From: a virus | Direction: 5' to 3' (one strand) | Virus record (IMG/VR): IMGVR_UViG_3300036846_001209 | Location: 1-64,000 of that record | DNA length: 64,000 nucleotides | Part shown: piece after piece, positions 1 to 64,000 of the stretch | Numbering within the stretch: position 1 is the first letter of the stretch | How the letters are laid out: the number at the start of each line of letters is the position of its first letter | Notes under the pieces: generated by a model | Database searches by the model: none | What the model saw: the letters and a program-made list of their open reading frames with translations, nothing else | Told to the model about the DNA's origin: nothing | Made by a program: the position numbers and the translations under genes

Positions 1-73
1 TCTGTTCGTAGGTGGGTGAGGCGCCAAGGCCCGACACCTCTTCAAATCCGAACGGCGCATTGACGTTTGGCAC
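1..73 (-). CDS. 5' end of a putative head structural protein (capsid-associated), truncated by the window edge
   Basis: GTG start at 73 reads MPNVNAPFGFEEVSGLGASPTYEQ. It follows an AAGGGGGA RBS-like stretch and a promoter. The N-terminal 'N-APFGF' resembles genes that precede the major capsid gene in related podoviruses (recalled, unverified). Confidence 0.5.
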   Translation of the reverse strand, partial: MPNVNAPFGFEEVSGLGASPTYEQ

Positions 74-177
74 GGAAGACATCCCCCTTTTCAGGGTGGA
101 GTCGTTCCGAGCGCCGGGCCGGTGCGGACTCTAAGGTTGTCCTGCGTGGGCCTCCCCGGGGGCCCGATTGGGGCGGG

Positions 178-207
178 AAGCTACGTCTGGTGTTCCCAGG
201 GTGTCAA
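178..207 (-). promoter_or_regulatory. sigma70-like promoter for the downstream head genes
   Basis: Minus strand TTGACA-N18-TAGCTT, followed by a GC hairpin in the leader. Confidence 0.55.
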
Positions 208-213
208 TCGGCG

Positions 214-480
214 TCATCCCCAGTAGCCGACCTTGCTCATCAGGTCGTCGATCTCCGCGCCGGTCGCCGCGTCGAAGTAGGCCGCCTCGCCCTCCTGCTT
301 CAGCGGCGCCAGCCCGAGGCCGGGCCCGTCCTTCGGCGCGTTCTTCTTGGCCTCGGCATGCTGCGCCTTGAGGCCGCGGGAGATCACCGAGCGCAGGAAG
401 TCGGTGCGCGGCTGCGAGCCGCGCATGCGCTCGATCACCACGAACACCTTGTCGAAGACCTTGGCGCGGACCTCTCTCAC
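214..480 (-). CDS. hypothetical protein
   Basis: 88 aa, high GC3, coupled to the upstream ORF by a 4-nt overlap. Confidence 0.6.
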   Translation of the reverse strand: MREVRAKVFDKVFVVIERMRGSQPRTDFLRSVISRGLKAQHAEAKKNAPKDGPGLGLAPLKQEGEAAYFDAATGAEIDDLMSKVGYWG

Positions 481-869
481 GACTTGCCGATACGCTCGCG
501 CAGCGTCTGCGCCTGCAGATCGAGCGCCAGCTTCTGCTGCGGCGTCGGGTAGCCGGGCGGAACTTGGGTGCGCTTGTCCTCCATCGCCCGCTGGGCGGCC
601 TCGTTGAGCGCGCCGCCAAGGTCGTAGCGGCGCGTCAGCCGCTCGGTCTGCAGCCGCACCTCGGCGTCGTGGTAGCCGATGTTGGCGCGCACCTCGCGCG
701 GGATCGCCTTCAGTTCGACGCCGATCAACTTGGCGGCGCGTGGTCCGTCCCTGACCGGCGGCGGATCGAGATGCCTATCGTAAGGCTCGGCCAGCAGGCA
801 GCGCACCACGGCCCAGGTGTAGAGGAACGAGCCCCAGGTGAGCGCCGTGCGGATCAGCCAGCGGTTCAA
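477..869 (-). CDS. hypothetical protein with hydrophobic N-terminus
   Basis: 130 aa, overlaps its neighbours by 4 nt. Confidence 0.55.
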   Translation of the reverse strand: MNRWLIRTALTWGSFLYTWAVVRCLLAEPYDRHLDPPPVRDGPRAAKLIGVELKAIPREVRANIGYHDAEVRLQTERLTRRYDLGGALNEAAQRAMEDKRTQVPPGYPTPQQKLALDLQAQTLRERIGKS

Positions 870-985
870 CTGAGCCCCTCCAAGTCAGGGTCGTCAGGAT
901 CGTCGTGGTGGTTGGGCCAGCGCCACGCCGCCCAGATCAGGCCGAACACGAACGACAGGCCGATCCAGAGCGCGAACCACTTCAC
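866..985 (-). CDS. small membrane peptide (39 aa)
   Basis: Reads MKWFALWIGLSFVFGLIWAAWRWPNHHDDPDDPDLEGLS and fills the gap with 4-nt overlaps on both sides. Below the ORF-track cutoff. Confidence 0.5.
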   Translation of the reverse strand: MKWFALWIGLSFVFGLIWAAWRWPNHHDDPDDPDLEGLS

Positions 986-1254
986 GCGGTCAGACCCTTC
1001 ACCGCCCAGATCACTGCCTGCTCTAGGCTGGTGATCGCCAGCGCGTGGTAGCGCGCCGCGCCGACGGGGATGAAGTCGGCGGGGACGCTGCGGTCGATCA
1101 GCCGCTCCAGTTCCTCGGCCTTGGCCTTGATGGCGTCGTGCAGCCGCTTCTCCTCCTCGGTGAGCGCCCGATAGCGCGGCCGGAAGCGGCTGGTCGGCAT
1201 GGCCGGGTCGTCGCTCTGGCGGTCGTCCGGCGGGCCGTCGTAGACGTTGGTCAT
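982..1254 (-). CDS. Acb2/Tad1-like cyclic-nucleotide sponge (anti-CBASS/Thoeris) family protein
   Basis: 90-aa two-helix hairpin: YRALTEEEKRLHDAIKAKAEELERLI...RYHALAITSLEQAVIWAVK. RBS GAGGAG. Confidence 0.65.
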   Translation of the reverse strand: MTNVYDGPPDDRQSDDPAMPTSRFRPRYRALTEEEKRLHDAIKAKAEELERLIDRSVPADFIPVGAARYHALAITSLEQAVIWAVKGLTA

Positions 1255-1298
1255 CGGGCTCTCCTCTTTCCCGAATCCGGGTCCAGATTATGCAGATC

Positions 1299-2087
1299 CT
1301 ATGCGTCCGGCACCGAAATCATCGCCGGATCGACCGGGGTATAGCTGGTCCGCACCCGGGCGGTGGGGCGACCCGACTCGTCGACGCGCGGGAAGGTGCC
1401 TTCGGGTCCCTCGTTCAACTGGCGCTCCTTCAGCTTCACCGCGTCGCGGGCGCGCTTGTACATGATCTGCTTCACCCGCTTGGTGACCATCTCCGGGCGC
1501 TGCATCAGGACGAGGCCCTCGCGCATGATGCCGCCGCGGTGGCCCTTCGGCATCATCGCCGGGTGGCGGCTCGCCGGCACCTCCTCCCAGCCGGTGCGGG
1601 CCAGGCGCGAGTCGTAGTGCGGGTCCTCCTTGCCGTAGACCGTTTTCCTCTTCCACTCGTACGTCCACCCGTCCGGCACTTCGATGCCGTCGAGCGAGAG
1701 CTCGTCCGGCCCTTCGTCGAGCGCCCCCTCGAGGTGGCCCAGGATCTCGGCGGCGCGCGCCTCGGCCTGCTCGCGAGACGACATCTCGTGCGGCGCCGCG
1801 GCGGCGCGCATCTCGGGCCGGGGCTCGCCGCGCGGATCGGGGCGCACCATGCGCGGCTGCGGTTGAGCTTTTGTTTCACGTGAAACACTGGCCGGACCGG
1901 CGTCGGGCGGCAGATCGTCGAGCAGCGCGTCGGCCTGGCCCACCGTCTCAAGCTTCGGTTCGATGGGCGCGTCGGCGCTCATCACCTGCCTCAGTTCGGC
2001 GTTGAGATCGGGCTCGGGGCGCGCCCGCGGCTTGCGGGCTGGGGGCTTGCGGCGGGGCGGGCGGGTTCCGCGCGGGGTGGTCGCCAT
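1299..2087 (-). CDS. conserved head-module protein
   Basis: 262 aa with PDGWTYEWKR...GWEEV...GLVLMQRP core; lies directly after the scaffold gene. Confidence 0.6.
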   Translation of the reverse strand: MATTPRGTRPPRRKPPARKPRARPEPDLNAELRQVMSADAPIEPKLETVGQADALLDDLPPDAGPASVSRETKAQPQPRMVRPDPRGEPRPEMRAAAAPHEMSSREQAEARAAEILGHLEGALDEGPDELSLDGIEVPDGWTYEWKRKTVYGKEDPHYDSRLARTGWEEVPASRHPAMMPKGHRGGIMREGLVLMQRPEMVTKRVKQIMYKRARDAVKLKERQLNEGPEGTFPRVDESGRPTARVRTSYTPVDPAMISVPDA

Positions 2088-2088
2088 C

Positions 2089-3087
2089 TCAGTTCATCCT
2101 GCCTTCGCGCGTGAGGATCAGCTTGTTGCGCGCGTAGGCCTGCTCGGACTTGCGCCCGGAGGGGTCGGCGGCGAGCTCGTCGGGGAAGAGCTCGCGGGCC
2201 ATCTCGCGCTCCTCGCGGGTCAGCGTCACCCGCGTCGGGTTGCCAGCGCCGCCGTTGGCGCGGCTGACCGGCGCCGCCGGCGGCGGGGCCTTGGGACGGG
2301 TGTCTGGCACGGGGGTCCTCTCCTCAACAAAGCTCGGCCTGGGCGCGGTCGGAGCATCGCCTCCCAGGCCGAGAGTACGCTCCACGTGAGCGATATACTG
2401 CGGGCTGTCCGCCTCGATGCCTTTGCCGATGGCGTCGTAGTGGGCGCTCATCAGACTGGCGTTCTTGCGCGGGTCGGTGATGTAGGTCGGGTGCTGGCGG
2501 ATCCAGTTCGCGGCGTTGGGGGTCAGCTGCCTGGCGACGTTCTCGACCTGGTCGAACTGCTGCGGCGGCGGCGGCGGCTGCCGCGGCATCGTCTTCAACT
2601 GCTCGAGGCCCGCCTCGATCTGGGACTCGCGCTGGGCGGCGCGGCTGATCTCGACTTGGATGTCGGCGACCGCGGCGAAGTCCTGCACCGCGTAGGCCTC
2701 GGCGAGGTTGGCCTTCAGGACGCCGATGCCCTGCTTCAGCCCGCCGAGCGCCGTCTCGAGGAACTGCACGTTGGCGTCCTGGGTCTGACCCGTGGCGTCG
2801 AGGCGGGCCTGCTCGGCGGCCTGGGCGCGGTCGTTGGCCTGCCGGGTGGCGGCTTCGGACGCCTGCAAGCGCGCGCGTAGCGCTTCGATGCCCTCATCGG
2901 CCGGGATTTCGCGCGGTCGTTCCGGCGCAGGCGCCGCCGCTGCCGGTTCAGGCGCACCATCCTCGGCGTGCTCGATCTCGATCTCGTCGTCGGGCGGCGG
3001 GGGTGGGTGATCGCGGGTGCGGTCCGGCAGCGGCTCGCGCTCGAGCTCCTCAAGCGCGACGTCGATGGAATCGTCGGGACCAGCCAT
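2089..3087 (-). CDS. capsid scaffolding protein (putative)
   Basis: Acidic N-terminus, coiled-coil middle and C-terminal VTLTREEREMA...YARNK; typical position between portal and capsid. Confidence 0.6.
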   Translation of the reverse strand: MAGPDDSIDVALEELEREPLPDRTRDHPPPPPDDEIEIEHAEDGAPEPAAAAPAPERPREIPADEGIEALRARLQASEAATRQANDRAQAAEQARLDATGQTQDANVQFLETALGGLKQGIGVLKANLAEAYAVQDFAAVADIQVEISRAAQRESQIEAGLEQLKTMPRQPPPPPQQFDQVENVARQLTPNAANWIRQHPTYITDPRKNASLMSAHYDAIGKGIEADSPQYIAHVERTLGLGGDAPTAPRPSFVEERTPVPDTRPKAPPPAAPVSRANGGAGNPTRVTLTREEREMARELFPDELAADPSGRKSEQAYARNKLILTREGRMN

Positions 3088-3090
3088 CGA

Positions 3091-3306
3091 TCACTCTCCG
3101 AAACGGATTTCCCCGCCCGGCCCGAGGCTTATGGGCCGGAAAAGCTCGAAATCAGTGCGTCGGTTCATCACCGCGGTGATCGCGCCGGCCAGGATGGTGA
3201 TCTTCATGTCGTCGGAGAGCACGATCTTCAGGCCAGCGCGGTCGCGCGCGTCGATCAGCGTGATCAGCACGCTCTCGACGAACCGCGCGAGGTCTTCTTC
3301 GGGCAT
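3091..3306 (-). CDS. hypothetical protein
   Basis: MPEEDLARFVESVL...; ATG overlaps the GroES-like stop codon. Confidence 0.55.
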   Translation of the reverse strand: MPEEDLARFVESVLITLIDARDRAGLKIVLSDDMKITILAGAITAVMNRRTDFELFRPISLGPGGEIRFGE

Positions 3307-3695
3307 CACCACACGCGATCCGGCTGCTGCACCCGCCCCTTCACATCGATGTCGTCGATGAGACGGCACGACTGGCCGTTGATGGTGCAGGCGATGGTGT
3401 CGCTGACCCGGTAGAACACCCAGTCGCCCTCGCCCATGTCCTCGGGCCAGGTCCACTTGGTGTCGCTTTCGAAGGCGCGCGGGCCGCACTTCAGGATCAG
3501 GCCCAGTTTTCCCTGGTAGCGGTCCTCTTCGATGTTCGATGGGGGCCGGATGATGCCGCCCCTGGTCTTCTCCGGGGCGATGTAGACCGCGCAGAGCACC
3601 TGATTGTGGAACACCTCGACGTCGGTGACGTCGCCGACCGCTTCGATCAGCTTGGCTTTTGGATCGACGTCATGCGCAAAGGCGGTTGCGGGCAT
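3306..3695 (-). CDS. GroES-like co-chaperonin
   Basis: EKTRGGIIRP mobile-loop motif, G-L-I-L-K-C-G-P, GDWVFY and RLIDDIDVKG. Confidence 0.75.
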   Translation of the reverse strand: MPATAFAHDVDPKAKLIEAVGDVTDVEVFHNQVLCAVYIAPEKTRGGIIRPPSNIEEDRYQGKLGLILKCGPRAFESDTKWTWPEDMGEGDWVFYRVSDTIACTINGQSCRLIDDIDVKGRVQQPDRVW

Positions 3696-3700
3696 CGCGC

Positions 3701-3895
3701 TTACCTCTCGTCCAACTTGCGCGTCACGTCTGCGCACCACTCGTCGATCTGATCAAGTGCGCGGATGAAGCCGACCGTCTGGCGGTAGGCGGCGTAGTCC
3801 TCGGGTCCGCCCTTCGCGAGATCCTCGACGGCACTCTCGCGCTCCTCGGCGATGCGCTGCTTGAGGACCGCTTCGAACTGGGCCGCCATCGCCAT
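3701..3895 (-). CDS. hypothetical protein (conserved before GroES in podoviruses)
   Basis: 64 aa with DYAAYRQTVGFIRALD motif. Confidence 0.6.
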   Translation of the reverse strand: MAMAAQFEAVLKQRIAEERESAVEDLAKGGPEDYAAYRQTVGFIRALDQIDEWCADVTRKLDER

Positions 3896-4077
3896 CAGCC
3901 GAAGCCTTGCTGCCCGTACTCGACGGCGCGCGCGTCCTCGTAGGCCATGATCAGCGCCGCGACGAGCGGCCGGTACATCGTGGTCGGCAGCGTGATGCGA
4001 GCATCGCCGCGGCGGATGAAGATCAGCGGCCCGTCGTTGCCGACCTCGTAGAGTCCATCGTCATCAAGATCCGCCAT
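3895..4077 (-). CDS. hypothetical protein
   Basis: 60 aa, coupled start/stop. Confidence 0.5.
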   Translation of the reverse strand: MADLDDDGLYEVGNDGPLIFIRRGDARITLPTTMYRPLVAALIMAYEDARAVEYGQQGFG

Positions 4078-4088
4078 CCGGCGCGCCT

Positions 4089-5510
4089 TTACGGTTCGTG
4101 CGCCACGCCGCCCGAGACTGCATGGGTCTTCTGCAGCCGCCCGAGGCCGGATCCGCCGCCCGCGCGCGGCTGGCTACCGACCTTCGGCGCGCGCCCGCCG
4201 CGCTTGCGCGGTGGCGGCATCGGCGGTGCACCTGGGGCGCCGCCACCCATCGGGACCGGGATCGGCATCGGCATCGGCGGCGCCGCGCCGGCGGGGGGTC
4301 CACCCGGCATCGGCATCGGCACGCCGGGCGGGCGGATCGGGCCAGCGCCAGGCGGACCCATCCCAGGCGGCGGGGCTGCGGGCTGCGGATTGGCGCCGCC
4401 GGGGGCGATGACGATGTTGATCTTCGTCCCGGCCTTGCCGCCCTTGGCGCGCGCCGTGCGGCCGCCCTCGGCGCGCTTCTTGGCGTCGAACTCCTTCAAG
4501 AGGCCGCCCTTGGCCTTCCTGGCCGTGCAGCGCGGGCAGCCGCAGTCCGGTCCGTGGCCGCCCTTCTTGGCCTCCGTCCTCACCTCGTCGCGGATCGAGC
4601 CGCCGTCCGCCTTGCCCTCGCGCATCGCCTCGTGCTCGGCGTGGTGCGCGGCCAGCACCTTCTTCTCGACCTTGCCGCCGTCGGCGCGGGCCACGCGGCC
4701 ACCGGGCGCGCGTCCGTAGCGGGCGCGGGCCACCGCCCGGCCGCCGGTGCTGATGCCCAGCCTCGAGCCCATCGACTGCTGCGGCCCGAAGTTGAAGCCG
4801 AGGCGGCCCTGACCGCCCATGCCCGCGGCGAGCGGCGTCGCCAGCGGCCCGCCGCCCTGCTTGGCGACGCGGCCACCGCTGGCGCGGCCCAGCCGACCGT
4901 CTTCCGAGGCTGGACGGTCGCCCGTCTCCACCGCCGAGGAGCCGGTCTTGGTCTTCAGGCCCCGCGTCGCGGAGGATCCGCCCTCGCGGGGCAGATAGCC
5001 GCCCTCGGCGCGTCCGGTGCGGCCGCCGCGCGCCTTGCCGGCCGCCGCCGCGGTCGGACCGAGCGCGTCATCATCCTTGTCTTTGTCGCCGCCGCTCATC
5101 GCATCGATCGCCATCGGCAGCAGGCCGCCGAACATGCCGAGGCCGCCGCCCGCCTTGTGGGTGCGGCCGCCGCGGCGCATGCCGCCGTTCGGGTAGTGGC
5201 CCTCGCGCTCGGCGTCGGCCGCCTTCGAGTCGCGGTTGACGTAGCTGGCGCCGACGTTGCCGCCGCCCTTGCGCGGGCTGCGGCCGGGATTGCCGCCAGC
5301 GTGCATGCCCATCACCTTGCCGCCTGACTTGCGGGCCTGGCGGCTCACCGGGCGCATGCCGGTCTTCACCCCGGCGTAGAGCTTCTCGGCCGGCGTGAAG
5401 TCGGAGGCGTCGACGTTCACCGCGTCCTCGCCGCCGCCCAGGCGCTCGGCCTTGGAGCGCATCGCCTCGCGATAGGATTGGGCATCTGCTGCGGAAGCGC
5501 CGTCAGCCAT
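4089..5510 (-). CDS. basic low-complexity protein with many [R/K]-x-x-G-G motifs; putative internal virion protein
   Basis: 473 aa with RKSGG, KARGG, RAEGG, RASGG, RAPGG, RADGG, KADGG, KAKGG, RAKGG and RKRGG, plus a Pro-rich tail. Confidence 0.65.
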   Translation of the reverse strand: MADGASAADAQSYREAMRSKAERLGGGEDAVNVDASDFTPAEKLYAGVKTGMRPVSRQARKSGGKVMGMHAGGNPGRSPRKGGGNVGASYVNRDSKAADAEREGHYPNGGMRRGGRTHKAGGGLGMFGGLLPMAIDAMSGGDKDKDDDALGPTAAAAGKARGGRTGRAEGGYLPREGGSSATRGLKTKTGSSAVETGDRPASEDGRLGRASGGRVAKQGGGPLATPLAAGMGGQGRLGFNFGPQQSMGSRLGISTGGRAVARARYGRAPGGRVARADGGKVEKKVLAAHHAEHEAMREGKADGGSIRDEVRTEAKKGGHGPDCGCPRCTARKAKGGLLKEFDAKKRAEGGRTARAKGGKAGTKINIVIAPGGANPQPAAPPPGMGPPGAGPIRPPGVPMPMPGGPPAGAAPPMPMPIPVPMGGGAPGAPPMPPPRKRGGRAPKVGSQPRAGGGSGLGRLQKTHAVSGGVAHEP

Positions 5511-5817
5511 CGGTGTTCTCCTTGGGCCAACCGGGATGATTGATCGAAGTCAGCGGCGCCCCGTCGCCGGGGTCGGCGGCGCCGACGTTGCCAGCGTAGC
5601 CGAGGCCCGGTCGCAGGGCCTTGTCGGCGTAGGGGTCGGGCGGTTGTAGCAGGCGTTCGAACCCCAACTGCGCCTCGGTGGTGAGTTGGTGCGCGCGCTC
5701 CAGCACCGCCAGCGGCGGCACCTGCCCGCCCGGGGTCTGCGCCTCGACAAAGAGCCCCAGCGCCGTCTTCAGGTTGGAGAGGGCGCTCTTCAGGAGGTCT
5801 GCACGGACGTCGGTCAT
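5503..5817 (-). CDS. hypothetical protein
   Basis: MTDVRADLLKSAL...; ATGA overlap with the upstream gene. Confidence 0.5.
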   Translation of the reverse strand: MTDVRADLLKSALSNLKTALGLFVEAQTPGGQVPPLAVLERAHQLTTEAQLGFERLLQPPDPYADKALRPGLGYAGNVGAADPGDGAPLTSINHPGWPKENTDG

Positions 5818-6152
5818 CGGTTGTGCCTGTTGTAGACGCGGTTGTAGGCGGTGGGATCGGTGACGGCGCCGTACCGCACCTCCTCGATCAGCCGGGTGAT
5901 GGCGACGCTGGTCGAGCCGCCGCGTCGCGCGTCGAGCGGCGTGTCGGTCGCATCCACCCGGTGGTTGGCGACGATCGGCAGCGGGTCGGGGTTCAGCCAC
6001 TCGCGCAGCGTCTCCACCGCTGCCGTCAGGTGCTCCTCGGCGCGCTGCAGATCATGCACCGACGGCTGGCCGAAGGTGGGGGTGATCAGGATGCGCGCCC
6101 TCGCGAGCCGGGACTGCAGCAGGTGGATGGCTTGGTCGTCCATGTCAGCCAT
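5814..6152 (-). CDS. hypothetical protein
   Basis: 112 aa, immediately after the portal stop. Confidence 0.55.
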   Translation of the reverse strand: MADMDDQAIHLLQSRLARARILITPTFGQPSVHDLQRAEEHLTAAVETLREWLNPDPLPIVANHRVDATDTPLDARRGGSTSVAITRLIEEVRYGAVTDPTAYNRVYNRHNR

Positions 6153-8576
6153 CTAGTCCGAATCCCCGCTCTTGTCGTTCTCGGCCGCCCTGGCCTGGAT
6201 CTCCGCTTGGCGGACGTCGGCGGCGCGGTCGAGCGCGTTCTCGCGCGCCTCGTGCTGGTGGCCGACCGCGGTGTCGGCGGCGGCGGCGTGGTGGCCGAGG
6301 ATCGCCTTCATCAGGTCGACGCGGTCGGAGTTGGCCTCGGAGGCGCGGTCCTGCTCGCGGTCGCGGCTCTGGAGCGCGGCCTCGTGGGCCTTGGCGACCA
6401 GCGCCTGGCGGCGCGTCTCGGCGTCCATGCGGCGGGTCTGGGTGTCCTCCAGCTTGGCGCGCGTCTCCATCGCGTCGAGGTGGGTTGGGCCCCCCTGGCC
6501 GGCCTTGGCGAAGCCGCCCTGCTGGATCTTCGCCTGGAGCTCGGCCGACTTGGCCTGCGCGGTGTGCATGCGGGCCTGCGCCTCGGTGGTCTTGGCGTCG
6601 GCGGTCTGCTGCTGGGCCTTCATCTTGGCCTGCATCTCGAGCATCTCGGGCGGCGGCTGGCCCATCGCGCTCGGCGGCACGAAGAACTGGCTGGGGTCGT
6701 TGATGCCCATCGTCTTCAAGACGTACGTGTCGACGGCGATCGGGTCGTAGAGGCTCTGGCTCTGCCCCTGCAACTGCTTGATCCCCATCGCCTTCATGGC
6801 GCGGTGCAGGTGCGAGGCGGTGTTCGGGTCGGCCTGCGGGACGAAGTCGCAGGTGGAGATCGCGGCCAGGAAGGTCTGCTCGTCCCACGGGTTGCCCGAC
6901 GGCAGTTCGCCGTTCAGGAAATCCTCCGGGTGCTCGCGGAAGCAGTCCACCAGCAGCTTGAACTCCTCCGCCTGGCTCGAGTGCAGTCGTTTGTGGACGG
7001 ACGATTCGATCTTCGTCGCCTGCTCGATCAAAGCGAGCGTGGTGCCGACCGGCGCGTCCTGCTTGCCCTCGCCGACTTGGATCTCCGCGGTGCCGCCGAT
7101 CCGCGCCCCGGTGGTCGCCATCGAATCGACCAGTTGCATCAGCGGCGGCATCTGCGCCGTGTTGTAGGGCAGCGGCATCACCGCCTGGGAGATCGGCTTG
7201 CCAAGAGTATCGATAGGTTGCCCACCACCGGGCGGCACCCGCACGATGCTCGTTGTTTGCCGCGTCGAAGACTTGGCGATGAGGAACCCCGGGAAGTTCG
7301 AAAACATCCCGTTGTCCAGCATCTCGCGCCAAGCAGCGGTGATGGCGTTGCTGGTGTTACCGAGGATGTGGCCGAGGCCAAGATCATAGAACCCCAGGCC
7401 AGGGACGTAGGTGTACTTGACGAAGACCTTGCGCGCCTTGGGGAGCTCGTTGTCGTCCTTCGGCTTGTCGAAGTTCCGCACAAGGGAGAGCACCTGGCGC
7501 GAGGTGACGTCGAGGGTCACCCGGTAGGGGATCTCCAGCCCGCTGGCCTTGCCCTTCCACTGGTGCTCGTAGCCGGGGATGTCGAGGTCGACATAGCACT
7601 CGTAGAGGTCGCGATCGCGGTCCTCGGGGTTCTGGACGTCCTCGGCCATGCCCTGCTGGTGCTTGGCCTCGCGCTCGGCGGCGTTGAGATCGGTGGGGAC
7701 CGGCGTCTCGAGGTCGATGTCGCGGTAGGCGCCGATGATCTGCATGCGCCTGACCGTCGAAGGCGACATGCGGATGTGATGCGTCACGCGCCGGGCGTTC
7801 GCCAGGTCGGTGGCGTCGTTGGAGACGATCAGGTCGACCGCGGTCACCGTCTCGCTGACCGGGCGCATGCGCAGCGGGCAGCGGTAGACCTTCTTGAAGC
7901 TGGTGCCCTCCAGGCCCAGGCGGAAGAACATGCGGTCGGTGTCGGGGTAGTACTCGGTGGCGTGCGCCGTCAGGTAGTGGTTCATGTCGAGCTCGAGCGC
8001 GTCGGCGCTCAGGTTCGTCTCGGCGCCGCCCGACGAGTCGTTGCGGATCTTCATCGGCCCGTCGGTGGGCAGGAGCTCGGCGCGGGCGTTGGCCTGGAAG
8101 CGCAGCACGCTCTCCAGCAGCAGCGGGTGGCGGACCTTCGACATGCCCTCGACCGGGGCGCCGTCGACGGTGGCCTGCAGCCCCGGGATCTCGATGGTGA
8201 CGCCCAGCAGCTTGATGAAGGTGGCGACGGTGTCGATCCACTCCTTGCGGCTTTGGATGTCGTCGTCGATGCCGCGCATGATCGTCTCGGTGAGGGTGCC
8301 GAGTTCGCGCTCGCCGATCTCGTCGGCCAGGTTGTCGAACCACTCCTGCTGGCGGTTGTGGCCGATGCCGTAGAGCGGCTTGTCGTTCATCGAGATGGTG
8401 ACGGAGCCGTCACCGTGCTCGATGGAGAGCACCTCGCCGTCGGTGTTGACCTCGGGGCTGTCGGCGTCCTCGTTGGGATCGACGTCGACGATGATGTCGT
8501 CGCCGACCGGGTCGGCGTCTGGCATCACCAGCCGCAGGTTGGCCCGGCCGAAGCCGCGGAGCGGACCGCGCGCCAT
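6153..8576 (-). CDS. portal protein (P22-like podovirus type)
   Basis: 807 aa; SRKEW, HPLLLESVLRFQA, GTSFKKVY, PGLGFYDLG and APVGTTLALIEQ motifs; coiled-coil C-terminus; follows terL. Confidence 0.85.
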   Translation of the reverse strand: MARGPLRGFGRANLRLVMPDADPVGDDIIVDVDPNEDADSPEVNTDGEVLSIEHGDGSVTISMNDKPLYGIGHNRQQEWFDNLADEIGERELGTLTETIMRGIDDDIQSRKEWIDTVATFIKLLGVTIEIPGLQATVDGAPVEGMSKVRHPLLLESVLRFQANARAELLPTDGPMKIRNDSSGGAETNLSADALELDMNHYLTAHATEYYPDTDRMFFRLGLEGTSFKKVYRCPLRMRPVSETVTAVDLIVSNDATDLANARRVTHHIRMSPSTVRRMQIIGAYRDIDLETPVPTDLNAAEREAKHQQGMAEDVQNPEDRDRDLYECYVDLDIPGYEHQWKGKASGLEIPYRVTLDVTSRQVLSLVRNFDKPKDDNELPKARKVFVKYTYVPGLGFYDLGLGHILGNTSNAITAAWREMLDNGMFSNFPGFLIAKSSTRQTTSIVRVPPGGGQPIDTLGKPISQAVMPLPYNTAQMPPLMQLVDSMATTGARIGGTAEIQVGEGKQDAPVGTTLALIEQATKIESSVHKRLHSSQAEEFKLLVDCFREHPEDFLNGELPSGNPWDEQTFLAAISTCDFVPQADPNTASHLHRAMKAMGIKQLQGQSQSLYDPIAVDTYVLKTMGINDPSQFFVPPSAMGQPPPEMLEMQAKMKAQQQTADAKTTEAQARMHTAQAKSAELQAKIQQGGFAKAGQGGPTHLDAMETRAKLEDTQTRRMDAETRRQALVAKAHEAALQSRDREQDRASEANSDRVDLMKAILGHHAAAADTAVGHQHEARENALDRAADVRQAEIQARAAENDKSGDSD

Positions 8577-8577
8577 C

Positions 8578-8847
8578 TCAGGCCTCCCAGACCGCGATGA
8601 TCTTGTCGCCAGCGCCCATGTCTTCGGCGCGCGGCGGCCCGTAGGTCACGTAGCGGATCAGGCCGTCGGGGCCGTAGCGCCAGCGCTGGTGGACGCCGTC
8701 GACCTCGGCGTCGATCACCTCGCCATGCCGCACCGCGCTCGCTGGCGGCTCGGGGACCTCCTCGCGGGTGAGGATGCGCCCGCCGTCCGCCTTGCAGAAG
8801 TCGGTGAGGGTGATCTCGACGATCGGGACGCTCTTCAGGCGCGCCAT
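8578..8847 (-). CDS. hypothetical protein
   Basis: MARLKSVPIVEI..., high GC3. Confidence 0.55.
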   Translation of the reverse strand: MARLKSVPIVEITLTDFCKADGGRILTREEVPEPPASAVRHGEVIDAEVDGVHQRWRYGPDGLIRYVTYGPPRAEDMGAGDKIIAVWEA

Positions 8848-8848
8848 C

Positions 8849-9070
8849 TCAGTTCGGCCTTTCGAACTCGGCCTCGTAGAGGTCGAGGCCGCGCTGGGCG
8901 GCGGCATCGTCGATGTTGGCGGCGATCTCGTAGCGGCGCCGGGGTAGCTGCTTGCCGCCCCTCACCTCGCCCCAGACCGTCACCACGAACGGCGTCATGC
9001 CCACCGGGCAGTCGAACTTGCCGACATCGACGATCGCCTGCGCCAGGACCTGGGGCTGCTCCATCTGCAT
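8849..9070 (-). CDS. hypothetical protein
   Basis: 73 aa, GGAGGG RBS. Confidence 0.55.
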   Translation of the reverse strand: MQMEQPQVLAQAIVDVGKFDCPVGMTPFVVTVWGEVRGGKQLPRRRYEIAANIDDAAAQRGLDLYEAEFERPN

Positions 9071-9144
9071 GGCGCCCTCCGGGGGTTGCCGAAGCCCCCC
9101 ATCCTTGCGGTGTCCTTAACGGTGAGCCGGGGGGGCGCAGCGCG

Positions 9145-10938
9145 TCAGGTGCCAGGATAGAGGGGCTCCGGCTGCCTCGTATACTGCTTGGCCTCTTCGA
9201 TCGCGACAAGCCGTTCGGCGGGCAGCGTCAGCATCCCCCGGTCGCGCAGCCAGCGCAGCGCCTGGGAGACGGTGTCGACGAGGTCGTCGTGCGCGCCGTG
9301 CGGGAAGGACTCGACCTGGCGACAGACCTCCTCGGCCCACACCCGGAAAGTCGGCATCCCCGGTAGGGATGGTGCGTAGACGATGCCCTCGCGCACCGGC
9401 ACCAGCAGCGCCTCGCCGTTCGAATCGCGCATGATGCGCCCGGCGCCGTCGCGCTTCTCCTTGAGCTCGGGGGCGAACAGCGGCACCACCGAGTGCAGGC
9501 GGCTGAGCTTGTCGGCGCTCTTCGGGTCGTTCAGTTCCACGCCCCACGGCTCGGTGGCGTAGAGGCGCACCATCTCCTGGCTGACCGAGATGCCCGAGGC
9601 CTTGTTCTCGATCAGCAGCAGATCGACCTTCATGCGCTTGCAGGTGTCTGCCGTCGTGGTGACGAGTTCGTGCAGGGCGAGGCGCTTCTGCCAGGCGTGC
9701 ATCAGCATCACCCGCGGCGCGGGCTCGTCGTAGGTCCGCTCGCCCATGTAGACCGGCCGCCCGTCGTGGTTGATGTAGCGGCCGGGCACCGCTTCGACGC
9801 CGTGGCTCCAGATCCCCCAGACGGTCAGCGCCGAGTAGTCGTTCTCGGTGCGCTCGGTGTAGGCGGTGTCGAGCGACGCCAGGATGAAGTCCATCGGCGG
9901 GTATTGCTCGGCCTCCCAGGCGTTCCACCAGGCGTACTTGATGACCCCGCCGCCCTTCGGCTTCGGGCTCTGCTCGAGTTGGCCCGCGGCCGCGAACGGG
10001 CCCAGCGTCTGCTCCAGCAGCTTCACCGCCCGGTCGCTGAAGCGCTCGGGCCAGAGCAGCGCGCCCTCGCCGGGGCCGCCGTTCTGGGTGGCGCGCGGGT
10101 CCGACCAGCCGATCGACGTCGTGTAGTAGCGGTCGGCGTCGTAGTGCATCGGCAGGATCAGCGTCTGCCACTCGCCGATCTGCTGCTCCAGCACGTGGCC
10201 GGTGAGGTCGTTCTCGGCGAGGCGCTGCTGGATGATCACGAACGAGCCGGCGTCGAGGTCGTTGAGGCGGGTCGAGGCGGTGGTGTCCCACCAGTCGATC
10301 ACCTCGGCGATCGCCGCTTCCGAGAAGGCCTCGTTCGCCGCGTTGGGGTCGTCGATCATAAAGATGTTGCCGCCGAAGCCGGTGGCGGTGCCGCCGATGG
10401 AGGTCACCAGCCGCTCGCCGCCGCGGTCGTTGGCGAAGCGGTGGGCGGTGTTCTCGTCGGTCAGCAGCGCGAAGCGCTTGCCCCAGCGCTGCTGATACCA
10501 GCGCGTGTTGATCAGGCGGCGGTTGCGGAGGCTGAAGCGGAGGCTCAGCTTCTCGGCGTAGGAGCCGTAGACGAACTGGCAGCCCGGCCCGCTGGTCGGC
10601 GAGTCGAAGGCCTGGCACCAGACCCACGACGGGAAGCAGACGCTGCAGAGCGTCGATTTGCCGGACCTGGGCGGGATGTTGATGATCAGCCGGGTGATCT
10701 GGCCGTCGACGACCGCCTCGAGGTGTTCGGCGATCGCCTCCAGCGGCCAGCCGTCGCGGAACGGGGCGGGGTCGATCTGCTTCCAGGCCGACCGGGTGAA
10801 GGTGGAGAACGACTCCTCGCAGTCGTAGGCGTTCATCTCGAGGAGTTGCTGGCTGGGGTCGATCTCCACCCCGGCGTAGTCGATGAGTACACGCTGGCCC
10901 ATGCGACCAAGCTCGCTGATCGTGGTCGCCGTGACCAT
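9145..10938 (-). CDS. terL: terminase large subunit
   Basis: INIPPRSGKS Walker A, FMIDDP Walker B, nuclease motifs SLDTA, IENKASG and HDDLVD; AGGAGG RBS. Confidence 0.92.
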   Translation of the reverse strand: MVTATTISELGRMGQRVLIDYAGVEIDPSQQLLEMNAYDCEESFSTFTRSAWKQIDPAPFRDGWPLEAIAEHLEAVVDGQITRLIINIPPRSGKSTLCSVCFPSWVWCQAFDSPTSGPGCQFVYGSYAEKLSLRFSLRNRRLINTRWYQQRWGKRFALLTDENTAHRFANDRGGERLVTSIGGTATGFGGNIFMIDDPNAANEAFSEAAIAEVIDWWDTTASTRLNDLDAGSFVIIQQRLAENDLTGHVLEQQIGEWQTLILPMHYDADRYYTTSIGWSDPRATQNGGPGEGALLWPERFSDRAVKLLEQTLGPFAAAGQLEQSPKPKGGGVIKYAWWNAWEAEQYPPMDFILASLDTAYTERTENDYSALTVWGIWSHGVEAVPGRYINHDGRPVYMGERTYDEPAPRVMLMHAWQKRLALHELVTTTADTCKRMKVDLLLIENKASGISVSQEMVRLYATEPWGVELNDPKSADKLSRLHSVVPLFAPELKEKRDGAGRIMRDSNGEALLVPVREGIVYAPSLPGMPTFRVWAEEVCRQVESFPHGAHDDLVDTVSQALRWLRDRGMLTLPAERLVAIEEAKQYTRQPEPLYPGT

Positions 10939-10980
10939 CGCCCTCCTGGCGTTCGTCGTCTACGTCGCGCTGGGCCTGCG

Positions 10981-11202
10981 CTAGACCGGCGCGTCGGTGT
11001 AGCCGATCACCCCGTAGCCGGGCAGGATCACCACGAAGGTCGGACCCCAGTCGGTCGGGATCGGGTCGGCGTGGGTGCGGATGCCCACGGGATCCGGCGC
11101 GGTCGGCCAGGGCAGCAGGAGCTCGCGCAGGTAGGCGACGAGCTCGGGGCGCCCCGCCACCTCGATCGTCGGCTTGTCCTTGCCGCGCTCGCGGAACCTC
11201 AT
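10981..11202 (-). CDS. hypothetical protein
   Basis: 73 aa, coupled to the upstream gene. Confidence 0.55.
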   Translation of the reverse strand: MRFRERGKDKPTIEVAGRPELVAYLRELLLPWPTAPDPVGIRTHADPIPTDWGPTFVVILPGYGVIGYTDAPV

Positions 11203-11516
11203 CGGTCGATCGCGTCGGGCGGCAGGCGCTTGATCGCCGCCAGCACCTCGGAGCGCCAGCGGTCCTGCGCCGTGCCGGTCGCGAAGCTGATGGTGGGCGT
11301 GTAGCGGCGCTTGCCGCGGTCATCGACGAGCGCCTTGCCGTCCTGGCCCACCATCGGGGCGTTGGGCAGGCCCACCGAGAGCTCGCCGTCCTGGCGGCGG
11401 AAGACGCTGATCCCGTGGATGATCAACCCGGATGGGAAGGCGATGTCGACGCGCGCCTTCAGGTACGGGTTGCCCGACACCGGGACGATCTTCGCCACCT
11501 GCGCCTGGTCGGTCAT
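11199..11516 (-). CDS. SpoVG-like nucleic-acid-binding protein
   Basis: LKARVDIAFPSGLIIHGISV...SVGLP...GKRRYTPTISF pattern matches the SpoVG fold signature. Confidence 0.55.
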   Translation of the reverse strand: MTDQAQVAKIVPVSGNPYLKARVDIAFPSGLIIHGISVFRRQDGELSVGLPNAPMVGQDGKALVDDRGKRRYTPTISFATGTAQDRWRSEVLAAIKRLPPDAIDR

Positions 11517-11776
11517 GGCGTCTCGTCGGCCGGGTAGAGGCTGACCTTGCCGCCGGTCAGGTCGAAGTCCTCCCAGGCCAGCCGCATCGGGATGATCGCG
11601 TGCGGCTCCGTCCACGGCACCGGGATGCAGGCCAGGACGCCCCAGGCGCGGATCTCATGCACGACCGCGAGCGCGCGCGTGAAGCAGATGCCAGAGCCGT
11701 CGCTGGCCGAGGCGGGCGAGGTCACCTCGACGATGTCGCCGACCGCGAGGGCGGCCTTCTTCTCGTCCTCGGTCAT
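11513..11776 (-). CDS. hypothetical protein
   Basis: VGDIVEV...VHEIRAWGV; 4-nt overlaps. Confidence 0.55.
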   Translation of the reverse strand: MTEDEKKAALAVGDIVEVTSPASASDGSGICFTRALAVVHEIRAWGVLACIPVPWTEPHAIIPMRLAWEDFDLTGGKVSLYPADETP

Positions 11777-12195
11777 GCGTCCCAAGGCCCCTTCGGGCCG
11801 CTGCGGTCACGGTCGAGCTCGTAGTCGACCGTGCGCCGCCAGGAGCGCCGGATGACCTCGGCGCTGGTGCGCGCGACGTCGTCGGGGTCGTACGAGAACA
11901 GCGCCGCGCCCATGCCGACCGCCGTCACCACGCCCAGCAGGGCGTGGGTCGGGATGTCGTCGGGGTGGCCCGAGTCGCCGCGGTGACGCTGCGCCCAGTG
12001 CAGGATGCGCTGCACCGCCAAGCTCACCGTGGTCTGCACGAGCTCGGCCTCGGTGACGTCCTTCGCCAGGCTCGGGTCGGCGGTCAGCGCCAACTGGCGG
12101 CACTCGGCCAGGAAGGCGTCGGCGCCCGGCTCGGTGCCCTCGGGCTTGAACGAGGTGCGCAGCGGCTCCATCGGCGGCAGTTTCGGGCGGCTCAT
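11773..12195 (-). CDS. hypothetical protein
   Basis: 140 aa, high GC3, coupled. Confidence 0.55.
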   Translation of the reverse strand: MSRPKLPPMEPLRTSFKPEGTEPGADAFLAECRQLALTADPSLAKDVTEAELVQTTVSLAVQRILHWAQRHRGDSGHPDDIPTHALLGVVTAVGMGAALFSYDPDDVARTSAEVIRRSWRRTVDYELDRDRSGPKGPWDA

Positions 12196-12428
12196 GCGCC
12201 GTCTCCGGTCGGCAGGAAGGTGGTGTGCTCGTGGTGGCCGAGCATGATCTCGATCGCCGTCTCGGCAGCCTGGGCGGCGTCGGTGATCAGCTTGCGCGGC
12301 AGCACCGTGCCGAGGCCGTCGCGCGCGGGGATCTTCATCACCGCCAGGATCAGGTGCGACTCGACCGTGAACGGATCGGGCGTGTCGCCCACCATCAGCA
12401 GGCTCTCTGGCTTCAGTCGTTCGTCCAT
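12192..12428 (-). CDS. hypothetical protein
   Basis: 78 aa, GAGGAG RBS. Confidence 0.55.
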   Translation of the reverse strand: MDERLKPESLLMVGDTPDPFTVESHLILAVMKIPARDGLGTVLPRKLITDAAQAAETAIEIMLGHHEHTTFLPTGDGA

Positions 12429-12462
12429 CTTCCCGTCTCCTCTTCGGGTGTTGACTTATAAG

Positions 12463-12696
12463 TCAACTCTTCTGGTCGGCATCCTCCCTGAGCAGCCCCT
12501 CGAGGAGGCCGCCGGTTTCCACCCCCGCTTCGTGCATCGCACGCCGCACCGCCGCCGCGCAGCCGTACAGCTTGGCGCCGAGCAGCCAGCCCAGCGTCAG
12601 GTTGAGGTGGTCCCAGTAGCTGCCGTCATCGGCCGCCACCTCCGCCACCGCCGCCTTGAACAGGCGCCGCATCTGGGTCGGCTCGTCTTCGCGCAT
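12463..12696 (-). CDS. hypothetical protein
   Basis: 77 aa, GAGGAG upstream; overlaps the tail of the 12626-13228 ORF. Confidence 0.45.
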   Translation of the reverse strand: MREDEPTQMRRLFKAAVAEVAADDGSYWDHLNLTLGWLLGAKLYGCAAAVRRAMHEAGVETGGLLEGLLREDADQKS

Positions 12697-13228
12697 CTTC
12701 CATCTCCTCTTCGCGCCACGCTTTCAGGTCCGCCAGCGGCCAGAGCTCGCTCTGCGGCATGTACCAGATGTCCTCGCCGTACCGGGTCTGGCGCTTCCAC
12801 CGGTCGACCGTCACCTCGCGCCCCCAGCGCCAGCCGAGTAGCCAGACCACATGGCCGGCGCTCCAGATGCCGAGCAGCCACGGCGAGTCGCCGTGCTTGA
12901 GGTCGCGCGGTCTGAGGATCAGGTCGCCGCCCTGGTTCAGGGTGCCGCGCGTGTAGACGCCGGTGCGGCCGCGCCCGACGTCCGGCGCCGCGAAGTCGCC
13001 CAGCGCCCCGTCCCACGGCTCGTCGAAGTAGAAGGCCGCCGCCTTCTCGACCACGCAGCCGATCACCTGATTGAAGGCCGCCTGCTTGACGGTGCCGTCG
13101 TAGGTGCGGCGGTTCTCCTCGACGTCCTGCATCTGCCGCGCGCCCGCCTTCGCGTAGGCGTCCACCATCTCGGGCGTCGTCATCGTCACCCGGATCACCC
13201 GGTCGGACCGCTCTGCCACCGTCGCCAC
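12626..13228 (-). CDS. hypothetical protein, possible PD-(D/E)XK-like nuclease fold
   Basis: GCVVEKAAA...PDVG...LLGW pattern; GAGGAG RBS. Confidence 0.45.
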   Translation of the reverse strand: MATVAERSDRVIRVTMTTPEMVDAYAKAGARQMQDVEENRRTYDGTVKQAAFNQVIGCVVEKAAAFYFDEPWDGALGDFAAPDVGRGRTGVYTRGTLNQGGDLILRPRDLKHGDSPWLLGIWSAGHVVWLLGWRWGREVTVDRWKRQTRYGEDIWYMPQSELWPLADLKAWREEEMEDARRRADPDAAPVQGGGGGGGGR

Positions 13229-13241
13229 CGGCCTCTCCTCT

Positions 13242-14216
13242 TCAGCCGCAGATCAGCCCGCACTCCACGTCGTGCTCGTCCTCGTCGGGACCCTCGGCCA
13301 GCGAGGGCGCGTTCTGGGCGAAGTCGAAGAAGCCCTGGCCGTGCGCCACCTCGGCGAGCTCGGCGACGCCGTACTCGGTCACGAACTGGCCGCCCAGCCC
13401 CGTCGCCTTCTGCTTGGCGAGCGCCTCCGCCGCCACCCACCAGGCCTCCACCCCCGGGTTCTCGCGGATGATGGTGACCTTCTTCTCCCGGCTCTTCAGG
13501 AAGCAGAGGTCGCAGTTGCCCTCGTAGTCGCGAAGCTCGAGGTCGAAGCCCTGCGGATGCACCCGGGTCTGGAAGCTCCTGCCCTCGCCCCACCAGAAGT
13601 CCAAGACGTCGCGCTTGGTGATGCGCCCGTTCGCCAGCGGCATCACCGCCCGGAACGGCTCCTTCGCCGCGTCGTTGCGCGCCAGCGCCTTCAAGACCCG
13701 GTGGCCCTCGTCGTGGCGCAGCCCCACCACGTTCTTCCAGTGCGTCCAGCCCAGGTCCCGCTGCGCGAAGCGCTTCGCCGTCTCCACCTTCAGGGTCATC
13801 GAGCAGAACCGCGTCACCGCGTTCGGCGCGTACTGCTTCATGGCGATCAGCGCCATGAACGGCTCGCCGGCGCGGCTTGCCGAGTTGTAGCCCACCACCG
13901 CGTAGCCGACCGGCTCGACGAGGTAGGCGCGGTCAGGATCGGCATCCAGCCAGGCCGCCAGCGACGGGCGCAGCGCCTCGGTCGGGCGCGGCCGCCACTC
14001 CAGCCAGTGGACGCGGATCCCCCAGCGGCTCTCCACCTCGTGGACGAAGCGCAGCGTCTCCTCGCGCTCCTTCGCCGTGTTGCAGAACTGCACCACGACG
14101 TCGGCGGGCAGGTAGCCGCCCCAGGCGTGGATGATGCGCCAGAGCATGTAAGCACTGGTCCGCCCGCCCGAGAAACTGATCAGCGCCGGGCCCTCGACGC
14201 GGAACGGGTCGCTCAT
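13242..14216 (-). CDS. phosphoadenosine phosphosulfate (PAPS) reductase-family protein
   Basis: PP-loop SFSGGRTS, NTAKE, RFCSMTLK, VGLRHDE and GNCDLCFLK. Confidence 0.8.
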   Translation of the reverse strand: MSDPFRVEGPALISFSGGRTSAYMLWRIIHAWGGYLPADVVVQFCNTAKEREETLRFVHEVESRWGIRVHWLEWRPRPTEALRPSLAAWLDADPDRAYLVEPVGYAVVGYNSASRAGEPFMALIAMKQYAPNAVTRFCSMTLKVETAKRFAQRDLGWTHWKNVVGLRHDEGHRVLKALARNDAAKEPFRAVMPLANGRITKRDVLDFWWGEGRSFQTRVHPQGFDLELRDYEGNCDLCFLKSREKKVTIIRENPGVEAWWVAAEALAKQKATGLGGQFVTEYGVAELAEVAHGQGFFDFAQNAPSLAEGPDEDEHDVECGLICG

Positions 14217-16132
14217 AGCCTGCCCTCCGCCCGAAGCTGCGCGAACTCATCATCGACGAGGACGAGGCGCTCGAGGATCCAGCCGATCACCGGCACCGCG
14301 AAGGCGTTGCCCAGCGCCTTGTACCGCGGCCCGTCCGCCGCCGGCTTGCCCCGGTAGGTCACCTGCGTATAGCCGTCGGGGAAGCCCTGTAGCCGCTCGC
14401 ACTCCGTCGGCGTCAGGCGGCGCACCGCGCTCGCCGTCGGCGCCGCAGGCGCCAGCACCGCCGTCGTGGTGGCGTTCTCGATCTTCCCAGGCGTGCGGGC
14501 GCGCAGCGCCGCCGCGAGCTCGGTCGGGCTGGCGGTCGACACCGTCTGGTCGGCGCCGTGCAGCGTGAAGCCCTGCGGCGCCGGGGTCACGATGCGGGCG
14601 CCGCGGTCGGTGGAGCGACCCTCCGCGGTCGGGGTGAGGGCGGGCGCGGTGGTGATTTCGCTGGCCCTGAGCGCACTGCCCTGGCCGCCCTCGGGGACGA
14701 TCGAGAAGGCGATGGCGGGCGCGCTCGCGCCGGGGGCCAGCGTCGGGGCGGGGCCGCCCGGCTTCGGGTTGGAGCGGTTCTCCGGGTGGCTCAGCTGGGT
14801 GGTGTCGAAGGCCAGCAGCGTCGTCGTGCCCCGCCGCACCCCGCCCGTGGCCGCGAGACTCCCCGCCTGGTCGCCATCGCCGCCCTGCAGCCTGACCTCG
14901 TCCCGCCCGTTCGCCTGAAACGCCACGTAGTCGCGGCTCGAGCCGCCGCTAGCGCTTCTGAGCGCGCTGGCCTGGTCGCCGTCTCGATGGATCTCGGGCT
15001 GGGCGCCCTCGGCGCGGCCGCGCAGCGCGAAGGCGATGGCCGGGATCAGGTTGTTGTCCTGGCCCTGCAGCGTCGGCGCAAACTCCTGCGTCGCCGTGAT
15101 GCCGCCCGCACGCTCCGACTGCCCAGGCTTGAAGGCCAGCGCCGGCGTCGGGGCGGACGGGCCGTGCACCTGGGACGGCGCGGCCTCGACCGGCTGGATG
15201 TAGCCCGACTCCCACTCCTGCTGGCCCCAGCCATGCCCGTGCTTCTTCTCGGTGCCGCCGCTCGCCGGCATCGAGCCCACCACCTGGGGCGGGGCCTGGG
15301 TGGCGATCACCGGGTCCTGGCCCCTGGGCTCGCCCACCCGCTGCACGCCGCGGCCGCTTTGGGTCAGCGCCTGCGCCAGGGGGTGCGAGAGGGTGGGCGC
15401 CGGGATCAGGTCGTCGGCGCGATCGGCGTCGTTGCGATACCCGCTGCTTGTTGCAGAGCTTCCCGCAACTGGACGGGAAGCTCTTTGCCCCGCTTCTCGG
15501 CGCGGCGCAGGATCCCCCGACAAGCTCGCGCGCTCAAAAAGTACCGCGCAGGGACCTCGCCAGTCTCCAAGACGTCCGACAACGAACACACGCGCGCGCC
15601 GCTGCGCCAAGCCGAAGTACTGAGCGTCAAGGGTGGCGTAGGCCCACCCATACCCGATGACGCCCAGCCCCCCAAGAAAGGAACCAAAGTCCCGTCCGCC
15701 GTTGCTCGACAGGACACCGGGGACGTTCTCCCAAACCAACCACTCGGGGCGCAGTCGGTCAGCCAGCGCAAGGAACTCTCGCGCCAGGTTTCCACGCTCG
15801 TCCTGAAGGCCGCCTCTGAGCCCCGCGACACTGAAGGACTGGCAAGGAGTCCCGCCGACCAAAAGTCGGATTGACCCGGCGCTGGCTGGCCCGTGCTGCG
15901 CCGCTGTGATCGTCCTGAAGTCGCCATGCAGGGGGGTGTCCTCGTAGTGATGCTTGAGGATGGTGCGCGGGAACGCCTCGATCTCCGACATGAAGGCCGG
16001 CGTCAGGCGGGCGGCCAGGGCCGGGGAGGCGGCTATGGCCGCTTCGCACCCCCCGATGCCCGTGCAGACCGTGCCGTAGCGGATGGGACCCGGATTCAGA
16101 AAGGGACCCGCCGGGATGGGACCCAACTTCAT
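14213..16132 (-). CDS. DNA (cytosine-5) methyltransferase with expanded variable region
   Basis: Motif I CTGIGG, IV GGTPCQSFS, VI WENVPG, VIII QRRARVF, RRLTPTECERLQGFP and X YKALGNA. Confidence 0.9.
   Translation of the reverse strand: MKLGPIPAGPFLNPGPIRYGTVCTGIGGCEAAIAASPALAARLTPAFMSEIEAFPRTILKHHYEDTPLHGDFRTITAAQHGPASAGSIRLLVGGTPCQSFSVAGLRGGLQDERGNLAREFLALADRLRPEWLVWENVPGVLSSNGGRDFGSFLGGLGVIGYGWAYATLDAQYFGLAQRRARVFVVGRLGDWRGPCAVLFERASLSGDPAPRREAGQRASRPVAGSSATSSGYRNDADRADDLIPAPTLSHPLAQALTQSGRGVQRVGEPRGQDPVIATQAPPQVVGSMPASGGTEKKHGHGWGQQEWESGYIQPVEAAPSQVHGPSAPTPALAFKPGQSERAGGITATQEFAPTLQGQDNNLIPAIAFALRGRAEGAQPEIHRDGDQASALRSASGGSSRDYVAFQANGRDEVRLQGGDGDQAGSLAATGGVRRGTTTLLAFDTTQLSHPENRSNPKPGGPAPTLAPGASAPAIAFSIVPEGGQGSALRASEITTAPALTPTAEGRSTDRGARIVTPAPQGFTLHGADQTVSTASPTELAAALRARTPGKIENATTTAVLAPAAPTASAVRRLTPTECERLQGFPDGYTQVTYRGKPAADGPRYKALGNAFAVPVIGWILERLVLVDDEFAQLRAEGRL
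15406..15927 (-). CDS. nested alternate-frame C5-MTase small (beta-like) subunit
   Basis: Frame-shifted ORF inside the MTase gene containing SLSDVLETGEVPARYFLSARACRGILRRAEKRGKELP. GC3 of the main frame visibly drops here. Confidence 0.6.
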   Translation of the reverse strand: MATSGRSQRRSTGQPAPGQSDFWSAGLLASPSVSRGSEAAFRTSVETWRESSLRWLTDCAPSGWFGRTSPVSCRATADGTLVPFLGGWASSGMGGPTPPLTLSTSAWRSGARVCSLSDVLETGEVPARYFLSARACRGILRRAEKRGKELPVQLREALQQAAGIATTPIAPTT

Positions 16133-16378
16133 ATGCCTAAGCTCCAGTTCGGGGGACCCGGATTCGAGAGGAGGTGTGGGGGGGCGCCGCTCGCCTTCGG
16201 CTCGCTACGGGCAAGTGCGACATATGGACGCGCCCCCCCCGGGGGTCGAGAGGGCTGGGGCATGCGACACGTTGTCGCAGGGGCTTGACACAGTATAGCG
16301 CAAGTAACGCGCCAGTAACGCCGAGTAGTCGTCGAGGCGCTGCCTCGCGAATACTCGAGGTCTACTTGCGCTGTACTG
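16085..16378. repeat. repeat/hairpin cluster downstream of terS (possible packaging or terminus site)
   Basis: GGGACCC x4 (16085, 16103, 16118, 16153), palindrome TGCGACA-cgt-TGTCGCA (16263-16279), and a 16-bp inverted repeat 16291-16306/16363-16378 with an inner stem. Confidence 0.5.
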
Positions 16379-16662
16379 GCCCGCGGCCTGGCGCCGCAGG
16401 CGCCTGACCGAGCGCCGCGGCCTGAGTTGCTGACGCCGAGGCCACGCCCACCATGCGCCGCGAGGCGCGAGGTGTGCAGTGGCCGGACGGTCTGGCTCGA
16501 GGGCATGGCGGCGACGCTAGGTCCGGCGCCCGACAGCGTCAAGCGGGCTTGGCGCTTCGTCCGTGACCGGACGGATGCGACAAGGCCGCTCGCCGAGGTC
16601 ATCCGCCACCGGACGGCCGGCCGCCGGCGGTCCGAGCTCCCGCCCGCCGAGGCCGAGGCGCT

Positions 16663-17340
16663 TCAGCCGTCCTCGTCGTCGACGAGGCCGCCGAACCCGC
16701 CGCGCCGATCCTCGCCGATTTGCCCGAGGCTGGGCGCCCGGCGCGCCGAGCCGACGCCGTCCGCCAGTACCGCGCCCAGGTCGCTGCCTTGACCAGCTGG
16801 CCGCACCTCGCCCTCGTCGTCCACCTCGACGAGGCCTTGTGACACCGCCGCCTCAAGCAGGCTGCGCAGCGCAGCCCGCTGGGCGTCGTCGAGGAGGCGT
16901 GGGTCGACGACATGGCGCCGCACCTCCGTCACCGTCGCCTCGACCTTCACCGACTTGGGCTGTTCCCCGTACCGGCCCGAGTCCCACTGCCGCAGCAGGC
17001 GCAGCCGCGTCTCGATCCGCAGGCGGCTCCGGTTCACGTTCTCCGCGTCGAACCGGTAGCCCATCGGCGTCCCATCATCGCGGAGCGCCTCGACGTAGTC
17101 GTTGCGGCTGTCGTCGGCGATCGCCAGACACTCATGGGCCAGAGCGTCCCATCCGAGCGACCGAGCTCCGGCGAGGTCTTCCCCGAACTCGGGATCCTCC
17201 GAACCCCAGTGATTCACCGTCCGAGCCGCCAGCCCATGCGCCCTCGCCGCGACACTCAGAGGTGTGCCGAGACTCAACGCCAGGAGGATATCCCGCCTGA
17301 TCTCCGCCTCGTTCACCCTCCGAGGCCGCGCCATCGACAC
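16663..17340 (-). CDS. terS: terminase small subunit
   Basis: N-terminal HTH (LSVAARAHGLAARTVNHW..DPEF) and LAIADD...NVNRSRLRIETR...RYG, typical of Sf6-like terS. Confidence 0.8.
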   Translation of the reverse strand: MSMARPRRVNEAEIRRDILLALSLGTPLSVAARAHGLAARTVNHWGSEDPEFGEDLAGARSLGWDALAHECLAIADDSRNDYVEALRDDGTPMGYRFDAENVNRSRLRIETRLRLLRQWDSGRYGEQPKSVKVEATVTEVRRHVVDPRLLDDAQRAALRSLLEAAVSQGLVEVDDEGEVRPAGQGSDLGAVLADGVGSARRAPSLGQIGEDRRGGFGGLVDDEDG

Positions 17341-17344
17341 CTCC

Positions 17345-17650
17345 CGCAGTCAGACACAGGCCTGTCTGGCCGTCTACCCTAAGCCACTGATTTCACTGCG
17401 GTTAGTCAGGGCAAGACAGAAAACAGGCACTTCCAAAGACTCTCCCATGTGCGCGCGTGAGTAGGCAATAACTAGACCCCTCGTGAGTCTCGTGGCGCCC
17501 CACCCCCGACCCCTCTGGGAGACTGCTGTCGCACCTCTAGTGCGGGCCTGCGCTGTTACCTGTCTTATATGTCTAGACTGTCTAAAGAGAGAGAGAACAA
17601 GGGGTTATGGCTCAGACGGTCTAGACGACCTAGACGACCTCTGAGTTGCG
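17345..17650. repeat. AGAC/GTCT iteron-like region, putative replication origin
   Basis: Non-coding and lower in GC; many AGAC/GTCT copies in both orientations (e.g. GTCTAGACTGTCTA; CTCAGACGGTCTAGACGACCTAGACGACCTCTGAG). Confidence 0.4.
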
Positions 17651-17836
17651 ACGAGGCACGACCGCGGCACGAAGAACGCCGATTAGTCCAACGATCTCAG
17701 TCACTTGCTAAGTGGTGTGCGCTTGGTTGGCGCCCGGCATCGGCTGCGGCTGGGGTCGAGGGCGGGAGGCGACGAGTGGGTAGGACGGATGCGACAACAT
17801 ATGGCACGCGGATGACACTCACAGCGGTCAACCGAC

Positions 17837-17866
17837 TTGACGGAGGCGTCATAAAACGCCTATGTT
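17837..17866 (+). promoter_or_regulatory. sigma70-like early promoter overlapped by palindromic operator
   Basis: TTGACG-N18-TATGTT; TGACG-GAGG-CGTCA covers the -35 box. Confidence 0.6.
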
Positions 17867-17916
17867 CGGGGTGTTCAGCGGCCTTCGCCGCGCCCACGCC
17901 AAGGACTCTCGACCCC

Positions 17917-18468
17917 ATGACCTACCTGACCCTGCGCTCTCAGGCGCACCACCAGATGATCGAAGCGCAACTGGCGGGCTTCGCCGAGGAAGCCGCCGAG
18001 GAAGCCGCCAACGGCGAGCGCAGCATCGACGGCGCCCGCATCTACGGCAAGGCGATGAACACCATCATCGACTTCCTGGCCGTGCAGCGCGGCCAGCAGG
18101 CCTACCCCGTGCGCATCGACCTGAGCATCTGCACGCCGGGCATGCGCGCCGACCTCGCCGAGGCAGTCGGCAACATCCACGACTGCGGCGCCCCGACCGA
18201 GGAGATCATCGCCACCATCACCGACGACGACCACACCGCTTGGCTGCGCCGCCGCGCGCCCGACTACGGGTTCTTCCCCGCCGACCGTCCGGTGGGCGTG
18301 CGCGACGCCATCCTCGCCGCCTACGAGCGTTGCGAGGCGGCGGGCGAGCATCCGGGCGTGCTGGCGACGCTGGCGGCGCTGCTGGCCCAGCAGGGCTGCG
18401 AACACTTCGACCCCGCCGTCACCGACGGTTGGCTGACCCACCTCTGCGATATCGCCATCTTCGGCTGA
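17917..18468 (+). CDS. hypothetical early protein
   Basis: ATG 17917 after AAGGA; high GC3. Confidence 0.65.
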   Translation: MTYLTLRSQAHHQMIEAQLAGFAEEAAEEAANGERSIDGARIYGKAMNTIIDFLAVQRGQQAYPVRIDLSICTPGMRADLAEAVGNIHDCGAPTEEIIATITDDDHTAWLRRRAPDYGFFPADRPVGVRDAILAAYERCEAAGEHPGVLATLAALLAQQGCEHFDPAVTDGWLTHLCDIAIFG

Positions 18469-18572
18469 CCTCTCAGCGGCGGGCGGCATGAGGCGCCGCC
18501 CGCTCACTGAGCGGCCAGACCGTTCCAACCGGGCCAAGGCCCACCACACGCCAACCTGAAGGACTACCGACC

Positions 18573-19019
18573 ATGACCATCACGACCATCGAACGCGCCG
18601 TCGCCAAGGCGCTGCACGCCGACCTCGCCGCCGCCATCAAGGCCTCGACGCACCTCGCTGCGGTCGCCGCCAAGTACGGGCTGATCATCACCCCGACCAA
18701 CGCCTCGTTCGACGGCGCGTCGATGACCATCAAGGTCAAGGCCGCCGTGCCGCTGAGCGCGGCGGCGGTGCGCGCCGACCTCGTCCAACTGGCGGCGATG
18801 GAAGGCTTCGACGCCTCTGGGACGTCGAAGGACGGCAAGTACAAGGTCACCGACTACGGGCGCGGCAAGCAGCCCTGGAAGATGGGCCTCGCCGACGGCT
18901 CCGAGCCGCAGCGCTACTGGAAGGCGGACAGCCGCTGGATGCTGCGCGCCTTCCCGCCCGTGAAGGACGACCAGAAGGTCGTCATCACCGAGGTCGACGA
19001 CCTGATCGCCAAAGCCTGA
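18573..19019 (+). CDS. hypothetical early protein
   Basis: 148 aa, GAAGGA RBS. Confidence 0.65.
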   Translation: MTITTIERAVAKALHADLAAAIKASTHLAAVAAKYGLIITPTNASFDGASMTIKVKAAVPLSAAAVRADLVQLAAMEGFDASGTSKDGKYKVTDYGRGKQPWKMGLADGSEPQRYWKADSRWMLRAFPPVKDDQKVVITEVDDLIAKA

Positions 19020-19083
19020 GCGCACCCCCGCAACCCCAACCCAAGGCCCCGCGCATCCCGCGCGGGGCGAGGAGATCAAGACC

Positions 19084-19608
19084 ATGTACGACCGCTTTCA
19101 ACGCGACCGCGCCGTCATCTGGGTGGCGCAGGATATCGGCGACCACGGGCCTGTGGCGCAGGCGGCGTTCGCCTCGCCGACCGACGCGCTGAACTACGCC
19201 GAGGTGCAGATCCGCCAACTCGGCGGCTGGCCCTGCCACTTCACCATCGCGGGCAAGACGGTGCGCGCGGACGCCTTCCTGACGCGCGACCACGCCTTCA
19301 AGTGGCTCTGCGACATGAGCGTCTACGGGCGCGTGGTGCCTGACGCGCAGTGGCGCGGCGTCACGCCCGAGACGCTGGTGCGCCTCGTCGAGGACGGCGA
19401 CGAGGAGCGCGGCTACCCCGACGAGGTCAGCGTGCTGACGCTGGGCCGGTTCTTCGACCTCAACCAGATGCAGGCGGACGAACAGGCGCCCATCGTCGCC
19501 TGCCTGAACAGCAGCCAGGAGTGGGTCGCGGGCGGCGGCGCGGCCCCGATCTGGTGGCTGCACGTGGCGCCTGAGGGCGCGGTCGCCGACGTCGAGGGGG
19601 CTGCCTGA
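19084..19608 (+). CDS. hypothetical early protein
   Basis: 174 aa, GAGGAG RBS. Confidence 0.65.
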   Translation: MYDRFQRDRAVIWVAQDIGDHGPVAQAAFASPTDALNYAEVQIRQLGGWPCHFTIAGKTVRADAFLTRDHAFKWLCDMSVYGRVVPDAQWRGVTPETLVRLVEDGDEERGYPDEVSVLTLGRFFDLNQMQADEQAPIVACLNSSQEWVAGGGAAPIWWLHVAPEGAVADVEGAA

Positions 19609-19868
19609 TGCGCCCCTGCTTCTTCACCTTCTCCGGTGACGACACCTACGCGGGCCTCGCCCACGGCACCACGTGGAACGGCTTCGACAACGTCAGCATC
19701 ACCCCTGCGGTGCGCGACCAGATCGTCGCGGACATGGTCGAGGCCGGTTGGGACGACGAGGACTGCGTCGCCGAACTGCGCCGCCAGACGCCCGACGAGG
19801 ACGGGCTGATCGATCTTTCGAACGGCTGGGCGACGCAGTTGCTCGCCGACAATGGGGCGAGGGCGTGA
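19608..19868 (+). CDS. hypothetical early protein
   Basis: 86 aa, TGATG coupling. Confidence 0.6.
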   Translation: MRPCFFTFSGDDTYAGLAHGTTWNGFDNVSITPAVRDQIVADMVEAGWDDEDCVAELRRQTPDEDGLIDLSNGWATQLLADNGARA

Positions 19869-20119
19869 TGCGCGAACACACCGAGGCCTACGACGCCTGG
19901 ATGGCGACGGGCGCGAGCCGGGAGACAAGCCCGGCGATCATGCGCGCGCTCTGGCTGATCTGCGCCGACCCGGCGAGCGCCGAGTTCGTCTGGGAGAACG
20001 GGCTGGCCTACGTCGACGAGGCGTCGACGCACGCCTTCATGGACATGGTCAGCAGCGACGGCACGAAGGATCCGCGCGACTTCGTCTGGGGCGCCGCAGG
20101 CGCCGATTGGCAGGACTGA
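19868..20119 (+). CDS. hypothetical early protein
   Basis: MREHTEAYDAW..., TGATG coupling. Confidence 0.6.
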   Translation: MREHTEAYDAWMATGASRETSPAIMRALWLICADPASAEFVWENGLAYVDEASTHAFMDMVSSDGTKDPRDFVWGAAGADWQD

Positions 20120-20194
20120 CGTTCGCCGAGAGGGGGCGCGTGACAGGCGCCCCTTCGTACGAGCGCCAGAACTCACCACCGAGGAGATACCCCC

Positions 20195-20377
20195 ATGCCC
20201 GCCCAGCTGGACGACCAGTTCGTCGTCCTCGCCTACTTCGACAACTCGGACCCCGACGTCTGGGGACCATACCCGAGCCGCGCCGATGCGCTCGACGCGC
20301 TGAAGGCGCTCGCCCCGCGCTATGACGGCGACGACAGCCTGACCGAGATCACCATCCACAAACTGATGAGCCTGTGA
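20195..20377 (+). CDS. hypothetical early protein
   Basis: 60 aa, GAGGAG RBS. Confidence 0.6.
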   Translation: MPAQLDDQFVVLAYFDNSDPDVWGPYPSRADALDALKALAPRYDGDDSLTEITIHKLMSL

Positions 20378-20829
20378 CGATGACCGTGTTCAACGTCTAC
20401 CGCGCCGAGGGGCGGCGCCTCTTCCTCGTCTGGCAGGGCGAGGCCGCGCACGCGCCGGGCGCGCAACTGGCCGCCTACGAGGCGCGCCCCGACCTTCGCA
20501 CCCAACCCCTCTCGGTCCGCAGCGCGGACCGCGACCCCTACGAGGGCAGCCCGCGCGTGACGATGGAGACGCTGGGAACCAGCGCCTACCGGACCGAGGC
20601 CTCGCGCGCGGCGGTGCGGGGCATCGCTGCGATCCTGGCGATGCTGCCGCTCAACCTGCGCGCCGACGTCGTCGAGGAGGCGTTCGGGGCGGGCCTGCCC
20701 GAGGCGTGGGCGGACAAGTTCCGCGAGGAGTACGGGAACGAGCCGATGCCCGTGCTGCTGATCGGCGGCGAGATCGCCAGCGACGTCATCGACCTCTACG
20801 AGGCGGACGACGCCCAGGTGACGCCATGA
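20374..20829 (+). CDS. hypothetical early protein
   Basis: 151 aa, coupled. Confidence 0.6.
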   Translation: MTMTVFNVYRAEGRRLFLVWQGEAAHAPGAQLAAYEARPDLRTQPLSVRSADRDPYEGSPRVTMETLGTSAYRTEASRAAVRGIAAILAMLPLNLRADVVEEAFGAGLPEAWADKFREEYGNEPMPVLLIGGEIASDVIDLYEADDAQVTP

Positions 20830-21137
20830 CGAGGCCGCTCGCCCAGCACCTGATCGTCAAGGCCAGCGGCGTCGGCGGCACGGTGTACGCCTGTCCGTTC
20901 TGCCGTCACTCGGAGCGCGCGCCGAGGCATCCACCTGGGCGCGCGCCGAGCGGCCACGGCTGGCGCACCACGGCGCTGCTGACCGGCGCGCTGGTCACGC
21001 ACATGCGCAGCGTCCACGCGCCGCTGGTCGCCGCTGCGATCACCCACATGGCCGAGGATCTGAAGGCGCGCGGCGGCTGGCGGGGCGACACCGCCCGCCT
21101 CGCGGTGGCGAAGGCGAAGCGCGAGGCGCCTGCGTGA
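20826..21137 (+). CDS. putative Zn-binding protein
   Basis: CPFC ... HMRSVH, a split C2H2-like pattern. Confidence 0.5.
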   Translation: MTRPLAQHLIVKASGVGGTVYACPFCRHSERAPRHPPGRAPSGHGWRTTALLTGALVTHMRSVHAPLVAAAITHMAEDLKARGGWRGDTARLAVAKAKREAPA

Positions 21138-21979
21138 GGGGGGACCTCGAGGCCGGCCCCCCCGGCCTGGCCGGGGCCGCGCCGACGATCTATCACGGCA
21201 CGCCGTTCACGCCGCGCGCGGCGCTCCTAGATATCCTGCCGGGCCGCGCCGCCTTCGTCTCGTTCTACCGGCCCGATGACGTCGACGCCGTGGAACAGGT
21301 CTGCGCGCAGATCGGCTACGACCACGGCGGCGCCTCGTTCTGGTTCGCGGCGATGCGGTTGGGCCAGGAGTGGGACGAGGCTGACCGGCAGGGTTGGTGG
21401 CGCGCCTACTATGCGTGGCTTGAGCCGCGGCTTCAGCCGGGGCGATGGGCGCTGCTGCCCGACAGCCCAGGCGCGCCGAGCCAGATCAACGACGCCCTCC
21501 TCTACGATTGGCCGTTCGGCCCTGCCTACGGCGTCCCGGTCTGGCATATGGACGGGCCGCTACAGAGGCTCGGGCGCCTGTGCGAACGCTACGACAAGGT
21601 GGCGCTGGGCTGGATCGGAGATCCCAAGAAGGAACAGGTGGGCTGCCCGCGCTATCGTGAGCGGATGGAGGAGATCGACGCCTTCTTCGGCAACCGATGG
21701 CACCCCACCCACATGTTGCGCGGCATCAAGGTCGCCTTCGACTACCCGTTCGACGGCGCCGACTCGACCAGCCTCGCCCAGAACGGACACCTCTATGACA
21801 GCCCCTTCGACGCCCTCTGGGGCGACCGCTGGCGCGGCCGCCGCGCCTATGCCGACGCCCTGGAGCGCAAGATCGCTCTCAGGCGTCACCGACCAGCTGG
21901 TCGCCTTGCACGACGATCCGATCATGGACGAGGGGATCCACCTCCACCGCTGGGAGGTGGCGGCTTACTGGATCTCTGA
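21134..21979 (+). CDS. TGT/DpdA-like (tRNA-guanine transglycosylase-fold) protein
   Basis: YHGTP, DHGGASFW (cf. DSGG/DNGAF), LPD, VPVWH, HMLRG and ADSTS, in the order expected for the TGT barrel. Confidence 0.55.
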   Translation: MRGDLEAGPPGLAGAAPTIYHGTPFTPRAALLDILPGRAAFVSFYRPDDVDAVEQVCAQIGYDHGGASFWFAAMRLGQEWDEADRQGWWRAYYAWLEPRLQPGRWALLPDSPGAPSQINDALLYDWPFGPAYGVPVWHMDGPLQRLGRLCERYDKVALGWIGDPKKEQVGCPRYRERMEEIDAFFGNRWHPTHMLRGIKVAFDYPFDGADSTSLAQNGHLYDSPFDALWGDRWRGRRAYADALERKIALRRHRPAGRLARRSDHGRGDPPPPLGGGGLLDL

Positions 21980-22214
21980 GCCGTTCCGCGACGGGCGTGC
22001 GCTGAAGGCCGGCCTGCACGATCTGCTGGCGCATCTGCCCGGCCCGGACGGTCTGCTGCCGCCTGAGCTCTGGAGCGCCGAGGCGCTGGCGCTGGCGATC
22101 TGCCGCCTGCTGCCGTGGTGCGTAGCGGTGCGCATCACGCGCGCCGAGGGCTACGAGGTGATCGTCTGGTTGCCGGATACGTCAAACGAGATTGACGACC
22201 CTAGTCGGACATGA
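21849..22214 (+). CDS. divergent QueD/PTPS-like (T-fold) protein
   Basis: LVALH...IHLHRWEV...D.RALK...SAEALA.AI..LL...VRI parallels QueD AAH...LHGH.Y.V...D...LK...TAEN.A..I. Overlaps the 3' end of the TGT-like gene. Confidence 0.45.
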   Translation: MPTPWSARSLSGVTDQLVALHDDPIMDEGIHLHRWEVAAYWISEPFRDGRALKAGLHDLLAHLPGPDGLLPPELWSAEALALAICRLLPWCVAVRITRAEGYEVIVWLPDTSNEIDDPSRT

Positions 22215-22222
22215 TCTATAGG
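22192..22222 (+). promoter_or_regulatory. putative early promoter
   Basis: TTGACG...CTATAGG preceded by operator-like TGCCG-GATA-CGTCA (22171-22184). Confidence 0.45.
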
Positions 22223-22248
22223 ACTCCTCACACGCCAGGAGGCATCAA

Positions 22249-22650
22249 GTGACTACCCCAACCCGCGACTTGGACACGGCTTACGCCGAGGCCGCCGCCT
22301 TCGACCTGAAGCAGGCGATGGCGCAACTGGACGCCTACGGGCGCCTGGAGTGGATGGTCGGCAACGCCGATTGGGTGGCGTGCTTCGACGCCGCTCTCGG
22401 GCCGCACGGCGTCGTCTACCATGTCGTGGTGGACTGCGAGAGCGGCGGCTTCACCCAGACGCAGGAGGCGGGCGAGGTCCCGCTGCGCGACGCGCTCACC
22501 AAACTGGCGGGCTTGCCCTACGCCTACGCTTGTCTGTGCGCTGACGCCTGCGACGGCGACAGCCTGCCGTCCAACGAGGACGTCGAGGCCTGCGTCGCCT
22601 CCTGGCGCGCGCATCTGGAAACCCTGATCGAAGAGGCGGACGCAGCATGA
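22249..22650 (+). CDS. hypothetical protein
   Basis: AGGAGG RBS plus GTG start. Confidence 0.65.
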   Translation: MTTPTRDLDTAYAEAAAFDLKQAMAQLDAYGRLEWMVGNADWVACFDAALGPHGVVYHVVVDCESGGFTQTQEAGEVPLRDALTKLAGLPYAYACLCADACDGDSLPSNEDVEACVASWRAHLETLIEEADAA

Positions 22651-22937
22651 GCATCACCGCAACCGAGACGCCGACGCAGCGCGCCCAGCGCCTCGCCCGC
22701 GAAACCGCCGACGCCTACTCGTTCGACGCCTACGGCGCGCGCCAGTGGTTCCTGGCCGCCAAGGGCCTCGTCGATCTCGGCTACAGCGACGCCGAGGTCG
22801 AGGCGATCCTGCGCTCCAAGTGGACGCGCTGGGCGCGCGACGCGCACTCGTCCTACGAGGGCAAGGGCCAGTGGGTCATCGACTTCGTGCTGATGCACGA
22901 AGGCGAACCCGGCTACCTCGTCGGTGACCTCCTGTGA
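22647..22937 (+). CDS. hypothetical protein
   Basis: EAILRSKWTRWARD motif; coupled. Confidence 0.6.
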   Translation: MSITATETPTQRAQRLARETADAYSFDAYGARQWFLAAKGLVDLGYSDAEVEAILRSKWTRWARDAHSSYEGKGQWVIDFVLMHEGEPGYLVGDLL

Positions 22938-23119
22938 CGCGCTCCACCTCGCCCAACCTCGCCGGATACGAGGCGCGCCTCGCGAACGGCGGCTTCGGCG
23001 GCATGCGCGCTGTCGCGGCCGCCGCCTTCGTCGCCGCCTTCGAAGCCGACCAGCGGCTCGCCTGGAAGGCCGCGCTCGCCTGGATGGCGGGCGCCCAACC
23101 CAAGGAACACACGCCATGA
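22934..23119 (+). CDS. hypothetical protein
   Basis: 61 aa, coupled on both sides. Confidence 0.5.
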   Translation: MTRSTSPNLAGYEARLANGGFGGMRAVAAAAFVAAFEADQRLAWKAALAWMAGAQPKEHTP

Positions 23120-23751
23120 CCATCGCTGCGCTCTTCGTCGAAACCGACGGCGCCTACTTCAACTGCCCCGGCGTCGAGGCTTGGGACGTCGTCCGTGACG
23201 CCCGCCGCTACGCCGGGCCATACCCGGTCGTCGCGCACCCTCCGTGCCAGCGGTGGGGCCGCTACGCCGCTTCGCACCCCATCACAGGCAAGATCGCCGA
23301 GGTGGGCGCGGACGACGGCTGCTTCGAAGCCGCGCTCGCCGCGGTGCGCATCTGGGGCGGCGTCATCGAACATCCGGCGCACTCCAAGGCGTGGGCCGAG
23401 TTCGGGCTGGTCAAGCCGTCGCACCACGGCGGCTGGACCGACCCCGACCTCTGGGGCGGCCGCTCCTGCTACGTCGAGCAAGGCCACTACGGTCACTTCA
23501 GCCGCAAGGCCACGTGGCTCTACGCCGTCGCGCCCCAGCTGCCCGACCTCGTCTGGGGGCCTGCCGAACAGCGGCTCCCGGCCTATGCGGTCGAGCGGTA
23601 CGGCTACGCCAAGGCGCGCCGCATCGGGGTGATGGCGGCGGTAGGCGGCAAGCACAAGACGCGCATCCGCAACGCCACCCCGCCCGCCTTCCGCGACCTG
23701 TTGCTGGCGATCGCCAGCGGCGCGGCGCGCACCATGTCGGAGGCCGCGTGA
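23116..23751 (+). CDS. small C5-methyltransferase-like protein
   Basis: VAHPPCQ (motif IV-like), GVIEHP (motif VI-like) and GH..RKATWL; no clear FxGxG. Confidence 0.45.
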   Translation: MTIAALFVETDGAYFNCPGVEAWDVVRDARRYAGPYPVVAHPPCQRWGRYAASHPITGKIAEVGADDGCFEAALAAVRIWGGVIEHPAHSKAWAEFGLVKPSHHGGWTDPDLWGGRSCYVEQGHYGHFSRKATWLYAVAPQLPDLVWGPAEQRLPAYAVERYGYAKARRIGVMAAVGGKHKTRIRNATPPAFRDLLLAIASGAARTMSEAA

Positions 23752-24083
23752 TGGGCGCCGAAACCTTCCGCCAGATCGGGCGGGGCGCGACGCACCGCGC
23801 CGCCTTCCAGGCCGCGCGCGATCAGGCGCTCTACGACTACGGGCACCGCGGCTACACCGGCTCGCTCGCCGAGAAGCAGGACTACGTGCTGATCGAGGTC
23901 CCGGCGACGTTCGTCCACGACCCCGAGGTGAAGGGTTGGGCTGGTCCGGTCAGCCGCGAGGCGCAGTACGCCGAGAAACTGATCGACAACGACGATCCGC
24001 GCATCTCCTCCAAGTGGGGGCCTGCGGGCTGCATCCAGATCGCGCTCGGCGAGTGGCTGTTCTTCGGCTGGGCGTCCTCGTGA
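23751..24083 (+). CDS. conserved phage hypothetical protein
   Basis: YGHRGYTGSLAEK...KWGPA...WLFFGWASS. Confidence 0.65.
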   Translation: MGAETFRQIGRGATHRAAFQAARDQALYDYGHRGYTGSLAEKQDYVLIEVPATFVHDPEVKGWAGPVSREAQYAEKLIDNDDPRISSKWGPAGCIQIALGEWLFFGWASS

Positions 24084-24271
24084 TGGAGGATCCCCGCTTC
24101 CGCCGCATCGCGCGGCGCCCCGAACGCGACCACCTGCCGTTCGGGGTCGGCGCCCGCCGCGGCCCGCTGATCAGCCGCCGCGGCTGGCATGTCATCTACT
24201 TGGCCTGCTGCTTCCTTCTGGGGCTGGCGCTGGCCCGCATCCTCGTCGCCCTCATCGGAGCGCACCCATGA
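24083..24271 (+). CDS. small membrane protein
   Basis: C-terminal hydrophobic helix; TGATG coupling. Confidence 0.45.
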   Translation: MEDPRFRRIARRPERDHLPFGVGARRGPLISRRGWHVIYLACCFLLGLALARILVALIGAHP

Positions 24272-24489
24272 AGAAGCCCGCACCCAAACCTGCAGCCGCG
24301 CCTGCGACCGCGAAGCCCGTCGCGTGGCTGATCCGCGAGAGCGGCGGCCAGAACGGTCTGTCGCCGCGCGTCATGTCGGGGCGGATGTTCGTCACCGAGG
24401 CCTCCGCGAAGGCGGCGGCCAAGCGGATGACGACGCGCTTCTGGACGCGCGAGGCCTTCCCGGTGTTCGCGGCGCCGCCCGACGCCTAA
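24268..24489 (+). CDS. hypothetical protein
   Basis: 73 aa, coupled. Confidence 0.5.
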   Translation: MKKPAPKPAAAPATAKPVAWLIRESGGQNGLSPRVMSGRMFVTEASAKAAAKRMTTRFWTREAFPVFAAPPDA

Positions 24490-24498
24490 GACGCGCCC

Positions 24499-24924
24499 GT
24501 GCGGACCCTCGAGACGTTCAGCGACGCCGACCTCGCGACCGACGCCCAGGTGGACTGCGAGGGCTGCACGATCTGCTGCTGGCACCAGCGCGTGGCGGTG
24601 TTCCCCGGCCTCGACCCGGTCGAGCTCTACGACGTCGAGGCGATCGGCGGCGAGATCGTCAAACCGGGGGGCGAGAAGCTGGGGCCGATTCTGCTGCTGA
24701 AGCAGAAGCCCGACGGGTCGTGCATCCATCTCGGCCCCGGCGGCTGCGAGGTCTACGACCATCGCCCGCGCATCTGCCGCTCGTTCGACTGCGGCGGCTG
24801 GTTCCGCTCGCAGCCGCGCCCGGCGCGCCAGCGCATGCTGCGCCAGGATCCCAGCATGCGTCCGCTGATCGAGCGCGGCCGGGTGATCTCGGCGCGGCAG
24901 ACGGCTGGGCGCGTCGCGCGTTAA
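24499..24924 (+). CDS. YkgJ/FliB-family cysteine-cluster (Zn/Fe-S) protein
   Basis: CEGCTICC ... CIHL...CEVYDHRPRICRSFDC. Confidence 0.8.
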   Translation: MRTLETFSDADLATDAQVDCEGCTICCWHQRVAVFPGLDPVELYDVEAIGGEIVKPGGEKLGPILLLKQKPDGSCIHLGPGGCEVYDHRPRICRSFDCGGWFRSQPRPARQRMLRQDPSMRPLIERGRVISARQTAGRVAR

Positions 24925-24954
24925 GGTGGGGCGCCAACCCCGCTGGAGCTCGCC

Positions 24955-25266
24955 ATGCCCGTCCCCGCCGTCCTCTCCGCAAAGACCCATGCCGCCGTCA
25001 ACGCCGTCGCCCAGGCGCGCGCCGAGATGCGCACGCACGACGAGGAGTCGGCTGCGCTGAACGCCGCCGTCGCCGAGGACGTCGCCGACGACAAGATGAA
25101 CGTCGACGAGGCGAAAGATCTGCTGGCCGCCTACGGCGTCGCCTACGCGCCGCCGGCCGATGCGCCGAAGTCCAAGGCCAAGCCGCAAGCTGAACTTGAG
25201 CTTGAGCCAGAGCCTGAGCCGGAACCGGAACACCACAAGGGCAAGGGCAAGGCCAAGGCCGACTAG
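24955..25266 (+). CDS. hypothetical protein
   Basis: 103 aa, GGAG RBS; converges on the primase gene. Confidence 0.5.
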   Translation: MPVPAVLSAKTHAAVNAVAQARAEMRTHDEESAALNAAVAEDVADDKMNVDEAKDLLAAYGVAYAPPADAPKSKAKPQAELELEPEPEPEPEHHKGKGKAKAD

Positions 25267-27512
25267 TCGGGCGGCCCGATCTGGTAGCAGCGCACCTGTC
25301 GCCCCCCGATGGTGCGCCGGTTGTCCTTGCCGGGCTTCTTGATGCCCATGCGGGTCAGCGTCTTGGCGAGGTCGGTCTTCATCGCCTGCGTCTGGCGGGC
25401 CGGGATGATCTCCAGCGCATGCTCGAGGATCTCGCCGGGCGTCCACATGCCCGTGTGGTCGGGCATCCACTTCGCCAGCGCGCTCTCCCACGGATGCACC
25501 TCGATGCGCTCTTCCTGCTGGGCGCGGGCGGCAACCTCGTCCTCGCCCTCAAGCCACCAGAGCTCGCCCATGCTGAAGCGGTCGACGGCTTCCGCCCACA
25601 CCTGGGCGCGGTCGGCTTTCATGGCGGCGACGTCGATCATCCCGCACACCACCGGCCAGTAGCGGCGCGCGCCGGTCGCGTCTTTCAGATAGCCGCCGCC
25701 GAGGATCGGGTTGATCGACCCGGCGAACACGCAGACGCGCTTGCGCTCGACGACCATGCGTCCGTAGCTCGGGCGGTAGCGATCCTCCTGGCGCGAGAGG
25801 AACTCCTTGGCGACCGAGGCTTCGGCGCGCGACAGGCGCTCCATCTCGGCGACCTCGATGACCCACTTGCCGAGGAGGTTCTGCGCCGCGTCCTTGTTGG
25901 TAAGATCGCCGCCCAACTGGTCGGCGAAGTAGGCGTCGTCGTCATCCTTGCCCGAGGGACCGCCCGCCAGGGCGCGCAGCAGGCTCGACTTGCGGATGCC
26001 CTGCGGTCCCTCCAGCACCAGCATGGTGTCGACCTTGCAGCCTGGCCGCAGCGCGCGGGCGACCGCGCTGATCAGGAACTTGCGCCCGACCGCGCGGACA
26101 TAGGGCGAGTCGTCGACGCCCGCGTAGCGGATGAGCCATGTGTCGAGCCGCTCGACCCCATCCCAGGCGAGCGTCGTGAGCCAGTCGGTGAGTGGGTTCA
26201 CGCGCCAGTGCTGCTGGGCGAGCATGGTGAGCATGTCGAGGACGGCGCCTTTGGTCGTACTCAGTCCGTGGCCGTTCGGGCCTAGCCACCCGGCGAGCGC
26301 GACGCCGTCGGAGTCGCTGACCTCGCGCGGGTAGTCCTGGCGCGGATCGCCCGCGAGGCCGCGCACCATGATCAGCCGGTCGGCCCAGACGTCGTAGTAG
26401 AACATGCCCGCTAGCGCCGGGTGATGCTCAAGCATCTGCTGCAGGTTCCAGGCTTCCTTCGGGCGCAGGTGACCCTTCTCGGTCCAGAGCCACTTGTGTC
26501 CCTTCATCCAGGCGTCGCGCGCGGGCGCGGCGCGCTTGGGCGGCGGATCCTGGGCGGGCGCCTCTGCTGCGGCCGCGGCTGCGGCGCCGCCGCCGCCGTT
26601 GACGACCCGGAGCTTCGGCTTGGTGGCGTCGCGCGGCGGCGCCTTCGACGGCGAGCGCATGCCGTGCTGCAGGTGGCGCTCGACCTTGTCGCTCACCACG
26701 GACTCGGTCCAGGGGTTGTGGGCCTCGCCGTTGCGCATCTGCATCCCGGCGTGGATCAGCGCGGCCTTGGCGTAGCCCTCGCCGATCTCGCCGCCGGCGA
26801 CCAGCGAGCCGATGCGCAGCGTGCGATCGCGCAGCGTCACCTCCTGCGTGCCGGGCGGCGCGTGGGCGATGTCCTCGCAGATCGCGTCGAGCGTCGCCTC
26901 GCCGTAGGCGGTCGCCTTGCCCATCGGCTTGGGGCCGGGGGCGATGTTGTGCTGGCCGCCGTTCAGCTGCTTGGCGTGGTGCTGGATGAGTTCCTCGAGC
27001 CAGGGCGGCAGATCGGCGACCGGGGTCAGCACCGGGTCGGTAAGCCACTCGTACTCGCCGATGACCTCGCCGCTGGCGGCGACGAAGAGCGTCGAGGGCG
27101 GGGCGACGACGTAGCCGCCTTCGCCGCGGATATCGAGGCCGGGCAGGAAGTTGGCGCGGTTGCGCACGCCGCCGCGCATCGGCCAGCCGAAGTAGTAGTG
27201 GGCGCCGCCGCTGGGCGTCTTGGCGGCGACGGTGCGCGGCAGCGGCCCGTGCTTGGCGATGAGCTCCTGAAGGCTCGCCATGCCGCCCTTGGCGGTGTCG
27301 ACGTCGAGGACGACGAGGCCGCTGAAGGGTCCGGTGGCGATCGCGAGGTTGGAGCGGCTGGTCGGCGGCCACCAGCGCCGCGTCTGGGCGGCGTCGATGC
27401 TGGCGTCTTGGAAGCCTTTTTCGGTGCGAGGTGTCTTCTGGCCTGGTCGGCAGGGGAACACCCGCCACCCGAGGCTGATCAGTCGCAGCGCTTCGTCACC
27501 AAGCGCTGACAT
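25263..27512 (-). CDS. bifunctional Prim-Pol primase fused to VirE/VapE-like helicase
   Basis: GWRVFPC...NLAIATG..LVVLDVD...TPSGGAHYYF...DIRGEGGYVVAPPS; C-terminal LEGPQGIRKSS, RPSYGR and DATGARRYWP. Confidence 0.9.
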   Translation of the reverse strand: MSALGDEALRLISLGWRVFPCRPGQKTPRTEKGFQDASIDAAQTRRWWPPTSRSNLAIATGPFSGLVVLDVDTAKGGMASLQELIAKHGPLPRTVAAKTPSGGAHYYFGWPMRGGVRNRANFLPGLDIRGEGGYVVAPPSTLFVAASGEVIGEYEWLTDPVLTPVADLPPWLEELIQHHAKQLNGGQHNIAPGPKPMGKATAYGEATLDAICEDIAHAPPGTQEVTLRDRTLRIGSLVAGGEIGEGYAKAALIHAGMQMRNGEAHNPWTESVVSDKVERHLQHGMRSPSKAPPRDATKPKLRVVNGGGGAAAAAAAEAPAQDPPPKRAAPARDAWMKGHKWLWTEKGHLRPKEAWNLQQMLEHHPALAGMFYYDVWADRLIMVRGLAGDPRQDYPREVSDSDGVALAGWLGPNGHGLSTTKGAVLDMLTMLAQQHWRVNPLTDWLTTLAWDGVERLDTWLIRYAGVDDSPYVRAVGRKFLISAVARALRPGCKVDTMLVLEGPQGIRKSSLLRALAGGPSGKDDDDAYFADQLGGDLTNKDAAQNLLGKWVIEVAEMERLSRAEASVAKEFLSRQEDRYRPSYGRMVVERKRVCVFAGSINPILGGGYLKDATGARRYWPVVCGMIDVAAMKADRAQVWAEAVDRFSMGELWWLEGEDEVAARAQQEERIEVHPWESALAKWMPDHTGMWTPGEILEHALEIIPARQTQAMKTDLAKTLTRMGIKKPGKDNRRTIGGRQVRCYQIGPPD

Positions 27513-27678
27513 CGACCCTAAACCGCGGCGGACTGGCTACGCTCGGAGTCGCGCACGCGCTGTCCCTTCCACTGGCGAAAGATCGACCATCCGGCGTCCC
27601 TGAACGCGGAGTCAAGCGGACGGAAGACCGCCGTCCACGGTGTGATCGTCGGCATCCACAGACCCCCCCCCAGGTCAG

Positions 27679-27873
27679 TCAGATCAGGCGCTCGGCCTCG
27701 TCCTTCGCCTCGAGGACGGCGATGATGTCGATCATCAGGGCGATCTGCCGGTCGGCGGCGCGCTGGCTCATGCGCTTGGCGAATACCCGATTTGGGTAGA
27801 CTCGCTTGCGCAGCGTCAGTTCGCGCTTGGCTTCGGCGACGAGCTCGGCGGTGGTGAAGCGGACCCGGCCCAT
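27679..27873 (-). CDS. hypothetical protein
   Basis: AKRELTLRKRVYP motif. Confidence 0.55.
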   Translation of the reverse strand: MGRVRFTTAELVAEAKRELTLRKRVYPNRVFAKRMSQRAADRQIALMIDIIAVLEAKDEAERLI

Positions 27874-27874
27874 C

Positions 27875-28138
27875 TCAGTTCGCCTTCGCCGTTTCTTCGG
27901 CCGCATCGTCCAGCGCCGACAGCGTCAGTGCTTGGTCGTACCGCACCGCTTCCCTGACTTGGTCAGGCGGCGCGCCCGACATCACCAGCGCGATGACGGC
28001 GGTGGTGTAGGCGCTCGCCAGGATCGACAGCGTCGAGTTGACCGGATGGGCGTCGTCCAGCCCGGCGGCCTGCGCGATCAGCAGGATCTGGCGCACGGCG
28101 ACCACCTCCTCTGGCCGCACTTCCATGTCGTCGCTCAT
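27875..28138 (-). CDS. hypothetical protein
   Basis: High GC3, coupled. Confidence 0.5.
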   Translation of the reverse strand: MSDDMEVRPEEVVAVRQILLIAQAAGLDDAHPVNSTLSILASAYTTAVIALVMSGAPPDQVREAVRYDQALTLSALDDAAEETAKAN

Positions 28139-28317
28139 GGCTTCTTCCACGGCGTCAGGTGCCAGCGCAGCGTCATGTTGAGGTCGAGGGCCGCCGCTTC
28201 GGCGTCGGCCTCCTTGTCGAAGACGCCGACCACCACGCCGAGATCCTGGGGGCCAGCGGTCACCTGCCAGCGGTCGCCCAGCGGCTGGAAATCGAACACC
28301 GGGTCAGGCGCTGGCAT
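28135..28317 (-). CDS. hypothetical protein
   Basis: 60 aa, coupled. Confidence 0.5.
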   Translation of the reverse strand: MPAPDPVFDFQPLGDRWQVTAGPQDLGVVVGVFDKEADAEAAALDLNMTLRWHLTPWKKP

Positions 28318-28969
28318 CTTCGGCCGCCAGCTTCTCGATCGCGGTGTCGATCAGCAGCTTGAAGTCCTCAAGATCGGTGGCGTCGAGCGGCAACATCGTG
28401 GTGGTCGCCTTGGCGGGCGGGTTCAGCACGAGGAAGAGCGCGTCGTTGATCATCTCGATCGTCACGCGGACGCCGAGGTGGGTGGTGAACCACTCGATGC
28501 GGCGACGTCGGGCCATGTGGGTATCTCCTCTTGAATGGATGTGGCGCCATGTCCGTTGGTGGACGATGTCGCTGATGGTGCAGGGGTCGACGCCGTAGTC
28601 GGCAGCGATGGTGATGAGCATCTCGGCGGCTGCGGCACGCGCGCGAATCGCGGGGATATCGGCGGCCTGTAGGATCGTGCCTACCTGCCGGCCCTTGCGG
28701 AGCCGATCGACCATGTTCTCGGCGTGCGTGCCAGCGAACAGATGGTCGAGGCGGATGCAGGCGGGCGTGTCGCAGTGGTGGCAGATATGCGGGCGATCAG
28801 CCGGGATGGCGCCGCGCCATGCCTTCCAGGCCCAGCGGTGGGCGCGGTCTTTGACGCCCTGAAACTTCAGCGTCCCGTAGCCACGGGTGGCGTAGCCGCT
28901 CCAGAGCCAGCAGCCCCAGCCGTTCGTGTCGAACTCGATGCCCGCCAGGAGCCGCTCCTCAAGGGTCAT
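28304..28969 (-). CDS. HNH endonuclease, reading in frame into a downstream small gene (internal start 28516)
   Basis: CWLW..GYG...AHR...ICHHCDTPACIRLDHLFAGTHAEN plus HTH; GAGGAG RBS 8 nt before the internal ATG. Confidence 0.8.
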   Translation of the reverse strand: MTLEERLLAGIEFDTNGWGCWLWSGYATRGYGTLKFQGVKDRAHRWAWKAWRGAIPADRPHICHHCDTPACIRLDHLFAGTHAENMVDRLRKGRQVGTILQAADIPAIRARAAAAEMLITIAADYGVDPCTISDIVHQRTWRHIHSRGDTHMARRRRIEWFTTHLGVRVTIEMINDALFLVLNPPAKATTTMLPLDATDLEDFKLLIDTAIEKLAAEDASA

Positions 28970-29237
28970 CGACGCTCGTATCCTGATCGGCTAGCGTGAG
29001 GTGCTGCTGGCGGGTTTGATCTCCTCGAGCTGTCGGCGGCCACACTGGCGTGTGATTCGGTCCGGCGCTGGCCGCCACCGGCGGTGCCGGACCGATGCGC
29101 CGCCCCACCTCCCACCAATGCTGAACGTCGGCGCCCTGAGTGGCGAGCCGCTGCTGCAGGCTCTGGCGGTAGATGATGCGATAGCGCTCGGCGAGGTCGG
29201 CCCAATCCTGGCGCTCTTCAGCCGTCTCCGGGCGCAT
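28959..29237 (-). CDS. hypothetical protein
   Basis: MRPETAEERQDW..., TGATG coupling. Confidence 0.45.
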   Translation of the reverse strand: MRPETAEERQDWADLAERYRIIYRQSLQQRLATQGADVQHWWEVGRRIGPAPPVAASAGPNHTPVWPPTARGDQTRQQHLTLADQDTSVDDP

Positions 29238-29749
29238 CACGGCATCTCGTCGATATCGATCGTCGAGGCGTCGTAGCGGTTGGCTTGGCTGAGCGGCATC
29301 TTCAGCGGCACGCCCCAACGGCGCAGCGCATGTTCGACCTCGTCGAGATCGCGGGCCTTGGCCCAGATGTCGCGCCCGGTGCGCTGACAGGCGTCGCGGA
29401 AGTCGCGCTGTTCTTTGCTCAGGTTCCCGTCGGGCGCCTTGAGCTCGATGTAGTGGGTGACCCCGTCGGGGAAGAGGATCTGGATGTCGGGCCAGCCGCG
29501 GCGCACGCCGGCCTGCTTCATCTTCACCGCGACGGGCGCCGAGAGGCGCACGCCGGTCGCCGAGGCGGTGAAGACGTAGCCGTCGGGCAGCGCCCAGGTC
29601 AGCGCCGGGATGACATGGGCGGCCTGGAAGTTGTGTTCGGGCTGGCCGACCTTGCGCACCGCCCGCCGCCGTTTCTTCTGCGGCGGGTCGAAGAAGCCGG
29701 GCGTGCCTTGGCCTGGTCCGCGCCGGTAGGCATAGGGCGGCTTGGTCAA
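29237..29749 (-). CDS. VRR-NUC domain nuclease
   Basis: EHNFQ...GVRRGWPDI...IELKAPDGNLSKEQ. Confidence 0.8.
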   Translation of the reverse strand: MTKPPYAYRRGPGQGTPGFFDPPQKKRRRAVRKVGQPEHNFQAAHVIPALTWALPDGYVFTASATGVRLSAPVAVKMKQAGVRRGWPDIQILFPDGVTHYIELKAPDGNLSKEQRDFRDACQRTGRDIWAKARDLDEVEHALRRWGVPLKMPLSQANRYDASTIDIDEMP

Positions 29750-29970
29750 CTGGCGAGGCTCGCGATCTCTTCGTGGCGTTGGGCGATCAGCCGATCCAGC
29801 GCCGAGTTGAGTTCGGCCCAGCGGTCGACGCTCGGCTGCTGCCGACCGTGCCGGTAGCGCGAGATGGTGGCGGAGGCGATGCCCGACTCGTCGGCGAGTT
29901 CGTCATCGCGGATGCGGGCGTGACGCCGACGGTCATCGAAGTCGCGCATCTGGTCAGCAAACGGTTTCAT
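29746..29970 (-). CDS. XRE/Cro-type HTH regulator
   Basis: DELADESGIASATISRYRHGRQQPS; divergent from the 30098 operon. Confidence 0.8.
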   Translation of the reverse strand: MKPFADQMRDFDDRRRHARIRDDELADESGIASATISRYRHGRQQPSVDRWAELNSALDRLIAQRHEEIASLAS

Positions 29971-30031
29971 ATGTGCATGCTGCCAGAAAGGTGAGCGACC
30001 ATCAAGAGTGACGGATGCGGCAAGTTGGTTG

Positions 30032-30061
30032 TTGACGCGACTCGGCGTCTCGCCCTAAGTT
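30032..30061 (+). promoter_or_regulatory. sigma70-like promoter with upstream operator
   Basis: TTGACG-N18-TAAGTT; TGACG-GATG-CGGCA at 30009-30022. Confidence 0.55.
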
Positions 30062-30097
30062 GCAACCATCGAACACGCCAGAAGTGAGTTGCCCACC

Positions 30098-32492
30098 ATG
30101 TCCTCCCAAGACCACCGCGATCCCCAGCCGACCTACGCCGCCGCCAAGGCGCGCGTCGAGGCTGGCGACCTGTCCTTCGAAGCGATCGCGGGCATGTGCC
30201 ACGCGCACGCCCTGAAGCTGGCCGCCGACAGCGCCCATCTGGACGCCCGTTTCAACCCCGAGAACGATGTGAGGGGCCTGTGAGCCGCACCGAGAATCGT
30301 CTGTCCGAAGAGCGGATGCTGGAGCGCCTGCGGGCGGGCGAGACGGGCTTCGGCCACCGCCCGCTGCCGGACTACGCTGCCGCCGTCATCGCCAAGGTCG
30401 AGGCCCTGATGGGTCCGAAGAAAGAGCCGCCCATGCCCCTGAGCCGCCGCTACACCTACACCTGCAACATGGAGTGGGAAGACCACAACGAGACGGTCAC
30501 CGCCGTGCTGGACGACATCGTCGTCACCTACGGCGTCGAGTGGGCGGAGGCCGCGCCCGGCCCGGTCGACTCCACCGTCGTCGACATCGAGATCGTCTCG
30601 ATCGACGGCAAGCCGTGGGCCGACGTCGACGGCGGCTACGGCGGCAAGGCCGATCTCCTCGACACCATCGTGAACCGTCTGGAGATGGATCACGAAGAGC
30701 GGATGATCGAAGCGGCCACCGAAGTGGAGGCCGACGATGGCGACCGATGACACCCGTCCCCGCAAACTGCTGCAGGCCGCCGCCGCTGGCGGCCAGTGGG
30801 GCATCGTCTACAAGAACGCCAAGCGCGACGAGGACGACCTCTGCATGGGGTCGAAGCTGGTGGACGGCTGGGAGGCTATCGCCGCCCAGATCGTCGCCGT
30901 GCCAGACATGCTGGCCGCCCTGCGCGAGGTCGAGAAGGACAGCGACGACTCGAATCTGAGGCGCCTCGCCAGAGCCGCTCTCAGGAAGGCGGGGGCGCTC
31001 TGATGGCGCACGCCGTCCAGCACCCGACCTATGGTGCGCCGCTTCCGACGGGGAGGATCACGCTGACCAACGGCGTGGTCTTCCGCCCGTACAAGGCGGC
31101 GCCGCGCCTCACCGTGCGGTGCAGCGACGACCACCGCATCACCATCATCCCGCAGGCGCTGGGCTGGCTGGCGTTCATCGACCAGCGCCCGGTGATCGAC
31201 GGCAAGACCGGCGAGCGGCTGCGCTTTTCCAGCCGCGAGGAGGCCGAGCGCACCACTGCGTCGCTCGCCAAGCAACCGAGGACACCCACGCCATGACCGC
31301 CCGGGGGGGCAATCTTCTGATGGTCGTCAGCGGCCCGCTGCTGATCGACGATGACGTCGTCGCCTGCGAGAGCGTCGACGGCGCGCGCGCCATGCTGGTC
31401 GAGGAACTGGCGGTCACCGCGCAGGCGACCGACACTTGGGGCGACGCCTACGAGCTCGCCGTCGCCGAGGCGCGCGAAGCGCAGCCGCCGACCACCATCC
31501 ACCTGGGCGGCTTCGCCCATATCCTCACCTGGGAGCACTGACATGCCCGGCGCGATGACCGGCCCCTGGTGGGCGCCCAGCGACTACGAGGAGCGGCTGT
31601 CGATGACCGAGGCGCAGGAGCGCGCCCTGGAGGCAGCTGAGCTTGAGGAACGCTGCGACGCGCACGAGCGCGACTTCGACCCCGATCTGGATTGGGACGA
31701 TGGCTGAGCGCTTCACCGCCATCCGCGGCGAGGTCTGGGACCAGACCACGATGCCCGCCCGCAAGCTCGACCTCGAGGACGCGCGCATCATGGTCAACAT
31801 CTGGCGGCGCGAGGCCGAGGCCTGCCGTCAGGCCGGCGCCCGCGATCACGAACGTACCTGGTCGGATCCGGCGACGACGCTCACCAACGCCATCGAGGCC
31901 GCGGTGGTGCAGCGCAAGATGATGGGCTGGGCATGATGCCGCCTCGCCGCGACTCCTCCTGGCTGGTGATCGTCCTCCTGCTGGCGACCGCCGCCGTCCT
32001 TTTCACCGGCCTCCTAGCCACAATGCTGAGACACACGCCATGACCCGACTATCCTACGACGCGAAGGGCGCCATCGAAGCGGCCGCGCGCGTCATCGAAG
32101 ACAAACTGGCCGTCGACAAGCCGAAGGCTCGACAGGTCGCCCAGGCGGCGCTGGAGGCGGCGCTGCCGCACCTGATCAACCTCGCCGCTCCCCACCGCAT
32201 GGAGAAGCACTAGATGACCGTCGAGGTTGACGAAGCAGAAGTATGGCGCGGCGCCCAAGCCGTCATCTATCTGCTGACCGAGCGTTCGAAGAAGTCGAAG
32301 ACCCCAGGAACCGCAGAGTCTTTCGTCGCAAGCTGCGTCGCCATCCTCTGTGCAGCACTCGCGCTGGTGGTCCGCACCTTCATGGACGACGAACACCTGA
32401 GCGAGGGGTTCGAACTGGCGCACGCCCAACTCGATGACATGGCCGAGTACATGATCGCTCGCCGCCCCTACACGCCTATGGAGAAGCACTAG
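30098..32492 (+). other. run of about 10 small coupled hypothetical genes (30098-30283, 30280-30750, 30737-31003, 31003-31296, 31293-31541, 31543-31707, 31700-31936, two <60 aa ORFs, 32214-32492)
   Basis: Overlapping start/stop codons and high GC3; no recognisable motifs. Confidence 0.55.
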
Positions 32493-33380
32493 ATGCGCGC
32501 GTTCGCATGGAACGGCGAGAAGATCGCCAAGCCGGGCGCCTATGTCGGCCTGCCGATCGACGTCTACCACGGCGATCCGGTGGTCGGGCGCTTCGTCACC
32601 GCCGGGTCGCTGAGCCGCGCCTCGAGGTCGCTGGCGCACTTCTGGGCCTACTGCCAGTGGAACCCGCAGCACGAGCCGCCCGACATCGACGTCGACGCGC
32701 TGCGCTTCGGCAAGGCCGCGCACCTGCTGGCCTTCGAGCCGGAACTCTTTGATCGCCAGTTTGCGGTCTGCCCCTACGGCGACGACTACCGCCCGAGGGA
32801 CGCCAAGCAGTGGAAGGCCGAACTCAGCCCCACCCTCATGCCGCTGCGCCCGCGCGAGCACATCACGCTGCTGCGGATGAGCGACGCGCTTCGCAAGGAT
32901 CCCGAGGCGCGGGCGCTGTTCGCGCACGGCCTGCCCGAGATGAGCTTCGTCGCCAAGGACGAGGCGACGGGGATCTGGATGCTGACCCGGCCGGACTTCA
33001 CGCCGGCCAGCGCCGGGCGCGGCCTCGCCGACTACAAGACGAGCGCTGACGGCGCCTGGGAAGCCTTCGGGCGGGCGGCGTTCAGCTACGACTACGACCT
33101 TCAGGTCGGGCTGGCGCTTGACGTAGTCGCCGCATCGACAGGAGAGATGCGTCCGACTATGTGGTTCGTTGTGCAAGAAAAGGAGCCGCCCTTCTGCGTC
33201 AGCATCCACCGCTGGGAAGCCGATCAGATCCTCTACGGCAGGCGCCGCGTGCGCGAGCTCCTCGACCGGATCGCCTTCGCGATCGAGAGCGGCGAGTGGC
33301 CCGGCTACGGCGCGGCGCAGTCGCTGCACACTCCGTTCTACGTTCGCCGCAAGATCGAAGAGCAGGAGCAGGCAGTATGA
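32493..33380 (+). CDS. RecE/exonuclease VIII-like PD-(D/E)XK exonuclease
   Basis: YH...FGKAAHLLAFEP...PEMSF...TRPDF...DYKT...YDLQ...FVVQEKEPPF...WPGY. Confidence 0.8.
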   Translation: MRAFAWNGEKIAKPGAYVGLPIDVYHGDPVVGRFVTAGSLSRASRSLAHFWAYCQWNPQHEPPDIDVDALRFGKAAHLLAFEPELFDRQFAVCPYGDDYRPRDAKQWKAELSPTLMPLRPREHITLLRMSDALRKDPEARALFAHGLPEMSFVAKDEATGIWMLTRPDFTPASAGRGLADYKTSADGAWEAFGRAAFSYDYDLQVGLALDVVAASTGEMRPTMWFVVQEKEPPFCVSIHRWEADQILYGRRRVRELLDRIAFAIESGEWPGYGAAQSLHTPFYVRRKIEEQEQAV

Positions 33381-33601
33381 AAACGCTCTTCAACTTGGTG
33401 GTCGCCGGTATCTTCGGCCTCATCATGGTCGCGCTGACCGGCGCGACTGGCGGCCTCGCTCTCGTCGTCTTCCTGTTCTTCGCGTGGAAGATCAGCGTGG
33501 GCGCGGCGAACGACGAAGCCGAGGCCGAAGCCGCGCGCGTCCAGGCCCAGAAAGACGAACTCCTCGAAACCCTCCTCAGAAAGCACCAGCACGATGTCTG
33601 A
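33377..33601 (+). CDS. small membrane protein
   Basis: Two short hydrophobic segments followed by a charged tail. Confidence 0.55.
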   Translation: MKTLFNLVVAGIFGLIMVALTGATGGLALVVFLFFAWKISVGAANDEAEAEAARVQAQKDELLETLLRKHQHDV

Positions 33602-34694
33602 CACCGCCCAGCCCGACGCCAAGCCGCAGCTACCCGCCAAGGCGCCGCCGCCCGAGTTCAGGACCGGCGGCAAGCTCGCCGCGCTGATCCCGCAGTCGAT
33701 CGAAGAGGCGTGGCGGCTCGCCCAGTACCTCGCCGAGTCCGACCTGGCGCCGCGCGACATGAAGAAGCCCGCGCAGATCATCGTGGCGATCATGGCGGGC
33801 GCCGAGGTCGGGCTGCCGCCGATCCAGGCGATCCAGTCGATCGCGGTGATCAACGGTCGGCCCACCATCTGGGGCGACGGCCTGCTGGCGGTCGTCCTGG
33901 CCCGCAAGGTCAAGGTCGAAGAGTGGATGGAGGGCGAAGGCGACGAGCGCGTCGCCTACTGCGAGGTCACCCGCCCCGACACCGGGCAGGTGGTGGTGCG
34001 CTCCTTCAGCGTCGCGGACGCCAAGGAGGCCAAGCTCTGGATGAAGAAGGGCCAGCAGGGCCAGGACACGCCGTGGGTGACCTACCCGCGCCGCATGCTG
34101 CAGATGCGCGCCAGATCCTGGGCGATCCGCGACAACTGCGCCGACATCCTGCGCGGCATCCAAGTGCGCGAGGAGGTCGTCGACTACGACACGGGCGCCA
34201 CGGTGACCAACCCGGATGAGCGGGCGCCGTCACCCGTCTCGACCTTCCTGGCGACCGACGTGGCGACCGGCGCGGACGCCACCATCGACATCGTCGACGC
34301 CTCCTACGAGGAGCCGGGCGGTGGCGAGGTCCCGGCCGCAACCGAATCCGAAAACCAGCCCGAATCGGCAACCAAACCCGAACCCGAGGCCGAATCGCCA
34401 ACTGAGGCCGCCGAATCACCAAGTGAGGCCCCTGCATCGCCAAGTGAGCCAGAGGTGGTCGAGGTGAAGGCGCAGCCGTCGGGGCTGGCGCCGACGGCGC
34501 GCTGGATCGCCCAGGTCCGCGAGGCGTTCGAAGCGACCAAGACCAAGCCCGAGATGAAGGCGCTGGAGGCGCGCTGGAAGAGCCGGGCGAACATCGACTC
34601 GCTGGAGCAACTGCGCGCCCAGGATCCGCGGCTCGCCGAGTCGCTGGAGCGCGACTACGAGGCGCTCGAGCAGCAGATCCGCGGCGGCAAGTGA
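33594..34694 (+). CDS. RecT/Red-beta-like ssDNA annealing protein
   Basis: GAEVGLPPIQAIQSIAVINGRPTIWGD...PWVTYPRRML..RA; lies one small ORF downstream of the exonuclease. Confidence 0.8.
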   Translation: MSDTAQPDAKPQLPAKAPPPEFRTGGKLAALIPQSIEEAWRLAQYLAESDLAPRDMKKPAQIIVAIMAGAEVGLPPIQAIQSIAVINGRPTIWGDGLLAVVLARKVKVEEWMEGEGDERVAYCEVTRPDTGQVVVRSFSVADAKEAKLWMKKGQQGQDTPWVTYPRRMLQMRARSWAIRDNCADILRGIQVREEVVDYDTGATVTNPDERAPSPVSTFLATDVATGADATIDIVDASYEEPGGGEVPAATESENQPESATKPEPEAESPTEAAESPSEAPASPSEPEVVEVKAQPSGLAPTARWIAQVREAFEATKTKPEMKALEARWKSRANIDSLEQLRAQDPRLAESLERDYEALEQQIRGGK

Positions 34695-35167
34695 TGGTCG
34701 CCTTCCGTCAGCTGGGCCGCGACGACGAGGTGTTCTCGTGGATGGACCGCCACGGCGTCCTCACCCACATCGCCTCGACGCGGCTGCGCGTCTACCTCGC
34801 CGGCGCGGATTGGCCGGTGAGCGACGTCGCGCTGCGCCCCGAGTTCGTGCTGGCCGTCGCCTCGCAGAACGGCCTCGAGGAGCAGCACCTCGACGCCTAC
34901 CCGCTCACCAAACTGAACGAGCCAGCGATCATGCTCGACCGCGGCGACGGCACCCACACGGTTGCCGATGGTTCCCACCGCCTGGTCAAGCGCGCGCTGC
35001 TGGGGATGCCCAACGTGCCGACCTACCTCGTTCCCGAGGCGGTCTGGCGGCGCTTCGCGATCCCCGACATGCCCGAGCATGTGCTGGGCTGGCGCGAGTG
35101 GCTCGCCACCGCCAACCCCGACGCCGGGCGCTTCCACGATGTCCCACCACCAGGGAGAGCCGGATGA
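34691..35167 (+). CDS. ParB/Srx N-terminal-like protein
   Basis: PAIML...TVADGSHRL..RALLG..VP motif. Confidence 0.55.
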   Translation: MMVAFRQLGRDDEVFSWMDRHGVLTHIASTRLRVYLAGADWPVSDVALRPEFVLAVASQNGLEEQHLDAYPLTKLNEPAIMLDRGDGTHTVADGSHRLVKRALLGMPNVPTYLVPEAVWRRFAIPDMPEHVLGWREWLATANPDAGRFHDVPPPGRAG

Positions 35168-35628
35168 GGAAGATCCCGCCCGCCGACCAGATCGAGATCG
35201 TGCATGCCGAGGACCCGCCGCCTTTGCCGCGGGGGCCGCTGCCGGACGAGACGCCGCTCAGCGAGCTCTACCTCACCGGCCGCCCGCGCAGCGTCCTGAA
35301 GGCCTATCGCCGGTTTGAACGTCAGGCGAGCGGCGCTATTGGCGACGATTGGGGCATGCCGGTGATCCTGGCGACGGTCGGCGATCTCAGGCGCGAGAGC
35401 GACTACTCGCTGCTGGCCCAGCAGAACTGCGGTCGCAAGTCCCTGAAGGAGCTCCGCGAGGCCTGCGGCGATGCGTTCCCGCACGACCGGAAACTCTATC
35501 CCCAGACGCTGACCGAGGCGCTCGGCAAGGACAAGGCCGAGATCGTCATCGCCATGCGGTCGGTGGCGGGCAACCTCTACCGGCTCGCCAACCTGATCGA
35601 GCAGGCCGGGCGGAGGGGGTCGCTATGA
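35164..35628 (+). CDS. stand-alone RNA polymerase alpha-CTD-like protein
   Basis: PLSELYLTGRPRSVLK...TVGDL....LLAQQNCGRKSLKELRE parallels RpoA CTD (LELTVRS.NCLK...IGDL...LLKTPNLGKKSL.EI). Confidence 0.7.
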   Translation: MRKIPPADQIEIVHAEDPPPLPRGPLPDETPLSELYLTGRPRSVLKAYRRFERQASGAIGDDWGMPVILATVGDLRRESDYSLLAQQNCGRKSLKELREACGDAFPHDRKLYPQTLTEALGKDKAEIVIAMRSVAGNLYRLANLIEQAGRRGSL

Positions 35629-35737
35629 TCCTGATCGGCAAGAAGGACGGCTCGCGCTGGTATCTGTGCCCGTGGAGCGGGCGCTGCATCAAACTGCCCG
35701 GAGCGAGTGCGCCGGCCCAACCCCGAGGAGAGAAGTA

Positions 35738-36088
35738 GTGGCCGAGATCAAGACCGCCGAGGACGTCGTGAAAAGCCTCGACGCCCACCGCGACCGACAG
35801 CGTCGGGAGCAGAAGCAGCACGACGCCGCCTACGAGGCCGAGCGCGACCGGCTGGAGGCCTACGAGGACTTGCGCGACGAGGTGATGAGCCTCGTGAAGA
35901 ACTCGCAGCTTAGCTACGAGGACATCCACGGTCGCTGCGGGCCGCATCCATCGACGCTGGCGAAGTGGGCCGAGCAGCAGACCAAGTTTCCACGGCTGGG
36001 CAAGTTGCAGTCGACGGCGCGGATCTGCGGCTACGACATCGGCGTCATCGAAGGGCGCCGCGGCGTCTCCAAGGTGGCGGCCGAGTGA
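35738..36088 (+). CDS. HTH (XRE-like) protein
   Basis: SQLSYEDIHGRCGPHPSTLAKW....TKFPRLGKL; GAGGAG RBS plus GTG. Confidence 0.6.
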   Translation: MAEIKTAEDVVKSLDAHRDRQRREQKQHDAAYEAERDRLEAYEDLRDEVMSLVKNSQLSYEDIHGRCGPHPSTLAKWAEQQTKFPRLGKLQSTARICGYDIGVIEGRRGVSKVAAE

Positions 36089-38160
36089 TGCTGCCGATGA
36101 AGCCAGCGACGATGGAAGCGGCCGCCGAGGCCTACCGCAAGCAGGCGCGCTTCAACTATGTCTGCCGGGCGATCGTCGCCGAGGAGATGCAGACCGCCCG
36201 CCGGGCGCTGCATGAGGCCGAGCGCGACCCCTACAACCTGTTCGAGATCGTCGACTATGTCGCCACCAGCATCGCCATCCGGGTGCTGCAGACGGTCTAC
36301 GAGAACGACCGCGAGATCGCCGACTTGCATACCCAAATCGAGCGGCTGACCGCGATCGTCACCGAGGGCAGCTACCTCCTGCGGCCGCCGACGATCATCG
36401 TCCCGAAGCCATGACCGAGCCGCCAACCCACCTCGCAATCTGCAGCCGCACCGGCGGACCGCTGACGTGGCGCTGCCTGGGCGAGCGGCGCGAGGGCGGT
36501 GTCTGGTCGGTGGTGTGCCCCAACTGCAGCCCGCTCGACTGGATCAAGAGGAGAGAACATGCCCAAGCCGAAGCCCTTCCCACCCCCGCTGCCCGAGGGC
36601 GTCGCCGAGATCACCACCGTGTTCGAAGTGCGCGTGCGCGGCGACATGGACGGCGAGCGGCGGACGCGGTGGACGAATCACCTGCTGACGATGGTGAGCG
36701 AGGCGGGCCTTGAGGGCCTCGTCATCGGCTACCAAGAGGTGAACGGCGAGGAGATGCCATGAAGGCCGCCGAGCGCCGCCGCCGCCTCGAGGCGAAGATC
36801 GCCGAGGAGCACACCACGCCGCGGTCGGCCTGGTACTGGATGTCGTTCGTGGATCCCGACCGCCCGGCGGGCGACCGCTTTCTGGGCGTCGCGATCGTGT
36901 GGGCCGACGGGCCAGTGACGGCGGTGTCGAAGACCCACGAGCTCGACATCAACCCAGGCGGCGAGGTCGCCATCGTGCGCCTGCCCGAGGCCCCGCCGCT
37001 TGGCTACACCGACCGGCTGCTCGACACCGCGGCCGCACGTATCGCTGGAGGCTATCCCCGTGCATCGTGAACTGAACGCGGCGATCCGCGACATCCCGCT
37101 GCCGCTCAACATGTTGAGCCTGCCGGTCGACGATCGCGGCTTCCCGGTGCCGTGGTTCGTCTCCTGGGTCGAGGGCAAGCCGGACTTTCGCATCGTGCAG
37201 ACCGGCAAGCGCGGCCTCGCCTACAAGCAGGAGCGCTGCTGGATCTGCGGCGGCAAACTCGGCCGGCTGAAGGCCAGCGTCGTCGGCCCGATGTGCGTCG
37301 TGAACAAGGTGAGCTCGGAGCCGCCCTCGCATCCCGAGTGCGCGCGCTACGCGGCGAAGGCCTGCCCGTTCCTCTCGCGCCCGCGCATGCGCCGCAACGA
37401 GAAGGACTTGCCCGACGCGCGCCAGAACCCTGGCGGCATCGCGCTCGACCGCAACCCCGGCGTCGCCGCCATCTGGTTCAGCCTGCGCATGTCGAAGCCC
37501 TTCGCGACCGGCGACGGCGGCTACCTGTTCGACCTAGGCCCGGTGGACCGGGTCGAGTGGTACGCCGAGCGCCGCGCGGCGACCTTCGACGAGGTGGTGA
37601 CCTCGATCGCCACCGGCCTGCCCGAGCTCAGCCGCCTGGCGCTGGCCGAGGGCCAGGAGGCGGTCGATGCGCTGGGCGAGGCGCTGGTCGCTGCGTCCAG
37701 GCTGATTCCACCCGACCCGGCGATGGAGGGTGCCGCATGATCGCGCACGGCTGGGCAGTCGAAGAGCGCGGCGAGATCAGCGTCCGCACGGTGCAGGACA
37801 CGCGGATCGGCGCGATGGTGAACTGGCTGGTGGTCAGCGCCGGCATCAGCGTCATGCGCGGCGACTCCGACGAGACGATCAAGAACGCCTTCGATCACTA
37901 CGCGGCGCTGGCCGAGGCCAAGCTGGTCAAGGTCACCATCCAAGAGGCCGACCATGACGCAAACTGAAGGCGCGGCGCACCGCCTGCGAATCTTCGTCGA
38001 GACGCCGGGCGACTACATCCAGCCGCTACTCGCGGCCTATAGTGACGGCAGCAACGCCTATGTGCAGGCGCAGGAGGCCTTCAAGGCGGACCTCCGCGCG
38101 CTGCTGCAGGCGCTAGAGGAGAAGCAAGATGCAAACGGAACAGATCACCGTCGATCGTGA
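36088..38160 (+). other. run of small hypothetical genes (36088-36414, 36411-, 36559-36762, 36759-37070, 37060-37740, 37737-37967, 37954-38160)
   Basis: Coupled ORFs; 37060-37740 carries CWICG...PSHPEC...CPFL (Cys/His cluster). Confidence 0.55.
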
Positions 38161-38716
38161 AGAGGCGCGCGAACTCTACCGGAAGTACCGGGAGCACCAG
38201 CACTACTCGACGCCCATCGACCTCGAGATCCAGCGCGTCTACAGCGCGCTCGGGAAGGGCAAGGTCGTCGTCCAGGCGATCGCCTCGATCGCCAAAGCCG
38301 GGCTGAACGAGGACGGCCTGCCGAAGCTGGCGATCATCCGCGCCGCCGACGATGCGAATGAGCCGATCGAGACGTGCCACCTCTACATGCGCCACGACGG
38401 CGGCGCCCGGTTCGCGACGACGGCCTGGGCGAAGGATCGCAACTGGCGCACCTACGTCGACATGCCGGCCGGCAGCTTCCCTGAGTCCAAGCGCCGCAAC
38501 CTGCACTTCGGCGCCCAGGTGCCGCTGGTGCCGATCCACCTGCGCCCCAAGCGCGGGCTGGCGAACTACCACATCCTTTTCGAGGCGATCTGGGCGCCCG
38601 TTCCGCCAAAAGACCCCCTGCTTCTTCGGCGAATCGGCCGAAGCGATCTATGGGTCGTGTGCGCGGCCTGGGACCTGAGCGAAGTGGAACGTGCCGTTAT
38701 GGCCGGTCGGCTCTGA
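38129..38716 (+). CDS. conserved phage hypothetical protein
   Basis: 195 aa; VPLVP.HLRP...YHILFEA.W..P.DPLLL...AAWDL. Confidence 0.65.
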
Positions 38717-39204
38717 TGCCGACCTGTTCAGCCTGCGGCCTCAATAAGACCGAAGCTGAGATGGTCAAAGACGGCGGACGCCGTCACGCGAAGGGCTGGG
38801 TCGCTGGCGAGTGCAAGTCGTGCAAAAGCAGGCGACAGCGAGCGGTCTACGCACGCGATCCCCTGACCCACAAGAACCACGTGATGCGCTCGCGCTACGG
38901 CATCGACCTCGCCGAATACGAGCGTCTCCTGAAGGCGCAGAACGGCGTGTGCGCGATCTGTCGGCAACCTCCCAAACGGGGCGCGCTGCACATCGACCAC
39001 GACCATGCGACGGGGCGGGTGCGAGGCCTTCTATGCGCAAGGTGCAACTCGGCGGTCGACTGGTCGATCCGCTATGCCGAGAAGGCGAAGGAGTACATGG
39101 CGCGCGTCCTGATCGTGACATCGGCTGTCAGGACACGACGACCGAACTCGAGTACTTGGGAGCGTCCTGATCGTCGGACTCAGATCCCCCAGCGCTCTTC
39201 GTAG
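38716..39204 (+). CDS. endonuclease VII domain protein
   Basis: YGI...Y..LL..Q.GVCAIC...[21 protein letters not shown]. Confidence 0.85.
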
Positions 39205-39398
39205 AGCCGCTTGCGCTCGGCGTAGGCGGCGTTGAAGGTGAGGCCCAGCCGCTCGGCCGCCTCGCGTATCTCGGACATCGTCTTCGCGCCCATCAGCAGG
39301 GCGTCGCGTTCTATGGGGGTCAACTGGCGTGGCCTCGGCGGCGGTGGCCGCGGCACGAGTGCAGCACGGAAACGGGCGATGCGATAGTCGTCCGGCAC
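39180..39398 (-). CDS. small HTH-like hypothetical protein
   Basis: [17 protein letters not shown]. Confidence 0.45.
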
Positions 39399-39417
39399 CC
39401 CCCGCCCCTCCTCGAGC

Positions 39418-39579
39418 TCAGCGCGCCGTCAGCGCGCCCCAGAAGAACACGATGGCGGCGGCCAGGAAGAAGCCGCGCGCGATGCGCTCCATGAACGGCG
39501 GCACCGGCTGCGGGAAGGTCGCCAGGAACCAGAAGATGAAGCCGAGCACGGTGAGGATGGCGAAGATGATGGTGGGCAT
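39418..39579 (-). CDS. 53-aa two-TM membrane protein
   Basis: MPTIIFAILTVLGFIFWFLATFPQPVPPFMERIARGFFLAAAIVFFWGALTAR; GGAGG RBS. Confidence 0.6.
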   Translation of the reverse strand: MPTIIFAILTVLGFIFWFLATFPQPVPPFMERIARGFFLAAAIVFFWGALTAR

Positions 39580-39653
39580 GGCTGCCTCCGGGTGATGCTC
39601 CCGTCACGCAACTGGATTACAGAAGGGCGCACCATACTCCAGGGAGAGTCCAG

Positions 39654-40229
39654 ATGGCCGATGCCCCGTTCTATGCCCTCGTCACCCCGATCGATCCGGC
39701 GCGCAGCGACGCGCCTGGCAGGCCGGTAGACCCCGGTTTCGGGCAGAAGCCGCATCCGATCCCGCCGCACATCGGTGGCGGCCCGGTACACCGCCCGTCG
39801 ACGCCGGGCCAGCCGGTCGATCCGAACTACGGCGCGGGCCATCCGCTGCCGCCGCACATCGGTGGCGCTCCGGTGGAACCGCCCCCGCATGTCGGCGGCG
39901 GCCCCGTGACCCCGCCCGGTTCGCCGACGCACCCGACCGCGCCGGACGGTGGCACGCCGATGCCGCCGGTCCACTACCCGCCCACCATCTGGCCGCCGGA
40001 CGGCCCGCAGCCGAAGGACGGCGACCTCCTGCTGCTCGCCTGGATCCCGGGACACGGCCTCGCCTGGGTGGTGGTCGACACCGACCTGATGCCGTCGAAC
40101 GAACTGCCCAAGCCGCCCGCGCATGTCGGTGGTGGGCCCGCCCAGCCGCCGAGTTCCACGAAGCCGCCTCCGACGCCGCCAGGCGCGCCGGCGCAGCCCG
40201 TCCAGCCGACGCCCGCGCCGAAGGCGTAG
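39654..40229 (+). CDS. proline-rich repeat protein
   Basis: PPH[I/V]GG[G/A]P x3 plus PAHVGGGP, PVDP x2, and a short LAWIPGHGLAWVVVD core. Confidence 0.65.
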   Translation: MADAPFYALVTPIDPARSDAPGRPVDPGFGQKPHPIPPHIGGGPVHRPSTPGQPVDPNYGAGHPLPPHIGGAPVEPPPHVGGGPVTPPGSPTHPTAPDGGTPMPPVHYPPTIWPPDGPQPKDGDLLLLAWIPGHGLAWVVVDTDLMPSNELPKPPAHVGGGPAQPPSSTKPPPTPPGAPAQPVQPTPAPKA

Positions 40230-40279
40230 AGCTTCTCCGCGCGCACCACCCCAGCCGGTGACCGCGCGAGGCAGGGAAC

Positions 40280-40310
40280 CCCCGGTGGTCTTCACAGCGC
40301 CGGGGGTTTT
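40280..40310 (+). terminator. intrinsic terminator
   Basis: CCCCCGG...CCGGGGG followed by TTTT. Confidence 0.55.
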
Positions 40311-40457
40311 CGCGTGCAAGTTAAGCTTGATCGACCTGACGGATGCGCCCATATTGGTTGGCGCTCGGGGCTGGGACATCGACCCTCCCCTTCCTGAACA
40401 TGCCCCCCAAACCCTGAAGAAGGGGACCCGGCCTCGAGCGTTGGCACCCCGCCGATG

Positions 40458-40492
40458 AAGCCCGTCGATAACCCCCTTTCGACGGGCTTTTT
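40458..40492 (+). terminator. intrinsic terminator
   Basis: AAGCCCGTCGA-loop-TCGACGGGCTT then TTT. Confidence 0.7.
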
Positions 40493-40695
40493 CGTGTGTC
40501 TGCTTGATGGATGGGGAAACTGGGTCTGCCGCTTACGGCGGCGCCTATCCACCGCTTAAGCAAAAAAAAGGCGCTGATGCGTCACAAAAGCGGTTGTGGT
40601 TTGTCACGAAACGCTGATAGCGTCCTCAACGCCAAGCTTGACTTGGTGGGGGACTGACGCGGCCCTTTCCGCGTCCCAACAGGGACTACCCACAC

Positions 40696-41037
40696 ATGAA
40701 GCATCTCTTTGCGGCGGCTGCCGCCGTCGCCATGCTCGGCTTCGCCGGTATGGCCGCTGCGGCCACCGCCACCTCGGCGACCGCAGCGAGCGGCGTCGCC
40801 AGCGGCACCTTCTCGGTGGCGGCAGGCCCCGGCACCACGGTCGCGGCCTCGGCCGCCACGAACACCACGCACAGCACCTCTGCGGCGCTGAGCCTGCAAC
40901 CGGTGTTCTCGACGACCGCCGCCAACACGACCACGACCGGCTCGAGCGCGAACGCTTCGTCTTCGAACCAAGCCTCCATCGCTGGCGGCTTCTCGTTCCA
41001 GAGCGGCTTCGGCACCGCAGCGGCGCTGGCCCACTAA
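40696..41037 (+). CDS. secreted Ala/Ser/Thr-rich small protein
   Basis: Sec-type signal peptide (MKHLFAAAAAVAMLGFAGMAAA); mature part has no D/E/K/R. Confidence 0.7.
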   Translation: MKHLFAAAAAVAMLGFAGMAAAATATSATAASGVASGTFSVAAGPGTTVAASAATNTTHSTSAALSLQPVFSTTAANTTTTGSSANASSSNQASIAGGFSFQSGFGTAAALAH

Positions 41038-41101
41038 GTCGATCCGGCCTCAAACCCGCGATGGGAGCCCTCCTCTCGCGGGACCGGGCCGGACACGAAG
41101 G

Positions 41102-41135
41102 GAGGCGGCGGGGGCAACCCGCCGCCTCTTTCTTT
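41102..41135 (+). terminator. intergenic intrinsic terminator/attenuator
   Basis: GAGGCGGCGGG-GGCAA-CCCGCCGCCTC followed by TTTCTTT. Confidence 0.7.
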
Positions 41136-41158
41136 CTCAACCCTGGTGGGGGACACCC

Positions 41159-42142
41159 ATGCAACGACTTCTCGCGACCACTGCGGTCGCGCTCACGATC
41201 TTCGGCGGCGCTGCCCAGGCGCAGCAGACCTCGACCTCCGACGCCGCATCGAACGCCCAGCAGGGCCAGCTTCAAGCCCAGACCCAGTCGCAAGGCGCGC
41301 AGACCAACTCCAACGGCGCGAACACCAACGGCCCGCAGACCACGACGGTGGGTCCGCAGACCTCGACCAGCAACAGCGCCTCGGGCGCGGTCGCAGGCTC
41401 CAACTCGGCGGCGAACAACGGCGGCCAGCAGACCACCGTCACCGCGGCCCCGGTGAGCTCGTCGGCGAACGACACCTCGCGCTCTGACTCCGAGTCCAAC
41501 TCAGCTTCGCTCTCGCACTCGGTGGCGACCGGCGGCCAGGGCGGCTCGGCGACCTCGTCGGCGCAGGGCGGCTCCTCGACCTCCAACGGCGGCTCGTCCA
41601 ACGCCGCCGCCAACAACCAAGCCTCCAACGCGGGCAACGCCCAGCAGGTGACGCTGAACTCCACCGTGCCTGCGCACACCACGGCGGACGTCAAGACCGT
41701 CGCGCAGATCAACGCGCCCGCGCTGACCACCACGCTGACGGACACCTGCATGGGATCGTCCAGCATGTCGGGGACCGGCATGGGCTGGGGCATCTCGATC
41801 GGCTCGACCTGGGAGGACCGCAACTGCAACCGCCGCCTCTACGCCCGCGAGGTCGCCAGCCTGACCGGCGATCGCGAGGCGGCGCGAGCCGTCCTGTGCG
41901 GCGACGAGATGGTGCGGAAGGCGTTCGAAGAGGTGGGCCGCCCCTGCCCGACGCCGCAGGCGGCCCAAGGCCCGGCCTCGTTCGTGCCGCCGCCGCCGCC
42001 GCCGCCGCCGAACCAGTATCTCTACGCCGCGCCGCCCCCGCCCCCGCCGCCGCCGCCGCCGGAAGGCGCGCAGCAGTCGGCGCCTGGGACGATGCAGCCC
42101 ATCCCCAACGACTATGAAGGGCCAAAGGCGCCTCGGAACTAG
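41159..42142 (+). CDS. secreted S/N/Q/G-rich protein with 4-Cys C-terminal domain
   Basis: Signal peptide (…AAQA), long SNQG-rich region, DTCMGS…NCNRR…LCGD…PCP and a poly-Pro tail. Confidence 0.7.
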   Translation: MQRLLATTAVALTIFGGAAQAQQTSTSDAASNAQQGQLQAQTQSQGAQTNSNGANTNGPQTTTVGPQTSTSNSASGAVAGSNSAANNGGQQTTVTAAPVSSSANDTSRSDSESNSASLSHSVATGGQGGSATSSAQGGSSTSNGGSSNAAANNQASNAGNAQQVTLNSTVPAHTTADVKTVAQINAPALTTTLTDTCMGSSSMSGTGMGWGISIGSTWEDRNCNRRLYAREVASLTGDREAARAVLCGDEMVRKAFEEVGRPCPTPQAAQGPASFVPPPPPPPPNQYLYAAPPPPPPPPPPEGAQQSAPGTMQPIPNDYEGPKAPRN

Positions 42143-42269
42143 CTTCCCGCCCGTCGATCATCCGGTCCCCCCGATGATCGTCGCCCCAGCGCGGGCTCTG
42201 GCTGGCGCGCTCTTCCCCCTTGATCCTTCGGGGAAGGGCGCGTCGGTTACCGCCAGGGAGGAGATCCCG

Positions 42270-42878
42270 ATGACAGATCCTGTAATCGTTGCCGCCGCCG
42301 CGCTGATGCTGATCCCGTCGCTCGCGCCGGATGTCCGCGTGCCGCCGCTGCACGCCTTCACCGTGCCCGAGGCGGCGGCCGCCTACAGCGCGTTCTGCGA
42401 GCGCCCTTTCGAGGACGAGCCGAACGCTCACCATGTGCGCCACCTGACTCCTGGGCCGTCCTCCCAGAACCACCTCACCGTCCGCTTGCGCCCGTCGCCA
42501 AGGCCGCTGCCGGTCTACGTCCGACACCATCACCACCACCGATGAACGAGGTCGACCGCGCGCTGCTCGCCGAGGTCGCGGGCGCCCTCGTAGCGTTCGC
42601 CATCTTCATCGCCGCCTACGGGATCGGCCGCTGGATGAAGCGCCGCCACTGGGCGCGGGTGGCGCGCGAGGACGCGGAGTCGGCGGCCAGCTACAAGGGC
42701 GCGGACGGACATGAGTGACCTGACCACGCTGGCGACGCTGAGCCGGGTGCTGGGCCGGGCGAAGCAGCGGTTCAGCGCGGAGATGCGCTGGGACCCGAGC
42801 GCGCTACGGGTGCTTGAGGTGATCCTCGAGGAACTCCACCGCGAGATCGACGGGCCGCCGCCGCCCGAGACGGACTAG
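42270..42878 (+). other. three small coupled ORFs (42270-42545, 42542-42718, 42711-42878)
   Basis: GAGGAG RBS before 42270; the second ORF has a TM helix. Confidence 0.5.
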
Positions 42879-43105
42879 ACGATGGGCGTGGGCTCGCCTG
42901 GCTTGATCAGGCGCATCTCGAGGACATAGCCGAGCGGTTCGGCCCTCCACCCGACGCCTAGCAGGCGGGACAGCCGGAACACCGAGATCCAGAAGAGCGC
43001 GCTCGGCAGCGAGTGGCCGACATAGGCGCGCGCGTTGGTGCCGCGCAGGTAGAGCTTCCAGCCCGCGTAGTCGCGGCGCCCGTAGATCCGTCGCCAGTGC
43101 GTCAT
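42875..43105 (-). CDS. hypothetical protein
   Basis: 76 aa, GGAG RBS, directly downstream of the tRNA. Confidence 0.5.
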   Translation of the reverse strand: MTHWRRIYGRRDYAGWKLYLRGTNARAYVGHSLPSALFWISVFRLSRLLGVGWRAEPLGYVLEMRLIKPGEPTPIV

Positions 43106-43122
43106 GGTGAGCTCCAGGGGAT

Positions 43123-43197
43123 TGGCCCCTCCCCGACGGGTCGAACGTCGATTCTCGGGACCAAGGCCCGATGTCCTACCGATTGGACGAGAGAGGG
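43123..43197 (-). tRNA. tRNA-Gln(TTG), atypical
   Basis: Full cloverleaf: CCCTCTC/GGGAGGG acceptor, GTCC/GGAC D-stem, TCGGG/CCCGA anticodon stem with loop CC-TTG-GT, CGACG-TTCGACC-CGTCG T-arm, G73 and encoded CCA. Confidence 0.8.
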
Positions 43198-43263
43198 AAA
43201 GGGGTCGGTGGGATGGCGTCTTGCGGCATCAGGGGGCCTGGGCCACCCCACCTCCCCGTCGGC

Positions 43264-43608
43264 CTATTCGGCCTTCGGCTCTTCGTGGGCCTCTTCGGCC
43301 TCTTCCTCGGCCTGCGGCTCTTCGCGCAGCGCCTGGGCCTGGTCCTCGGACATCGGCTCGGCGACCACCTCTGGCGCGTCGGGTTTCACTTCTTCGTCGG
43401 GCATCTCAGTTCTCCTATCCGCCCAGTGCGGACGACGGGAGCGTAGCAGTAGTAGTGACGAAGTCGAGGGGTCGCCTGCGCGGATGAACTGGATCATGCG
43501 GACGAGCCAGCCGTTGGCCGAGATCTCGTCTGCGGCAGCGCACCGCTCGACATATTCCCAGAGCTCGGGCTTGAGGCGGACGGTCTTCACGATGGTGCTG
43601 CGTGGCAT
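43264..43608 (-). CDS. Arc/ribbon-helix-helix-like regulator, in frame with an acidic peptide that has its own RBS
   Basis: KTVRLKPELWEYVERCAAADEISANGWL; internal AGGAG-N7-ATG (MPDEEV…). Confidence 0.55.
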   Translation of the reverse strand: MPRSTIVKTVRLKPELWEYVERCAAADEISANGWLVRMIQFIRAGDPSTSSLLLLRSRRPHWADRRTEMPDEEVKPDAPEVVAEPMSEDQAQALREEPQAEEEAEEAHEEPKAE

Positions 43609-43684
43609 GGCCGTTGCGGTGTCACCGCCAAGATGTTAAGCCGGTAATACCGCACAACGCGGTGAACTCTCAATAGGAGACGCT

Positions 43685-44077
43685 ATGTCCGAGAGCAGCA
43701 ACGTCCGGCAGCTGATGTCGACAGCGAGCCATCCGATCCCGATGACCGTCACCGAGCTCCTCGCCAACACCGGCAAGCCGCGGCAGTCGAACCGGGCGGC
43801 GGTGAAGTACCACACGCTGCAGATCTACGAGCGCGATCTGCCGCTGCTGATCGCCACCGACCACGAGGAAGCGGTCGAGGGTTCGATCCGCAGCGACGAA
43901 GAGGCGTTCGCCCGGCGGGTGCGCGAGAACGCCGCGAAGGTGGGCGACACCCAGGTCAGCGAGATGAAGGTCTTCACCATCATCAAGTATGTCCGCGACA
44001 TCATGGACAAGGATCTGAAGATCGGGCGCAAGCAGCGCAAGCGCGGGACCTACGAGTCCCTGCCGGTCATCGAGTAG
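43685..44077 (+). CDS. hypothetical protein
   Basis: 130 aa, AGGAG RBS. Confidence 0.65.
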   Translation: MSESSNVRQLMSTASHPIPMTVTELLANTGKPRQSNRAAVKYHTLQIYERDLPLLIATDHEEAVEGSIRSDEEAFARRVRENAAKVGDTQVSEMKVFTIIKYVRDIMDKDLKIGRKQRKRGTYESLPVIE

Positions 44078-44139
44078 GTGCGGGGAGGGAGGGAAGGGCT
44101 CTTGGCGCCCGCCCTCCTTCGCCTTTTCAGGATTCCGAC

Positions 44140-44700
44140 ATGACCACGAAACCCCGCGCCCGCCGACCGCGCCGCACTCGCGACGAGGCCGAGCGCTATG
44201 CCGCCCACCTCGTCCTCGATCTGGGCAAGACCCACAAGCAGGCGATGGCGCGCGCTGGGCTCGACTCCGAGCAGACCGTCAAGACCTCGGTCGCCCGCGA
44301 GGAAGGCAGGCGCGAGATCCTCGCCCTGCAGCAGCTTTCCCTCACCAAGCAGCAGGCCGCCCTGCTGGCGCGCGAGCGCCTCTTCTTCAACCAACTCGTC
44401 GTCGACGAAGTCTCGCGCCGCATCGGCGATATCTGGCTGCCTTCCGAGAAGCAGCGCATCGCCGAGATGGAAGACGCGCTCGCGAACCAATCGAAGGCGC
44501 CGCTCACCAACGCCGAGTACCGGACGCTCCTCGCCGCGCTACACCCCGATTCCAGCGTCGAGCGCCGCACCGAAGCGTTCCACATCGTCACGGATAAGGC
44601 GCTGCGCCTGCGCGGCCTCGACCAAGCCGCGCCGCGCGTCTTGAGCGCACTGCCCACCACCGTCGAGGAACTCCTCGCTCGCAGCCGCAGGCGCGCCTAG
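44140..44700 (+). CDS. hypothetical protein with C-terminal J-domain-like HPD motif
   Basis: AEYRTLLAALHPD....RTEAF. Confidence 0.55.
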   Translation: MTTKPRARRPRRTRDEAERYAAHLVLDLGKTHKQAMARAGLDSEQTVKTSVAREEGRREILALQQLSLTKQQAALLARERLFFNQLVVDEVSRRIGDIWLPSEKQRIAEMEDALANQSKAPLTNAEYRTLLAALHPDSSVERRTEAFHIVTDKALRLRGLDQAAPRVLSALPTTVEELLARSRRRA

Positions 44701-45323
44701 GTGTAGGCGAACGAGCCGCTGCCGAAGTCGCCTGGCGAACCGGCCGCGCCGATCAGCGGATTCGGGTTGCCGCCCTTGCCGCTGAAGATGCCGCCGCCGG
44801 GCATCGCGCCGCCGCCGCTGGTCCCGCCTGGGACGCCCGAGAGGTTGGTGGTGCCGCCCGAGGCGACGCCGCCCGCGCCGCCGACGCCGTTGGTCTGGCC
44901 GCCGCCGCCGGGGCCAGCCACCATGTTGAGCCCGAACGCGCTCGAGGTGATCGTCGAGGCGGTCGAGGTCTGGCCGGGGAAGGCGTTGGCGCCCTGCGCC
45001 TGACCACCTGCGCCGCCCGGCGTCAGCAGCAGCGTCAGGCTGGCGCCCCAGTTGGCCGGCGTCAGCGGGATGGTGCGCATGCAGATCGCCCCGGATCCGC
45101 CGCCGCCGCCGACGTTGCCGCCACCGTTGCCGCCGCCGCCGCCTGGTCCGCCGACCGCGGCGACCAGCTGAGAGGGCCCAACGCCGGTCACCGGGTTGCC
45201 CGGCACCGTCTCCGTGTAGGTCCCCGGCGCGCTTGTGTAGGTGTGCGTCACCGGGGTGAAGCCGCCGCCGGGCGGGCCGCCACCCGGCGCCGTCGACGTC
45301 TGCTGCCGGACGGCGAAGGTCAT
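44697..45323 (-). CDS. glycine-rich tail-associated protein
   Basis: 208 aa with GGGG-rich repeats; last gene of the tail operon. Confidence 0.6.
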   Translation of the reverse strand: MTFAVRQQTSTAPGGGPPGGGFTPVTHTYTSAPGTYTETVPGNPVTGVGPSQLVAAVGGPGGGGGNGGGNVGGGGGSGAICMRTIPLTPANWGASLTLLLTPGGAGGQAQGANAFPGQTSTASTITSSAFGLNMVAGPGGGGQTNGVGGAGGVASGGTTNLSGVPGGTSGGGAMPGGGIFSGKGGNPNPLIGAAGSPGDFGSGSFAYT

Positions 45324-45344
45324 GGGGTAAGCATCTCAGTACGT

Positions 45345-45446
45345 GGTCCGGTGAGGCATGGCGCGGCAAGCCTAGGCGTGGCGCGGCACGGCACGGTAGG
45401 ACTCGGCATGGCAAGGGGGGGGCGGCTTGGTTTCAGGTCGCCCCCC
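45345..45446 (+). ncRNA. GGY-NN pentamer array plus terminal hairpin (guide-RNA-like)
   Basis: 14 in-phase pentamers at 45345-45414 (12 begin GGY), then a 13-bp stem GGGGGGCGGCTTG-GTTT-CAGGTCGCCCCCC; intergenic. Confidence 0.65.
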
Positions 45447-45447
45447 G

Positions 45448-46356
45448 TCACGCGAAGCCTTTCAGCAACGAGCACAACCACGTGCCGCTGGTCGCGAAGT
45501 AGCTCGCCACCAATAAATCGACGCTGCCCGCGGGCGTCGACAGCACGCCCGCCGAGCCGCCCACCCAGCGGAAGTTGGACGGCCACATCATGGTGCGCGA
45601 GCCCGTGCCGTCCTGCGCGAGGCGCACGTTCACGGTCTGCCCGTCGATCTGGTTGGAGAACACTGGGGCGGCGCTGACGCTGGCCGACAGGATCACCGAG
45701 AAGACGTTGGAGAGCGAGCAGTCGATCGGCATCGAGGCGGCGGCGAAACTGAGCGTCTGCGTCTGGGTGGCCGCCGAGCCGCCCTGCACCACCAGCTTCG
45801 ACGTCACGAAGCCGCCGATCGCGAGGTTGCCGCCGAGTGCGAGCGCACCACCGACGGTGAGGGTGTCGGTGGCGGCGACGTAGGTCAGCCCAGCATCGCC
45901 CGCGAGGCCGCCGGCGGCGTTGAACTGCACCTGACCGGGCAGGCCGCCCGCCGCGGCGGCGATGGTGTTGGCGAGGCGCCCGCCGTTGATCGGGTCGATG
46001 ACCACGGTGGCGGCGTTGCCGGGCGGGATGGTTGCGACGCCGCCGCCGCTGGCCGAGCCGAAGCTGACGGCGGGCGCGCCGGCCGGCGAGGCGTTGGCGA
46101 CGAAGAAGAAGCGGCCGACCCCGGCTGGGGTCTGGTAGGTGACCGGACTCGCCGGCGTGCCGGTGATCACGAGATTGGCGGCGCCGTACTGCGCCAGGGT
46201 GAGCGCGACGGTCCCCGAGGCGCCCGCGGCGTTCAGCGTGACGAGTCCGCCGAGCGCGGTGTCGATCGCCCCCATGTTGGCGTTCACCGGCCCGTCCCAG
46301 ATGCCGATGTCGGTGTTGTTGGCGGGCTGGACGAGTTGGAGGTTCGGCGTCGCCAT
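45448..46356 (-). CDS. tail fibre/needle-like structural protein
   Basis: MATPNLQLVQP…GIWDGPVNANMGAID N-terminus; C-terminal LAQDGTGSRTM.WP..FRW.GG..LST…VDL domain. Confidence 0.65.
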   Translation of the reverse strand: MATPNLQLVQPANNTDIGIWDGPVNANMGAIDTALGGLVTLNAAGASGTVALTLAQYGAANLVITGTPASPVTYQTPAGVGRFFFVANASPAGAPAVSFGSASGGGVATIPPGNAATVVIDPINGGRLANTIAAAAGGLPGQVQFNAAGGLAGDAGLTYVAATDTLTVGGALALGGNLAIGGFVTSKLVVQGGSAATQTQTLSFAAASMPIDCSLSNVFSVILSASVSAAPVFSNQIDGQTVNVRLAQDGTGSRTMMWPSNFRWVGGSAGVLSTPAGSVDLLVASYFATSGTWLCSLLKGFA

Positions 46357-48224
46357 CAGATCGCCCTTCCTGCCACCGCCAGCGCCTTCGCGACCGTGGT
46401 GTCGTCGAGGCCCAGCAGCGGCTTGGTCGCCGTGCGGCTGGCGCGCCCTTCGCGCTCGGCTCGAGCCATCAGCCGGTCGGTGAGGTCGATCACCTTGCCG
46501 CCGTCGGCGTAGCCCTGCGCAAGCTGAGTGCGCCCTTCGGCCCGCGCCCACTTCTGCTGCCCGTCCTGCATCGCGCCGTCCTCCCAGTTCAGGAAGTCCT
46601 GCACGGTGCGCATGTGCGCCAGGAACGGGTTGGCGGCGATCTGGGTGGGCGAAACGTAGTCGGAGAGCGGCTTGCCCGCGACGGATGGGTCGTCGCGCAG
46701 AGCTCGCAGCAGCCGCGGCCCACCGCCCTCGCCGAGGAAGTGGATGGTGTAGACGTTGCGCGAGGTCAGCGGCATGCCGAGGTTCTTCACTAGGCCAGCC
46801 TCGTAGTCGACGTAGTTGCGCCCCAACTGCGCGGTCAGGTTCTGCCCCTCGTCGGTCTGCCGGTACTGCTTGATCTGGTCGTCGGTCATGCCCGCCGCCT
46901 GGCGGGGATAGTCGCGCTTGTACTGCCCGACCCAGGTGTCGTTGGTCATCTGGTAGGGGCCTTGGGCGGAGGATCCTGGGTTCTTCTGACCGCCCAGACC
47001 GCCCTCGTGGTACATGATCTGGTTGGCGATGGTGTCGTTGTCGGTATCGCCGACGCCGCCCGCAGGCGGTGCACCTGGGGCGCCCGCCCCTCCCTGATCC
47101 TGCTGATCCTGCGCATCTTGGGCCGCCTGCTCGGCTGGCGACATCGGCTGCATGCCGCCGAACGTGCCGACCGCTGGCAGGCCTGCGGGCGGGGGCTTGC
47201 TGAGCGCCCTGTCGATCAGGCCTGGAGCGGCGGGCGCCGCGCCGCCGCCTGGTTGATAAGGCGTCCAACGGTTTGCGGGTGGGTGAGCCTTCGGCATGAG
47301 GCCCTCGGCCACATGCTCGCCGATCACCGTGCCAGCCCACGGACCGACGAACGGGATGTGCGCACCGACCGCGTGGCCGACGCCAGCGCCGATCGCGCCG
47401 CGGACGGCTCGGCCGACGAGCGGCATCGAGCCGACCTTGCGGATCACGCCCACACCTGCGCGCCCCGCCAGCCCGGCGCCCTTGGCGGCGAGCATCGTCG
47501 GGTCGGCCAGTTGGGCGACGCGCCCGGCCTTGGCGGCGGCGCCGAGGACATCGCCCACCACGCCTGGCGCCTTGGCCGCCAGCCCCTCGCCGCCAATCGG
47601 GAGGGTGGCGACCGTGGCGATGTCGGAGCCGATCGCGAACGGGTCGTGCTTCAGGGTGCGCTTGAAGCCTTCCACGGACCCGTAGCGGTCCGTGTACATC
47701 TTGCCGATGGCGTTGACCGCCTGCTGATGTTGCGCCTGGGCGGCGGCATTGCCCTGGTCGATCAGGCCCGCCTTCGACGCCAAGCCGGTGGCGATCGCCT
47801 TTGCGCCGGTCCAGTCCTCGCCCCAGTGCCAGGGCGCCAGCGGCGCCAGGGTCTGGTGCAGCTGATTGACGAAGCTGGTGGGCGCGTTCGCGAGCGCGCC
47901 GTGCGCGACCGAGCTCCACGACAGGTTTTCCGGCTTCGGCGGTGGCGGTGGCGGCGCACCACTGGGGCGCGGGCCTGGGCGCGGCGGCGGCGCGCGGCGC
48001 GGCATCGGCGTGCGCTCGCCTTTGAGGCGCGGCGGTCCTGGCGGCCGCGCAGGCGGCGGCGCCATCGGGTCGGCGTTGGGCGGCGGCGGACCCATCGCGT
48101 CCCAGAGCGGATCGCTGTCCGAGGCGGTGGCGGGGGCGCCGCCATCCGGCGCGGGCGCAGGCGCGGCCCCAGGATCTGGCGGCGCATCGCCCATCGCATC
48201 CCAGAGCGGATCGGCGTCGGCCAT
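46356..48224 (-). CDS. internal virion/ejection protein with lytic transglycosylase-like domain
   Basis: HEGG..KNPGSSAQGPYQMTNDTW…YTIHFLG.GG…ANP; N-terminal DPLWDAMG x2; C-terminal YADGG. Confidence 0.7.
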   Translation of the reverse strand: MADADPLWDAMGDAPPDPGAAPAPAPDGGAPATASDSDPLWDAMGPPPPNADPMAPPPARPPGPPRLKGERTPMPRRAPPPRPGPRPSGAPPPPPPKPENLSWSSVAHGALANAPTSFVNQLHQTLAPLAPWHWGEDWTGAKAIATGLASKAGLIDQGNAAAQAQHQQAVNAIGKMYTDRYGSVEGFKRTLKHDPFAIGSDIATVATLPIGGEGLAAKAPGVVGDVLGAAAKAGRVAQLADPTMLAAKGAGLAGRAGVGVIRKVGSMPLVGRAVRGAIGAGVGHAVGAHIPFVGPWAGTVIGEHVAEGLMPKAHPPANRWTPYQPGGGAAPAAPGLIDRALSKPPPAGLPAVGTFGGMQPMSPAEQAAQDAQDQQDQGGAGAPGAPPAGGVGDTDNDTIANQIMYHEGGLGGQKNPGSSAQGPYQMTNDTWVGQYKRDYPRQAAGMTDDQIKQYRQTDEGQNLTAQLGRNYVDYEAGLVKNLGMPLTSRNVYTIHFLGEGGGPRLLRALRDDPSVAGKPLSDYVSPTQIAANPFLAHMRTVQDFLNWEDGAMQDGQQKWARAEGRTQLAQGYADGGKVIDLTDRLMARAEREGRASRTATKPLLGLDDTTVAKALAVAGRAI

Positions 48225-51200
48225 CAGAACCAGTACCGGGCGCTGCCGGTGCCGTAGCCAGCGCGGGTCTGGGTCCCGCGCGTGAGGCCCTGCTCGATGT
48301 CACGCCGGCGGTCGGGGTGCGCCATCAGGATCTCGGCGGCGCTCTGGCCGCCCGCGCCGCGCGTCATCATGCGCGCGAGCGACTTGGCGTCGGCGTCGTA
48401 CATGCCGCCCGTCTCGTTCTGGAAGGCCTGCACCACCCCGATGTGGGTGCCGTACTTGGCGACGTAGGCCTGTTCGAACTGCGGGAAGTCGATGCCGCGC
48501 TGGGTCTGCGTCATCAGGTTGGCGAGGATCTCGTTGGCCGCAGCCTTGTTGGCGGTGCTGCCGCCAGGCAGCACGGAGGCGATGGCTCGAGCCGCATCGT
48601 AGGAGTGCTGGTCGTTGGCGTGCGCCATCGTCTGGGACTGGAGGCTCTGGATCTTCGAGATGATCGCGGCAGGCGCCGTGGCTTGGTTGATATCGGGGTC
48701 GTCGCTGCCAGCCACCATCCGGTGGAAGGTCTGGTAGAGGTTCAGCAGGTTCTGGCGCTGCTCGTAGCCCTGGCCCATCGCGCCGAGGCCGCCTGCCGGG
48801 ATCGCGTTGACCGCCTGCGCGAGGAGCCGCGTCTGCTGCTGGGCGGCGGTCAGGGCGAGCGGATCTCCGTAGGCGGTTTCGGCCTGCTTGGCGTTGGTGG
48901 CTTCCTCCCCGGCCAGTTGCGGGTTCATCCCGATCATCATGCTGTTCTTCATCGCCGCGCCCTGGGCGCCGCTGACGTCGAGCGGCGCGTTCGCCGGGCC
49001 GAGCTTGGCGACGGAGGCGTCGCTGACCGACGATGGTGCGAAGCTGTAGGTGCCGCTCTTGTAGTCGGCATGGACCGGCCCGCGCGCATACCCGGCTGCA
49101 GTCGGAGTGTCGGGCGCCACCGGAGCGTTGGCGCCAGCATGGCCGCCCTGGATGGTCTGCGCGTTCGCGAGTCCTGGCGCGGCCGCGCCGCCGCCGCCGC
49201 CAGCCCCCGGCATCAGGTCGGTGCCATAGCCCCAGTGCGCGTAGTGGCCGCTCGAGGTCATGTGCGTGCGCTGGGAATCGATGCTGCCGTCGGGATTGAA
49301 GAGAGCTCCCGGGATCTCGGTCATGCCCTGGCGCATAGCTGGCGGCAGCGTCTCGTAGCGGGTCTGGGCGGCGGTCGCCTGCCGTTCGGCGATCTCAGCT
49401 TCCTGCTGCTGCTGGGCCATGTAGGTCTTGCCGTAGGCGCCGAGGCCTTGGCTGAGCGCGAACAGCGGGTGGACGGTGGGCGTCGCGCCGATGGCGCCGA
49501 TCATCGACAGGAACGGCATCAGCCGGTCGCGGTCCCAGTGCGGATGGGCCTGGTCAGGCGCGCCAGCCGCCTCGCCGAGCAGATGCAGCGGCGCGCCGAC
49601 GATGTCGCGCAGGGCGCCGCCGAAACCGCCACGACGCCCACCACCGCTCGGGGCGCTCGCAGGTGGAGCACTGTCAGGTGAGGCAGGCGCCGGGGCGGAG
49701 GTGTCGGCTGGCGCGAAGCCAGCGTCGTGGGTCACCGGCCTGACCGTGGGGTCGTCCGTCGGGTCAGGTGGCGGCGGGTCGCCGCCGTCAGCGTAGCCGA
49801 CCCGCCCGCCGGTCTTCACCGGCACGCCGAAGAAAGGGAGCGCGAACTTGGCGATGTTGACGAGATCGCTGCCCATGCCGATCGCCGACCCGAGGCCGCC
49901 GCCGCCGCCCTGACCAGGCGTCGGGGCAGTGACCAGTTTGGGATGCTGGGTTTCGGCGGTCGGGATGTTCAGCCCAGGTCCCTGCGGCTTGTAGGGGTCG
50001 TCGTTCTGCGGATTGGACGGGTCGGACGGACCGCCCATCTGCCGCGCGGCGCGGGCGAAGCCGCCGCGGGCAGCGGCGAGCGTGACGGGCGGCGCGAGGT
50101 CGCTGGCATCGACGAGGCGCGGATCCCGGGACTGGAAGGCCTCGCTCTGGATGACCGGCGCGTCGAGCGCGGGGGACGCGGCGGCGACCGGCGGCCTGCT
50201 CGACTGGAAGGCCTCGCTCTGCATCACCGGCCCCGACTGGAAGGCCTCGCTCGAGATCGGCGGCGCAAGCTGACGGGTCGGCGTCTCAAGCTGGTTCGCG
50301 GCCGCGACGTCCTCGCCGACCGCACGCCGTTGGCTCGGCTCGGTGAGCCAGCGGCCGACGCCACTCGCCTCGTCGCCGAGCCAGTTGCCGAAGCGCTGGA
50401 AGATGTTCGGGTTGTAGGCGCGCATGTTGGCGGGCGCGAAACCGCTTTGCAGATTTGAAACATCGCCGACGTCCATCGGCGTGACCGAGGCGACGTTGCC
50501 TGGCAGGCCGGTGGCGTCCGCGAGGTTCGGCGAGGCCGCGCCGGGCGCCGAAGCGGTCGGGACCTGGCTGGGACTGACGCCAGCGGCCTGCGCGGCCTGC
50601 GCGTGATGATGGGCGAGCGCGATGTGGTGGGCTGCCCGCATCGCATGCTCGATGCCGCTACCCCAGTAACCCTCATCACCGCTGGCCGTCTGCGGGCCGG
50701 GGCGGGCGGCGGGCCCCGCCGCAGCAGGTGCGCCGCCTGGCGTCGGGATCTGCGCGCCCATCGCCGCACCAGCCTCGGCGCCGCGCGCGGGCGCCAGATA
50801 GGCGTTCGCGTCGGTCACGTACTTCGGCGGCGGCGGCTTCCACCCCGGCGGATGCGGGGTCAGCCACGGCTGCCGCTGAAGCATGTTGGCGGCCGAACCC
50901 ATAGCCGCCAGATCGTAAGCGCCAGCGGTCTGCGCCGCGTTGGTCGTCGCGCGCTGCATGGCCTGATGGGCGGCGACGTCCGCGTCCACCAGTTGATGGG
51001 CGCCGTGGTAGACGACGGGCGCGGCCGCCACGCCCATCCGAAGGCCTCGAGCGACGTAGGGCGCGGTGCTGCGGATGGTCTGCACGCCCGGCACGGCGCC
51101 AAGCACTGAGCCCCGCGCGCCCACACCCAGATCGGGGGGCGCGGCGGCGGCGCGCTTGGCAGCCACGACTGCGGGATGTTGCGCCGCAGGCGTATTGAAA

Positions 51201-52885
51201 AACCTGGGATCGGCGTCCGCCGTGAGCGCCGGACCCAGATGGACCGGGGGCCGCTCGTGCGAAAGCGTCGCGACACGGTTGCGCGCTTCCTGTTCCGCGA
51301 CGTCCCGGCGCCGTTGTTCAAGAGCAGCGGTCAGCCCGCCGGGCGCGCGCGCGACACGCCCACCATTGGCGAAGGGCACGTCTCCACCTCCATCGTCACC
51401 GCCGTGGTGGCCCATCAGCTTGTCGAAGACTTCGTGGCCGAAGTGGTAGTCCTTGCTCAGGCCCTCGGCGTCGTCGGCGAAAGAGGCCGCCTCGTGGATG
51501 TCGGAGCCCAGGTTGCTCTGCGACGGCGTCGGCGCCTTGGCGACCTGTAGTTGGCCGACCGGCAGATTGGCGGCCGGGACGTAGCTCGAGCCGCCGTGCG
51601 GCGCGGCGCTGGCGCTGCTGCCGTAGAGGCCGGGGCCGCCCTGGCCCGAGAACGGGCCATACATCTGGGCTTGGGACTCCAGCAGTTGCTGGATGACCAT
51701 CGGGTTGGTGCCCGCCGGGTACATGCCCCAGCCAGACATGCCGCTGCCGCCGCCGTCTGCGAACCCGGCGCGGCCGCCGACGGCGCGAGCTCGGCGCTCG
51801 GGCTCGTCGCCGTAGTTGTCGTTGGCCGCCAGCGCGAAGCCGGCCGCGGCGGCGGTCGCCCGGCCATAGTCGACTGTCAGGAAGCCGCTGGGGTGGGTGT
51901 GGACGGCTTCGGGGTGCAGCCGCGCCATCTCCTGGGCGGAGAAGCCGATGCGGGTGGTCGGGTCGCCGCGGTAGCGGAAGCGGTAGATGTTGGCGCCGTC
52001 GAAGCCCTTGCCGACCGGGATCATGTCCTCCTTGAGGCGCTCGTCGGAGAAGATCGACTGCGGCTGCTGGGCGGTGGTGGTCGAGCCCGAGAGAGCTCCG
52101 GTCCCCTCGGCGATGTTCGCGAGGAACTGCGCCGTCTGGAACGGGTAGGACTGCTGCTGCAGGAACTGGTTGTAGACCGCGGTCTTGCCCGCCTGCTGGG
52201 TCTGCTGCTCGACCTGGCCCGCCCCGAGTTGGGCCTGGGCGCCCGCCAGCGCGGCGCTCTGCGCTCCCGTCCCGAGTCCGGCCAGCGCCTCGCCGGTCTG
52301 CTGCACGGCAGCGCGGTTCGCCTGCTCGGCGCCCAGGCCGACGCCCTGCTGCTGCTGCGCGGTCGCCAGCGCCTGCTGGTAGGCGTCCGAGAGGATCCCC
52401 GAGTAGGTCTGCCCGGCGGCCAGTTGCTGCTGCCCGGCCAGCACCGCCGCGGCGATGCCCGAGCGGTCGCCGCCATAGGCGCCCGAGGTGATCGCGTTGC
52501 CCAGCTGACCGGCCTGCTGCTGCTGGTTCTGCTGGTTGATCAGCGCCTCGGTCGAGCCGAGTACGCTGGAGACGTACGGGTTGTAGTACTGGTTGATCGC
52601 GCCCGCATCGATCGCCGACGGATTCACCGCCTGGGATCCCGCGAGCGCGAAGCCCGTCGCCGCGCCGAAGTACGGCTGCGCCATGCCGCTGGCGGCGTTG
52701 GTATTGGCGACGCCCGCCTGCTGCGTGCCGGTCAGTGGTGCGACGAACGCCGAGGGGTCGGTCGAGTACTGCTGGAACGGGGTCTGAGCGACGTCCTGGG
52801 CGGTCTGGTTAACGGAGTTATATCGCGCCAATACTTCGGGCGGTATACTTACTTGACTAGTTGAAGTCGAAGTCTTGCCGCCCAT
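48224..52885 (-). CDS. large DNA-ejection/internal virion protein with S74-like intramolecular chaperone domain
   Basis: MGGKTSTSTSQV.IP N-terminus, Q/A-rich region, SDERLKEDM…IYRFRY…GFSAQE…VDY and paired AxGG motifs. Confidence 0.75.
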   Translation of the reverse strand: MGGKTSTSTSQVSIPPEVLARYNSVNQTAQDVAQTPFQQYSTDPSAFVAPLTGTQQAGVANTNAASGMAQPYFGAATGFALAGSQAVNPSAIDAGAINQYYNPYVSSVLGSTEALINQQNQQQQAGQLGNAITSGAYGGDRSGIAAAVLAGQQQLAAGQTYSGILSDAYQQALATAQQQQGVGLGAEQANRAAVQQTGEALAGLGTGAQSAALAGAQAQLGAGQVEQQTQQAGKTAVYNQFLQQQSYPFQTAQFLANIAEGTGALSGSTTTAQQPQSIFSDERLKEDMIPVGKGFDGANIYRFRYRGDPTTRIGFSAQEMARLHPEAVHTHPSGFLTVDYGRATAAAAGFALAANDNYGDEPERRARAVGGRAGFADGGGSGMSGWGMYPAGTNPMVIQQLLESQAQMYGPFSGQGGPGLYGSSASAAPHGGSSYVPAANLPVGQLQVAKAPTPSQSNLGSDIHEAASFADDAEGLSKDYHFGHEVFDKLMGHHGGDDGGGDVPFANGGRVARAPGGLTAALEQRRRDVAEQEARNRVATLSHERPPVHLGPALTADADPRFFNTPAAQHPAVVAAKRAAAAPPDLGVGARGSVLGAVPGVQTIRSTAPYVARGLRMGVAAAPVVYHGAHQLVDADVAAHQAMQRATTNAAQTAGAYDLAAMGSAANMLQRQPWLTPHPPGWKPPPPKYVTDANAYLAPARGAEAGAAMGAQIPTPGGAPAAAGPAARPGPQTASGDEGYWGSGIEHAMRAAHHIALAHHHAQAAQAAGVSPSQVPTASAPGAASPNLADATGLPGNVASVTPMDVGDVSNLQSGFAPANMRAYNPNIFQRFGNWLGDEASGVGRWLTEPSQRRAVGEDVAAANQLETPTRQLAPPISSEAFQSGPVMQSEAFQSSRPPVAAASPALDAPVIQSEAFQSRDPRLVDASDLAPPVTLAAARGGFARAARQMGGPSDPSNPQNDDPYKPQGPGLNIPTAETQHPKLVTAPTPGQGGGGGLGSAIGMGSDLVNIAKFALPFFGVPVKTGGRVGYADGGDPPPPDPTDDPTVRPVTHDAGFAPADTSAPAPASPDSAPPASAPSGGGRRGGFGGALRDIVGAPLHLLGEAAGAPDQAHPHWDRDRLMPFLSMIGAIGATPTVHPLFALSQGLGAYGKTYMAQQQQEAEIAERQATAAQTRYETLPPAMRQGMTEIPGALFNPDGSIDSQRTHMTSSGHYAHWGYGTDLMPGAGGGGGAAAPGLANAQTIQGGHAGANAPVAPDTPTAAGYARGPVHADYKSGTYSFAPSSVSDASVAKLGPANAPLDVSGAQGAAMKNSMMIGMNPQLAGEEATNAKQAETAYGDPLALTAAQQQTRLLAQAVNAIPAGGLGAMGQGYEQRQNLLNLYQTFHRMVAGSDDPDINQATAPAAIISKIQSLQSQTMAHANDQHSYDAARAIASVLPGGSTANKAAANEILANLMTQTQRGIDFPQFEQAYVAKYGTHIGVVQAFQNETGGMYDADAKSLARMMTRGAGGQSAAEILMAHPDRRRDIEQGLTRGTQTRAGYGTGSARYWF

Positions 52886-53425
52886 CTACGCGGCTCCCGC
52901 CTGCGCGCCGCGCGACCCGGGCCAATAGATCCAGTAGGCCCCAGCCGGCTTACCCAGGACGCGCTGATAGAGGCGCACCTTAGCCGCCGTGCGGTGATTT
53001 GACAGCACCCCGATGGAAAGCGGCAGGCCGAGGTTGTCCGCGACGTCCATCGAGAACTCCGCCAGGCGTGCTGCGCGCCCACCACGTGCGCCGCGGAAGG
53101 CGGGGTGGACGAAGATCGCCCGCTCCTCGATATGCTCGGCGCGGCTGTACCAGACGGTGCCGACGCGCAGCAGCACGGCGCCCTCGAGCGGCCGAGATCC
53201 TGGGGCGCCGATGACCCCGCAGATGCCCTTGTCGAGGTTCAGCGCCGCCCAGACGTCGCGCAGCACGAGGATCGGGTCGTGGGCCACGAACTCGTTCTCG
53301 ACGCAGCCCATGAGCGCGAGCTCCATCACAGAATCTACTTCATCCGGGGTGGCTGTCCGAACATGTGGGCGTTCCACTTTGGTGATTTCGTCATGTTCGC
53401 TGGCGAGGTTAAGGTCATCAGCCAT
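52886..53425 (-). CDS. GNAT acetyltransferase
   Basis: VRTAT.DE…WYS…IFVHPAFRG.RGGRA.RL; GGGAG RBS. Confidence 0.75.
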   Translation of the reverse strand: MADDLNLASEHDEITKVERPHVRTATPDEVDSVMELALMGCVENEFVAHDPILVLRDVWAALNLDKGICGVIGAPGSRPLEGAVLLRVGTVWYSRAEHIEERAIFVHPAFRGARGGRAARLAEFSMDVADNLGLPLSIGVLSNHRTAAKVRLYQRVLGKPAGAYWIYWPGSRGAQAGAA

Positions 53426-53945
53426 GCTGATCTCCCACGCCAAACTGCTTGAAATCGTCAACTACAACCCCGAGACGGGCGTGTTCACCGCGAGGGTAGC
53501 CAGAGATCGCGTCAGGGTCGGCGACCGTCTCGGGACACCCCGACCTCGCGGCTATCTCTATTGCATGATCTTTGGGAGGAACTACGCCCTGCATCGGCTG
53601 GCGTGGTTCTACATGACCGGCAGATGGCCGGTGGGCCAGATCGATCACCGGAACCGCAAGAAGGCCGACAACCGCTGGCGCAACCTGCGTGATGCGACAG
53701 GAAGTCAGAACACGATCAACTGCATCTTGCCGCCGAATAAAGCAGGCTTCAGAGGCGTCTCGATCCACCCGAGAAGGAACGGTCAGCCGCGATATCACGC
53801 CATGCTCGCACGAACTTATCTCGGCGCTTTTGACACCGCCGAGGAGGCCTATGCCGCCTACGTCCGCGCTGCCCAGGCTCGTCATGGTGAGTTCGTTGAG
53901 CACCTCAGTCCTTCGCCGGTCCTGGCAGCCCTTTCAGGGTGCTGA
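53424..53945 (+). mobile_element. HNH-AP2 homing endonuclease gene, antisense within the tail operon
   Basis: YNPETGVF…HRLAWFYMTG.WP..QIDH.N….DNR..NLR…GFRGV…YLG.FDT.EEA..AY; lower GC3. Confidence 0.85.
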
Positions 53946-56883
53946 TGTGCTTCGCCCTAGACTTCAGGACGAACTGATCCAGCACCTTGCAGCCGACCTC
54001 GGGGTCGCCGTTGCCCGCGGCGCGGACCTGGGCGGGCGACAGCACATACTCGCCGCCAGCGGCGACGATCGGCACGCCCTCATCGCTGCCGCCATCGGTC
54101 GCCCGCCCGCCGCGGGAGTTCTGCAGCGCCTCGCCGTAGGGACCGGCGCCCTGGCCGTAGGGGCCGCCTGCCTGGCCGTAGGGCGCGCCGCCGAACAGGC
54201 GCCGCATCACCCGGAACCCGGCCTGGGTGTTGCCCTCGCCGTGCGCGCTGACGACGTCCGCGGGCAGCACGTAAGATCCCGACGGCACATGCATGTTGAG
54301 ATGGTCCGTCCGCCCACTGACATGCGAGTGGATCGGCCCGACATGCAGGTGGTGGCGGCGGTGGTCGAGGTTGGAGTGGAAGAGCAGCGGGCCGCCGTGA
54401 GCGCGCCCAGGCGGCTCTAGTCCTCCTCCTCCTGATCCGGGTGCTTCGGGAGGTGGCTGATTATCGCCTGGATCTGGTCGAACGACAGGTTGGCGAAGTG
54501 CGCGTGCAGCGGGTCGTCGGCGTCGATCATCACCGCCTGCTCGTGCCTTTTCGATCTCGTTGGCGACTTGGTGTGCGGCTTCTTCATAACTGATGTCCGC
54601 CGACGGGCGGCCTCCGAGGTCGCCATAGAGGCGCTTCTCATAGTACCACAGGACTGCCTGAATATCAGCAGTCGAGATGTCGTGTCCGGCCTTCTTGAGT
54701 AACTGTCTCGCCTTCTCGGTTGTCTTTAGCATGAAGGTCCGGTCGGTGGCGCGGAACGGCTGATCCTCGAGGTTCTCGAAAGCGGCCTTGTGGATGGTGT
54801 TGGCGGCCTTCTCGATCTCGGCGCGCCGCGGATTGAAGCCGGGGGGATGCTTGAAGCCGCGCTCGGCGTAGGCGTCGCGGTAGGGGACGGTGGCGGCGAG
54901 CGCCTCGTCGTCGCTCATCATGTGCGCGGGCAGGTTCCGGCGTTCGTGGTTGGTGACCAGTTGCTTGAAGCGGTCGAGGCCTTCGCGGGTCGGCTCGGGG
55001 ATCAGGGTGCCGCGGTAGCGGTTGAAGGTCCGCGACCACCAGCGGTCCATCGTCAGGTAGCCGTGGGCGCCCATCAGGTTGGCGTAGAACGCGCCCAGCT
55101 TCGGGCCGAAGAGCAGCGCCGCCATCGGCATCTTGGTGTCGGCCTGGTAGGCGGTGGAGAACGGCAGGCCCGCCTTCTTGGCGGCTTTCGCCAGTTCGCC
55201 GACGGTCGATTCCTGCATGAGGTGCTTGCGCATCCCGGCCGGACCCATCGTGTCGAACAGGCGCTGGATGTTGGAGACGTTCTGGTCGACCGAGGCCTGC
55301 CGCTGGTGGCCGCGGGAGGTGGTGAACTGGCCGGTGTTGCGGAAGTTGCCGTAGAGGTCGAGCGCTTGGCGGAAGTTCGGCACCACCTTCTGCCCGTCCG
55401 AGGTGACCGCGATCAGCGACGTCAGCAGGTGCCGCGACTCCTTCGGCGAGATGGTGCGCCCGTCCGGCAGCGTCAGCCCAGGTGCACCGCGCTTGCGGCT
55501 GAGCTCGGGGTGGATGGCGGCGAAGCGGTCGAGCGCCTTCTTGAACTTGAACGAGTACCAGCCGGCGCCGGACTTCTTCGGGGTCTTGAGCTCGTGGGCG
55601 ACCTCCTTCGCCATCCACGGCGCGATGCGGTCGCCTGCCTCCTCGGAGGTGTCGTGCCGATCGATCATCCCGGCTTCCGCGCGCTGCCGCGCCTCGAGCG
55701 CCGCGGCGACGTTGCGGACGGAGTGCTTCTGGTTGGGGTCGAGGCCCTGTGCCGCGAGCGTATCCTTGCGCTGGCGCAGCGGCAGCGAGGTGCCCCACTC
55801 CTCGTTGGTGCCGTCGATCGGGTTCGGCGTGAAGCGTGGCTCGGTGGGCATCGGGCGCTCGGCGCCAAGCATCGGCCCGCGCGCGGCCCGCATCGCGACG
55901 GCGACCGGATTGCGCTCGGCCATGAAGTCGGCGCCCAGGTTCGGCAGCGGAGCGGCCGCAGGCGGCGCGGGCGCAGGGGCTACAGGCTCGGGCGCGGCTT
56001 CCGGCATGGGTAGCGGCTCGCCAAGCCCGCCGCCCTCCTGGCGCGCTCTGCGGGCCGCGCCGCCCGCGGCGAACAACTGATCCTCGCGTCGGCCGTAGAC
56101 CGGCCTGTGCGCCAGCATCACCGGCCCCGACTGCAGCACCCGCTGGGCGCTGACGATCGGCTCCTCGGTCTTGCGGTCGTAGAAGTAGGAGTGCCGCTCG
56201 GGGTCCATGCCGACCTGAGCCCACTCGGGATCGTTGAGGTGCTGGCGGATCAGTTGGTGGATTGCGGCGGGATCTTGTTTCACCAACTTGCCATGTACCG
56301 CCGCGAAGGGCGACTTGGCCTCTCCGCTGGCGATCTTCAGCGCCGTCTTCTGGGGCATACCGAACTGAGCATCGGTGATGTGCGCCGCAGGCTCGTAGGA
56401 GAGCGGCTTCATGGTCTTGCGGTCGTGGACGACCGGCGCCCAGACGCCGTGGTTGGTGTAGGCCGGGATGTCCAGCCTGAGCGACACCGGGTGGCCCTCG
56501 GGATACTCGTGCAGTTTGCCGATCCGGTCGTGCTTATTGGACGAGAGCGCCCGCTCCAGATCGGCGCGGCTCGCTAGCGGCGGCGGCTCGGCGTAGGGGC
56601 GCACCGGCTTGAACGCCCGCACCAGGGCGCCGTAGTCGGCCCCGCCGATCTGACCGGCGGCTAACTGCTTGGCGCCCTCGGTTAGTTGCGGCACTCGCTT
56701 GGAGGCCTCGCGCGGGGTCATCGCCAGCCGGTCGGGCGCGAAACTGCCGCCACCGTCCTGGCGGCTCTGGCGCGCAGCCCGCATCGCGGCGGCGATCGCC
56801 TGGTCGCGCGGATGGCCCGCGTGGATCATCTCGGCGATGTTGCGCCCGACGACAGGCTCCGATGAACCATGCTCAAGGGGCAT
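53905..56883 (-). CDS. multidomain putative virion protein with HhH-glycosylase-like central domain
   Basis: N-terminal MPLEHG…NIAEMIHAGHPRDQAIAAAM peptide; LRLDIPAY…GMDPERHSYFYD domain; WY…GPKLGAFYANLMG…LTMDRW…DIQAVLW domain; C-terminal SGRTD…GSYVLPADVVS…GGEYVL domain. Confidence 0.7.
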   Translation of the reverse strand: MPLEHGSSEPVVGRNIAEMIHAGHPRDQAIAAAMRAARQSRQDGGGSFAPDRLAMTPREASKRVPQLTEGAKQLAAGQIGGADYGALVRAFKPVRPYAEPPPLASRADLERALSSNKHDRIGKLHEYPEGHPVSLRLDIPAYTNHGVWAPVVHDRKTMKPLSYEPAAHITDAQFGMPQKTALKIASGEAKSPFAAVHGKLVKQDPAAIHQLIRQHLNDPEWAQVGMDPERHSYFYDRKTEEPIVSAQRVLQSGPVMLAHRPVYGRREDQLFAAGGAARRARQEGGGLGEPLPMPEAAPEPVAPAPAPPAAAPLPNLGADFMAERNPVAVAMRAARGPMLGAERPMPTEPRFTPNPIDGTNEEWGTSLPLRQRKDTLAAQGLDPNQKHSVRNVAAALEARQRAEAGMIDRHDTSEEAGDRIAPWMAKEVAHELKTPKKSGAGWYSFKFKKALDRFAAIHPELSRKRGAPGLTLPDGRTISPKESRHLLTSLIAVTSDGQKVVPNFRQALDLYGNFRNTGQFTTSRGHQRQASVDQNVSNIQRLFDTMGPAGMRKHLMQESTVGELAKAAKKAGLPFSTAYQADTKMPMAALLFGPKLGAFYANLMGAHGYLTMDRWWSRTFNRYRGTLIPEPTREGLDRFKQLVTNHERRNLPAHMMSDDEALAATVPYRDAYAERGFKHPPGFNPRRAEIEKAANTIHKAAFENLEDQPFRATDRTFMLKTTEKARQLLKKAGHDISTADIQAVLWYYEKRLYGDLGGRPSADISYEEAAHQVANEIEKARAGGDDRRRRPAARALRQPVVRPDPGDNQPPPEAPGSGGGGLEPPGRAHGGPLLFHSNLDHRRHHLHVGPIHSHVSGRTDHLNMHVPSGSYVLPADVVSAHGEGNTQAGFRVMRRLFGGAPYGQAGGPYGQGAGPYGEALQNSRGGRATDGGSDEGVPIVAAGGEYVLSPAQVRAAGNGDPEVGCKVLDQFVLKSRAKHISTLKGLPGPAKD
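54417..54587 (-). CDS. nested alternate-frame small ORF (56 aa, or 37 aa from 54530)
   Basis: MIDADDPLHAHFANLSFDQIQAIISHLPKHPDQEEED uses nearly all G/C-ending codons, while the host frame turns to A/T-ending codons. Confidence 0.5.
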   Translation of the reverse strand: MKKPHTKSPTRSKRHEQAVMIDADDPLHAHFANLSFDQIQAIISHLPKHPDQEEED

Positions 56884-57328
56884 AGCTGGCGAGCCTTCCG
56901 TTCGAACCAAGGTTCCTTGCTCGGATGCGCGTGACTAGGACTCGGCGCTCTTCGATCTCCTCGCTCGACAGCGGCCGCCGCTGCCCGCTTTTGGACTTCA
57001 TCATCCTCGCGACCGCGATGGCATCCCGCGCTCGATCAGCCTTCACTGTGAGATAGGGCAGGAAGGCCTCAAGGATGTCGGCCGCATGTCGAGCGTGATA
57101 CGTGCAGGTGTAGATCGGCTTGCCTGATCGGGTCAGGCGCCGCTCCGTTCTCACATGGCCGCCGAAGACTTCAGCGAAACGCTCGACCGGCGCCCGATCA
57201 CACATCGTGACGCTGATCGTCATCATCACGCTGTTTACGCTCGTGAAGTGGTGCCGGGCACTGATCGAGCCTTCACCGTCGAAGAGGCCAGCGAGGTAGG
57301 CGATCATCTCTGCATGCGCGAGGGGCAT
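56873..57328 (-). mobile_element. free-standing LAGLIDADG homing endonuclease
   Basis: IAYLAGLFDGEGSI…LPYLTVK; flanked by an 8-bp direct repeat ATGCCCCT. Confidence 0.85.
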
Positions 57329-57726
57329 CAGGAGTAGCTCACGGTGACTGTCTGGCCGGCGCCGGGGATCACTACCAGACCGAGACTGACGGGCAGATTC
57401 ACGAATACCGACCCGACCGCGTTCGGTATCACATAGATCACCGGGGCTGTCGCGGCGGCGCTGTTGGAGTCGACGATCGCGCCTGGCGCGGTGCCAGCGA
57501 CGGTGACGTTGACGAACGCCACCCGGCCGGGTCCCAACTTCTGCAGCAGCGGGCCGCCGCTGACCCCCGGCGCGGTCGCCATCCCGTTCAGCTGCAACAG
57601 GGTTTGCCCGAGGTTGGCGATGTTGACGGCGACGTTCTTGACCGCGGTCAGCAAGTCGCTGAGAGACGCGCCGGCTGGGCCTTGACCATGCCCTGGGTGG
57701 CCGCCGCCTGGAGTTTCGAGGGTCAT
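57328..57726 (-). CDS. tail-module structural protein
   Basis: ASLSDLLTAVKNV…GLVVIPGAGQTVTVSYS; coupled to the nozzle gene. Confidence 0.6.
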   Translation of the reverse strand: MTLETPGGGHPGHGQGPAGASLSDLLTAVKNVAVNIANLGQTLLQLNGMATAPGVSGGPLLQKLGPGRVAFVNVTVAGTAPGAIVDSNSAAATAPVIYVIPNAVGSVFVNLPVSLGLVVIPGAGQTVTVSYS

Positions 57727-59810
57727 CCGTACCTCCCGGCGGGCTGGCCGCGGTAGCGGATGCGGCCGAGGCGCCAGAACGAGCCGATGTCGGACGACAT
57801 GATCTGCATGGCGAAGAGCCGCGCGCGGGCGCGCAGGTTGAACCACGTGGATAGCTGGGTGACGCTGAACGGCCCGATTATCCACGGGATCTGCTCGGGG
57901 AAGTCGGCCAGGAAGAAGGTGATCTGCATGGTGGCGTTCTGCGGCGCGCCGTACTCGCCGTAGCGGAAGTCGGGCCACATCTCGTCGACGAAGGTCTTCA
58001 TGTCCCCCTCGGAGAGGGTGAAGTAGCCGGTCTGGAAGGACGCGCTCATCGCCACCCCGTCGGCGTCGTTCGACACCTCGTGCTGGTAGATGAAGCGGCT
58101 CGTCGGATCAGCGCCGATCGGTGCTCCGAGCACGGACTGATCGATCCACGCCGAGCGCGCCAACTGGCCGTAGTCCCACCAGCCCAAGGCGTAGTTGTAC
58201 TTCAGGAAGGTGCCGACCTCGCCGTTCGACCCCAAGGTCGGGATGTACCAGGCGATCTCGTTGAAGCGGCTGTTCACCGCAACGCGGATCTTGTCGACGG
58301 CGGCCATGTCGACGTCTTGGAACGCGACGTCCCAGACCGGGCAGGCGAGCGGCTGCACGCCTTCGCTGGTCATCGAGAAGAACTGGGTCGGCCCCATCCA
58401 GTAGACGACGCCGTTGGCCGCCGCGGCCGCCTTCCTCGAGATCAGCCCGCAGCCGGTGGCGACCTCGTTGAAGCCGTAGATGTAGGGCGGCCCGATGTAC
58501 TGCATCGTCCAGATCGCAAGGTCGGTCCACAGCAGCCCTTGCTGCGGCCCCTGGATGCCGCCGACGATCTTGGAGCCGCGCGGCAGACGGAACTTGCCCG
58601 CCTGGGAGCCGGTCGCCGGATTGGGGATCCAGTTATTGAAGTTGGAGACGTCGCACCACCTGACCAGCAGCGGGTCCTGAATCCCGGTGTCGGTCGAGCC
58701 CCAGGCGATGACCTGGCGTTGCGGCATCCCAACGAAAAAGCCGTCGTTCACGGTCGGCGCGTTGGGGATCACCGAGGCCTGCGGCGCGCCCGAGGTCGGG
58801 TCCCACTGGTAGATCGGCTGGAAGAGGCTGTTGTTGACCGGGCAGCTGAGCAGCACCTGGCCGAAGTTGTCGAGCACCCAGTCCGAGGCGGTGATGAAGG
58901 CGCCGGTGGCGGGGTTGACCGCCTGCCCGCTGCCGCCGAACGGGCCGACGCCGAAACCACCCACGCCGAAGCCGGTGGGCGGCTGGGTCGGGCCGATGCC
59001 GAACGAGTAGAGGATGCGCGCCGCGCCGCCGTTCACGGTGGCGGTCGCCGCCGAGGTGGCGCTGGCGTTGGCGATGATCGTGAAGCTGTTCGGCCCGAGG
59101 ATGGTCTGGACGGCGTAGTTGCCGAAGACGGTGACGCCGCCGACCGGCGTCGCCACCAGCACCGAGTAGTTCTGGCCGGGCGTCAGCCCGTGGTTGGTCA
59201 GCCCGACGGTGACCACCGGCGAGCCCACGGTGGTGGTGTAGGTGGCGACCGAGCCCGGCGAATCGGTGGTCGCTGCCGGCAGTGGGTTGCCCAGCACGTC
59301 GGTGGCGGTGATCTGGTACTGGGTCGCGTTGATCGCAGTGACCGGGTAGGCGCCGACGAGGTGCAGACCACCGACGCTGATGTTGGTCTGGATGTAGACG
59401 GTGTCGAACGAGGTGACGTTCGGCAGCGTCGGGTCGGTGATGATCACGTTCGGCGAACCGGCGGTGGTCGCGAAGGCGATGGTCGGGTTGGTGGTCGCGG
59501 TGGTCGGGGTGATGTCGCTCACCACGCCGCCGGTGACCACCGCAAGCTGGCTGCGCCCGCCATAGGCCTCGGTGCCGTAGGCGAGGTGCTTGACCGCGTT
59601 GGTGTCTTCCCAACCCCAGAGCGCCCGCACCTTGGCGGGCGTCGCCGTGGCGAGGTACTTGGCCCAGCCGCCCAGCTTCTGCACCATCGGGCGCTGGTCG
59701 TCGTCGTACTGGTAGCGGATCAGTTGGCTGGCCGAGAGGCCGAACTGGTTGAGCGCCGGGGTCCGATTGACGTTCACACCATCGGCGAGCTCGACGGGCT
59801 GGTGGGGCAT
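57723..59810 (-). CDS. tail nozzle/stabilisation protein (P22 gp10/T7 tubular-B-like)
   Basis: 695 aa beta-rich; QKLGGW, DPLLVRWCD, NEIAWY and WRLGRIR motifs; follows the adaptor. Confidence 0.7.
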   Translation of the reverse strand: MPHQPVELADGVNVNRTPALNQFGLSASQLIRYQYDDDQRPMVQKLGGWAKYLATATPAKVRALWGWEDTNAVKHLAYGTEAYGGRSQLAVVTGGVVSDITPTTATTNPTIAFATTAGSPNVIITDPTLPNVTSFDTVYIQTNISVGGLHLVGAYPVTAINATQYQITATDVLGNPLPAATTDSPGSVATYTTTVGSPVVTVGLTNHGLTPGQNYSVLVATPVGGVTVFGNYAVQTILGPNSFTIIANASATSAATATVNGGAARILYSFGIGPTQPPTGFGVGGFGVGPFGGSGQAVNPATGAFITASDWVLDNFGQVLLSCPVNNSLFQPIYQWDPTSGAPQASVIPNAPTVNDGFFVGMPQRQVIAWGSTDTGIQDPLLVRWCDVSNFNNWIPNPATGSQAGKFRLPRGSKIVGGIQGPQQGLLWTDLAIWTMQYIGPPYIYGFNEVATGCGLISRKAAAAANGVVYWMGPTQFFSMTSEGVQPLACPVWDVAFQDVDMAAVDKIRVAVNSRFNEIAWYIPTLGSNGEVGTFLKYNYALGWWDYGQLARSAWIDQSVLGAPIGADPTSRFIYQHEVSNDADGVAMSASFQTGYFTLSEGDMKTFVDEMWPDFRYGEYGAPQNATMQITFFLADFPEQIPWIIGPFSVTQLSTWFNLRARARLFAMQIMSSDIGSFWRLGRIRYRGQPAGRYG

Positions 59811-59817
59811 CTCGAGT

Positions 59818-60600
59818 TCATGTCCGCGTCGGGGTGGCGACCGGCGACGGAGCTCGCGATGTCCAGGCGTCGGCTTCGAAGCGCTTGCGGTACTCCTCCT
59901 TGTCCACCGCGGCCAGCAGCGTGCCGTACTGCGTCTCGTAGGAGAGCGCCATCTGCGGGTCGTCGGACTGGCGCCCGAAGTCGCGCTGATAGGCGCTGAC
60001 GTAGATCATGCACGCCATCACCAGAAGGTCCGGCAGCCAAGTTGAGATCCACGTGGTCCCGACATTGGCCTGGGCGGCAGTGGCGTAGGTGGTGAGCGAC
60101 GGCGCGCGCATGGTGCCGTAGAGCGAGACTGGATAAGCGATATCGGGCGGCGGTCCGAACAGGATCATGTTGCCGGTGAGGCCGCCGGTCGCGAAGTCGC
60201 CACCGCCCATCGCGAACACCGTCGGCGCCCCCGGCGCCGAGTCGCCCGGCCAGCAGACGTTGAGGTAGGGAATCGAGACGGGCAGCACCGACCTCCACCC
60301 ACTTTTGCCGCCGATGTTGATCTCCACCATCTGGATGACCACGAAGTCGGCGGGGGGCACCGACAGCCACTGATAACCCGGCGTCAGCGTGTAGCCGGCG
60401 CGGGCCGTCTGCGTCGCCAGGAGCTCGAGATCGCGTTGAATCCGCTGTTCTGCGTAGTTCAGCATCTGCGGGATCAGCGCGGTGAAGTTTGGGTCGACGC
60501 CCTGCAGCACACCGCTCACCATCTGCGTCTGGTAGGGCGCCAGCAGCGCCACCTGGGTGACAAGGCCGTTGTAGGTGAGGGCGGTCGGGGCGCCAGCCAT
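59818..60600 (-). CDS. head-tail adaptor protein
   Basis: TY..L…AEQRI.RDL…GPPPD.AY…TTWIS…PDLL. Confidence 0.7.
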   Translation of the reverse strand: MAGAPTALTYNGLVTQVALLAPYQTQMVSGVLQGVDPNFTALIPQMLNYAEQRIQRDLELLATQTARAGYTLTPGYQWLSVPPADFVVIQMVEINIGGKSGWRSVLPVSIPYLNVCWPGDSAPGAPTVFAMGGGDFATGGLTGNMILFGPPPDIAYPVSLYGTMRAPSLTTYATAAQANVGTTWISTWLPDLLVMACMIYVSAYQRDFGRQSDDPQMALSYETQYGTLLAAVDKEEYRKRFEADAWTSRAPSPVATPTRT

Positions 60601-60601
60601 C

Positions 60602-60934
60602 TCAGAGGCTCGGGATCGGCGCGTCGGGCGGCGCCGTGGGCGGGACCAGCGGGTCTTGCGAGGGGCGGCTGACAAACAGCGGCGCTTGGCCGATGGCCGC
60701 CGGCATCTCCACCCCGTCGAACGGGTTGATCTCGGGCAACGCCGCGCCTGCCGATCCGAAGTAGCCGGGGGCGACGCCGGCATCCTGCTCCAGCGCGCGC
60801 ATCAGGTTGGAGAACGTCGCGTAGGCAAAGGCCACTGAGAGCGCCTGCTGCGGCGCGGTGATGGTGGTGCGCAGGATGTCCAGCGCCTCACGCGCCCGCA
60901 CGCCCCTGCCGTTCAGTTCTCGCGGATCGATCAC
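60602..60934 (-). CDS. hypothetical protein (possible fibre chaperone)
   Basis: AGGAGG RBS plus GTG overlapping the fibre stop codon. Confidence 0.55.
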   Translation of the reverse strand: MIDPRELNGRGVRAREALDILRTTITAPQQALSVAFAYATFSNLMRALEQDAGVAPGYFGSAGAALPEINPFDGVEMPAAIGQAPLFVSRPSQDPLVPPTAPPDAPIPSL

Positions 60935-63900
60935 ATCGGTCCTCCTGTCGACATCACCCACCAGTGGCCGCCGGGCGCAGCGGCGCTGGCGTTGCCGACC
61001 CACTTGAGCCGCACGACGGTCTGCTGACCACCCTGGCCGATGTTGATGGTCGGCGTCGGCGCCTTCACCGTCGTCGGGTCCCACTGCACGATCATGCCGC
61101 CCGCGATGGTCGAGCCGGGGGTCAGGAAGAGGTCGATGTCGACGATCAGGCCCGCCCCGAGCGGCACGAGGCCGAGCACGGTGTTGTTCGCCGAGACGGT
61201 GCAGTAGACGTTCGACTGGCCGAGGTAGGTGATGCCGATGGTGAACGGGGTGCTCGCCGCGGTCACGCCGAACCGCGGCGGCTGCGTATACTGCGCACCA
61301 CTCTTGTAGGAGAACGAGCCGGGAGCGCCCTCCCCAGGGCGGATACCTTGCCCCTGGATGCCGCCCGGCACCGCGTAGGGGTTGTCCATCCGGCTGATCA
61401 AGCCGACCTTGCCGTAGCCGCCAAGCTGGCACTGGTCGAGCGCGCCGACGCCCCAGAACACGTCGAAGTCGATGACCATGTGGGTGAGGCCGCCATCGGC
61501 GATGCCGGCGCTCCAGTAGCCGAAGCCGTCGATCGCGTAGGTCGCCGCGTTCTGCGGGTTGCCGTAGTTGTCGACGATCTCCCAGAGCGGCTGGGTGATC
61601 GAGGCGACGCCGGCCTGCATCTCCTCGCTGGGGATCGCGCCGAGCGTCTGGTTGATCACGTAGACGCCGACGCCGCCCGTGGTGTTGGCGCTCATCGTCT
61701 GCGACGCCACCAAGAGGTTGCCCAGGCCGCTCAGCGCGTAGGTGCCGACGCCGCCGGTGCCGGTGCTGGTCAGGCTGGGGACGATGGTCGCCTGCGCGGT
61801 GAGGCCCGCCGGGCCGCCGGTCACCGGCACGTTGACGGTCTGGCCGACGCCCAGCACGCCGCTCGCCATCGCCGTCACGGTGAGGACGGCGCCGACGGCC
61901 CCATGACCATCATCCACGGTGGCGGTGAACGCCGCCGCGAGGCCGCCGCCGCTGAGCGGCCACGCCGCGGTCATCGCTTCGCTCGCGACAGTCACCGCGG
62001 CGCTGTAGTTGTAGAGGCCGATGCCGCCGGTTGCCCCGCTAAGCTGCGCACCCAGGATGATGTTGGCTGGAACGCCAGCGCCCTGGATCAGTTGGCCGGG
62101 GACCAGCGCGCCCGAGGTGATCGCGGTGACGTTCAACTGCTGGCTGGTGTTCATCGAGCCAGTGAAAGCGCAGTGGCCGCTAAGTTGCGCTGAGCCGCTG
62201 ACGTTGTAGGTCCCCGCTCCGCCCGGCGGGCCGCTGATCTGGCTAAGGATGACGCTGCCGGCGTTCACCTTGCCGCCGGTCAGCGGCGAGCCTGGGCGGA
62301 CAGAACCTGCAGCCACCGCCGTCACGGTCAGGATGCTGCCCGGCGTGACGCCGCCCGCGCTGCCGTCGTCCACATAGCCGGTGAACCCGGCGCCCTCGGC
62401 GGCGATCTGAGCCGGCGGGGTGGTCGGCAGGCCCGCGCCGCCGAGATACTGGCCCACCGCCAGGACGCCGCTCGCGACCGCAGTGACGGTCAGCAGGGCG
62501 CCGCTGATCGAGCCGGTGAAGTCCGCACCGATGGCTTGGGAGAACGCCAGCGTGTACTGGCCGACCGCGCCAGCCGCGCCCGAGGTCTGCGCGACGAGGA
62601 AGTTGAAGCCGGAAACGGAAGCGCCGAGCAAGATCGGGTTGGTGGGCGCGCCGAAGATGTTCGCCGTCGTGCCGCTCGACTGCAAGTACCAGCCGCTGGC
62701 GCCGGGGTGCTGGTTCTGCACCTTGCCCGCCAGCGCCATCGCGATCCCCGAGCCATCGGGGAAGATGCCCTGGCTGGGCAGCATCACCCAATCGCCCGCG
62801 TTGAGCGGCTGGGCGCTCTGCAGCAGGTTGAAGCCCTTCGCGATGGTCGTGCCCCAGCCGCTCGCGTTGCGCTGGAACTGGCCGAAGTGGGTGACCGCGC
62901 CCCAGTTCGGCGGCGCGCCGGCCGAGGCGCGGAATATCTTGTACCAGTTCGCGCCCGCGCGCAGGAAACCCGGCGTAACGGTCAATGTGTTGGCGGTGTT
63001 GGACTGGATGGTGCAGGGGTTGGAGGCCTGCCACACGCCGGGCGCAAGTATCCAGACGCCGCAGCCGGCCCACTGGTTAGGCGTCCAGCCGGGGCTCGGC
63101 GTGAACGAGATCACCGTCGTCGTGGTCGAGGCGTCGCTCAATATCCAGGGCGGCCCGCCGTCGTCGGCCAGCATCACGGTGGTGTAGTTGTCGAGCGCGT
63201 TGGCGCTCCCCACCGCCGGGTTGTTGACCGCCAGCAGCGTCTGCGGCGTCCAATGCATGTTGGGCGACCAGCCGGGGTAGTAGCCGCCGGTCGTCCAGTT
63301 CGTCACGCTGGACTGGTGGCTGGTGTCGATCATCCCGACCGAGGCTTCGGAGCGGCAGCCGATCACCACGCACGACTCGGTGGCGACCTGGGCGGCGTAG
63401 AAGTCGGCGCCGCCCAGGTGGACCTGGGAGCGCATCGGGACCTGATAGTAGACCTGGGACAGCGTCTCGTTCTCGGTCAGCATCGTGTAGGCGCTGAACG
63501 AGCCGCCGAACGCCCCGACGCCGTAGCGCGGGCAGGCCTGGGTCTGACCGCCGAAGAAGGTGCCGGCGATGGCGTTGGCGCCGCCGAAGGTGAAGCCGTC
63601 GTCGCAGCCCTGCACCCAGCACCCGAAGAAGAGTTGGGTGTCGCCCTGCGCGGCGCCGCCTTCAGGCGAGACGGCGACACCGCACTTGCTGGTGGCGTAG
63701 TTACCGCTGATCGACCAGTCGTGCAGCGTGTTGTTCTCGACGTTGAGGCCGGGCGCGCCGGGGGTGTGCGAGAGGCTGACGAGGTAGTTGCTGACGCCAC
63801 CCAACGACGAGTCGGCGACAGCGAGGCTTTTGACCGTGCTGAAAGCCAGCGTGTTGAACTTCACCGCTGGGCCGACGTTGGTGGTCGCCGTAGCGTTGCC

Positions 63901-64000
63901 CTTCCAGATGAGGGTGGTGCCGCGCTTGCTGGCGAACAGCAGATCGAGCCCGTCGCCGTTCACGATCAGCATCTGGTTGAGGTACATCACCCCGCGCGGA
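60931..64000 (-). CDS. tail fibre/spike protein, 5' truncated by window
   Basis: >1019 aa, G/A/T/V-rich; beta-helix-like N-terminal part and FTG…LTVTA..SG.L..GQ…GG.G.Y repeats. Confidence 0.7.
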   Translation of the reverse strand, partial: PRGVMYLNQMLIVNGDGLDLLFASKRGTTLIWKGNATATTNVGPAVKFNTLAFSTVKSLAVADSSLGGVSNYLVSLSHTPGAPGLNVENNTLHDWSISGNYATSKCGVAVSPEGGAAQGDTQLFFGCWVQGCDDGFTFGGANAIAGTFFGGQTQACPRYGVGAFGGSFSAYTMLTENETLSQVYYQVPMRSQVHLGGADFYAAQVATESCVVIGCRSEASVGMIDTSHQSSVTNWTTGGYYPGWSPNMHWTPQTLLAVNNPAVGSANALDNYTTVMLADDGGPPWILSDASTTTTVISFTPSPGWTPNQWAGCGVWILAPGVWQASNPCTIQSNTANTLTVTPGFLRAGANWYKIFRASAGAPPNWGAVTHFGQFQRNASGWGTTIAKGFNLLQSAQPLNAGDWVMLPSQGIFPDGSGIAMALAGKVQNQHPGASGWYLQSSGTTANIFGAPTNPILLGASVSGFNFLVAQTSGAAGAVGQYTLAFSQAIGADFTGSISGALLTVTAVASGVLAVGQYLGGAGLPTTPPAQIAAEGAGFTGYVDDGSAGGVTPGSILTVTAVAAGSVRPGSPLTGGKVNAGSVILSQISGPPGGAGTYNVSGSAQLSGHCAFTGSMNTSQQLNVTAITSGALVPGQLIQGAGVPANIILGAQLSGATGGIGLYNYSAAVTVASEAMTAAWPLSGGGLAAAFTATVDDGHGAVGAVLTVTAMASGVLGVGQTVNVPVTGGPAGLTAQATIVPSLTSTGTGGVGTYALSGLGNLLVASQTMSANTTGGVGVYVINQTLGAIPSEEMQAGVASITQPLWEIVDNYGNPQNAATYAIDGFGYWSAGIADGGLTHMVIDFDVFWGVGALDQCQLGGYGKVGLISRMDNPYAVPGGIQGQGIRPGEGAPGSFSYKSGAQYTQPPRFGVTAASTPFTIGITYLGQSNVYCTVSANNTVLGLVPLGAGLIVDIDLFLTPGSTIAGGMIVQWDPTTVKAPTPTINIGQGGQQTVVRLKWVGNASAAAPGGHWWVMSTGGPM

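Follow-up and report, generated by a model that had tools for sequence, protein, structure and literature searches.

A basic/aromatic-Ala-x-Gly-Gly joint links the modules of three internal proteins in an uncultured short-tailed phage

In an uncultured phage with a short tail, known from metagenomic DNA (IMG/VR record IMGVR_UViG_3300036846_001209, positions 1 to 64,000; the window is this whole 64,000-nucleotide stretch), three large internal proteins are chains of modules linked by a short joint. The joint reads [R/K/H/F/Y]-A-x-G-G, is often doubled as aRGG-hh-G-YAxGG, and marks the module junctions. Comparison of related phages shows that enzyme cargo is swapped at this joint in the family of one of the three, P0003. 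In total, 12 joints occur across the three head-internal proteins of this phage, which lacks a tape measure protein (Table 1). A sequence-only reading of the same DNA had proposed that paired A-x-G-G motifs form a processing or sorting code in these proteins. Each motif string it listed was found in its place when translations and positions were checked; its observation stands, and its interpretation stands in part.

Table 1. Features of the three proteins and a neighbouring gene, with positions in the window
Feature	Position	Strand	Basis
P0001, 622 aa	46356..48224	-	phrog_4067
P0001 YADGG, residues 572-576, after the transglycosylase domain; conserved C-terminal tail follows	46497-46511	-	
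P0001 transglycosylase domain, residues 413-564	46533-46988	-	phrog_4067, E 3.3e-11
P0002, 1553 aa, internal virion/ejection protein, four paired joints	48224..52885	-	PHROG matches
VKTGG-RVG-YADGG, residues 1023-1035	49781..49819	-	position check
AARGG-FARAA-RQMGG, residues 938-952	50030..50074	-	position check
FANGG-RVA-RAPGG, residues 505-517	51335..51373	-	position check
RAVGG-RAG-FADGG, residues 367-379, ~20 residues past the Peptidase_S74-like domain	51749..51787	-	position check
Peptidase_S74-like domain, residues 280-345, starts SDERLK	51851..52048	-	Pfam PF13884
GNAT-like gene, neighbour of carrier gene	52886..53461	-	conserved across loci
P0003, 992 aa, carrier with two cargo domains	53905..56883	-	translation
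C-terminal carrier part: repeat A, PYG-rich stretch, joint 2, repeat B	53908..54390	-	conserved in relatives
Joint 2 within carrier, NSRGG-R-ATDGG, residues 922-932, empty here	54088..54120	-	aligned columns
Joint RAHGG, residues 827-831, right edge of joint-1 cargo	54391..54405	-	homology resumes after GG
Cargo domain 2, residues 413-766, predicted all-alpha, DNA-glycosylase-like (HhH-GPD) fold	54586..55647	-	AlphaFold2 and VIA-align
Paired joint FAAGG-AARRA-RQEGG, residues 271-285	56029..56073	-	position check
Cargo domain 1, residues 46-270	56074..56748	-	weak matches: phrog_586, E 3.5e-4; Phage_L5_gp82
N-peptide, residues 1-45, closes with joint 1 (RQDGG, 41-45)	56749..56883	-	phrog_2423, E 3.8e-11

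Enrichment of the Joint Motif

In its bare form the paired motif is barely above chance: A.GG was observed 12 times against 7.2 expected from 5000 shuffles of P0001, P0002, and P0003, and 12 or more were reached in 277 of the 5000, a weak result. The pattern is real as [F/Y/R/K/H]-A-x-G-G. In fact, [FY]A.GG occurs 5 times against 0.36 expected and [FYRKH][AQ].GG 12 times against 1.05, counts that were each reached by 0 of 5000 shuffles. YQPGG in P0001, one of these 12 matches, is absent from the earlier list.

Since the strict motif was defined after the data had been seen, it was tested on independent sequences: 80 IMG/VR loci supplied 89 non-redundant proteins related to P0001, P0002, or P0003. 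Here [FYRKH]A.GG occurred 203 times against 24.6 in shuffles (8.2 times enriched), compared with 7 against 7.8 (0.9 times) in 147 control ORFs from the same loci (nozzle-, adaptor-, GNAT-, and fibre-like). Other structural proteins of these phages thus stay at chance level. The window's other 65 candidate genes hold 5 against 2.3 (at least 5 in 38 of 500 shuffles), and bare A.GG is ~1.8 times enriched in control proteins as well. The ~8 times enrichment of the strict motif is against composition-keeping shuffles, local 50-residue shuffles included; split by class it was 5.2, 6.2, and 14.7 times, where many P3-like counts are the same two conserved joints in related sequences and thus not independent events. 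All 33 P2-like proteins (non-redundant relatives of P0002) hold at least one strict motif, and the motif is conserved at aligned positions among relatives. Moreover, consecutive GG pairs 6-12 residues apart number 138 in P1/P2-like relatives against 60.0 in shuffles.

P0003 as a Carrier with Two Sockets

As had been proposed, P0003 starts at the ATG at 56883 (MPLEHGSS...), and the same MPL N-peptide opens the carrier gene in 70 of 80 related loci. By sequence comparison, the protein is a member of a very large family of small carrier proteins with the layout N-peptide, joint 1, repeat A, joint 2, repeat B. At least 581 stretches in IMG/VR are related to its C-terminal carrier part, and a profile of repeat B (VPIVAAGGEYVLSP...LPGPAKD) finds 2638 clusters at E<=0.001, lying C-terminal in every one of the 150 listed. 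The profile also matches repeat A (HxGPIHSxVxGRTDHLxMHVPSGSYVLPADVVS...) with a domain E of 0.02. One relative, P0005 (MW202675.1), is a bare 193-aa carrier. The N-peptide is kept in relatives with a terminal ..AR..[RK]AxGG, and in the AlphaFold model of a 207-aa relative it is a helix hairpin (pLDDT 71-82); joints 1 and 2 lie within the two stretches of that model with pLDDT <50.

Alignments within the family show two fixed sockets, the first behind the N-peptide and the second between the two repeats, at which phages insert, drop, and exchange whole folded domains. Cargo differs even between relatives that are 67-83% identical in the carrier parts, changing exactly at Gly-Gly. For example, six close relatives (the window's P0003, P0009, P0011, L002, L004, and L005) have the N-peptide and C-domain in common and differ in cargo, which begins directly after ..GG and ends at a ..GG just before, or 9-17 residues before, the conserved FHSNL. 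In P0003, L002, and P0009, homology restarts at GG-PLLFHSNL, and P0009 matches domain 1 of P0003 through FAAGG, with different cargo beyond the paired joint. Of 88 internal BLAST ends in P0003, 79 lie at residues 40-59 or 800-849 (44 at 800-849). Another relative, L057, has five modules, each closing with [RKH]AxGG or KAGG, one of them an InPase (PF18823, E 4e-51).

Occupancy was scored in the 150 best representatives plus P0008-P0011. Joint 1 is occupied by >60 aa in 30 of 45 scorable proteins, and joint 2 by >80 aa of cargo in 19 of 105 relatives; the 16 of these 19 that were listed have GG joints on both sides, the left one being mostly [RKHM]AxGG and the right one mostly [FMKH]AxGG. Where the halves of a doubled joint adjoin with no cargo in between, the joint looks like an empty socket. 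The A..GG columns preceding VPIVAAGGEYV are invariant or almost so.

Cargo Domains of P0003

Cargo domain 1, common to P0003 and P0009, is present in other phage proteins, and its Pfam match to Phage_L5_gp82 (E 0.0094) is under the cut-off. For cargo domain 2, the glycosylase likeness seen earlier agrees with an AlphaFold2 model (pLDDT 87.1, pTM 0.78) that VIA-align places near the HhH-GPD fold. Rows 1-23 of its ranking all belong to HhH-GPD DNA glycosylases or structural relatives, including two queuine salvage enzymes and a phage glycinyltransferase; the best, 3n0u_A, has Z 11.1 and rmsd 4.2 over 197 aligned residues, and the next unrelated row has Z 5.6. Foldseek gave no match in the PDB, and no Pfam family matched this domain.

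Fifty-three sequence relatives of cargo domain 2 are classical polyvalent proteins (LPD22, ART-PolyVal, LPD38, LPD39). They hold 10 strict motifs against 11.9 expected, and 3 of the 10 are in P0161, the sole one of the 53 with carrier repeats. Because polyvalent homologues of the same cargo lack joints, the joint is a feature of the carrier and not of the cargo.

P0002, P0001, and the GNAT-like Neighbour

Residues 1-347 of P0002 match phrog_4287 'DNA ejection protein' (E 2.7e-15) and phrog_6121 (E 2.9e-18), and in MW202675.1 a relative carries the annotation 'internal virion protein D'. PF13884 matches residues 280-329 (E 2.8e-5, 24.8 bits against a cut-off of 22), and many P0002 relatives have a second Peptidase_S74-like copy. 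Homology to the closest relatives, L005 and L002, stops at residues 519 and 524, respectively. Modules 949-1030 and 931-1035 recur in L002 and L003, respectively, bounded by AARGG-FARAA-RQMGG and VKTGG-RVG-YADGG; the latter fits the P0002/P0001-type consensus aRGG-hh-G-YAxGG, with at least 38 examples among the matches listed. The joints are conserved in both the 1553-aa and 622-aa proteins. A P0001-type transglycosylase domain sits inside a P0002-like protein at other loci, and a further relative (P0007) has RKSGG-RVD where P0001 has YADGG-KVID. Only 14 of 102 internal homology ends in P0002 and 6 of 31 in P0001 come within 15 residues of a strict motif (backgrounds 0.08 and 0.06). The earlier proposal that the motifs are module boundaries and cargo-exchange points thus holds exactly in the P0003 family and only loosely in P0002/P0001.

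The GNAT-like gene has 71 matching ORFs in the 80 loci and lies directly downstream of the carrier gene in 40 listed. Pfam Acetyltransf_7 is found in 23 of 28 members, all under the curated cut-off (best E 2e-4), and phrog_1249 matches at E 8.5e-4; translation probably begins downstream of the TTG at 53461. The gene is a conserved neighbour, but the data give it no link to the motif.

Comparison with Known Systems

The only experimental precedent is phage T5, where the ejected protein pb2 is cleaved after R1127 as shown by mass spectrometry, splitting an enzyme-bearing C-terminal piece from the remainder (Linares et al. 2023, PMC10038345). In the T5 record, AEGG follows R1127 (VPR/AEGG, the slash marking the cut), so that the cut falls at a strict joint match, the sole one in the 1219-aa pb2. 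T5 differs in being long-tailed, with one joint in a tape measure protein, whereas here a short-tailed phage has 12 joints in three proteins. Lambda gpH matures to gpH* plus gpHC, the end of gpH* being placed only roughly at ~690-710 (PMC12617516), and FATGG (734) and YATGG (779) lie just past that region. The presence of the motif in tape measure proteins, as given in the sequence-only reading, is borne out in T5 pb2 and lambda gpH. The further likeness of the P0003 C-terminus to the GEFV module of such proteins holds at the motif level, but not at significance (hhalign E 0.012, probability 3.6%; hmmsearch E 1.3 among 196 targets), and lambda differs in that its GEFV region has no significant likeness to carrier repeat B.

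Polyvalent proteins of phages and conjugative elements (Iyer et al. 2017, PMC5512222) are similar in that they comprise several domains, are delivered with the virion, and carry enzyme domains that have been shuffled; both cargo domain 2 and the InPase also occur in them. A zincin-like metallopeptidase domain has been proposed for their processing (PMC5512222); unlike that proposal, no metallopeptidase domain was found in this phage. The available main text of that paper does not use 'linker', 'glycine', or 'glycosylase', and the classical relatives of the cargo differ in lacking joints.

T7 and P22 ejection proteins correspond in gene position and role, and a peptidoglycan hydrolase domain is swapped between ejection proteins (review PMC8954989), as is seen here between P0001-like and P0002-like proteins. 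They differ in that the available text of the review, where neither 'glycine' nor 'linker' occurs, mentions no joint motif. Finally, in T-even gp38, conserved glycine-rich motifs, thought to form a core, divide and flank exchangeable hypervariable segments, and genetic exchanges fall within or near them (PMC3157838). In gp38, a protein of the tail-fibre tip, those segments are however short loops that bind the receptor, and the gp38 sequence as described there is unrelated to the joint.

Possible Functions of the Joint

The explanation that best accommodates these data, to which we assign about an even chance with its cleavage step included, is a cargo-carrying chassis, found among head-packed, ejected proteins, whose conserved joint is the motif. 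P0001, P0002, and P0003 would be packed in the head and ejected into the host, and the joints would be exposed, flexible stretches, their sequence presumably kept because something recognises it. The joints have at most ~9 nucleotides of DNA in common (GACGGCGGC), too little for their conservation to be explained by homologous recombination alone. Two points against this explanation are that homology ends in P0002 and P0001 fit the motif only loosely and that the usual N-peptide is absent from 10 of the 80 loci.

As to what recognises the joint, we tentatively prefer limited proteolysis like that of T5 pb2, with the cut falling between Ala and the basic or aromatic residue before it (R/AxGG), at a little under even probability. 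The T5 cut at R/AEGG and the lambda FATGG and YATGG near a cut region make cleavage here plausible by analogy. Against it, no protease family besides Peptidase_S74 was found in the 72.7-kb genome; it would be unusual for one protease to accept both basic and aromatic residues before Ala; and cuts at both joints would leave the smallest, 190-aa carriers in three short peptides. No gene naturally split at the joint occurred among the 10 loci without the N-peptide.

It is also possible, on appreciably less than even expectation, that the joints are uncleaved hinges or docking elements, either flexible or short strands docking in the portal or core channel, so that bulky cargo is packed and then threaded out module by module. 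That no protease gene was found, as just noted, suits this, as does the predicted position of joints in low-confidence, probably flexible stretches. In the P0003 family the joints bracket insertions between N-peptide, repeat A, and repeat B, which may co-fold, and the carrier's most conserved stretch, GPIHSxVAGRTDHLPMHV, comes out disordered in the monomer model, as a partner-binding part would. A hinge, however, does not need the conserved basic or aromatic residue and Ala, and T5 cleaves exactly at the joint motif.

An improbable third reading has the joints packing as a glycine core with cargo as protruding loops, in the manner of gp38 adhesins (PMC3157838), exchange falling near conserved motifs because other products would not fold. 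The 6-12-residue pairing of motifs and the flanking of each cargo on both sides fit such a core, but single joints exist (e.g., YADGG in P0001), the cargo consists of whole 100-850 aa domains and not short loops, and the carrier model, itself poor, has disordered joints and no packed glycine core.

Very doubtful is the version of the sequence-only reading, which makes the C-terminal module of P0003 a reader or cutter of the motifs with help from the GNAT. This module and the GNAT-like gene always accompany joints in the P0003 family, and repeat A has conserved His, Asp, and Ser residues. Nevertheless, the module is the conserved carrier itself, containing its own joint and interrupted by joint and cargo; AlphaFold models it poorly (pLDDT 58), there was no hint of a protease in its sequence or its ordered helical parts, and no fold or family matched; moreover, T5 and lambda have the motif without it. 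Lastly, that the motifs are a composition artefact of Gly/Ala/Arg-rich low-complexity linkers is scarcely credible: the bare A.GG counts in the three proteins and in controls would suit it, but the shuffle, control, and class-wise enrichment tests and the conservation at aligned positions already contradict it.

Under the preferred reading of limited proteolysis at the joint, a host protease or another protease would cut during assembly or post-ejection, and the Peptidase_S74 domain of P0002 would add another, self-made cut. Cargo such as the glycosylase-like domain, and likewise the fragments of P0002, would then each act on their own.

Gene setting of three large, putative virion proteins

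The virus record is linear, 72,714 bases in length and estimated to be 100% complete, with the window (approximately 70% GC) making up its first 64 kb. Genes of the window include those for an SU10-type portal and adaptor, a large terminase, a nozzle-like virion protein and replication functions. A search of the window for tape measure protein families gave no match, and the phage therefore looks short-tailed. Three genes for large proteins, P0003, P0002 and P0001, lie consecutively, with a GNAT-like gene between the first two (Table). Their late-operon position after the portal, adaptor and nozzle genes, together with a match of P0002 to the 'DNA ejection protein' family phrog_4287, points to podophage ejection proteins. 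A deposited phage genome, MW202675.1, keeps this gene order and annotates its P0002 relative as 'internal virion protein D'.

Table. Features of the window discussed in the text
Feature	Coordinates	Strand	Description
P0003	53905-56883	minus	992 aa, downstream of nozzle gene
P0002	48224-52885	minus	1553 aa
P0001	46356-48224	minus	622 aa
Cargo domain 2 of P0003	54586-55647	minus	predicted all-alpha, DNA-glycosylase-like (HhH-GPD) fold
Extra ORF	53418-53903	minus	161 aa, between P0003 and GNAT-like gene
Candidate homing endonuclease	56873-57328	minus	151 aa, between nozzle-like gene and P0003
SU10-type adaptor	59818-60783	minus	paired motif FAMGGGDFATGG at residues 190-201
ORF at window end	60931-64000	minus	1019 aa; runs on to ~65169 of record, ~1412 aa total
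Early region	13242-16132	minus	C-5 cytosine DNA methylase gene adjoining PAPS-reductase-like gene

Several other genes deserve brief mention. The 151-aa ORF gave a match to the HNH endonuclease family phrog_5046 (E 1.4e-21) and falls just under the cut-off for Pfam LAGLIDADG_3, and it is probably a homing endonuclease within the structural operon. The 161-aa ORF occupies a stretch of lower GC (0.66) and has a relative in just one ORF across 80 related loci. For the long ORF that runs past the window's end, family searches gave little beyond phrog_21413 (E 1.6e-5). The GNAT-like gene consistently neighbors the P0003-type gene. Among its 28 members, 23 matched Acetyltransf_7 and 17 matched Acetyltransf_1, all below the curated Pfam cut-offs (best E 2e-4), and a PDB profile search gave E 0.36; the name is therefore a lead only.

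A motif enriched in predicted ejection proteins

A sequence-only reading of this DNA had proposed that A-x-G-G motifs between segments of the large virion proteins could form a processing or sorting code, and every motif string that it listed was confirmed in place. Whether such motifs exceed chance depends on how they are written. The bare form barely does so, with 12 occurrences in P0001-P0003 versus 7.2 expected, a count reached by 277 of 5000 composition-preserving shuffles. Sharper forms clearly do: [FY]A.GG occurs five times (0.36 expected) and [FYRKH][AQ].GG 12 times (1.05 expected), counts that none of 5000 shuffles reached, and the outcome was the same when shuffling was confined to 50-residue blocks.

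Since the sharper pattern had been picked post hoc from the data, it was tested on other sequences, namely 80 related IMG/VR loci out of at least 581 stretches passing tblastn. Among 89 non-redundant relatives of P0001-P0003, [FYRKH]A.GG (hereafter the strict motif, or joint) occurred 203 times versus 24.6 in shuffles, while in 147 further ORFs from these loci, with likeness to nozzle, adaptor, GNAT or fibre proteins, the count was seven versus 7.8. The excess was 5.2-fold in P0001-like (n = 11), 6.2-fold in P0002-like (n = 33) and 14.7-fold in P0003-like proteins (n = 45), the counts of the last class mostly repeating two conserved positions and thus reflecting conservation rather than many independent events. 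All 33 P0002-like proteins contained at least one strict motif. In the window's 65 other candidate genes, the motif occurred five times (2.3 expected), a count reached by 38 of 500 shuffles. Joints are specific to the carrier proteins that hold them, and they are conserved.

Joints also tend to come in pairs. GG pairs spaced 6-12 residues apart numbered 138 versus 60.0 in shuffles, and 38 examples gave the paired consensus aRGG-hh-G-YAxGG. Position x is variable, and a glycine precedes the aromatic residue in 39 of 81 cases. A paired motif also occurs in the adaptor; adaptor relatives collectively are not enriched.

A small carrier with two insertion sockets

The organization of P0003 becomes apparent by comparison with its relative in MW202675.1, a protein of only 193 aa in which the N-terminal peptide (N-peptide) is followed directly by the C-terminal domain. 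There, MKRGG/KIKVHKGPIHS corresponds to RQDGG/...786 residues.../PLLFHSNL..HVGPIHS in the window. The N-peptide starts the gene in 70 of the 80 loci, and most of the products are 190-240 aa in length. Alignment resolves this carrier into six parts: the N-peptide, terminating in ..AR..[RK]AxGG (joint 1); a variable short linker; repeat A, LHxGPIHSxVAGRTDHLPMHVPSGSYVIPADIIS..GEGNTxAGF; a PYG-rich stretch; joint 2, another A..GG, which is invariant; and repeat B, VPIVAAGGEYV...LPGPKKD.

Additional domains, or cargo, are inserted at these joints. Nine genes have 113-1059 additional residues between the N-peptide and repeat A, with each module terminated by a joint; at one locus (L057), five modules end in ARASGG, AKAGG, ARASGG, ARADGG and AHASGG, and one of them is an InPase domain. 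A module of approximately 50 aa (GLYANIHAKQERI...GSKGAPT..AFKQSARTAKAGG), which has no Pfam match, recurs between joints at L006, L045, L053, L057 (twice), L063 and other loci. In P0003 and five relatives (P0009, P0011 and those of L002, L004 and L005), the carrier parts are 67-83% identical and the cargo differs, beginning straight after the first GG and ending at another GG that either adjoins FHSNL or precedes it by a few residues; P0009 and P0010 hold cargo at joint 2 as well. The expectation that cargo would be exchanged exactly at the motifs is thus borne out in the P0003 family, where joints are precise points of insertion and exchange. In fact, residues 40-59 and 800-849 account for 79 of the 88 internal BLAST ends in P0003. 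Together with the carrier comparison, this shows P0003 to be a small carrier with two sockets, of which the first is loaded and the second empty.

The carrier family is large. Searching 1.84 billion representatives with a repeat B profile gave 2638 matching clusters at E<=0.001, of which 1512 also passed E<=1e-10. In the best 150 of the 2638, which range from 97 to 1500 aa, the match is C-terminal in every case and all are carrier-family proteins; most of these 150 show two matched stretches, and repeat A therefore resembles repeat B. When the same 150 representatives were combined with P0008-P0011, 30 of 45 scorable proteins had over 60 aa at joint 1 and 19 of 105 had over 80 aa at joint 2, with both joints loaded in a single protein. 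In the listed examples of joint 2 cargo, the left flank is mostly [RKHM]AxGG and the right flank mostly [FMKH]AxGG.

Other searches placed the carrier near nothing familiar. A word-index search with the N-peptide found just four proteins among 17 candidates, and all matches in the ESM Atlas were to viral clusters with no name, the closest named cluster (crAss cargo protein 1, score 0.84) being at chance level. P0003 has no curated Pfam match, and Pfam at E up to 10 gave none on its C-terminal domain, the joint regions or the C-terminus of lambda gpH. A sequence search of P0002, P0003 and the joint peptide against PDB chains yielded nothing meaningful. The AlphaFold2 model of the carrier was poor (pLDDT 58), with both joints lying in its two low-confidence stretches, and Foldseek of this model against the PDB gave a best E of 5.9. 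Considering the poor model and the lack of a fold, Pfam or PDB sequence match, the earlier proposal that the C-terminal module itself reads or cuts the motif finds no support. Near the C-termini of the P0002-like proteins of L073 and L045, ADEFVKGMMRQVF..STLSGPAK marginally resembles the carrier tail LDEFVKR.R..TIKTL..LPGPKKD (E 0.07-0.7) and may be a tag shared with the carrier.

Joints in P0002 and P0001

P0002 begins with a segment (residues 1-347) that matches ejection and virion protein families, terminates in a Peptidase_S74 domain, and has as its counterpart an entire protein in other phages. The Peptidase_S74 match (PF13884, residues 280-329) has an E of 2.8e-5 and 24.8 bits versus a cut-off of 22. 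Members of this family are intramolecular chaperones that cleave themselves, and the domain here starts with SDERLK, which may hold the Ser-Lys catalytic dyad described for endosialidases. In P0002 relatives at L055, L060, L061, L063, L064, L070 and other loci, two Peptidase_S74-like segments occur several hundred residues apart, an arrangement that suggests two self-cleavage points per chain.

Exchange at the joints was also anticipated for P0002 and P0001, and here the outcome was mixed. Joints are conserved and some breakpoints fit: the homology of P0002 to L005/L002 stops at residues 519/524, just past FANGG-RVA-RAPGG, and the third and fourth pairs delimit a module at residues 949-1030 (L002) or 931-1035 (L003). 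At other loci, it is a P0002-like protein that contains the transglycosylase domain of P0001. Most homology ends lie elsewhere, however, with 14 of 102 internal ends in P0002 (background 0.08) and six of 31 in P0001 (background 0.06) within 15 residues of a strict motif.

Cargo of the polyvalent kind

P0003 contains two unrelated cargo domains in one polypeptide, as is typical of the polyvalent proteins of phages and conjugative elements with their several unrelated effector-type domains, and its relatives hold up to five modules, InPase included. Cargo domain 1 (residues 46-270) gave only weak family matches. Cargo domain 2 was modeled with confidence (AlphaFold2 pLDDT 87.1); Foldseek found nothing for it in the PDB, and it matched neither Pfam HhH-GPD nor any other Pfam family. 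In an exhaustive VIA-align comparison, the first 23 rows were the HhH-GPD superfamily and its structural relatives, with Z running from 11.1 down to 6.3 before a drop to 5.6. Top rows included 8-oxoguanine glycosylases, endonuclease III, MutY, MagIII, AlkA and others, and two queuine salvage enzymes and a phage glycinyltransferase were among the 23. Because VIA-align warns that helical models can reach such Z values through a common arrangement, without relatedness, the match is called at the level of fold only, and to that extent the model supports the 'glycosylase-like' label previously given to this domain. K196 and D214 (model numbering), located 18 apart in GPKLG...TMDRW, are invariant, and their spacing may match that of the endonuclease III active site.

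Sequence relatives of cargo domain 2 comprise 53 long phage proteins with LPD22, ART-PolyVal, LPD38 or LPD39, and its BFVD matches carry ART-PolyVal-like or LPD names. Judged by these domains, the 53 are classical polyvalent proteins, and P0003 is linked to the hallmark domains of the group through them. The cargo domain is widespread in phage polyvalent proteins. Together, the 53 relatives (65,381 residues) show no enrichment of the strict motif, which occurs 10 times versus 11.9 expected, and three of the 10 sit in the one protein that also has carrier repeats. The joint, then, comes with the carrier and not with the cargo.

A precedent in tape measure proteins

The T5 tape measure protein pb2 is cut after R1127, as mapped by mass spectrometry (PMC10038345). 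The T5 record shows AEGG right behind R1127, which gives the protein its single strict motif (RAEGG at 1127); MMYPGVSYQMGEHGTEVV comes next. In lambda gpH, FATGG at 734 is followed by GEFVFTKEA, and YATGG occurs at 779; both lie just beyond the region where gpH* ends, at roughly 690-710, a site known approximately (PMC12617516). [FYR]AxGG motifs stand in the GEFV module region of lambda gpH and T5 pb2; in the carrier, repeat B is preceded by [RK]AxGG. The sequence-only reading had likened the C-terminal module of P0003 to this part of tape measure proteins. The expected alignment was indeed obtained for repeat B and lambda (VPIVAAGGEYV..G.GDL versus PAGIVHRGEFV..GVGNL), but without significance (hhalign E 0.012, probability 3.6%; hmmsearch E 1.3 among 196 targets). 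T5 showed no such match to the carrier repeats, and no Pfam family covers either these repeats or the gpH GEFV region. Through a motif common to both, the joints connect short-tailed phage ejection proteins with tape measure proteins.

How joints might work

Shared DNA at the joints does not extend beyond about 9 nucleotides, too short for homologous recombination, which argues that the protein sequence itself is under selection. Something would then be expected to recognize the joints. The favored explanation, by analogy with T5 and still a little short of an even chance, is limited proteolysis. Several observations weigh against it. A genome-wide search, P0001-P0003 included, found no peptidase family besides S74; the zincin-like metallopeptidase proposed for processing in the main text on polyvalent proteins (Iyer et al. 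2017, PMC5512222) was likewise not found in this genome. The residue before the Ala is of two kinds, cleavage would leave bare carriers as very small pieces, and no gene naturally split at a joint occurred in 10 loci lacking the N-peptide. These points leave room for joints that stay uncleaved and serve as a hinge or docking site, which we regard as a strong competitor, somewhat less probable than cleavage. A glycine core like that described for gp38 (PMC3157838) is improbable.

A broader version of the cleavage reading is conceivable, although we consider it rather unlikely as a whole. In this version, a single joint code, [basic/aromatic]-A-x-G-G, would be common to tape measure and ejection proteins, with a common maturation cut between R and AxGG, placed as mapped in T5 and made by a host protease or one yet to be recognized. 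Such a cut would make polyproteins of them, and ready-made enzymes would be set free in the infected cell, with domains of the DNA-glycosylase-like, pyrophosphatase and cell-wall-cutting types among them.

Mosaic ejection proteins, polyvalent proteins and tape-measure cleavage are all already published. No description of the joint motif or a Gly-Gly code, of the two-socket carrier family, or of a link between the T5 cut site and short-tailed ejection proteins was found in the main texts of the open-access papers searched. The words 'linker', 'glycine' and 'glycosylase' are absent from the main text of Iyer et al., as are 'glycine' and 'linker' from the text of an ejection-protein review (PMC8954989).

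The loading, arrangement and release of phage-injected proteins are poorly understood, and the cutting of T5 and lambda tape measure proteins is still unexplained. The joint is specific to carrier proteins and coincides with the sole mapped tape-measure cut site, and it offers a concrete sequence for mutation and for virion mass spectra. Injected cargo domains could also be sought in metagenomes by a simple rule, as anything between two joints. The carrier itself, whose two insertion sockets are tolerant, offers a natural scaffold for delivering foreign proteins with phage particles and, if the broader reading is true, its family of at least 2638 sequence clusters would constitute a natural plug-in delivery chassis with two sockets.
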